A stretch of 30,799 bases of DNA from an uncultured Trueperaceae bacterium (GCA_963815215.1 CAWFFU010000007.1:1-30799); one strand, 5' to 3'. Positions 1 through 30,799 are shown, counted from the stretch's first letter. Notes: generated by a model not told the origin, from the sequence alone. Made by a program: numbers and translations.

Positions 1-18
1 GCCCCGACACGCTGAGGT

Positions 19-63
19 TCGACCCCGTGAGTGTCGACCCCGTGCGTGTCGACCCCGTGCGTG
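19..63. repeat. 3 x 15-bp tandem repeat TCGACCCCGTG(A/C)GTG
   Basis: Units at 19-33, 34-48 and 49-63, read directly, with a degenerate fourth unit (TAAACCCCCGC) following. Confidence 0.9.
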
Positions 64-306
64 TAAACCCCCGCACGCGCGGGCCGCGGGGATGCCCGGG
101 CGGAAGGACAGCAGTCCCTTGTGGTAGGCCCGGTCCGCCCCCAATCCTGAGGCGAGGGCCCCGGTCGCGTGACCGGTGGCTTGTCGTCTCGATCCTCGCC
201 GGGCTGTCGATGCCGAGCGGACTCGAAGCGGAGCCGGTTCCGGCCCTCCCCGCGCGCGGAATGCCCGGCCGGGCCGATGGTTACCAAGGGGAGCGGGGTG
301 TGGCAC

Positions 307-507
307 GTGAAGGTCGACGCGTTCAAGATCAGGGAGATCGCCCGCAAGCTCGGCGTGTCCGAGCGCACCGTCGAGGAGTACCTGCTGGATCGCCTGACGA
401 TGCAGGCGGACGAGGATGTCCCCGGTGGGACCTTCCCGCCGGAAGCGGGCCGACCCGGCGTGGTCGATCGCTTCGGCCGGCCGGTCGAGGAGGACGCCGG
501 AGACTAG
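307..507 (+). CDS. Small hypothetical protein (66 aa) with an HTH-like segment
   Basis: KIREIARKLGVSERTVEEYL resembles a helix-turn-helix. Codons have GC-rich third positions, a purine-rich stretch precedes GTG 307, and a terminator-like hairpin follows. The start could instead be 277 or 298. Confidence 0.6.
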   Translation: MKVDAFKIREIARKLGVSERTVEEYLLDRLTMQADEDVPGGTFPPEAGRPGVVDRFGRPVEEDAGD

Positions 508-541
508 CGCCGGGCCGAACGCCGCCCAGCAGCGCGCACTC

Positions 542-578
542 CGCCGCCGCACCCGCTCGGGCGCGGCGGCGTTCGTTC
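542..578 (+). terminator. Probable intrinsic terminator after the small ORF
   Basis: CGCCGCCGCACCCG-CT-CGGGCGCGGCGGCG stem (one mismatch) followed by TTCGTTC. Confidence 0.5.
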
Positions 579-654
579 GCTCGGGGTCGCTCATGGCCGG
601 CTCCGGCCGCCGGAGCCGGCGGTCCTGGGGTCATGGCCGGCGCCCGGCGGCCCC

Positions 655-663
655 TGCTACACT
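655..663 (+). promoter_or_regulatory. Putative extended -10 promoter TGCTACACT for Wzc-like paralog 1
   Basis: TGn+TACACT lies 31 nt before GTG 695, with a GGAGGAG RBS at 679-685. The same motif precedes the other two paralogs. Confidence 0.6.
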
Positions 664-694
664 CGCCTGACCTTCCCCGGAGGAGATCGCCCCT

Positions 695-2212
695 GTGACG
701 GCTCTGAGCGCACCCAAGGCGCAGGCAGCGAAGGCCGCCCGGTGGCGCGAGATCCCGCGCTTCCTGGCGGGCGGGGCGCGCCTGGCCGTGCCGATCGCGG
801 TCCTGGCGGCCGCGGTGGTGATGGTGCTGGCGCTCCGGCAACCGCCGGGCTACCTGGCCTCGGTGTCGCTGCTGGCGACCCAGCGCGACGCCGCCCAGGC
901 GCAGCTCGGCTTCCCGCAGCCGCGGCCCGTCGACGGCAACGCCTACCGCGCGGCCGTAGCCCGGGGGCCGGTCGCCGGGGAGGCGCTCACCGCTGTGCTG
1001 GGGCGGCCGCCCACCGACCGCGAGCTACGGCGCTTCCGCGCCGGCACGCGCGTCCGCGTGCGGCCGACGACCACGTCCAGCGTGATCCGCATCGAGCATG
1101 TCGCGTTCGACGCCGGCGTCGCCTCGCAGGCCGCGCTGGCGCTGGCCGACGCCCTCACGCGCTGGGAAGGCGCCCGCTCCGCCACCGGCCTGAGGCAGGG
1201 CGTGGTCGCCCTCAGGGCCGACCTGGCGAGCATCGACACCGCGCTACAGCAGGCTTCCGACGGCTCCGGCGGGACCGCCGGGACCGCCGAGGCGGAGCGC
1301 TCGCAGCTGCTGGCGCTCCGCGACCGGCGGGCGCGCGAGCTCGATGTCGCGTCGGCGCGCAGCGCCGCCTACGCCGGCGTGGGGCTGGTCTCGACCTTCG
1401 CGCCGGGGGAGGTGGAGGTCCGCCCCGTCGCCCGCTGGATCGTCGCCAAGGGCCTGCTGGCCGCGCTCGTGGCGCTCGCGACCGTGTACGGCGCGCTCTA
1501 CCTGCGCGCCTGGCTCGGCCCGCACGCACGCGGGCCGGCCGCGCTGGCGGCGCTGGCGGGGCTGAGCGTCGTGGCCGAGCTGCCTCCGCTCGGCCTCGGG
1601 ACCGTCGCCGCCGGCCGCGACGCCATCGAGGCGTTGCGCATCTCCGTGCTGCGCGCCGCGGCGGGGCAGGCCTCGTTCGTCGTCGGCATCACCTCCCCGA
1701 AGGGGGCGGCGGCCAAGCAGGGCGTCTCGGTGGCGTTGGCCGCGAGCCTCGTGCGTGCCGGGCGGCGCACGCTGCTGGTCGACGCCGACCTGCGCAACCC
1801 CACCATCGCGCGTCGCCTCGGCGTGACGGCGGGCTCGGCGGCGCCCTTCGAGTGGCACTTGCGCAACCCGCGCCTCGACGTCACGCCCGGCATGGTGGCG
1901 CTCGACGAGGCCCGCACCTGCGACTTCGTGCCCGGTCTCGACCCGGTCTCGGACCCGCAGGGGCTGCTCGAGCGCAACCTGGAGGTCCGGCTGGCGGCCT
2001 GGCGGCAACGCTACGACGTCGTCATCCTCGACGGCCCGCCGGTGCTGCCCTACGGGGACATGCTGACGATCGCGCCGCAGTGCGACGCCGTGGCGCTGTG
2101 CGCCGACCCCGCCGCGTCGACCCGCGAGGACCTCGTCGAGGCCGGCGAGCTGCTGCGCCGCGCCTCCACCGAGATGCACGGGCTGGTCGTGACCAACGTC
2201 GCGGGAGCGTAG
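695..2212 (+). CDS. Wzc-like polysaccharide co-polymerase / BY-kinase-like protein, paralog 1
   Basis: Two TM segments flank a coiled-coil region. The C-terminal P-loop-like domain has Walker A' LLVDADLRNP and Walker B YDVVILDGPP. Walker A is degenerate (ITSPKGAAAKQG) and there is no Tyr tail. Confidence 0.85.
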   Translation: MTALSAPKAQAAKAARWREIPRFLAGGARLAVPIAVLAAAVVMVLALRQPPGYLASVSLLATQRDAAQAQLGFPQPRPVDGNAYRAAVARGPVAGEALTAVLGRPPTDRELRRFRAGTRVRVRPTTTSSVIRIEHVAFDAGVASQAALALADALTRWEGARSATGLRQGVVALRADLASIDTALQQASDGSGGTAGTAEAERSQLLALRDRRARELDVASARSAAYAGVGLVSTFAPGEVEVRPVARWIVAKGLLAALVALATVYGALYLRAWLGPHARGPAALAALAGLSVVAELPPLGLGTVAAGRDAIEALRISVLRAAAGQASFVVGITSPKGAAAKQGVSVALAASLVRAGRRTLLVDADLRNPTIARRLGVTAGSAAPFEWHLRNPRLDVTPGMVALDEARTCDFVPGLDPVSDPQGLLERNLEVRLAAWRQRYDVVILDGPPVLPYGDMLTIAPQCDAVALCADPAASTREDLVEAGELLRRASTEMHGLVVTNVAGA

Positions 2213-2214
2213 AC

Positions 2215-2250
2215 CGCCGGTCCGCGTGTCGCCGGTCCGCGTGTCGCCGG
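2215..2250. repeat. 2.4 x 15-bp tandem repeat CGCCGGTCCGCGTGT
   Basis: Units at 2215-2229 and 2230-2244 plus a partial unit, starting just after the paralog 1 stop codon. Confidence 0.85.
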
Positions 2251-2321
2251 ACCACGGGGCGGCGGACCGAGGCCGGCGCCCGCCGCCGTAGGGCGCCGAC
2301 ACAGCGGGCCGGTAAGGCCCT

Positions 2322-2330
2322 TGCTACACT
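2322..2330 (+). promoter_or_regulatory. Putative extended -10 promoter TGCTACACT for Wzc-like paralog 2
   Basis: Identical 9-mer to 655-663, 27 nt before ATG 2358, with an AAGGAGG RBS at 2344-2350. Confidence 0.6.
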
Positions 2331-2357
2331 TGCGCGATCGACCAAGGAGGGCCGCGC

Positions 2358-4025
2358 ATGAGCGCCTCGACGACGCCACAGGAGAAGCGAACGGCCCCGA
2401 CCACGGGGAAGGACAGCGTGCTGTCGATCCTCCGTCGTGGGGGCGTCCTCGCCGTGACCCTGGCCGTGGTGTTCGCCGGCGCCGCGTTCCTGCTGGTGAG
2501 GAGCCGGCCGCCCGCGTTCACCGCCTCGGTGGCGTTGCTGGCCTCGCAGGCGGGGCCGTCGGCCGGGAACCTCGACATCATCACGCCCTCGCGGGTCGAT
2601 CCCAGCGTCTACGAGACCGCGCTCGCCGACGGCGGCGTGGCGCGCGCCGCGCTGAACGGGCTGCTGGGGCACCCGCCAACGCAGCGCGAGGTCGACCGCT
2701 TCCTGCGCACCGTCAAGGTCCGGATCCAGAAGAACGACGCTTCCAGCGTCATCCTGCTCGCGGCCACCGAGCGCAGCGCCGCCTTCGCCGCCGCCGCCGT
2801 CAACGCGCTGGCGGACGGTCTGGCCGCCTGGGACCGGGACCGCGCCCGCCAGAGCGTGGCCCGCAGCATCGCCGCGCTCGAGAGCTCGATCGCCGACATC
2901 GACGCCCAGCTCGCCGGCACGGCGGGAGGCCCGGCGCTCACGGCCGGCCAGCGCCAGACGCTCGGGGAGCTCCGCGGGCAGCGCGCCCGGCAGCTCGCCG
3001 CCGCCAGGACGGCCAACGAGTCGGCCATCGTGGTGGGGCTGCTCGATCCGCTCGCCGTGGCCGCCCCACCGGACCGGCCCGACGGCTCCAAGTGGCCCTT
3101 CTTCACCCTGGTCGCTGCCCTGTTCGGCCTCCTACTCGGCTACGGCGCCACCTTCGTGGGGTGGATGCTCGACCCCCGCATCCGCGGCCGCGATGACCTC
3201 GTCGCGCTGGCGGGGCGCCCGGTGCTGGCCGAGTTGCCGGTCGGATCGAAGGCCGGGGCCCAGCAGGTGAGCGAGGCAGCGAACTTCATGCGATCGGCGG
3301 CCCTGCTGGCGATGAACTCGCCGCAGCAGTTCGCCATCGCTATCACCAGCGCTACCGACAGCCGCGAGAAGGAGGGCGTGGCCGTCAATCTCGCCGAGAG
3401 CACCGCCCGCTCGGGCTACCGCACCCTGCTCGTCGACGCGGACCTGCGCAAGCCCAGCGTGACCTACGGGCTCGACCTGTCGGAGGTCGAGGCGCCGCCG
3501 CTCGAGGTCTACCTCGAGAACACCGCGGTCGCCTACGAGCCGGTCCGCATCCCCATCGGGCGCAAGCGCGCGTACGATTTCGTGCCGAGCTTCACCTCCG
3601 CGCTCTACCCCGTCGAGCTCCTCAACCGCGGTTTCGGTACGCTCCTCGCCGCCTGGCGTGAGAGCTACGACGTGGTCATCGTGGACTGCCCGCCGGTGCT
3701 CCCCTTCGCCGACACCCTGTCCATCGCTCCGCTGTGCGACGGACTGATGCTGTGCGCCAGGCAGGGCGAGACCCACCGGCGCGACGTCGCCGAGTGCCTG
3801 GAGCGGCTCGACCAGCTCGACCTGACGCTCGTCGGCTCGGTGCTCACCACCGGCCGCTCTCCACGGAAGCGCCGCGGCGCCGCCGCGGAGAGCGCGAGCG
3901 CCGGCACCGCCGACACGCATGGGCTCGACCCCTACGAGACCCTCGGCCACAAGCCCGGCCGGAAGCCGGACCAGAATCCCGGCATGACCAACGTGACCGT
4001 CCGGCAACGCAAGGCGGGCCGGTGA
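2358..4025 (+). CDS. Wzc-like polysaccharide co-polymerase / BY-kinase-like protein, paralog 2
   Basis: Same architecture as paralog 1: ITSATDSREKEG (degenerate Walker A), LLVDADLRKP, YDVVIVDCPP, and a tail with a single DPYET tyrosine. Confidence 0.88.
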   Translation: MSASTTPQEKRTAPTTGKDSVLSILRRGGVLAVTLAVVFAGAAFLLVRSRPPAFTASVALLASQAGPSAGNLDIITPSRVDPSVYETALADGGVARAALNGLLGHPPTQREVDRFLRTVKVRIQKNDASSVILLAATERSAAFAAAAVNALADGLAAWDRDRARQSVARSIAALESSIADIDAQLAGTAGGPALTAGQRQTLGELRGQRARQLAAARTANESAIVVGLLDPLAVAAPPDRPDGSKWPFFTLVAALFGLLLGYGATFVGWMLDPRIRGRDDLVALAGRPVLAELPVGSKAGAQQVSEAANFMRSAALLAMNSPQQFAIAITSATDSREKEGVAVNLAESTARSGYRTLLVDADLRKPSVTYGLDLSEVEAPPLEVYLENTAVAYEPVRIPIGRKRAYDFVPSFTSALYPVELLNRGFGTLLAAWRESYDVVIVDCPPVLPFADTLSIAPLCDGLMLCARQGETHRRDVAECLERLDQLDLTLVGSVLTTGRSPRKRRGAAAESASAGTADTHGLDPYETLGHKPGRKPDQNPGMTNVTVRQRKAGR

Positions 4026-4136
4026 GGCGCGCGCAGGCCGGTACTGAAGGGACAGGAGAGCGATGACACGCGGGACCACCGACAGATGCGCACGATCGCA
4101 GCACGCCGACACCCCTCGCCGCCGGAGTGAACGCGC

Positions 4137-5324
4137 ATGAGCGACGCCAGCGCCTTCCGGACGCGCACGGAGTTCCTGCCCTTCTCCCGCCCGTCGATCG
4201 GCGAGGAGGAGATCGCGGAGGTCGTCGACACCCTGCGCTCGCAGTGGATCACCACCGGACCCAAGACGAAGGCCTTCGAGGCGCAGTTCGGGGCCTACGT
4301 CGGCGCTCCCGGCGGCACCAGCCTGATGCTCAACTCCTGTACCTCCGGGCTCCACCTGGCGCTCGCCGCCCACGGCATCGGGCCCGGCGACGAGGTCATC
4401 GTGCCCACTTTGACCTTCGCGGCGACGGCCAACGTGGTGGTGCACCTCGGCGCCCGCCCGGTGCTGGTCGACGTCCTGCCCGACACGCTGTGCATCGATC
4501 CTGCGGCGGTGGAGCGGGCGATCACCCCGGCCACCCGGGCCGTCGTTCCGGTGCACTACGGCGGGCACCCCGCCGACCTCGACGCCATCGACGCGCTCGC
4601 CGCGCGCCACGGCCTGAAGGTGGTCGAGGACGCGGCGCACTCCGCGCCCAGCCAGTACCGGGGCACCATGATCGGTGCCCGCGAGACGCTGGCGGCGTTC
4701 AGTTTCTACGCCACCAAGAACCTGACCACGGCCGAGGGCGGCGCCCTCACCGGCTCGGTCGAGGTGCTGGAGCGGGCGCGGCAGCTGTCGCTGCACGGCA
4801 TGTCGAAGGACGCCTGGAAGCGCTTCGACCGCGGCGGCTCGTGGGAGTACGACGTCGCCGTGCCCGGCTACAAGTTCAACATGACCGACATCCAGGCGTC
4901 GCTCGGCATGCACCAGCTCGACAAGCTCGAAGGCTTCCACGCCCGCCGGCGCGAGCTGGCGCAGCGTTACACCGAGGCGTTCGCCCGGCACCCCGAGCTG
5001 ATCCCGCCGGTCGAACGTGACGACGTCGTGAGCAGCTGGCACCTGTACGTGCTGCGCTTCCGGACCGAGCGCCTCACCATCGACCGCAACGCCGTCATCG
5101 AGGAGCTCACGGCGCGCAACATCGGCACCAGCGTCCACTACCGGCCGGTGCACATGATGTCGTACTACGCCGAGCGCTTCCGCTACAGCCCCGACGACTT
5201 CCCGGTGGCGCTGGGCGCCTTCGAGCGCATGGTGTCGCTGCCGCTCGATCCGCGCCTGAGCGACGCCGACGCGGACGACGTCATCCACGCCGTGCTCGAT
5301 ATCGTCGAGGCCTTCCGGAAGTAG
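4137..5324 (+). CDS. DegT/DnrJ/EryC1/StrS PLP-dependent sugar aminotransferase (WcfR/AatB/SpsC-like)
   Basis: Motifs WITTGPK, NSCTSGLHLAL, VVEDAAHS, FSFYATKNLTTAEGG (PLP Lys), SLHGMSKDAW and GYKFNMTDIQA. Confidence 0.95.
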   Translation: MSDASAFRTRTEFLPFSRPSIGEEEIAEVVDTLRSQWITTGPKTKAFEAQFGAYVGAPGGTSLMLNSCTSGLHLALAAHGIGPGDEVIVPTLTFAATANVVVHLGARPVLVDVLPDTLCIDPAAVERAITPATRAVVPVHYGGHPADLDAIDALAARHGLKVVEDAAHSAPSQYRGTMIGARETLAAFSFYATKNLTTAEGGALTGSVEVLERARQLSLHGMSKDAWKRFDRGGSWEYDVAVPGYKFNMTDIQASLGMHQLDKLEGFHARRRELAQRYTEAFARHPELIPPVERDDVVSSWHLYVLRFRTERLTIDRNAVIEELTARNIGTSVHYRPVHMMSYYAERFRYSPDDFPVALGAFERMVSLPLDPRLSDADADDVIHAVLDIVEAFRK

Positions 5325-5326
5325 CC

Positions 5327-5926
5327 GTGGCCAAGCGCACGTTCGACCTGCTGGCGGCGGGGGTCGGCCTGCTGCTGCTGTCGCCGCTGTTCGTCGTCGT
5401 CGCGCTCGCCATCAAGCTCGACTCGCAGGGGCCGGTCTTCTTCCGGCAGGCGCGGGTGGGGCGCGGCGGCCGGACCTTCCGGATCGTCAAGTTCCGGACG
5501 ATGCGGGAGCGTGCCGAGGAGGCCGGCGGCCAACTCACGGTGGCCGGCGACCCGCGCGTCACCCGGGTCGGGGCGCTGCTGCGCAAGAGCAAGGTCGACG
5601 AGCTGCCCCAGCTCTTCAACGTGGTGGTGGGGGACATGTCGCTGGTGGGGCCGCGCCCGGAGGTGCCGCGCTACGTGGCGCACTACGATGCGCGGCAGCG
5701 TCGCGTGCTCGACGTAAGGCCCGGCATCACCGACCCGGCGTCCATCGCCTACCGCGACGAGAACGACCTCCTCGACGCCGCCACGGACCCGGAGGCCGTG
5801 TACCTCGATGAGATCATGCCGGCCAAGTTGGAGATGAACCTCGCCTACCTGCAGCGTCGCAGCCTGGCCGGCGACATCGCCATCATCTTCCGTACCTTCG
5901 GGCGCATCCTGCGGCGCGGCGACTAG
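5327..5926 (+). CDS. Small bacterial sugar transferase (initiating phosphoglycosyl transferase, WcfS/PglC-like)
   Basis: KRTFD, KFRTM, DELPQLFNV..GDMSLVGPRPE and RPGIT motifs, with one N-terminal hydrophobic helix. Confidence 0.95.
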   Translation: MAKRTFDLLAAGVGLLLLSPLFVVVALAIKLDSQGPVFFRQARVGRGGRTFRIVKFRTMRERAEEAGGQLTVAGDPRVTRVGALLRKSKVDELPQLFNVVVGDMSLVGPRPEVPRYVAHYDARQRRVLDVRPGITDPASIAYRDENDLLDAATDPEAVYLDEIMPAKLEMNLAYLQRRSLAGDIAIIFRTFGRILRRGD

Positions 5927-7134
5927 CCGCCGGCCGGCGCCTGCGCCGCTGCTCCGCCGCGCCCCTCGAGGGCGCGCGCGTACAGCCGGTCGTGCAGCTC
6001 CAGCAGGTGACCGAGCTCGAACGCGTCCATCTTCGCCCGCGCCCGGACGCCCATCGCCTGCGCCGCCGCGGGGTCGTCGGCGAGGCGCCGGATGCCCGAG
6101 GCCAGAGCGTCGACGTCCCCCGGCTCGCACAGCACGCCGGTGCTGTCGTCGATCAGCTCGCTCACGCCGCGGATCCGGTAGGCGACGGTGGGGCGCTCGA
6201 GGCAGGACGCCTCCATGATGCAGCGCGGCAGGCCCTCCAGCTTCGAGGGCAGGATGAGCGCGAACGACGCCCGCAGCAGGGTGCCGATGTCGTTGCGGAA
6301 GCCGAGGAAGCGCACCTGTTCGCTGACGCCGAGCCGTTCGGCCTCCGCGCGGGTGGCGTCCATCGTCGAGCCGTCGCCGGCGCACGCCAGCACCAGGCGC
6401 GCGTCGCCCGCGCGCGCCAGCGCCGCCACCGCGTCCAGGTGGCCCTTGCGCGGGAGGAACTCGGCCACCATGGTCAGCAGCCGCCGGTCCTCGGCCAGCC
6501 CCAGCTCGCGGCGCACCGCGGCCACAGCGTCGGACGTCACCCGGGCGGGATCGTAGCGCGACATGTCGACGCCGATGCCGGGCATGTAGACGACCCGGTC
6601 GTCGCGCATCGGGAAGCGCCTCGCGGCCTCCAGGTCCTCCTGGTTGATGACCACCAGATAGTCGGTCCAGCGGCTGGCGAGCGCCTCGACCGTGCCGTAC
6701 AGGAGGTTGTCGCGCAGCGGGGCGCCCCGGTAGAAGTGGAAGCCGTGGGCGGTGTAGACCACCGTCACCCCGAGGCGCCGCCGCACCCCGCGCAGCGCCA
6801 GGCGCGTCACGAACGCCGCCACGGGGTCGTGCGTGTGCACGATGTCGTAGCCGTGCTCGGCGACCAGCCGCCGGAGCACGCGCGGCGCCGTCGTCAGGTT
6901 GACCGGATCGGCCGGCCGGCGCGTCCAAGGGACGTGATAGACGTGATCGAACGCCTCGGCGCAGACCTCGCACTCGGGCCCGCCGTAGCAGGCGGCGTCC
7001 ACCCGCCAGCCGCGGGCCCGGTAGTGCTCGGCGTAGGGCAGCAGGAAGGCCTTCAGCGTGCTCGGCACGCCGGTGGTGACGAGCATGCGCGGGGCGCCTC
7101 CGGCGCGCCCCTGGGGAGCGGCGGACGGGCTCAC
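5923..7134 (-). CDS. Glycosyltransferase family 4
   Basis: IVHTHDP, YTAHGFHF, FLGFRND, PSKLEGLPRCIMEA (EX7E). The GTG start at 7134 overlaps the upstream TGA. Confidence 0.92.
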   Translation of the reverse strand: MSPSAAPQGRAGGAPRMLVTTGVPSTLKAFLLPYAEHYRARGWRVDAACYGGPECEVCAEAFDHVYHVPWTRRPADPVNLTTAPRVLRRLVAEHGYDIVHTHDPVAAFVTRLALRGVRRRLGVTVVYTAHGFHFYRGAPLRDNLLYGTVEALASRWTDYLVVINQEDLEAARRFPMRDDRVVYMPGIGVDMSRYDPARVTSDAVAAVRRELGLAEDRRLLTMVAEFLPRKGHLDAVAALARAGDARLVLACAGDGSTMDATRAEAERLGVSEQVRFLGFRNDIGTLLRASFALILPSKLEGLPRCIMEASCLERPTVAYRIRGVSELIDDSTGVLCEPGDVDALASGIRRLADDPAAAQAMGVRARAKMDAFELGHLLELHDRLYARALEGRGGAAAQAPAGG

Positions 7135-8378
7135 GGCGTTGCCTCCGTTCGCGGGCGGCGCGCGCGGCGCGTGCCCAGCAGCTCGAGGTAGAGCGCCTCC
7201 CAGCGCTCGACGATCCGGTCGATGTCGAAGCTCTCGCGTACCCGGCGCCGGCCGGCGCCGCTCCACGCCGCCAGCTCCGCGGCCGGCATCGCCATGACCT
7301 GTCGCATGGCCGTGGCGAGGGCGTCGGGGTCGCGCGGCGGCACCAGCAGGCCGTTGACCCCCGGCTCCACCACCTCACGGTTGCCGCCGACCTCGGTGGC
7401 CGCCACCGGCAGACCCGACGCCGCCGCCTCCAGCAGCACCATCGGCAGCCCCTCCCAGGCCGAGGACATCAGGTAGCCGTCGGCCGCCCGCAGCAGGTCG
7501 GGCACGTCCCGCCGCACACCTAGGAAGCGCAGTCGCTCGGCCGGCAGATCCAGCGCCGACGCCTGCGCCTCCAGCGCCTCCCGCTCCGGGCCGTCGCCGG
7601 CCACCAGCACGGCGAAGGGCCGTTCGGCGTCGCGCGCGTTCGCGACCGCGCGCAGCATCGTCGGGTAGTCCTTCTGGACGTCCAGGCGCCCGACCGCCAG
7701 CCACACGAAGGCGTCGCCGACGCCGAGCTCCCGGCGCGCCCGCGCGCGCGCGGCGTCGTCCGGGCCGAAGGTGCTCAGGTCCAGGCCGTTGGGCAGGTAG
7801 CGGATCTTGCGTTCGGGGGCGGCGCCCACGTGCACGTAGCGCGCCACGCAGGCACGGCAGACGTTCGTGGTGAGGGTGCACAGCGGGTCGGTGAGGCGGT
7901 AGGCGATCTCGCGCCAGCGCGCGCCCTCGGTGAGGTTGTGCGCGGTCGACACCTCGACCGGGACGGGGGCCAGCAGCCGCGCCAGCCGCGCCAGCAGGTT
8001 GGCGTGGACCATGTGACTGTGCACTACGTCGGGTCGCCAGCGCCGGACGACGCCCGCCAGCCGCGCCAGCGCGCGCGGGTCGGGCACGCCCCTGCGCACC
8101 CCCAGGTCGCTCACAGGCACGCCCAGCGCCTCCAGCTCCGGCACGTAGTTCTCGGGGGTGAGCATGCTCACCACGGCCACGGCGTGGCCATGGGCGCGCA
8201 GGCCGCGCGCCAGCAGGAACACCTGCCGCTCGGCGCCGCCGCCCATGAGGGAGGTGCTCACCAGCAGCACCCGCAGCGGCGCGGGGGCGGGCGGCGGGAC
8301 CGCGGCGCGGCCGCCGGCGGGGTCGTTCGCGCCACCGTTCACGCCGTCCCTCGCGAGATCGCTCGCGGGATCGGTCAT
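7131..8378 (-). CDS. Glycosyltransferase family 4
   Basis: GGGAERQ, DVVHSHM, VGRLDVQKD, SAWEGLPMVLLEA. The ATG at 8378 forms an ATGA overlap. Confidence 0.93.
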   Translation of the reverse strand: MTDPASDLARDGVNGGANDPAGGRAAVPPPAPAPLRVLLVSTSLMGGGAERQVFLLARGLRAHGHAVAVVSMLTPENYVPELEALGVPVSDLGVRRGVPDPRALARLAGVVRRWRPDVVHSHMVHANLLARLARLLAPVPVEVSTAHNLTEGARWREIAYRLTDPLCTLTTNVCRACVARYVHVGAAPERKIRYLPNGLDLSTFGPDDAARARARRELGVGDAFVWLAVGRLDVQKDYPTMLRAVANARDAERPFAVLVAGDGPEREALEAQASALDLPAERLRFLGVRRDVPDLLRAADGYLMSSAWEGLPMVLLEAAASGLPVAATEVGGNREVVEPGVNGLLVPPRDPDALATAMRQVMAMPAAELAAWSGAGRRRVRESFDIDRIVERWEALYLELLGTRRARRPRTEATP

Positions 8379-9514
8379 GGCGCCACCCCCAGCACCTCGA
8401 GGTAGCGCCGGGCCACGGCCGCCTGGTCGTAGCGCCGGTACCACTCGGGAGGCGGCTCGCGCCGCGGCGCGGCCAGCGCCGCCACGATGGCGTCGGCCAT
8501 GGCCGCGTCGTCGCCGACGGCCACCAGCGCGCCCAGCCGGCCGCCGTCGAGGATCTCGTCCGGTCCGCTGGGGCAATCGGTCGCCACCACCGGCGTCCCC
8601 AGCGACAGCGCCTGGATGAGCACGTTGGGTAGCCCTTCGAAGGCCGACGACAGCACGAAGGCGCCGGCACGCGCCATGTAGGGGAAGGGGTTCGTCACGA
8701 AGCCGGGCAGTTGCGCCTCCTCGGACACCCCCAGCTCCCGCGCCAGGGCCTCGAGCCGGCCGCGCTCGTCGCCCTCGCCGAGGATGACCAGGCGGCAGTC
8801 GGTCCGCCGGCGGGCGCGCGCGAACGCCCGCAGCAGGGTGTCGAAGCGCTTCTGGGGGGCCAGCCGGCCCGTGCCCACCACGACCGGCGGCTGGCCGGCA
8901 GCGAACCAGGGGTGGTCGAGCGGCTCCTCGGCGCCGCGCCGGACGCGCGCGGTCAGCACCGGGTTGTGGATGACGTGGACGCGCTCGGGGGGCACGCCCA
9001 GCGCCCCGGTGAGATCGCGCGAGACCCCGGTCGACACGGCGACCAGTGCGTCGGCGCCGGGGTAGGCCCAGCGCATGGCGCGGAACAGGATGCGGTCCGC
9101 CGCCGAGCCGCCGCGCAGCTCCCGGGAGGCGGTGTTGGCCTCGCGCACCACCACCCGCACGCCGGGCGCCAGCCGCCGCACCACCAGCGCCAGCACGTTG
9201 GCGTGCTCGAGCGTGCTGAGCAGCGACCGCGGGCGTACGCGCCGCAGGTAGGCGGCCAGCGGCAGCAGGCTGGTGGCCACCCGCGAGCGCCTGAGGTCGA
9301 CGACCCGCACCCCTTCCGGGACCTCGCCGAGGTAGGCGCCGCGCCGGCTGGCCAGCACCAGATCGACGACGCGGCCGTCGTCCACGAAGGCGGACGCCAG
9401 GTCGAGCATCACCCGTTCGGCGCCGCCGCCGTCGAGGGTCGGCAGGAACAGCGCGACGTCGACACGGCGCGCGCCCGCAGCGGGCGCGCGGGCCGTCGCT
9501 GCGGCCGTCACCAC
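8375..9514 (-). CDS. Glycosyltransferase family 4
   Basis: GGGAERV, GRLAPQK, NPFPYM, SAFEGLPNVLIQAL, TDCPSGPDEIL. Start is GTG 9514 or 9511. Confidence 0.93.
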   Translation of the reverse strand: MVTAAATARAPAAGARRVDVALFLPTLDGGGAERVMLDLASAFVDDGRVVDLVLASRRGAYLGEVPEGVRVVDLRRSRVATSLLPLAAYLRRVRPRSLLSTLEHANVLALVVRRLAPGVRVVVREANTASRELRGGSAADRILFRAMRWAYPGADALVAVSTGVSRDLTGALGVPPERVHVIHNPVLTARVRRGAEEPLDHPWFAAGQPPVVVGTGRLAPQKRFDTLLRAFARARRRTDCRLVILGEGDERGRLEALARELGVSEEAQLPGFVTNPFPYMARAGAFVLSSAFEGLPNVLIQALSLGTPVVATDCPSGPDEILDGGRLGALVAVGDDAAMADAIVAALAAPRREPPPEWYRRYDQAAVARRYLEVLGVAP

Positions 9515-10698
9515 GCCCCCGGCAGAAGGTCCAGGTGCGCGTCCCAGAAGGCCTTGACGGCGCTCGCCATGCCGAACTCCGCGCGCGCGCGCTGCTGCAG
9601 CGCGCCCCCCATGGCGGCCCGCGCGTCCGCTCCCAGCGCCGTCATGCGCGCCAGCGCGGCGCCCAGCGCGCGGGCGTCGCCCGGCTCGACCAGCAGGCCG
9701 TGCTCGCCCAGCAGGAAGGGGACATCGGACACCCGCGTGGCCACCGCCGGCCGTCCCATCGCCATCGCCTCCAGGATGACGTTGGGAAGCCCCTCGGTGT
9801 TCGAGGTGAGCACCAGGAAGTCGATACCGGCTAGGAACTCCGGGGTGTCGCCGACCACGCCCAGCAGCCGGCAGCGCTCGCGCAGCCAGGGGTCGGCCTC
9901 GATGCGGCGCTCGAGCTCGGGCCGGAGCTCGCCGTCGCCGGCCATGACCACGTAGTCGGGCCGCTCGTCCGCCGGGACGGCCAGCAGCCCGTCGAGCAGC
10001 AGCTGCGGCCGTTTGACGGCGCGGAACATTCCCAGGAAGCCCGCCACCACCGCGTCGTCGGGGATCGACCAGGCGCGGCGCAGGGAGCGGACGCGCCCGG
10101 GGTCGAAGCGGCCGGGGTCGAAGCGCTCGAGGTCGACGCCGTTGCGGACCACCCGGATCTTGCGCGCCGGCACGCCCTGCCGTTCCAGCCGGGCGGCGAT
10201 GGCCGTGGCGTTGGGCAGGAAGCGGTCGGTCATCAGGTTCACCAGCGGCGTCATGGCGCGCTGCACGGGCGTGAGGTAGGGATCGAGCGACAGGTCCGAG
10301 TGCATCACCCTGGGGACCCCGGCGAGTCGCGCGGCGAAGCGGCCCCAGGTGCCCGTCGAGCCCGACAGGAAGGTGTGCACCAGCGCCGGCCGGAGTCGCC
10401 GGAAGGTGCGCACGAGCGCCGTCAGGAAGCTGAAGAACCCGGTCTGGGAGCGGTCGACGACGGTGACAGGGACGCCCAGCGCCGCCAGGCGCGCCTCGAT
10501 GAGCGGGCTGCGCATCGACGTCACCACCAGCAGGTCGAGCCGCACCCGGCGCAGCGCCGACGGGTCGGCCTCCAGGATCGACGTGAGCTGCGCCTCGGCG
10601 CCGCCCATGACGAGGGAGCCCAGCACCAGCACCACCCCGGGCGCCGGCGCCGTGCCGGCCGCTGTGTCGGTTGCTGGGCCGGTCGCTGGGTCGGTCAT
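9508..10698 (-). CDS. Glycosyltransferase family 4
   Basis: GGAEAQL, NGVDLERF, SNTEGLPNVILEAMAMG. The true start is ATG 10698 (ATGA overlap with the wzy stop), inside the longer ORF 9508..11691. Confidence 0.92.
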   Translation of the reverse strand: MTDPATGPATDTAAGTAPAPGVVLVLGSLVMGGAEAQLTSILEADPSALRRVRLDLLVVTSMRSPLIEARLAALGVPVTVVDRSQTGFFSFLTALVRTFRRLRPALVHTFLSGSTGTWGRFAARLAGVPRVMHSDLSLDPYLTPVQRAMTPLVNLMTDRFLPNATAIAARLERQGVPARKIRVVRNGVDLERFDPGRFDPGRVRSLRRAWSIPDDAVVAGFLGMFRAVKRPQLLLDGLLAVPADERPDYVVMAGDGELRPELERRIEADPWLRERCRLLGVVGDTPEFLAGIDFLVLTSNTEGLPNVILEAMAMGRPAVATRVSDVPFLLGEHGLLVEPGDARALGAALARMTALGADARAAMGGALQQRARAEFGMASAVKAFWDAHLDLLPGAW

Positions 10699-12026
10699 CC
10701 GGTCGCCTCCGCGGGCCGGGCGGGCGGGGACGCCCGCTCGACTACGTACCCGGAAGCGATGACGAAGCCCAGCGCGGTCCAGTACATGAAGCCGTCGGGC
10801 GCGTTCACCGTGAGGTCGGCCGCCAGCAGGAAGGTGGTCAGCGCGACCATCACGTAGCCGTCGGGACCGCGGATGCGCAGCGCTCGCCACAGCAGCAGCA
10901 GGTGCATGAGCACGAACGCGCCCAGACCCACCAGCCCGAACTCGTAGAGCATCTCCAGGTAGGCGTTGTGGGTGGACGTGAGGACCACGAAGTTGCTGCG
11001 CACCAGGGGACGGCTGCTGTCGAAGCCGTGGCCGAGCAGGACCTCGACCGGGGAGCCCTTGGTGGCGGCGCTCAGCGTCACCTCCCAGATCGGCACGCGG
11101 CTCCCTGCCGACGCCACGCGGTCGCTGTGGAAGCGCGTGAAGAGCTCCTGCCCGCCCGGCAGCAGGAAGCCGGCGGACGCCACCGTGAGGAGCGCCACCA
11201 GGAACAGCGCCTTGCGCCGGTCGTCGCGCGCTGCGCGCAGCGTCAGCGCCAGCATCGCGATGCTCAGCGAGATGGCCATGCCGCGCGAGGCCAGCAGCAA
11301 CATGGCGTAGAGCATGGCGCCGAACAGCAGCAGCACGCCCGTGAAGCGCACGGCGCTGCCGCGGCGCGCGATCCAGTGCATCAGGTAGGCGCCGGCGGTG
11401 ACGGCTCCCAGCCCGATGAAGAAGGCGACGGCGTTCTGGTCGAGATGGATGTCGGCCCGGTACCCGAAGCCGCCGCGGGCCGCGCTGGCGATGATCCAGC
11501 CCGACACCAGCAGGGACGCCACGCCCGCCAGCGCCGCCACCAGCCTCAGGCCCGTCTTCGAGACGAACTGCAGCGGGACGAGGGCGCCGAAGGCGTAGGC
11601 CAGCAGCCGCTTGAGCACCTGGAAGTCGACGGTGCCGGTGAAGCCGAGCAGCGACACCAGCACCACCAGCATCAGCACCAGGTAGGACCACACCACCGCG
11701 GGCGCCGTCTGCACGCCGTGCCGCACCGTCCGGACCAGGACGGTCAGGAAGAACACGGCGTAGAAGGGGTAGAACAGGCCGTCGATCTGGGCGCCGGCGA
11801 ACGCCGAGTAGTAGGCGCCGAACGCGACCCAGAAGAGCCCCACCGCGATGGCGGAGCGGGCGGGCGCGCGCACGAACGCGTAGGCGGCGGCCAGTGCGCC
11901 GGCTCCGGCGAACAGCAGCGGTACCGGGGTCAGCGCGGCCGCGCCGAGCAGCACGCCCGCCACCAGCCCCAGTCCCCAGCGGCGCGCGGTGGTGCGGCCG
12001 TCGTTCTCGCGGATCGAGCTCACCAC
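10695..12026 (-). CDS. wzy: O-antigen polymerase/ligase family membrane protein (Wzy-like)
   Basis: Many hydrophobic segments, ASRG, GSRVPIW, LLGHGF and the THNAYLEMLYEFGLVG Wzy_C-like motif. Confidence 0.85.
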   Translation of the reverse strand: MVSSIRENDGRTTARRWGLGLVAGVLLGAAALTPVPLLFAGAGALAAAYAFVRAPARSAIAVGLFWVAFGAYYSAFAGAQIDGLFYPFYAVFFLTVLVRTVRHGVQTAPAVVWSYLVLMLVVLVSLLGFTGTVDFQVLKRLLAYAFGALVPLQFVSKTGLRLVAALAGVASLLVSGWIIASAARGGFGYRADIHLDQNAVAFFIGLGAVTAGAYLMHWIARRGSAVRFTGVLLLFGAMLYAMLLLASRGMAISLSIAMLALTLRAARDDRRKALFLVALLTVASAGFLLPGGQELFTRFHSDRVASAGSRVPIWEVTLSAATKGSPVEVLLGHGFDSSRPLVRSNFVVLTSTHNAYLEMLYEFGLVGLGAFVLMHLLLLWRALRIRGPDGYVMVALTTFLLAADLTVNAPDGFMYWTALGFVIASGYVVERASPPARPAEATG

Positions 12027-12068
12027 GATGTCACCACGGCGTCACCACGGCGTCACCACGGCGTCACC
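12020..12068. repeat. About 4.5 x 11-bp tandem repeat TCACCACGGCG spanning the GT2 stop to the wzy start
   Basis: Units at 12020 (variant), 12031, 12042, 12053 and 12064 (partial). Confidence 0.9.
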
Positions 12069-13074
12069 GCGCGTCCCGGTACAGGCGGTGGTAGGCGGCC
12101 CGCATCATCGGCGCCGGAGCCAGCAGCAGCGCCGCCACCTTGAGCGCGCGGGTGGAGCGGTGCGCGCCGTAGGCCTCGAGCACCGAGCGCCAGGCGACGC
12201 CGCGCGCGCCTCCCAGCGCCGCCCACTTGGCCCGCTCCAGCACCAGGTAGGCGTAGAAGTCGGGGCACACCGCCCGCATGTCGGCGCCCACGCGATCGAG
12301 CAGGGTGCCGTAGCCCCACATCTTGCGCAGGGCGCCGGCGGCGGTGAAGGCGGGGCGGTTGACCCGGTCGGTCCCCGACCGGTCGTAGATCCGGACCACG
12401 CGGTCGACGAGCAGCGCCGGTGCGCGCCGCATCATCGGCCACCACACCATCGCCTCGTTCCCGCCGGCGCGCTCCTCGAAGCGCAGGCCGCTCAGCCGGT
12501 CGCGGCGTACGAGCTGCCAGAACTCCCCGCGGAAGCGGCCGCACAGGGCGTCCTCGTAGGTGACGACCCCCGAGCGCAGCGTCGCGAAGCCGGTGGGCTC
12601 GCCGCTCTGCGCGTCGGCGCACCATCCGAAGACCTGCGACACGGGCTGCTCGCTGGCCTCGGCGGCGTCCACCAGCGCGCGCACGGCGCCGGGCTGGAGC
12701 GTGTCATCGCTGTCCAGGATGCCGAAATAGCGGCAGCTCTCGGGCAGGGCCTCGAGGCCGGTGTTCTTGGCGGCCATCACGCCGCCGTTGCGCTCGCGCA
12801 CCAGGATCGTGACCCTGGGGTCGTCCCGGTAACGGTCCAACACGGCTGTGGTGGCGTCGGTGGAGCCGTCGTCCACCACCACGAGGCGGAGGTCGGCATA
12901 GTCCTGCGCCAGGGCGCTGTCGATGGCGGCGCCGAGCGTCGGCGCGCGGTTGAAGGTGGGCACGATGATGACGACGCTCGGTGCCCCGACCACGGGCGCC
13001 GGCTTCGCGGAGTGGGGGCGGGTGGTGGCATCCATCGCAGGCAGAACGTCGTCCCCTCGCGCGCAGGCGCTCAT
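12064..13074 (-). CDS. Glycosyltransferase family 2
   Basis: IIVPTFNR, VVVDDGSTD, NGGVMAAKNTGL, ILDSDD (DxD). ATGA overlap with wzx. Confidence 0.93.
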   Translation of the reverse strand: MSACARGDDVLPAMDATTRPHSAKPAPVVGAPSVVIIVPTFNRAPTLGAAIDSALAQDYADLRLVVVDDGSTDATTAVLDRYRDDPRVTILVRERNGGVMAAKNTGLEALPESCRYFGILDSDDTLQPGAVRALVDAAEASEQPVSQVFGWCADAQSGEPTGFATLRSGVVTYEDALCGRFRGEFWQLVRRDRLSGLRFEERAGGNEAMVWWPMMRRAPALLVDRVVRIYDRSGTDRVNRPAFTAAGALRKMWGYGTLLDRVGADMRAVCPDFYAYLVLERAKWAALGGARGVAWRSVLEAYGAHRSTRALKVAALLLAPAPMMRAAYHRLYRDAR

Positions 13075-14507
13075 GTCGCTACGCCCGGGCTGGTCCCATC
13101 ATGGTCGATGCGGACCAGCGCAACAAGGGCGCCGGTCGCATACACCACGACGAACGCCGCCGCGCCGACGATCTCGAAGCGGGAGAGCGCCAGGGAGGCG
13201 CCCCAGGCGGCGCCGGCCAGCCCGGCTGCCAGCAGCAGGGGCCGCGCCGCGATGCGCACCAGCGAGCGGTCGCGCACCACGTAGTACACGGCGGTGTTGA
13301 ACGACTGGTTCACGAGCGTGGCCACGGCGGCGCCCTGCATGCCGTAGGGCGGGATCAGCACGAAGTTGAGGCCTACGTTGATGGCGGCGCCCACCAGGGT
13401 GATGGCGGAGAGCCGGCCGAAGGTCTTGTTGAGCTCGAACTGGCGGTTGACGTACGAGCCGAAGCCGCCGATCCACATGGAGGCCGCGATGATGGGGACC
13501 ACGACCGCGGCCTGCTGGTACTCGGGCCCGGCGATCCAGCGCACCAGCAGGCGGCCGTACACGATCAGGAACAGCGCCGGACCGACCGTGATCCAGATGT
13601 ACATGCGCTGCGCCTGGCCGATGGCGGCACGGGCGGCCTCCGGCCCGCCGTCGCGCCAGGCGTTGAGGATGTTGGGCCAGGCCACCATGAACACGGCCTG
13701 CACCAGGCTGCCCAGCAGGCGCTCGCCGACGGCGTAGCCGACGCTGTAGATGCCGACGGTGGCGGCGCCGTTGTAGAAGGCCAGCACCAGCCGGTCGGCG
13801 AGCCGCTCGAGCCAGCCCGACACCGAGAACGGCAGCGACGTCGGCCCCGAGCGCAGCAGCTCCCGCGTGCCGCGCGCGTCGAACCAGCGCCGGCCGAGCA
13901 GGTCCCGCCACAGCGCCGGGACGGCGTAGCCCGTGCCGATCAGGAACGCCAGACCGTTGCCTATGAACAGCAGCTCGGCGCTGGCGAAACCCAGCAGCAG
14001 GCCGGCGGTCGTCGCGCCGAAGCGGATCAGCCCCGAGCCGATCTCGGCCACCGCGAACGGTGCCGCGCGCTGCTCGGCGCGCAGCAGCGTGACCGTGTAG
14101 GCGTACTGGTTGCCGACGAGCTGGGCCGCGCCGGCCCACAGCATGACGCCGAGCGGCGCGATCTCGACCGACACGAGCCGAAGCCCCAGGATCGCCACCC
14201 CGTAGGTGACGGTGAACATCAGCCCCTGGAGGGTCGAGGTCCCCACGAAGAAGCCGCGGGTCGTCTCGCGCTGGCGCGCGTCGACGTAGAGCCGCAATCC
14301 GACGTTCCGGATCCAGGCCGCGGACCCGATGGAGACGAGGCTGGACGTCACCAGCGCCAGCGAGTACTGGCCGTACGCCGCCGGCGTGAGGTAGCGCGTG
14401 ACCAGCGGTAGCAGGAAGAACGCGACACCCTGGCCGAGCGCCACGGTGAGGAAGTACAGGAAGCTCTGTCGGACGTTGGCGTTCATGCGGGAGAGCGGAT
14501 TGCGCAT
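13071..14507 (-). CDS. wzx: Wzx oligosaccharide flippase (MOP superfamily)
   Basis: LLPLVTRYLTPAAYG, ADRLVL, VGIYSVGY, NIGL-like INVGLNFVLIPPYGMQGAAVATL; roughly 12-14 hydrophobic segments. Confidence 0.92.
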   Translation of the reverse strand: MRNPLSRMNANVRQSFLYFLTVALGQGVAFFLLPLVTRYLTPAAYGQYSLALVTSSLVSIGSAAWIRNVGLRLYVDARQRETTRGFFVGTSTLQGLMFTVTYGVAILGLRLVSVEIAPLGVMLWAGAAQLVGNQYAYTVTLLRAEQRAAPFAVAEIGSGLIRFGATTAGLLLGFASAELLFIGNGLAFLIGTGYAVPALWRDLLGRRWFDARGTRELLRSGPTSLPFSVSGWLERLADRLVLAFYNGAATVGIYSVGYAVGERLLGSLVQAVFMVAWPNILNAWRDGGPEAARAAIGQAQRMYIWITVGPALFLIVYGRLLVRWIAGPEYQQAAVVVPIIAASMWIGGFGSYVNRQFELNKTFGRLSAITLVGAAINVGLNFVLIPPYGMQGAAVATLVNQSFNTAVYYVVRDRSLVRIAARPLLLAAGLAGAAWGASLALSRFEIVGAAAFVVVYATGALVALVRIDHDGTSPGVAT

Positions 14508-14623
14508 CCGGCGTCACCATACCCTCCGCCGAACGCGGCCCCGACGGAGACTGTCACGGCCCCAAAGGCGAGCGCGGCGGGAGCCATCAGGCTCCCGCCG
14601 CGCGCCGAGTCCGCGGACCGGGC

Positions 14624-16483
14624 CTAGTGGTTCTTGACGTCCTGCATGGACAGGCCGTCGAACTGCGAGGCGATGGTGCTCCCGAGCTCGAGGGCTCCCA
14701 GGTCGGGCGCCGAACCGCTGTACGGCAGCCCGATATCGGTGCCGGCATCGATCGCCGGGCTGCCGGAGTTGAGCGCCATGAAGCTGGCGTTGGTGGGGTC
14801 GGTACTGGCGAAGGAGGGGTTGCTGATGCCGAGCTGCCACGAGTTGTGGCTGGTCGTGTTGCCGGTGCCGTAGGTGCTCCACGGCCCGTTGCTGTTGTCG
14901 TAGGCGAGGTTGTTGACCGCCGTGCCGTCCTGCAGCACGAAGCCGATGCCGTGGTTGGCGTAGGCCGTGTCGTTCTGGAAGGTCACACCCGGGCTGCTGT
15001 TGTAGTCGAAGCCGCTGGCCTTGTTGCCGAAGGAGATCGTGTCCCGGACGATGGTGTGGCCCGTGACGTTGTTGCCGCCGGCCTTGATGCCGTTGCCGTC
15101 ACCACCCTGGAAGCCGTTGTGGTAGCTGATGCAGCGACTGACCAGGCTGTGCGTCGTCATCCACACGTCGACCCCGTCGTCGGAGTTGTCGAAGGTGACG
15201 CAGTCCTCGAGGCGATTGCTGTCGCCCGAGTGGACGCTGATGCCGTCGGCGTTGCCTCCGTTGGGCGCGTCGTAGTTGTTGTAGGCGATGAAGTGCGTGA
15301 ACAGGTTGTTGTTACCGTTGATGACCATGATCCCGCTCAGGTAGTTGTCGTGCGTCGCGATGTTGGAGATCACGTTGTTGCTGGAGTTGTAGAGCAGCAC
15401 GCCCTCGCCGGGCGAGTTGCGGATCACGAAGTTGCGGAAGACGTTGTACTGCACGCCTTCGAGGCGAACGCGCTGGAGCGAGCTGAGGCCCGTGCCGTCG
15501 AGGGTGGCGCACTCACCGGGGTAGGACTCGTAGACGATCGGCGACGACGCCGTGCCCGAGGTATCGAAGGCCACGTTGGAGGAGTACACGCCGCCGCGCA
15601 CCCACACCACGTCGCCGGGGCCCGCGATGTTGGCCGCGGCCTGTAGCGTGCGCAAGGGGTGGGAGACATCCCGGCCGCTGTTGGAGTCGGAGCCGGTGGT
15701 GGAGACGTAGAGGGTCGGTTGGTAGGCCGGAGAGAGCGGAGCGCTGGGGCACACCCACTGGGCCGTTGCCGTAGGGGTAGGCGTCGGGGTCGGGGTCGGG
15801 GTCGGGGTCGTCATCTTCACGTCGGACAGATGCGCCTGAGTCACGGTGCCGGCCACGTGGCTGGTCACGGCGATGCCGACGTCGTCGGGCCCGGTGTACG
15901 GCAGCGTCACCGAGTCCGCTTCGGTCCAGGACGTGCCGTTGGTGCTGTAGTAACCGGTGACGGTGTTGTTGTGCCGCACGAGCCGGATCCACGCGGGCAC
16001 GCCGACGTTGTTGATCACGTGGGCTTGCGCAGCGCCACCGGTGGAATCACGCCAGATGAACTCCACGGCGCCGGCCGGGGTGACGTCCACCATGGCGTGG
16101 ATCGCGTCGGGCTGGAGCGAGTCGCGGACCATCAGGCCGGCCTTGGCCCAGGTGTGGGAGTCCTGGAGGGAATCCACGCGGGCCTGCAACTCGAGGTCGT
16201 TGCTGTTCTGGACGTACTCGAAGTGGAAGCTGTCGGACGTCCCGTAGATGTCCGCGCCGGAGCCGTCGACCAGGATGCTCTCGGCACCGTTCTTGACGCC
16301 CAGCACCGTCATGCTGCCCTTGGCCCCGACCGCGCCGATATCGGCGTTCCGCCAGGAGATCGTCTGTTGGGTCGTTCCGGGTCCGGGGACTCCGCTGTTG
16401 GTTACGTTCGAGCACGAGGCAAGGACCAGGATGATGCCAAGCAATAGCGCCACAAGCCCGATTCTAGCGTTCACACGACTCAT
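14624..16483 (-). CDS. Lipoprotein with a beta-sandwich (DUF1349/ConA-like) domain, Pro-Thr linker and right-handed beta-helix; PL9-like polysaccharide lyase
   Basis: GGAGG RBS before ATG 16483, lipobox VLASC, WAKAGLMVRDSL domain, (TP)n linker, YVSTTGSDSNSG and GPGDVVWVRGGVY, plus PL9-type motifs GNADG, NSDDGVD and GDGNGIKAGG. Confidence 0.8.
   Translation of the reverse strand: MSRVNARIGLVALLLGIILVLASCSNVTNSGVPGPGTTQQTISWRNADIGAVGAKGSMTVLGVKNGAESILVDGSGADIYGTSDSFHFEYVQNSNDLELQARVDSLQDSHTWAKAGLMVRDSLQPDAIHAMVDVTPAGAVEFIWRDSTGGAAQAHVINNVGVPAWIRLVRHNNTVTGYYSTNGTSWTEADSVTLPYTGPDDVGIAVTSHVAGTVTQAHLSDVKMTTPTPTPTPTPTPTATAQWVCPSAPLSPAYQPTLYVSTTGSDSNSGRDVSHPLRTLQAAANIAGPGDVVWVRGGVYSSNVAFDTSGTASSPIVYESYPGECATLDGTGLSSLQRVRLEGVQYNVFRNFVIRNSPGEGVLLYNSSNNVISNIATHDNYLSGIMVINGNNNLFTHFIAYNNYDAPNGGNADGISVHSGDSNRLEDCVTFDNSDDGVDVWMTTHSLVSRCISYHNGFQGGDGNGIKAGGNNVTGHTIVRDTISFGNKASGFDYNSSPGVTFQNDTAYANHGIGFVLQDGTAVNNLAYDNSNGPWSTYGTGNTTSHNSWQLGISNPSFASTDPTNASFMALNSGSPAIDAGTDIGLPYSGSAPDLGALELGSTIASQFDGLSMQDVKNH
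15770..15811 (-). repeat. Hexamer repeat encoding the Pro-Thr linker
   Basis: (GGGGTC)n and GGGGTA/GGCGTC variants encode TTPTPTPTPTPTPT. Confidence 0.9.
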
Positions 16484-16724
16484 TTCATTCCTCCCGATCG
16501 ACTCCGAGCGTTCCGGTCCGCGTGGACACAGGGTCCGCGCGACGCGATACTCGATGCCGATGTACACTCGTCACAGCCAGAACGGTGCGGAAGTGACACG
16601 CTCGCAGCATGGGGTAGTGTGCGCTCATCGGATTTGGACATGCGTCTCTCCCTATCCCGAGTGAGCGCCGACATGCTGTTCGCCGTCCCGAACGGGACTG
16701 GGCTTACGAGCCCGTGGGCACCCT

Positions 16725-16750
16725 CGCGTACAACAACCGCGTACAACAAC
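16725..16750. repeat. Perfect 13-bp tandem direct repeat CGCGTACAACAAC x2, upstream of the lyase gene
   Basis: Read directly at 16725-16737 and 16738-16750. Confidence 0.85.
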
Positions 16751-17185
16751 GAGGCCGTCGGGGAAGACGTGATTCGGGAAGGAACGGCACCTTGGCGTAG
16801 TGAATGGTGTCTGTCGATGGCTGGCATCTTCACCTGCGCCCTCATCGGTAGAGCGGCCACTTGGGGCCGTCTCGAGAAGGACCATAATCGGGCTCGGTGT
16901 GAAGTGCATTAGCGGATATCACTTGTGCCTTCAGGGGGACGCTTGTCCCTGGCCGCGACGGCCGGACCGTGCCTTACGGGGCGCGCTCCGGCCGCTCGCG
17001 TCGGTGCCGCGAATCCGGCGGCCGGGGCGCACCCCGACGCGGCGGCCCGCCGGCCGCGGCGGCGCGCCGTCCGCGGGTCGGGTGCGTCCTGGAGGGCCCC
17101 AACACATTAGCGTTCGATGAAGACACGGCGGGATCGGCGGCCGGCCCCGTCGCGCTCGCGCGCGGACCCCGGAAGCCGGGGCCGC

Positions 17186-17229
17186 CCACGGCAACGGGCC
17201 GCACCCGAAGGTGCGGCCCGTTGCCGTGG
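17186..17229 (-). terminator. Perfect 20-bp hairpin downstream of the surface-protein gene (terminator or stabiliser)
   Basis: CCACGGCAACGGGCCGCACC-CGAA-GGTGCGGCCCGTTGCCGTGG gives a cUUCGg loop on the minus strand. No U-tract. Confidence 0.65.
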
Positions 17230-17253
17230 TGCGCTCGCGATGAGCGGGTCAGC

Positions 17254-19290
17254 TCAGCGCTGAGGCTGGGTCTTCATGCCCGGGATCATCTCCATCGCCG
17301 GATGCGTGCCGTAGAGCGATACGGTAGCCGGCGCCGCGCAGGTGTCGTTCGTATCGATATCCGGGTTCCCGCTGGTGGCGGTGTTGGTGCCGAAGGTGAC
17401 GGTGGCGTCGGTCGTGAGGTTGGTCGGAACGGTGCAGTAGTAGTGCTCGATCGCGCCGCCCCAGTCCGCGCTGTTGCCGTCGAAGTTCACGTTCGACAGG
17501 GTGGCCGTGCCGTTCGTGGCCAGGGCGAAGCCGCCGCCCAGGTCGCTCACGGTGTTGCCGGTGATGTCGGCGCCCGTGAACGAGAAGTCGCCGGCGTTAT
17601 ACGCCCCACCGCCGTAGGCGAAGGCCGAGAGCGTGTGGCTATAGGTGCTGTAGTCGGCGGTGTTGTTGCTGATGGGGCTGGCGGTCATCGTCATGGTGCC
17701 GCTGGCGTTGTAGATGCCCCCGCCCGAGTACTTCGCCACGTTGCTGTCGAAGGAGGTGTTGTTGACGGTGACGGTGCCGCCGTTGTTGTAGAGGCCGGCG
17801 CCGTAGCCGCCGTCGGACGGCGTCGTGGTGTACGTAGGGTCACTGCGGATGTCGAAGACGGTGCCCATCTCGCTGTCGAGCGTGATGGCCTGGTTGGCGT
17901 CGATATGACTGTTGGTGAGCGTCAGGGCGGCGCCGGCGCCGTTGAAGATGCCGCCGCCGAGCTCCCACGCGCGGTTACCGGTGACGGTGGAGTTGGACAC
18001 CGTGAGGGTGCCGTCGTTGAAGATGCCGGCGCCGTTGTAGATGAAGGTGCCGCCTTGGATCGTCAGGTGGTCGAGCTGCGCCGTGACGCCGGGAGCGACG
18101 AGGATCATCCGGGACTCCCAGGTGAAGGCGTCGGCGGCCGGCGTGCCGGAGGGCGCGGGCGAGACGCCGGTGAGCGTGACGCCGGCGGTCGGCCCGCTCA
18201 CGGTCACGTCGTCGCGGATGACCAGGTGCGAGTCGGGGCCGCCGGGGGGGTTATAGATGTCGACGCCCGAGATGTTGATGGAGGTGATGTCGGACGCGAA
18301 GCCGATGATGCTGCCGGAGGCGGCGTTGGCGATCTCGTAGCGCAGCGTGCCGGGGACGGGCGTCTCGGGTGTGAAGCCCTGCAGCATGTAGGGATCGTAG
18401 TCGGCGCTCGACGTGACCACGTTGGTGAGTGCGACGCTGGCGTGCGCCGTGCCGCCGGCGCCGTTCGCCACCACGCGGATGGTCTGCCGGGTGCTGGCGG
18501 GGATGTCGATGGTGGCCGTGGTGCCGGTGACGCCCGACTCGATGAGCTGCTGGTCGGTGCTGTCGGTGTTGAGGACGGCGTAGATGTCGAAGGTGGTGGC
18601 GTTGGTGGCCGACCAGCTCAGGTCGACCGTGCTGCCCATGCCGATGGGCGCCTGGAGGTTGGTGATGGTCGGCGCCGGCACCACCGTCACGTCGGCGGTG
18701 TCGGTGACGCTACCCTGGCTGTTCGTGGCCGTCAGCGTGTAGGTGACGGTCCCGGTCTGGGTGGGGGTCACGTCGACGGTGCCGGTGGGGGTCTGGGCGA
18801 TGGTGATGGCGTTGGTGCCGTCGCTCAGGCTCAGGCTGGCGGCGCCGCTGACGTCCCAGCTCAGCGTGGTGGTGCCGCCCGCACCGATGCTGGTCGGGCT
18901 CGCCGTGAAGCTGTTGATGGTCGGCGCTCCGGCCGGCACCACCGTGACCGTGATGGTCGCGGACTTGGTCTTGTCGACGGTGCTGGTGGCCGTGATCTTG
19001 GCCGTGCCGGTCTTGGTGCTGGACGCCGTGACCGTGCCGTCGCTGGCGACGGTGGCGACGGCGGTGGTGTCGCTCTTCCAGGTCACGGTCTTGGCGGCGC
19101 CGCCGAGCACCGTGACGGTGGCGGTCAGCTTCTTGGTGGTTCCCACGTTCATGGAAACGTTGCCGCCCACGATCGCCACCTTCACGACCGAAGGCGTGAC
19201 CGTCGTGGCGCAACCGGCGAACAGCACGACCAGGGCGACGATTGCCGCGAGGGTCGTGGACAGAGACAGCAGATGGTTCCTCTTCGGCAT
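17254..19290 (-). CDS. Thr-rich surface lipoprotein with Ig-like (Big_2) domains, a CSLREA-like segment and GG(G/A)I(Y/F)N beta-helix repeats
   Basis: Lipobox LFAGC, VTWKSDTTAVATVASDGTVTA (Big_2), PTINSFTASPTSI, PGTLRYEIANA, and GAGIFN/GGGIFN/GAGLYN/GGGIYN/GGAI repeats. GGAGGA at 19303-19308 suits ATG 19290 better than ATG 19302. Confidence 0.82.
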   Translation of the reverse strand: MPKRNHLLSLSTTLAAIVALVVLFAGCATTVTPSVVKVAIVGGNVSMNVGTTKKLTATVTVLGGAAKTVTWKSDTTAVATVASDGTVTASSTKTGTAKITATSTVDKTKSATITVTVVPAGAPTINSFTASPTSIGAGGTTTLSWDVSGAASLSLSDGTNAITIAQTPTGTVDVTPTQTGTVTYTLTATNSQGSVTDTADVTVVPAPTITNLQAPIGMGSTVDLSWSATNATTFDIYAVLNTDSTDQQLIESGVTGTTATIDIPASTRQTIRVVANGAGGTAHASVALTNVVTSSADYDPYMLQGFTPETPVPGTLRYEIANAASGSIIGFASDITSINISGVDIYNPPGGPDSHLVIRDDVTVSGPTAGVTLTGVSPAPSGTPAADAFTWESRMILVAPGVTAQLDHLTIQGGTFIYNGAGIFNDGTLTVSNSTVTGNRAWELGGGIFNGAGAALTLTNSHIDANQAITLDSEMGTVFDIRSDPTYTTTPSDGGYGAGLYNNGGTVTVNNTSFDSNVAKYSGGGIYNASGTMTMTASPISNNTADYSTYSHTLSAFAYGGGAYNAGDFSFTGADITGNTVSDLGGGFALATNGTATLSNVNFDGNSADWGGAIEHYYCTVPTNLTTDATVTFGTNTATSGNPDIDTNDTCAAPATVSLYGTHPAMEMIPGMKTQPQR

Positions 19291-19467
19291 GATACCCACC
19301 ATTCCTCCACATCACATGGAACGTGTCGCAACCACAGTGCGGACGCCTAAAAGCGTACTGAGCACCCGCCGTCCGCTGCGCTCATCCGTCACAGCACCAG
19401 ACGGTACCGTATCGAACGCTCCGAGGCGCCGCCGGCGGACCGCACAGCGCCGGCGACCGACGTGGCC

Positions 19468-19473
19468 TAGACT
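19468..19473 (+). promoter_or_regulatory. Possible -10 element TAGACT for the asnB operon
   Basis: Matches TAnnnT in the divergent intergenic region 110 nt before ATG 19584. No clear -35. Confidence 0.3.
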
Positions 19474-19583
19474 TGCACTGCGGGCCCCTTCGGCGGGGCC
19501 GTGAACGCCTCGGCCGACGTCATCGAGGGTGCCGACGCCCGGCGCCCGATCTGCAACCCCCGAGGGAGGACCGACCCCACCCC

Positions 19584-21605
19584 ATGTGCGGCATCGCTGG
19601 CATCCATGTTCCTACCGACCGCGCGCCTTCGCGCGACGTCCTGCTGGCGATGGCCGGCGAGCTGGCCCACCGCGGTCCGGACGGCGTCGGCCTGTATCTC
19701 GACGGCCGCTTGGGCATGGTCAACACGCGCCTGTCCATCATCGACCTGGCCGGCGGCGACCAGCCGCTCTCCAACGAGGACGGCCGCCTGTGGGTCATGC
19801 AGAACGGCGAGATCTACAACTACCCCGAGCTCACCGAGGAGCTCCGCGCCCTGGGCCACACCTTCGCCACCCGTTCCGACACCGAGGTCATCGTCCACGC
19901 CTACGAGCAGTGGGGTGAGGGCTGCCTCGAGCGGCTGAACGGTGAGTTCGCCTTCGCCATCTGGGACCGGGCGGCCCGCGAGCTGTTCCTGGCGCGCGAC
20001 CGGTTCGGCATCCGCCCCCTGTTCCTGGCCGAGTTCGGCGGCGAGATGGCGTTCGCCTCGGAGGCCAAGGCGTTGCTGCGGCACCCGCGCGCGGAGCGTC
20101 GCATCGACCCGTTCGCGGTGCTGGAGACCTTCACCCTGTGGGCGCCGCAGCCCGACCGCAGCGCCTTCCCCGGCATCCGCGAGCTGGCGCCTGGGCACTT
20201 CGTCCGGGTGTCCGACGCCGGCGCGGCGCCGCAACAGCGCTGGTGGGACCTGCGCTTCGGTCCCCGCGAGGGCGAACGCAGCGAGCGCCCCGAGGCCCTG
20301 GCCGAGGAGCTGGCCGGGCTGCTCGACGACGCCACCCGCATCCGGCTGCGCGCGGACGTGCCGGTGGGGGTGTACCTGAGCGGCGGTCTGGACTCCTCGG
20401 CCACGGCGGCGCTGGCGCGGCGTCACACATCGCGCGAGCTGCACGCCTTCGGCATCGGCTTCGAGGACGAGCGTTTCGACGAGAGCCGCTACCAGGACGA
20501 CATGGCGGAGGCGCTGGGGGTCTCCCTCAAGCGCATCACGGTGTCGGGGCGCGACGTGGCGGACGCCTTCCCCGAGGTGGTCCGCATGGCCGAGAAGCCG
20601 ATGCTGCGCACGGCGCCGGGGCCGCTGCTGCGGCTGTCGCGCTCGGTGCGCGAGGCCGGCCTCAAGGTGGTGCTGACCGGCGAGGGCGCCGACGAGGTCT
20701 TCGGCGGCTACAACATCTTCCGCGAGGCGATGGTGCGCCGCTTCTGGGCCCGCCGGCCCGAGTCCCGCCTGCGACCGGCGCTCCTCGGGCGCCTCTACCC
20801 CTACCTGGCGCGCGACCTCCGACGCGGCGGCGGCTTCCTGGCGGAGTTCTTCCGCGACGGTCTGGAGGATGTCGACGACCCGCTCTACAGCCACCGCCCC
20901 CGCTTCAAGACCACCGCCCGCAACCAGCGCTTCCTGAGCCCCGAAGTGCGGGCCTCGGCCGAGGCCGTGGGACAGCCGGAGGACCGCCTCCTCGCCCGCC
21001 TGCCGGCGGCGTTCGCCGCCATGGGCCCGCTGGGGCAGGCGCAGTACCTGGAGATCGCCACCTTCCTCGAGGGTTACCTGCTCCACTCCCAGGGCGACCG
21101 CATGCTGATGGCCAACTCGGTCGAGGGCCGTTTCCCGTTCCTCGACGTGCACGTCGCGGAGTTCGCCGCGCGGCTGCCCGAGCGCCTACGGCTGCGCGAC
21201 CTGCAGGAGAAGTACCTGCTGCGCAAGGCGGTGGCGCCGCTGCTGCCCGAAGCGGTGTGGAAGCGTCCCAAGCGGCCCTACCGCGCCCCCATCCTGCGCG
21301 CCTTCTTCGGGCCGCAGGCGCCACCCTACGTCCTGGAGCTGCTGGCGCCAGAGCGCATCGATGCCGACGGCCTGTTCGTGGGCCGGGCCGTGGAGCGGCT
21401 GACCGCGAAGTGCGAGCGCTACCTCGATACCGGCCTGAGCGAGAGCGACGAGATGGGCCTGGTGGGCGTGCTCTCGACCCAGCTGCTGGTGGACCAGCTG
21501 GTACGGTCCCCGCGCCTGGCGCCCCCCGCGGTGCCCACCCGGGTGGTCGTCGGGGCGACGGTGGAGCGGGGCGGCTCCGCCGCGCCGCCCCGAAGGAAGG
21601 ACTGA
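19584..21605 (+). CDS. asnB: Asparagine synthase (glutamine-hydrolysing) family amidotransferase
   Basis: N-terminal MCGIAG (Ntn Cys), HRGPDG, RLSIID, NGEIYNY, RDRFGIRPL, LSGGLDSS, LTGEGADEVFGGY, EGRFPFLD; GGAGGA RBS. Confidence 0.95.
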   Translation: MCGIAGIHVPTDRAPSRDVLLAMAGELAHRGPDGVGLYLDGRLGMVNTRLSIIDLAGGDQPLSNEDGRLWVMQNGEIYNYPELTEELRALGHTFATRSDTEVIVHAYEQWGEGCLERLNGEFAFAIWDRAARELFLARDRFGIRPLFLAEFGGEMAFASEAKALLRHPRAERRIDPFAVLETFTLWAPQPDRSAFPGIRELAPGHFVRVSDAGAAPQQRWWDLRFGPREGERSERPEALAEELAGLLDDATRIRLRADVPVGVYLSGGLDSSATAALARRHTSRELHAFGIGFEDERFDESRYQDDMAEALGVSLKRITVSGRDVADAFPEVVRMAEKPMLRTAPGPLLRLSRSVREAGLKVVLTGEGADEVFGGYNIFREAMVRRFWARRPESRLRPALLGRLYPYLARDLRRGGGFLAEFFRDGLEDVDDPLYSHRPRFKTTARNQRFLSPEVRASAEAVGQPEDRLLARLPAAFAAMGPLGQAQYLEIATFLEGYLLHSQGDRMLMANSVEGRFPFLDVHVAEFAARLPERLRLRDLQEKYLLRKAVAPLLPEAVWKRPKRPYRAPILRAFFGPQAPPYVLELLAPERIDADGLFVGRAVERLTAKCERYLDTGLSESDEMGLVGVLSTQLLVDQLVRSPRLAPPAVPTRVVVGATVERGGSAAPPRRKD

Positions 21606-21609
21606 CGCC

Positions 21610-23175
21610 ATGAAGCCCGTCCTGAAACCGAGATACGAACGCCTGCTCCACGACAGCCTGGCGCGGAGCGCCGCCGAGGTGCCCGACAAGGAAGCGGTGG
21701 TCACGGCCGACGAGCGCATCAGCTACCGCGAGCTCGACGAGCGCTCGCGGGCGCTGGCGCACGGGCTGCGCGAGCGCGGCGTGAGGCGCGGCGACCGGGT
21801 GGCCGTCTACCTCGAGAACAGCGCCACCGTGGTGGTCGGCGTGTACGCCGCGCTGCGGGCCGGCGCCGCCTTCATGGTCGTCAACCCGCAGACCAAGGCC
21901 GACAAGCTGCGCTACATCCTGAGTGACAGCGGCGCGGTCGCCCTGCTGACCGACGGTCGCCTGGCCCGCACGGTGGCGGAGGTGGTGGACGAGCTGCCGT
22001 CGCTCCACACCGTTGTGCTGCGGGGCCGCGCGACCGTGGAGGTGCCTCGCGCCGTCGACCTCGACGCGCTGACGGCGGCGGCGCCGGACGACGCCGCCGA
22101 CCCGGGCACCATCCCCCTCGACCTGGCGGCGCTCGTCTACACCTCGGGCAGCACCGGCAACCCCAAGGGGGTGATGCTGTCGCACCAGAACATGGTGTTC
22201 GCGCAGCAGAGCCTGTGCGACTACCTGCGCCTCGGCCGCGACGACCGCATCCTCGACGTGGTGCCGCTCGCCTTCGACTACGGGCTGTACCAGGCGCTGA
22301 TGAGCGTCCACCTGGGCGCCACGCTGGTGCTCGAGCCCTCCTTCGCCTTCCCCAACCAGGTGGTGCAGCGCGTCAACGAGGAGGCGGTCACGGTGCTCCC
22401 CGGCGTGCCCACGGTGTTCGCCACCCTGGTGTCGATGCATCGACACCAGCGCCTGTCGATGCCGACGGTGCGGCGCATCACCAACACGGCCGCGCACCTG
22501 CCCGACGACCACGTGCCGATGCTGCTGGAGATGTGTCCCGACGCCCTGGTCTACAAGATGTACGGGCTGACGGAGTGCAAGCGCGTGTGCTACCTGGAGC
22601 CCGAGCTGGCGCTGGTCAAGCCCCTGAGCGTCGGCAAGGCCATCCCGGGCACCGAGACGTCCGTCCTCGACGATCGCGGGCGTCCCGTGGCGCCCGGCGA
22701 GATCGGCGTTCTCCACGTGCGCGGCCCGCATGTGATGATGGGGTACTGGAACCTCCCCGATGCGACCGCGCACATGCTGAAGCCGGGGCCCTATCCCGGC
22801 GAGCGCATGCTCTGCACGCACGACTACTTCAAGACCGACGAGGACGGCTTCCTGTACTTCGTGGGTCGCAGCGACGACGTGATCAAGAGCCGGGGCGAGA
22901 AGGTGAGCCCGGTGGAGGTCGAGAACGCCCTGAGCGGGATCCCGGGCGTACGCGAGGCTGCCGTGGTGGGCGTGCCCGACGAGCTGATGGGGCAGGCGGT
23001 CCGCGCCTTCGTGGTGCTGGAGGAGGGCGCCGAGCTGGACGAGAGGGCGTTCCGCCGTCACTGTCTGGCGAGGCTGGAGAGCTTTATGGTGCCGAGAGAC
23101 GTCGTGTTCGTGGCCGATCTTCCCAAGACGGCCTCCGGCAAGGTCCGCAAACGGGATCTCGTCGAAGGGGTCTAG
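21610..23175 (+). CDS. Stand-alone adenylating enzyme (AMP-binding, ANL superfamily)
   Basis: YTSGSTGNPKG, PLAFDYG, YGLTE, FVGRSDDVIKSRGEKVSP and LPKTASGKV (catalytic Lys). Confidence 0.93.
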   Translation: MKPVLKPRYERLLHDSLARSAAEVPDKEAVVTADERISYRELDERSRALAHGLRERGVRRGDRVAVYLENSATVVVGVYAALRAGAAFMVVNPQTKADKLRYILSDSGAVALLTDGRLARTVAEVVDELPSLHTVVLRGRATVEVPRAVDLDALTAAAPDDAADPGTIPLDLAALVYTSGSTGNPKGVMLSHQNMVFAQQSLCDYLRLGRDDRILDVVPLAFDYGLYQALMSVHLGATLVLEPSFAFPNQVVQRVNEEAVTVLPGVPTVFATLVSMHRHQRLSMPTVRRITNTAAHLPDDHVPMLLEMCPDALVYKMYGLTECKRVCYLEPELALVKPLSVGKAIPGTETSVLDDRGRPVAPGEIGVLHVRGPHVMMGYWNLPDATAHMLKPGPYPGERMLCTHDYFKTDEDGFLYFVGRSDDVIKSRGEKVSPVEVENALSGIPGVREAAVVGVPDELMGQAVRAFVVLEEGAELDERAFRRHCLARLESFMVPRDVVFVADLPKTASGKVRKRDLVEGV

Positions 23176-23247
23176 GGAAGGCCGTCGGGGGGCGTCACGC
23201 GACACGGAGACTTGAATCCGAGCAGGAATGAAAGAGGGCGCGCAAGC

Positions 23248-23517
23248 ATGTCCGAGACCGAGCGAGACGTACGACAGTTCGTGGCCGACAACTTCATCCT
23301 CGACCGGGGAGCGGACGACCTCCCCGGGGACGAGTCGCTGACCCAGAGCGGCGTGCTCGACTCGATGGGCGTGCTCGAGCTGATCCTGTTCATCGAGGAG
23401 CGCTTCGGCGTCAAGGTCCCCGATGAAGACACCCTGCCCGCCAACCTCGATACCGTCGACAACATCGTCCGCTACGTGCAGGGGAGGCTCACGGGAGTGT
23501 CGGCGGCCGATGCCTGA
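23248..23517 (+). CDS. Acyl/aminoacyl carrier protein
   Basis: 89 aa, acidic, with the phosphopantetheine motif GVLDSMGVLELILFIEERFGV. Confidence 0.92.
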   Translation: MSETERDVRQFVADNFILDRGADDLPGDESLTQSGVLDSMGVLELILFIEERFGVKVPDEDTLPANLDTVDNIVRYVQGRLTGVSAADA

Positions 23518-24505
23518 AGCTCCGCCCCTGTCCGCCGACGCGCTGCGCCTCCCCGACCCGGAAGGCGCCGTCGAGACGATCGTGGAGGGCGTGCGCCGCG
23601 AGGTGCGCGGGTTCCGGCGCAAGGGAGCGGTGGTGGGGCTCTCCGGCGGGATCGACAGCACCGTGGTGGCCACGCTCGCCGCCCGCGCGTTCGGCCCGGA
23701 GAACGTGCTCGGCGTGCTCATGCCCGAGGCCGATTCGGCGCCGGACACGCTGTCGCTCAGCCGCCTGGCCGCCGAGAGCGCGGGCATCGAGACCGTGCTG
23801 GAGGACATCACGCCGCTGCTCGAGGCCTCGGGCTGCTACCGACGTCGTGACGAGGCGATCGCCCGCGTGCTCCCGGAGTACGACGCCAGCTGGAAGGCGA
23901 AGCTGGTGCTGCCGAGCGTGGTCGACACCGATCGCTACCGCATCTTCTCGGTGGTCGCCGAAGCGCCGGACGGCCGGCAACGCAGCGCCCGGCTGCCGCC
24001 GGCGGAGTACCTCCAGGTGGTGGCCGCCACCAACTTCAAGCAGCGCTGCCGCAAGATGATGGAGTACTACCACGCCGACAGGCTCAACTACGCGGTGATG
24101 GGGACGCCCAACCGGCTCGAGTACGACCAGGGGTTCTTCGTCAAGAACGGCGACGGTTCGGCCGACGTCAAGCCCATCGCCCACCTGTACAAGACGCAGG
24201 TCTACCAGCTCGCCGCCACCCTCGGCGTGCCCGAGGAGATCCGCTCCAGGCCCCCGACGACCGACACCTTCTCGATGCCGCAGAGCCAGGAGGAGTTCTA
24301 CTTCTCGCTCCCCTACGACAAGATGGACCTCTGCCTGTATGCGGTCAACCAGGGGCTCGGGCCCGAGGACGTGGCCGGGGCGGTGGGGCTGAGCGCCGAT
24401 CAGGTGCAGCGCGTGTTCCAGGACATCGCCGGCAAGCGGCGCATGAGCCGCTACCTCCACGCCTCGCCGCGACTGCTGGGTCCGGTCGAGGGCGTCCGAC
24501 CGTGA
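23510..24505 (+). CDS. nadE: NH3-dependent NAD+ synthetase-like protein (no glutaminase domain)
   Basis: VVGLSGGIDS PP-loop, NFKQR, GTPNRLE..QGFFVKNGDG, PIAHLYKTQVYQLA, PPTTD. The ATG at 23510 overlaps the end of the ACP gene. Confidence 0.88.
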   Translation: MPEAPPLSADALRLPDPEGAVETIVEGVRREVRGFRRKGAVVGLSGGIDSTVVATLAARAFGPENVLGVLMPEADSAPDTLSLSRLAAESAGIETVLEDITPLLEASGCYRRRDEAIARVLPEYDASWKAKLVLPSVVDTDRYRIFSVVAEAPDGRQRSARLPPAEYLQVVAATNFKQRCRKMMEYYHADRLNYAVMGTPNRLEYDQGFFVKNGDGSADVKPIAHLYKTQVYQLAATLGVPEEIRSRPPTTDTFSMPQSQEEFYFSLPYDKMDLCLYAVNQGLGPEDVAGAVGLSADQVQRVFQDIAGKRRMSRYLHASPRLLGPVEGVRP

Positions 24506-25662
24506 GCGGCGCCACGCCCGCGAACGCCACGCCCGCGAACGCCGCGACCGGCCTCGAAGCCGTACGGATCCGTCCGTTCGAGCCCTCCGACGCGCGCAGC
24601 GTGGCCTCGCTGTGGCAGTACTGGTTCCGGGACAAGACGCGCGAGCCGGCCCCGGGTCTCACCGAGCTGGTGACGCGCATCTACCACGACAACCCGAACC
24701 ACGACCCGGAGGTGCCTTCGCTGGTGGCGGAGGGCGAGGGTGGGCGCATGCTCGGCTTCCTGGGCGTGACGGTGACGCCCGTCAGCCTCGACGGCGCGCC
24801 CGCGACGCTCGCCTGCGTGTTCCCCTCGGTGGTCGACCCCGACGCCCCCACCACCCTGGCGAGCCTGCTGTTGCGCAAATCCCTGGCGGGCCCCCAGGCC
24901 TTCACCTTCAGCGATGGCGGGAACGTCAAGTTCGAGCGCATCTGGGAGCTGCTGGGGGGGAGGATCGCCCAGCTGCAGTCGTTGCGCTGGGTGAAGGTGC
25001 TCCGGCCGTTCGAGCTGGGCATCGACATGCTGGCGGAGCGCCGGCGCGGCGTGACGGCGTGGCGTTCGGCCGCGCCGCTGGCGCGCGGCGCTGACCTGGT
25101 GGCGCGCCGCGTCGCGCCCGGGAGGCTGGGCGCCCGGCGTTCGACGTTGCGGGCCGAGCCGCTCACCCCCGACACGCTGATCGAGGCCAACGCCGCCCTG
25201 AACGCCCGCATGCGGATGCGGCCGGAGTACCAGGCCGGCTACGTGCGCTGGCTGCTCGACGAGATGGCGCGCAACGACGAGCAGGGACGCTTCACGGCCA
25301 CGCTGGTGCGCGACGCGCGCGGCGGCGTGGCCGGCTGGTACGCCTACTATCTGCGGCCGGGCGGGGTCAGCCGGGTGTTCGCGCTGGAGGCGCACGAGCG
25401 CCGGCTCGACGAGGTGATCGACCACCTGTTCGGCGAGGCCGACGCCGGCGGAGCCGGCGGGCTCATCGGGCGGCTCGGCCCGCGGCTGCGCCGGCCCATG
25501 GCGGCCCGCGGCTGCCTGGTGCACGGGGGCGGCTCGTTGCAGATGGTGCACTCGCGTGACGCGGGTCTGGTGGACGACGCCCTGCTCGGGCGCCTGGCGT
25601 TCAGCCGGCTCGACGGCGAGAGCTGGTACTGGTGGCGCCTCATCGCCCGCCAGCTCCCCTGA
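24502..25662 (+). CDS. GNAT-like acyltransferase (probably two lobes)
   Basis: IRPFEPSDARSVASL N-terminus and LVAEGEGGRMLGFLG are typical GNAT strands; second lobe LVRDARGGVAGWYAYY. GTGA overlap with nadE. Confidence 0.65.
   Translation: MSGATPANATPANAATGLEAVRIRPFEPSDARSVASLWQYWFRDKTREPAPGLTELVTRIYHDNPNHDPEVPSLVAEGEGGRMLGFLGVTVTPVSLDGAPATLACVFPSVVDPDAPTTLASLLLRKSLAGPQAFTFSDGGNVKFERIWELLGGRIAQLQSLRWVKVLRPFELGIDMLAERRRGVTAWRSAAPLARGADLVARRVAPGRLGARRSTLRAEPLTPDTLIEANAALNARMRMRPEYQAGYVRWLLDEMARNDEQGRFTATLVRDARGGVAGWYAYYLRPGGVSRVFALEAHERRLDEVIDHLFGEADAGGAGGLIGRLGPRLRRPMAARGCLVHGGGSLQMVHSRDAGLVDDALLGRLAFSRLDGESWYWWRLIARQLP
24511..24540 (+). repeat. 2 x 15-bp repeat GCCACGCCCGCGAAC (ATPAN)2 at the GNAT N-terminus
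   Basis: Read directly. Confidence 0.85.
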
Positions 25663-25921
25663 CGCGGCCGTCGGGTGGCGGTCCGAACCTCAGTTGTCAC
25701 GGCGCTGTAAGAGTGGACTTGCAAGAATGCAGGTAGTTGAACGGACCGGAGTCCCTTGCGCTGCGAACTGCGTTGTGTATAGGGCACCCGGCGTCCAACT
25801 CGACCAGGCGGTGGGGGCGTCATTCGTTGCTGCGGAACCGGGAGTTCTCCATGTTTGCCATGGCCGTCATCTATTCCATCGTTATCCGAGGCCACGATCG
25901 TCTTGTGGAGGGCGTTGAAGC

Positions 25922-27970
25922 ATGCTAGGAGCCGCTGCCGCTCGTGAGGTGCGCCGTTGGATCGGGCGTCTGCCCGCAACCCGACTCGGCCAGGTCGTCA
26001 AGGTATCGCTCGATATCGGAGTCATCGTGGCGGCACCCGCCCTCGCGATCCTTCTCAGGCTCGATGCGACGCCCTCGGCCACCGTCTGGTTGACGGTCGC
26101 CTGGGCCACCGTGCTCATGGTGCCCATCAAGCTGCTCACCTACGCCATCGTGCAGCCGTACGCCCAGTCGTGGCGCGCGGTGACCTTCCGTGATTACGGC
26201 AACCTGGCCTCGATGGCGGCGGCGTATGCCGTGCCGGCCACCATCGGCATGCTCTTCCTGGGGCCGGTGCTGGGTGTTCCGCGTACGATGCCGCTCCTCG
26301 ACGCGCTGCTGACCGTGTCGGCCATGGCCGGGATGCGGGCCTGGGCGCGCTTCGAACACGAGCGTCGGGGCCGGATGTCGGTCGAGCCGGGCAACCGGTC
26401 GCGCGTGCTGGTGGTGGGGGCCGGCGAGGCCGGGGCGCTGGTGGCGCGGGAGCTGCTGCGTCACCCGGAGACCGGCATGGAACCGGTGGGCTTCATCGAC
26501 GACGACGCGGCGAAGCTCGGCATGCGCGTGGCCAGCGTGCCCGTACTCGGGACGCTGATCGACGTGCGCCGGGTGATCCGCGAGCGGAAGATCAACGAGG
26601 TGCTCATCGCCATCCCGTCCGAGGGCGGGCGCACCGCGCGGCGCGTCATCGACCTGATCGAGGACGCCGCCCCCGGCCTGAAGTACAAGATCATCCCCGC
26701 CATGCACGAGGTGCTCTCGGGCAAGGTCGACGTGCGGCGCATCCGTAACGTCGACGTCGGCGACCTGCTCGGGCGGGCGCCGGTACGGCTCGACACCGAG
26801 GCCATCCTCGGCTACCTGAAGGGCAAGCGCGTCATGATCACCGGCGCGGGAGGGTCGATCGGCTCCGAACTGGTACGCCAGATCTGCGCGTTCATGCCGG
26901 CCGAGCTCATCCTGTTCGGGCACGGCGAGAACAGCATCTATGCCCTCGAGCGCGAGCTCGATCGCAACTGGCCCGACATCCGCTATCGCGGCGTCATCGG
27001 GGCGATCCAGAACGGCGACCGGCTGGACTACGTGTTCTCCACCTACAAGCCGGACGTGGTCTTCCACGCCGCGGCCCACAAGCACGTCCCGCTCATGGAG
27101 CAGAACCCCGAGGAAGCGATCTTCAACAACGTCATCGGCAGCCGCAACCTCATCTCGATGGCGCTGAAGTACGGCGTGTCGCACTTCGTCAACATCTCCA
27201 CCGACAAGGCCGTCAACCCTTCGTCGGTGATGGGCGCATCGAAGCGCATGGTGGAGTACCTGGTGCAGGACGCGGCCCAGCGCGCGGCGCCCGATCAGGT
27301 GTTCGTGTCGGTGCGCTTCGGCAACGTGCTGGGCAGCCGCGGATCGGTCATCCCCATCTTCACCAGCCAGATCGCGGCGGGCGGTCCCGTGACCGTGACC
27401 CACCCCGACATGGTGCGCTACTTCATGACCATCCCCGAGGCCACGCAGCTCGTGCTGCAGGCGTCCGGGCGCGGGCAAAACGGCCACATCTACATCCTCG
27501 ACATGGGCGAGCCCGTGCGCATCGTCGATCTGGCGCGCGACCTGATCCGCCTCAGCGGCTTCGAGCCGGGCCTGGACATCGACATCGAGTACACCGGCAT
27601 GCGTCCGGGCGAGAAGCTGAGCGAGATGCTCATGACCGACAAGGAACGGACCGCCGGCACGTCGCATGAGAAGATCTTCGTGGCGAACGTGGAGCCGGCG
27701 CCGCACGAGCAGCTGATGGCGATCGTCGGCGAGCTGCAGCGCGAGGCCAAGGTCTCCGACCACGCGGCGATCCGCGAGACCCTCCAGCACTTCCTCGAGG
27801 GGTGCCGGCTGACGCCGACCGACGACGCGGTGTCGCGGGACGCGCTGTCGCCGGACGCGGTGTCGCGGGACGCGGTGTCGCCGGACGCGGTGTCGCCGGA
27901 CGCCGAGCCGAAACGGTTCATCGGTCGTTCGCGAGAGGCGACGCAGGCGCAAGTCGAGACGGGCGTCTGA
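25922..27970 (+). CDS. Membrane-anchored UDP-GlcNAc 4,6-dehydratase (CapD/PglF/WbpM family)
   Basis: Four N-terminal TM helices, VVGAGEAG, ITGAGGSIGSELVRQI, VFHAAAHKHVPLME, ISTDKAVNPSSVMGASKR, VRFGNVLGSRGSVIP, RPGEKL. Confidence 0.95.
   Translation: MLGAAAAREVRRWIGRLPATRLGQVVKVSLDIGVIVAAPALAILLRLDATPSATVWLTVAWATVLMVPIKLLTYAIVQPYAQSWRAVTFRDYGNLASMAAAYAVPATIGMLFLGPVLGVPRTMPLLDALLTVSAMAGMRAWARFEHERRGRMSVEPGNRSRVLVVGAGEAGALVARELLRHPETGMEPVGFIDDDAAKLGMRVASVPVLGTLIDVRRVIRERKINEVLIAIPSEGGRTARRVIDLIEDAAPGLKYKIIPAMHEVLSGKVDVRRIRNVDVGDLLGRAPVRLDTEAILGYLKGKRVMITGAGGSIGSELVRQICAFMPAELILFGHGENSIYALERELDRNWPDIRYRGVIGAIQNGDRLDYVFSTYKPDVVFHAAAHKHVPLMEQNPEEAIFNNVIGSRNLISMALKYGVSHFVNISTDKAVNPSSVMGASKRMVEYLVQDAAQRAAPDQVFVSVRFGNVLGSRGSVIPIFTSQIAAGGPVTVTHPDMVRYFMTIPEATQLVLQASGRGQNGHIYILDMGEPVRIVDLARDLIRLSGFEPGLDIDIEYTGMRPGEKLSEMLMTDKERTAGTSHEKIFVANVEPAPHEQLMAIVGELQREAKVSDHAAIRETLQHFLEGCRLTPTDDAVSRDALSPDAVSRDAVSPDAVSPDAEPKRFIGRSREATQAQVETGV
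27824..27910 (+). repeat. 5+ x 15-bp coding repeat (DAVSR/DALSP/DAVSP) in the dehydratase C-terminal tail
   Basis: GACGCG(G/C)TGTCGC(G/C)G units at 27824, 27839, 27854, 27869 and 27884, plus a partial unit. Confidence 0.9.
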
Positions 27971-28010
27971 GCCGTTCCGTCGGGCCCGAGGCCCTCATGT
28001 CATGGACACA

Positions 28011-28044
28011 AGCCCCGCCGTCGTTCGCGACGGCGGGGCTGTTT
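28011..28044. terminator. Probable bidirectional intrinsic terminator between convergent genes
   Basis: AGCCCCGCCGTCG-TTCG-CGACGGCGGGGCT is a 13-bp perfect stem, followed by GTTT on + and TGTGT on -. Confidence 0.75.
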
Positions 28045-28079
28045 GGTGCGGCGGGCGGTGCGGTGGCGTTGTCGCGGTG

Positions 28080-28970
28080 CTACGCCGCTGCGACCTGGTC
28101 TGCGCCCGACGCTGTGTCGGGAGCTGCGTCCGTCGCCGCGGGCGGGGATAGGTCGAGGAGGGTGAGCTCCGCCGGGCACGCCACCCGCAGCGGCAACAGG
28201 GTCACCCCGAGCCCGCGCGTGACGTAGCCGCGGGCCGGCGCCTCCACCCAGCCGTGGGCGAAGCGGCGGCCGTAGTACGAGGACGTGACGATCGGGCCGA
28301 TGCCGGGGATGCACACCTGGCCGCCGTGCGTGTGCCCGGACAGGGTGAGGCCGACGTCGATCGGCACCGTCGGGAGTACGTCGGGATTGTGCGACAGCAG
28401 GACGGTGGCGACCCCCGGCGGTCTGTCTGCCAGGGCGGCCTCGAGGTCGGGTCGGCCGGTCCGGAAGTCGTCGATGCCCGTCAGGAAGAGGTCGTCGCGC
28501 ACGCGCACGCCGCGGTTCACCAGCACCTCGACGCCGGCGCCGAGGAGCAGCGTCGCGAACCGCCCCAGGTCGCTGACGCGGCGGTGGTCGTGGTTGCCCC
28601 AGACCGCGTAGGCGCCGAGCGGCGCCTCCAGCCTGCCGAGCTCGCCCAGCAGGGCGGGGGTGCCGCGACCCACGTCCTCATCGACGAGGTCGCCGTCCAG
28701 CACGATCAGATCGGGCTGCTCACGGGCGACGGCATCTACCCACGCCGCCACCGATCCCGCACGGATGAAGGGCCCGTAGTGGAGGTCGGCCATGAGCGCC
28801 ACGCGCAGCGGCCGGCGCAACCCCTTCAGGGTCGCGGCGTAGCGGGTCACGTCGAAACGGTAGGCCGCACCCACCGAGGCGCCTGCGGCCACCGCTCCCA
28901 ACGCGCCCAGGATCCAGAGCAGCGCTCCCCTACGCGTGACCGTCGCCCTCTCGAGGCGGCTTCCGCTCAC
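28080..28970 (-). CDS. Calcineurin-like metallophosphoesterase (YkuE/YaeI type)
   Basis: ADLHYG, GDLVD, GNHD, LSHNPD and SGHTHGGQ motifs; N-terminal TRRGALL plus a hydrophobic stretch. Confidence 0.93.
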   Translation of the reverse strand: MSGSRLERATVTRRGALLWILGALGAVAAGASVGAAYRFDVTRYAATLKGLRRPLRVALMADLHYGPFIRAGSVAAWVDAVAREQPDLIVLDGDLVDEDVGRGTPALLGELGRLEAPLGAYAVWGNHDHRRVSDLGRFATLLLGAGVEVLVNRGVRVRDDLFLTGIDDFRTGRPDLEAALADRPPGVATVLLSHNPDVLPTVPIDVGLTLSGHTHGGQVCIPGIGPIVTSSYYGRRFAHGWVEAPARGYVTRGLGVTLLPLRVACPAELTLLDLSPPAATDAAPDTASGADQVAAA

Positions 28971-29006
28971 GGCCTGGCCACCACCCCCGGAGGGGTCGCC
29001 GTTCGA

Positions 29007-30623
29007 TCAACGGCGCTGGCCGACACGTGTACGCTTGGGCTTCTCGGCCTGGGCCCGGGCCTGGGTGCGGTAGGGGTCCGTCGTCTGGCTGTCGAGGCCG
29101 ATCCGATCGTACGGGGTCCGCGCGCCCCCGACGGCCCGCCGTCTAGGCACGCCCGTGAACACCGATCCGAGCAGCTGACCGTGGTTCCCGCCGAGCATGG
29201 TGACCGCCGTCGCCAGTTGTTCGCGGGTGGTCTGGTGCTCGTTGACGCACAGCACCAGGCCCGTGCACTGCGGGGCGATGGCGACCGTGTCGGCGAACGG
29301 CAGCACGGGAGGCGCGTCGACCACCACCACGTCGTAGCTCGACCGCCACGCCTCGAGCCAGGCGGCGAAGGCGCCGCTGAGCAGCTCGGCCGGATAGGTG
29401 GCGGGGGCGAAGCTGGGGATGAAATCGAAGCTGCGCTTGCCGCCGATGTCGATGGTGGCCGGGGGCAGGGAGCGCCCCGGGTTCTCGAGGTGCAGCTCGA
29501 GCGAGGGGCTCGCCTTCTCGTCGATCTCCAGGGCACGCGTGGCGCCGGGTCCGCGCAGATCCGCATCGACGAACAGGGTGGCGTAGCCCGTACGCGCGAA
29601 GCTCTCGGCCAGGCTGAGGGCCACCCCCTCCTTCTCGGCCGGCGTGTGCGGGCTGGTCACGGCCACCACCAGTGGGAGCTCGCGGCCGGCCACGGAGAAC
29701 ACGTTCGTCCGCAGGAAGTTGGCGGCCTCCCTGGACAGGCGACGGTCACGGCGGCGCGGGCGCGGGAACTCGGCGAGCAGCGGCCCGCCCCCGAGCCCGA
29801 TCAGGTCGCCGCGCCCGCGTACGCGGCGGTCCAGCGTCCAGCGCAGGAACAGCAGCAGGTAGGCGCCGAACAGGCCCGTTACCGCGGCGACGAACGTCTT
29901 CAGCACGACCCGCGGCCCGACTGAGAGCTGGGGGGTCGTGGCCATGGCCAGCGGTTCGAGCAGGCCGACGAACACGGCCGAGTCGGCGCTGGAGCGGGCC
30001 GTCTGCAGCTCTTTGGTGCGCTGCTGAAGCAGTGCGCCCAGCGAAGCCCGCGTGTTGGCCGTGGTGTTGGGGTCCTGGAGCTGCCGGTTGAGGTCACCGA
30101 TCGACTGCTGGATGGCGGCGATGGCGCGCTCGAGGTTGCCTCGCGCCCGGTTCCGGTCCCAGCTCACCACCGCCAGCGCCAGCGCATTCGCGGCGTTGGC
30201 GGCGAAGGCGGGGTCGCTCGCCTCGATCTGGATGTTGACGATGCTGGACAGGACCTTCTTGTCCACGATCACGGTCATGTGTCGCTTGAAGGCGCGCACC
30301 CGCGACGGGCTCGGCGTCTTCCCCTCGAGCTCGGTGAGGGTCTGCGCTACCACCGGGCCGTCCTGAAGCACCGACTGGTAGACTCCCGGGTCCACCGGCG
30401 GCGGCGCAACGACGGAGTCGCCAGCGTAGGTGGTGCCCGGCTGGGACGCCAGCAGCGAGGCGGTCGCCCGGTAGATGGGGCTCTGCCGCCGCGTCAACAG
30501 GAACGCCGTGGCGCCGGCGAGCAGGGCGATCACCAGCGCGAACGCAGCACCCCGCCACACGAACCGCATGAACTCCTGAAAGTCCATCGCCTTGGCCGTG
30601 GTGCGGTCGGAGGGTTGGGTCAT
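29007..30623 (-). CDS. Wzc-like polysaccharide co-polymerase / BY-kinase-like protein, paralog 3
   Basis: VTSPHTPAEKEG (degenerate Walker A), LFVDADLRGP, YDVVVVDAPP; tail TPYD...DPYRT. Clearly homologous to paralog 2 (LLASQ, VDPxVY, EAANFxR, DFxPSF). Confidence 0.88.
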   Translation of the reverse strand: MTQPSDRTTAKAMDFQEFMRFVWRGAAFALVIALLAGATAFLLTRRQSPIYRATASLLASQPGTTYAGDSVVAPPPVDPGVYQSVLQDGPVVAQTLTELEGKTPSPSRVRAFKRHMTVIVDKKVLSSIVNIQIEASDPAFAANAANALALAVVSWDRNRARGNLERAIAAIQQSIGDLNRQLQDPNTTANTRASLGALLQQRTKELQTARSSADSAVFVGLLEPLAMATTPQLSVGPRVVLKTFVAAVTGLFGAYLLLFLRWTLDRRVRGRGDLIGLGGGPLLAEFPRPRRRDRRLSREAANFLRTNVFSVAGRELPLVVAVTSPHTPAEKEGVALSLAESFARTGYATLFVDADLRGPGATRALEIDEKASPSLELHLENPGRSLPPATIDIGGKRSFDFIPSFAPATYPAELLSGAFAAWLEAWRSSYDVVVVDAPPVLPFADTVAIAPQCTGLVLCVNEHQTTREQLATAVTMLGGNHGQLLGSVFTGVPRRRAVGGARTPYDRIGLDSQTTDPYRTQARAQAEKPKRTRVGQRR

Positions 30624-30652
30624 CGGCGCTCGTCCTCGAGTCGCATCGGGAA

Positions 30653-30661
30653 AGTGTAACA
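30653..30661 (-). promoter_or_regulatory. Putative extended -10 promoter TGTTACACT for Wzc-like paralog 3
   Basis: Reverse complement of AGTGTAACA, 29 nt before ATG 30623. The 14-bp palindrome CCCCCGATCGGGGG at 30664-30677 is adjacent. Confidence 0.6.
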
Positions 30662-30695
30662 GCCCCCCGATCGGGGGTCGGTGACGGAGCCCCGT

Positions 30696-30799
30696 CTAGG
30701 GGCGGCCCGCGGGCCGGGGCTCGAGCATGGCGGCCAGGCCGTCCTTCAGCGGCGTGGAGGGGGCGCTCAGCCCGCGCGCCTCGCACAGGCGGCGTAGCC
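30696..30799 (-). CDS. Partial CDS (3' end only), possibly an NAD-dependent epimerase/dehydratase
   Basis: The minus strand reads LRRLCEARGLSAPSTPLKDGLAAMLEPRPAGRP*. The P..PL.DGL..ML pattern resembles extended-SDR C-termini. Truncated by the window edge. Confidence 0.4.
   Translation of the reverse strand, partial: LRRLCEARGLSAPSTPLKDGLAAMLEPRPAGRP

Follow-up and report, generated by a model that had tools for sequence, protein, structure and literature searches.

A Deinococcales copy of the asnB, ligase, ACP and nadE-like cassette and its possible role in sugar aminoacylation

Why should a polysaccharide locus carry a chained set of genes for two amide-forming enzymes, an adenylating enzyme, a carrier protein and an acyltransferase-like protein? 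This question is raised by a 30,799-nucleotide stretch of DNA (the window, meaning the whole stretch analysed) from a Deinococcus relative whose genome is 97% complete. Our tentative answer, to which we assign a probability of roughly 0.45, is that the acyl carrier protein (ACP) serves to assemble an amidated aspartyl-type unit, which is then moved to a UDP-4-amino sugar at its 4-amino group. The gene set itself is not new, as the window holds the Deinococcales copy of a widespread asnB / ACP / ligase / nadE-like cassette.

Gene content and recurrence of the cassette

The five cassette genes all lie on the + strand (Table 1) and are chained by gaps of 4 nt (AsnB stop to adenylase start) and 72 nt (adenylase end to ACP gene, with AGAGGG ahead of the ACP start) and by overlaps of 8 nt (the NadE-like ATG lies inside the end of the ACP gene) and 4 nt (the GTG start of gene 5 and the NadE-like stop), such that both the start and the stop codon of the nadE-like gene overlap its neighbours. 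Third-position GC of the five reading frames is 0.84–0.98. The AsnB N terminus reads MCGIAG, and GAGGGAGG precedes its start. Most gene-5 homologues begin about 20 codons downstream, at M-x-I-R-P-F, and thus the true start of gene 5 may be later than the one listed. Flanking genes for Wzx, Wzy, one GT2, three GT4 and three Wzz/tyrosine-kinase-like proteins accompany the context genes of the table, of which the PglF/CapD-like enzyme would make a 4-keto sugar, the DegT enzyme would install the acceptor amine and the PglC-like enzyme would be the initiating transferase. This gene structure and the family matches agree with the original prediction, which described five co-oriented genes with short or overlapping junctions and polysaccharide genes on both sides.

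Table 1. Cassette genes and selected context genes of the window
Feature	Coordinates	Strand	Evidence
AsnB-type glutamine-dependent amidotransferase, 673 aa	19584..21605	+	Cys2 nucleophile, SGGLDS PP-loop
VinN-like adenylating enzyme, 521 aa, predicted ACP loader	21610..23175	+	AMP-binding
Stand-alone acyl/aminoacyl carrier protein, 89 aa	23248..23517	+	PP-binding, LDSMGVLEL serine motif
NadE-family PP-loop ATP-pyrophosphatase, 331 aa, predicted amide former	23510..24505	+	NF002048
Gene 5, tandem-GNAT N-acyltransferase-like, 386 aa (~366 from later start), predicted transferase	24502..25662	+	Fold
PglF/CapD-type membrane-anchored UDP-GlcNAc 4,6-dehydratase-like (context)	25922..27970	+	Polysacc_synt_2 388 bits
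DegT/PglE-type sugar 4-aminotransferase (context)	4137..5324	+	DegT_DnrJ_EryC1 415 bits
Small PglC-like phosphoglycosyl transferase (context)	5327..5926	+	Bac_transf 210 bits

The same gene order recurs in 20 loci of other genomes, with protein identities of 44–87%, and the arrangement is therefore not a product of chance. Ligase and ACP genes lie directly upstream of the nadE-like gene in all 19 Deinococcales-type loci with upstream sequence of 2.5 kb or more. These loci are not independent, as the genomes are related and gene 5 was the route by which many of them were found. Sampling by the nadE-like gene alone, which eight relatives carry, also placed ligase and ACP beside it in 7/7 fetched loci. 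A PglF/CapD-like gene adjoins the cassette in 12 of the 25 fetched Deinococcales-type loci, the remainder having short flanks.

In another phylum, where 9 of 151 genomes encode an NF002048 protein, a second gene order is found: NadE, AsnB and ACP are contiguous in seven of eight fetched loci (the eighth ends at a contig edge), with the ligase alongside in 6/7 and a gene-5 homologue in 2/7. Every adequately flanked case of either order sits in a polysaccharide locus, as the original prediction had anticipated for its neighbourhood check. Furthermore, Sinorhizobium meliloti pSymB and Mesorhizobium pMESCI01 carry AsnB, ACP, ligase and NadE homologues at 49%, 37–38%, 49% and 59–62% identity, pMESCI01 has a gene-5 homologue as well (32% identity), and the four-gene core is annotated likewise on Mesorhizobium plasmids.

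Loading of the carrier protein

Both an adenylase and a stand-alone carrier protein, on which the original prediction was built, are present. The adenylase matches Pfam AMP-binding at 309 bits, and in a ranking of the whole protein among solved structures the adenylation domains of non-ribosomal peptide synthetases (NRPS) come top (second A domain of LgrA, 335 bits; VinN, 280 bits). When only the pocket segment is compared, VinN aligns without gaps at 73 bits and the next chain reaches 32 bits. This ranking and the pocket comparison identify the adenylase as the amino-acid-activating rather than the fatty-acid-activating kind.

VinN is the beta-amino-acid adenylation enzyme of vicenistatin biosynthesis (PDB 3WV4, 3WV5 and 3WVN), in which VinL is the stand-alone ACP. 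According to a review, VinN recognises 3-methylaspartate and L-aspartate through D230, F231, S299, K330 and R331, together with a loop one residue shorter (PMC11253843). The corresponding residues of the window ligase are D, Y, T, K and R, and its loop has the same length. Moreover, the segments FDYG, TNTAAHL and YGLTECKRV are invariant in 19/19 Deinococcales-type ligases, and FDYGLYQ and YGLTECKR are also retained in both rhizobial ligases. From these residues, the ligase probably loads an aspartate-like acid on the ACP. In the second gene order, Val replaces the amino-binding Asp in five of six ligases and the Lys is lost in all six, suggesting that the loaded acid differs between versions of the cassette.

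The ACP matches PP-binding at 29.6 bits (cut-off 20.8), and D38-S39-M40-G41 is invariant in 15/15 aligned homologues. Its S. meliloti homologue SMb20651 is a genuine carrier: SMb20650 and SMb20651 are cotranscribed, and the former acylates the latter in vivo in Escherichia coli (PMC7232532).

Amidation, transfer and the choice of acceptor

The proposed pathway would begin with adenylation of an aspartate-type acid by the VinN-like ligase at the carboxyl group beta to the amino group, after which the ACP would carry the acid as a thioester on its phosphopantetheine arm. The free alpha-carboxylate, which the conserved Lys-Arg pair would hold in the ligase, could then be adenylated by the NadE-like enzyme and converted to a carboxamide, a step that would replace the post-loading decarboxylation of the vicenistatin pathway. 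The PglF-like and DegT enzymes would supply a UDP-4-amino-4,6-dideoxy-HexNAc, and the tandem-GNAT protein, substituting for a missing PglD, would acylate its 4-amino group with the aminoacyl unit taken from the ACP. The PglC-like enzyme would then begin the repeat unit with the aminoacylated sugar. Such products have natural counterparts, because C4-linked aspartyl groups on 4-amino-4,6-dideoxy sugars are described, for example, in Providencia stuartii O33 (PMC10609480).

The assignment of gene 5 as a GNAT protein, a call already made in the original prediction, rests on the fold match and on matches of its relatives to Acetyltransf_9. The window protein itself has no Pfam or NCBIfam match, even at an E value of 10, and Acetyltransf_9 is matched at E ≤ 0.1 by 14 of 25 family members (best 2.9e-07). 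The predicted model (pLDDT 91.6) is tandem-GNAT, with matches to N-myristoyltransferase 8fbt_B (Z 19.2, rmsd 5.3, 305 aligned), Eis-like 2hv2_A (Z 18.2, rmsd 3.8, 290 aligned) and MshD 1ozp (Z 13.8).

A 4-amino sugar acceptor, as originally proposed, is reasonable for the window, which has PglF-, DegT- and PglC-like genes, and no NeuD/PglD-family protein scores over the cut-off in the 97%-complete genome (best 56 bits against 160.8). In six loci (L005, L007, L008, L009, L011 and L012), all three Pgl-like genes are found no more than 7 kb from the cassette. In two others (L042 and L043), a gene with PglD_N and Hexapep matches follows the nadE-like gene in place of gene 5, scoring 167.9 bits with TIGR03570 in L042, over the cut-off, and 144 bits in L043, under it.

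The same acceptor does not serve for all loci, however, and it is conceivable, though rather unlikely, that the cassette builds an amidated carrier-bound unit for some other acceptor, such as a lipid, a protein, a small molecule or a different hydroxyl or amine of a sugar, with the nearby Pgl-like genes merely part of the same locus. The rhizobial replicons carry the four-gene core with no 4-amino-sugar genes found in the 15 kb fetched, and neither kind of acyltransferase adjoins the cassette in L041 and L044; thus, the acceptor is not a 4-amino sugar everywhere. Likewise, no PglF or DegT match was found in the fetched DNA of second-gene-order loci, and in L045 a PglD-like gene occurs together with a distant gene-5 homologue, indicating that gene 5 need not replace PglD. 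Against this alternative stand the PglD-like genes in the gene-5 position and a window genome that lacks PglD over the cut-off yet has the dehydratase, the aminotransferase and the PglC-like initiator. The polysaccharide setting agrees with the original view that the module decorates a glycan, a link that we infer from gene context.

AsnB fits poorly into the 4-amino-sugar scheme. It matches Asn_synthase (296 bits), GATase_7 (161 bits) and TIGR01536 (495.6 bits, cut-off 267), its closest solved relative is TsnB9 (7ylz, 209 bits) and it is absent from 3 of the 19 Deinococcales-type loci with upstream sequence, which makes it a frequent but dispensable fifth part. Two conserved ATP-dependent amidating enzymes face only one free carboxylate in a side-chain-loaded aspartate, and the scheme therefore leaves AsnB unexplained: it might amidate a second carboxylate or provide a glutamine-dependent route to the same amide as the NadE-like enzyme. 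For the original proposal that both synthetases modify the carrier-bound group we found no evidence.

The surplus of amidating enzymes could instead mean that one or both of AsnB and the NadE-like enzyme work on the polymer or on nucleotide sugars, for example by amidating uronic acids or by joining a sugar carboxylate to the amine of the carrier-bound amino acid. Some O-antigen loci are known to encode AsnB homologues, such as WbpS, that amidate uronic acids, and a UDP-sugar dehydrogenase gene lies beside the L041 cassette. This is nevertheless improbable, since the 22 window ORFs scanned include no UDP-sugar dehydrogenase, and the contiguity of nadE, asnB and ACP genes in 7/8 second-order loci and of all four genes in rhizobia, away from sugar genes, ties both amidating enzymes to the carrier.

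Could the nadE-like gene simply be the cell's NAD synthetase riding in the operon, leaving a four-part working module? The protein has an SGGIDS motif, matches NAD_synthase (177 bits) and NF002048, which is curated as NAD(+) synthase (488.7 bits, cut-off 313), and its model (pLDDT 87.2) has a NadE fold (3fiu, Z 26.4, rmsd 2.8, 235 residues aligned; 3q4g, Z 22.4). In addition, no other NadE was found in 11 cassette-bearing genomes, the window's included (G000, G001, G002, G004, G008, G010, G013, G025, G028, G198 and G199). G025 is a single-contig genome. However, the lack of a second NadE is common in this family, because no NadE of any kind was found in many relatives without the cassette (G015, G016, G018, G019, G020, G022, G023, G024 and G026), and a canonical full-length NadE stands beside the cassette copy in seven genomes (G003, G005, G007, G011, G029, G196 and G197). 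Moreover, the gene stays next to ACP and ligase across two gene orders and three or more phylum-level groups, and an insertion of about 60 residues separates Pfam NAD_synthase positions 88 and 97, forming a family-specific three-stranded sheet in the model and carrying invariant C109, Y110, R112, R113, W128 and K131. We thus consider a housekeeping role very improbable and the gene a dedicated part of the cassette, predicted to encode an amide-forming enzyme.

A predicted complex of two NadE-like chains with the ACP scores 0.36, against 0.04 for the best of three controls. On this measure, 116 of 157 solved complexes reached the mark, as did 2 of 215 mismatched pairs; only 18 of the 157, but both passing mismatches, did so at 0.60 or under. 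The runs have at least 92% of contacts in common and partner pLDDT is at least 78, and the prediction lends weak support to an association of the two proteins.

Finally, it is barely credible that the adenylase acts as a fatty-acyl-AMP/ACP ligase within a module for fatty N-acylation of the sugar. The S. meliloti homologue was originally annotated as such a ligase, but the window pocket retains VinN's Lys-Arg pair and amino-binding Asp, NRPS adenylation domains outscore acyl-CoA ligases among solved structures, and SMb20650 supported no growth on oleate (PMC7232532).

Comparison with known systems

The closest relative is the pSymB operon, reportedly described by Ramos-Vega et al. in 2009 (Microbiology 155:257) as asnB, SMb20651 (ACP), SMb20650 (ligase) and nadE. 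The original prediction knew of no characterised precedent for the five-part set, a claim that does not hold for its four-gene core, which is this operon (PMC7232532); its function was still unassigned in 2017 (PMC5686131). The four homologues are likewise adjacent on one strand (AsnB 49%, ACP 38%, ligase 49% and NadE 62% identity), with the two pocket motifs shared. However, the ACP gene precedes the ligase gene in S. meliloti and follows it in the window, pSymB lacks the gene-5 transferase and Pgl-like sugar genes in the 15 kb fetched, and the window copy lies within a Deinococcales Wzx/Wzy locus. What the window adds is the conservation of VinN contacts in the ligase, the occurrence of Pgl-like genes without PglD and the second gene order in another phylum.

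VinN is the best solved match to the pocket, with five contact residues kept or conservatively changed and the same shortened beta13–beta14 loop, although whole-protein similarity is modest at 280 bits. As with VinN and VinL, the ligase is joined by a stand-alone ACP, which comes after it in the window. In vicenistatin biosynthesis, loading of 3-methylaspartate is followed by decarboxylation by a PLP enzyme and transfer to a polyketide synthase, whereas the window has no decarboxylase and offers a NadE-like enzyme and AsnB instead, in a glycan locus.

The exosortase-A (XrtA/PEP-CTERM) associated set, which also has a carrier protein and a PLP decarboxylase, provides best or second-best NCBIfam models for the ligase (TIGR03098, 441 bits) and AsnB (TIGR03108, the XrtA-system amidotransferase, 434 bits), but both scores fall under the curated cut-offs of 592 and 817, and the set as described lacks a NadE-like gene. 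The second-gene-order loci resemble XrtA-type EPS loci.

An adenylating enzyme with a dedicated carrier for surface-polymer decoration is also found in DltA/DltC D-alanylation of teichoic acids and in the RfbK-O tetronate genes of Vibrio cholerae O1. Unlike in these systems, transfer in the window is predicted to be cytoplasmic, onto a nucleotide sugar, and amidating enzymes are present; the scan of 22 window ORFs gave no MBOAT (DltB) or DltD-like gene.

The NadE-like enzyme shares its PP-loop motif, fold and above-cut-off subfamily model with NadE and the Francisella NMN synthetase (3FIU), but differs in the insertion with its invariant Cys-Tyr-x-Arg-Arg, in its obligate ACP and ligase neighbourhood and in the separate canonical NadE of seven genomes. 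Gene 5, in turn, would resemble PglD of the bacillosamine pathway (NeuD/PglB/VioB family, TIGR03570) in N-acylating a UDP-4-amino-4,6-dideoxy-HexNAc, and a PglD-like gene holds its position in two loci, but a tandem-GNAT fold takes the place of the left-handed beta-helix of PglD, and the predicted donor is an aminoacyl-ACP rather than acetyl-CoA.

A cassette within a polysaccharide locus

The five plus-strand genes of the cassette sit exactly where the original prediction had placed them, as judged by a third-position GC plot of this window of roughly 72% G+C. The gene-level observation is likewise confirmed, with the AsnB, adenylase, ACP (acyl carrier protein) and NadE-like genes each backed by Pfam and NCBIfam. 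AsnB combines an N-terminal cysteine nucleophile, a GATase domain and an Asn_synthase domain with a PP-loop, and scores 495.6 bits against TIGR01536 (cut-off 267). The cysteine in the MCGIAG start of this protein is the nucleophile of class II glutamine amidotransferases. Models from the XrtA/PEP-CTERM set match AsnB (TIGR03108, 434.4 bits) and the adenylating enzyme, here called the ligase (TIGR03098, 441.3 bits), under their respective cut-offs of 816.9 and 592.35. Between 19584 and 24505, AsnB, an ACP, a class I adenylate-forming enzyme and a NadE of the NF002048 type are adjacent on one strand. No promoter-like or terminator-like sites were found in positions 19200-26000, and no Rfam families were found in the window.

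The flanking locus is of the Wzx/Wzy polysaccharide type, with genes for a PglF/CapD-like dehydratase, a DegT aminotransferase, a small PglC-like Bac_transf protein, Wzx and Wzy, in addition to one GT2 gene, three GT4 genes and three Wzz/tyrosine-kinase-like genes.

Coordinates of cassette genes, further window features and three loci from other genomes
Feature	Position	Strand	Remarks
AsnB	19584-21605	+	Starts MCGIAG; SGGLDS PP-loop
Adenylating enzyme (ligase)	21610-23175	+	Start 4 nt past AsnB stop
Carrier protein (ACP), 89 residues	23248-23517	+	Motif LDSMGVLEL; 72-nt spacer before gene
NadE-family gene	23510-24505	+	ATG overlapping ACP stop (ATGCCTGA)
Gene 5	24502-25662	+	GTG overlapping NadE stop
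Wzz/AAA_31 paralogue	695-2212	+	Tyrosine-kinase-like, chain length
Wzz/AAA_31 paralogue	2358-4025	+	Tyrosine-kinase-like, chain length
Wzz/AAA_31 paralogue	29007-30623	-	Tyrosine-kinase-like, chain length
Putative ORF, 431 aa	7375-8670	-	Between two GT4 genes
Right-handed beta-helix protein	14624-16567	-	Pectate-lyase-like
Big_2 protein	17254-19302	-	Ig-like
Phosphoesterase	28080-28970	-	Calcineurin-like
L048 (G008:C10), same-genus genome	7894-11799		Gene 5 in two pieces
L045 (G015:C23), same-family genome	1-5447		Sister cassette
L060 (Mesorhizobium pMESCI01)	8039-9876		Gene-5 homologue and HemK/PrmC-type methyltransferase

Several other features of the window deserve mention. Three paralogues of the Wzz/AAA_31 family occur in this one locus. 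Divergently upstream of the cassette, on the other strand, are genes for a beta-helix protein and a Big_2 protein whose homologues (40-54% identity) occupy the same position in about ten related loci; they possibly represent a glycan depolymerase and a surface protein linked to the polysaccharide. In seven related loci, a homologue of the calcineurin-like phosphoesterase gene (53-74% identity) neighbours either the PglF-like gene or the cassette. The putative ORF between the GT4 genes has no Pfam or NCBIfam match and failed the GC3 filter.

Two arrangements of the cassette in other genomes

Back-translated gene 5 motifs, searched in one-genome-per-species contigs, yielded 20 loci from MAGs labelled Trueperaceae, Deinococcales, Gemmatimonadaceae, Opitutales and Myxococcales. 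The order AsnB-ligase-ACP-NadE-gene 5 recurs at 44-87% identity (tblastn with the window proteins as query). The ligase and ACP genes stand directly upstream of the NadE-like gene in all 19 loci of this Deinococcales type with at least 2.5 kb of upstream sequence, and AsnB precedes them in 16 of the 19 (it is missing from L007, L009 and L012). Since these loci are related and some of them were detected by way of gene 5, a second sampling started from the NadE-like gene. Here, 8 of 40 relatives carry a NadE with the split match, and ligase and ACP genes are adjacent in each of the seven loci fetched. The NadE gene is followed by gene 5 in three of these, by a PglD_N plus Hexapep acyltransferase in two (L042 and L043) and by neither in two (L041 and L044). 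Among the three NadE-sampled genomes with gene 5 is G008, where this gene is split over two frames.

In L048, the locus from G008, the two gene 5 matches overlap and the ligase match is partial, which may reflect decay of the cassette or an assembly error. L001, L013, L041 and L048 each have, less than 10 kb from the cassette, another AsnB paralogue that is distantly related to the cassette AsnB (33-35% identity). The sister cassette of L045 comprises, in this order, genes for PglC-like and PglD-like proteins, a luciferase-like monooxygenase, an AMP-ligase that differs from that of the window (28% identity), an ACP and a distant gene-5 homologue (31%) that matches Pfam Acetyltransf_1. The monooxygenase takes the place where the amidating enzymes would stand.

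A second gene order was found in the phylum of the genome labelled Gemmatimonadaceae, where 9 of 151 genomes encode an NF002048 protein. NadE, AsnB and ACP genes are contiguous in seven of eight further genomes fetched from this phylum, and the eighth locus ends at a contig edge. The seven contiguous loci include six with the ligase gene alongside and two (L053 and L054) with a gene-5 homologue of 32% identity. L054 is an EPS locus with a Wzc-like kinase, a PrsR-like regulator, an EPS sugar transferase and glycosyltransferases of XrtA-associated types; its ligase scores 483 bits against TIGR03098 (cut-off 592). The five parts thus keep company in two arrangements, each in polysaccharide loci. 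As a side observation, Methanosarcina acetivorans alone among 14 control genomes exceeded the NF002048 cut-off.

Ligase substrate, gene 5 and the acceptor sugar

By whole-protein score, the best solved relatives of the ligase are NRPS adenylation domains (335 bits for the second A domain of LgrA, 280 bits for VinN), after which malonyl-CoA and other acyl-CoA synthetases are ranked. In the specificity pocket (residues 195-345), VinN aligns without gaps at 73 bits, versus 32 for the next chain. A review (PMC11253843) describes how VinN binds 3-methylaspartate or L-aspartate as a beta-amino acid, through D230 (which contacts the amino group), bulky F231, S299, K330 and R331, and with a loop that has one residue fewer than its counterpart in alpha-amino-acid domains. 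In GrsA numbering, such a pocket has Asp at 235 followed by a bulky residue (236), Ser or Thr at 301 and the Lys-Arg pair at 330-331, together with the beta13-beta14 loop shortened by one residue. The gapless alignment to VinN places the window ligase in this group, with D, Y, T, K and R at the corresponding VinN positions and the same loop length. The segments FDYG, TNTAAHL and YGLTECKRV are invariant in all 19 Deinococcales-type ligases, and both rhizobial ligases also carry FDYGLYQ and YGLTECKR. These residues predict that the window ligase activates the side-chain carboxyl of aspartate or 3-methylaspartate.

Ligases of the second gene order have Val for the Asp (five of six) and Leu or Phe for the Lys (six of six) and retain the Arg (six of six), a pocket that would fit a dicarboxylic acid without an amino group. 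What both types appear to share is a substrate with a carboxylate left free once it has been loaded. The pocket residues led us to reject loading with a fatty acyl group, as did the oleate result for SMb20650 of Sinorhizobium meliloti, which cannot support growth on this fatty acid (PMC7232532).

Gene 5 has no match in Pfam or NCBIfam, even at an E value of 10. Of 7999 candidates scored in a search of 5.8 billion proteins, 96 were relatives with E values of 0.001 or below; most lack a name, and one is annotated as a GNAT protein. An AlphaFold model built from 25 relatives reached a pLDDT of 91.6 and contains two GNAT folds in a single chain. Foldseek placed N-myristoyltransferases on top (E = 2.4e-14, TM about 0.5), and an exhaustive structural search gave the N-myristoyltransferase 8fbt_B a Z score of 19.2 (rmsd 5.3, 305 residues aligned). 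Eis-like acetyltransferases follow at Z 17-18 (2hv2_A, Z 18.2, rmsd 3.8, 290 aligned), along with 3sxn (Z 17.3), a mycobacterial tandem GNAT (Z 18.1) and the mycothiol synthase MshD (1ozp, Z 13.8). Fem chains are absent among the best 50 structural matches listed and the Foldseek matches listed, an absence that does not exclude FemABX. Pfam Acetyltransf_9 (PF13527) matches 14 of 25 family members at E values up to 0.1 (best 2.9e-07), the window protein having no match, and the distant homologue in L045 scores 26.7 bits against PF00583 (cut-off 20.7). The model indicates that gene 5 encodes a tandem-GNAT N-acyltransferase-like protein, and the GNAT label first given to it holds on the strength of the fold matches and of Acetyltransf_9 in relatives.

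The locus also offers a candidate acceptor. Matches to Polysacc_synt_2 (388 bits), DegT (415 bits) and Bac_transf (210 bits) predict that a diamino-trideoxyhexose pathway is represented here by its first two enzymes and by its initiating transferase. No PglD/NeuD-family acetyltransferase (TIGR03570) exceeds the cut-off of 160.8 in the whole genome, where the best match is 56.1 bits; in the window, the sole match is a 27-bit segment of the PglF-like gene. Apart from gene 5, the locus has no N-acyltransferase candidate, and in L042 and L043 the position of gene 5 is taken by a PglD-like gene. Aspartyl groups joined through C4 to 4-amino-4,6-dideoxy sugars are described for O-antigens (PMC10609480). 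Speaking against a 4-amino-sugar acceptor, the rhizobial copies, L041 and L044 lack nearby sugar genes together with a transferase (pMESCI01 does have a gene-5 homologue), and in L045 PglD occurs alongside a gene-5 homologue.

Amidation on the carrier and comparison with known systems

The NadE-like protein has an SGGIDS PP-loop, a NAD_synthase domain (PF02540, 177 bits in two stretches) and the NadE fold, and scores 488.7 bits against NF002048 (cut-off 313). The best fold match of its model is the Francisella NMN synthetase 3fiu (Z 26.4, rmsd 2.8, 235 of 331 residues aligned). An insertion of about 60 residues between Pfam positions 88 and 97 is modelled as a three-stranded sheet, and its residues C109, Y110, R112, R113, W128 and K131 are invariant across both gene orders. 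The main argument for predicting that this enzyme amidates a carrier-bound acid is its invariable neighbourhood. Complex prediction with two NadE-like chains and the ACP gave a score of 0.36, versus 0.04 for the best of three controls, with at least 92% contact agreement between runs and a partner pLDDT of at least 78. Among solved complexes, 116 of 157 reached the mark used, as did 2 of 215 mismatches; at scores of 0.60 or under, those reaching it comprise only 18 of the 157 solved complexes and both passing mismatches. The prediction lends weak support to an association between the NadE-like protein and the ACP.

The most likely scheme, to which we assign a probability of roughly 0.45, has three steps. 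An aspartate-type acid would be loaded on the ACP via its side-chain carboxyl, the free alpha-carboxylate would be amidated while on the carrier, and the tandem GNAT would move the unit to a 4-amino sugar. The main point that this scheme leaves unexplained is the need for two amidating enzymes. Since AsnB is absent from 3 of the 19 loci, it may act on a second carboxylate or provide a glutamine-dependent route.

An alternative, which we consider improbable, is that a single carbon of the aspartyl unit on the carrier is modified by the two amidating enzymes in turn. AsnB would convert the carboxylate to an amide, the NadE-like enzyme would activate the amide oxygen to give an amidine or nitrile, with the invariant Cys-Tyr-x-Arg-Arg insertion serving that step, and the tandem GNAT would then put an unusual, possibly cationic group on the 4-amino sugar. 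Other PP-loop enzymes activate an amide oxygen with such outcomes. If true, this reading would imply a hitherto undescribed kind of glycan substituent and would supply chemistry for the long-orphan S. meliloti operon.

It is slightly less probable still that the NadE-like protein is merely the NAD synthetase of the cell lodged in an operon, with a working module of four parts. No other NadE was found in the window's genome (97% complete) or in ten further cassette-bearing genomes; seven genomes have a canonical NadE alongside the cassette copy, and NadE is absent in nine relatives that have no cassette. Matches to NadD, NadC and NAPRTase were not found in the window's genome, its two CTP_transf_like matches being RibF and CoaD. 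The argument that this genome cannot supply NaAD was dropped because a NadD match is absent in five relatives, two of which have canonical NadE; the NMN/NaMN adenylyltransferase of the family seems to escape NadD models.

Annotation pipelines name the NadE-like enzyme of the cassette NAD(+) synthase everywhere. Should it instead be an amide synthetase that depends on a carrier protein, thousands of annotations would be wrong, as would some reconstructions of NAD pathways. The charge of surface glycans is determined by their aminoacyl and amide substituents, and a general ACP-based route to these would add a new branch to glycan tailoring. For a cassette that is widespread, mis-annotated and unsolved, this locus is a clean test case, with all the enzymes needed for the proposed route within one 30-kb stretch from a harmless environmental bacterium. 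For the orphan operon it suggests an aspartate-type acid as donor, amidation of its free carboxylate as the step and a UDP-4-amino sugar as acceptor, each of them concrete enough to be tested.

The cassette differs from the Dlt system in that no MBOAT (DltB) or DltD family was present among the 22 window ORFs scanned against Pfam. Its closest parallel is rhizobial. With the NadE-like protein as query, 117 plasmid records were matched, 76 of them from Sinorhizobium. On S. meliloti pSymB (L059), AsnB (49% identity to the window), ACP (38%), ligase (49%) and NadE (62%) lie in a row, and all four core genes are matched at 37-62% in this locus and that of Mesorhizobium pMESCI01 (L060), where the annotation reads asnB, acyl carrier protein, class I adenylate-forming enzyme and nadE. 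On pMESCI01, a gene-5 homologue (32%) paired with a HemK-type methyltransferase comes next, on the other strand. The S. meliloti operon has reportedly been in print since 2009, its product not known since, and we found no characterisation of this gene set in the literature searched.

Work on S. meliloti states that smb20650 is cotranscribed with the ACP gene smb20651 and that SMb20650 acylates holo-SMb20651 in vivo in E. coli (PMC7232532); another paper says that the function of the ACP still needs investigation (PMC5686131). In the window ACP the serine motif is visible, and its phosphopantetheinylation and loading by the ligase are predicted, the experiment being that on SMb20651 and SMb20650. 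The interpretation as an NRPS-like glycan decoration module is borne out in part: the GNAT assignment and the glycan-locus context stand, and the claim of a five-part set without precedent does not, the four-gene core being already known from pSymB. Given the homologous rhizobial operons and the published S. meliloti data, the cassette described here is a further instance of a known, uncharacterised cassette type.
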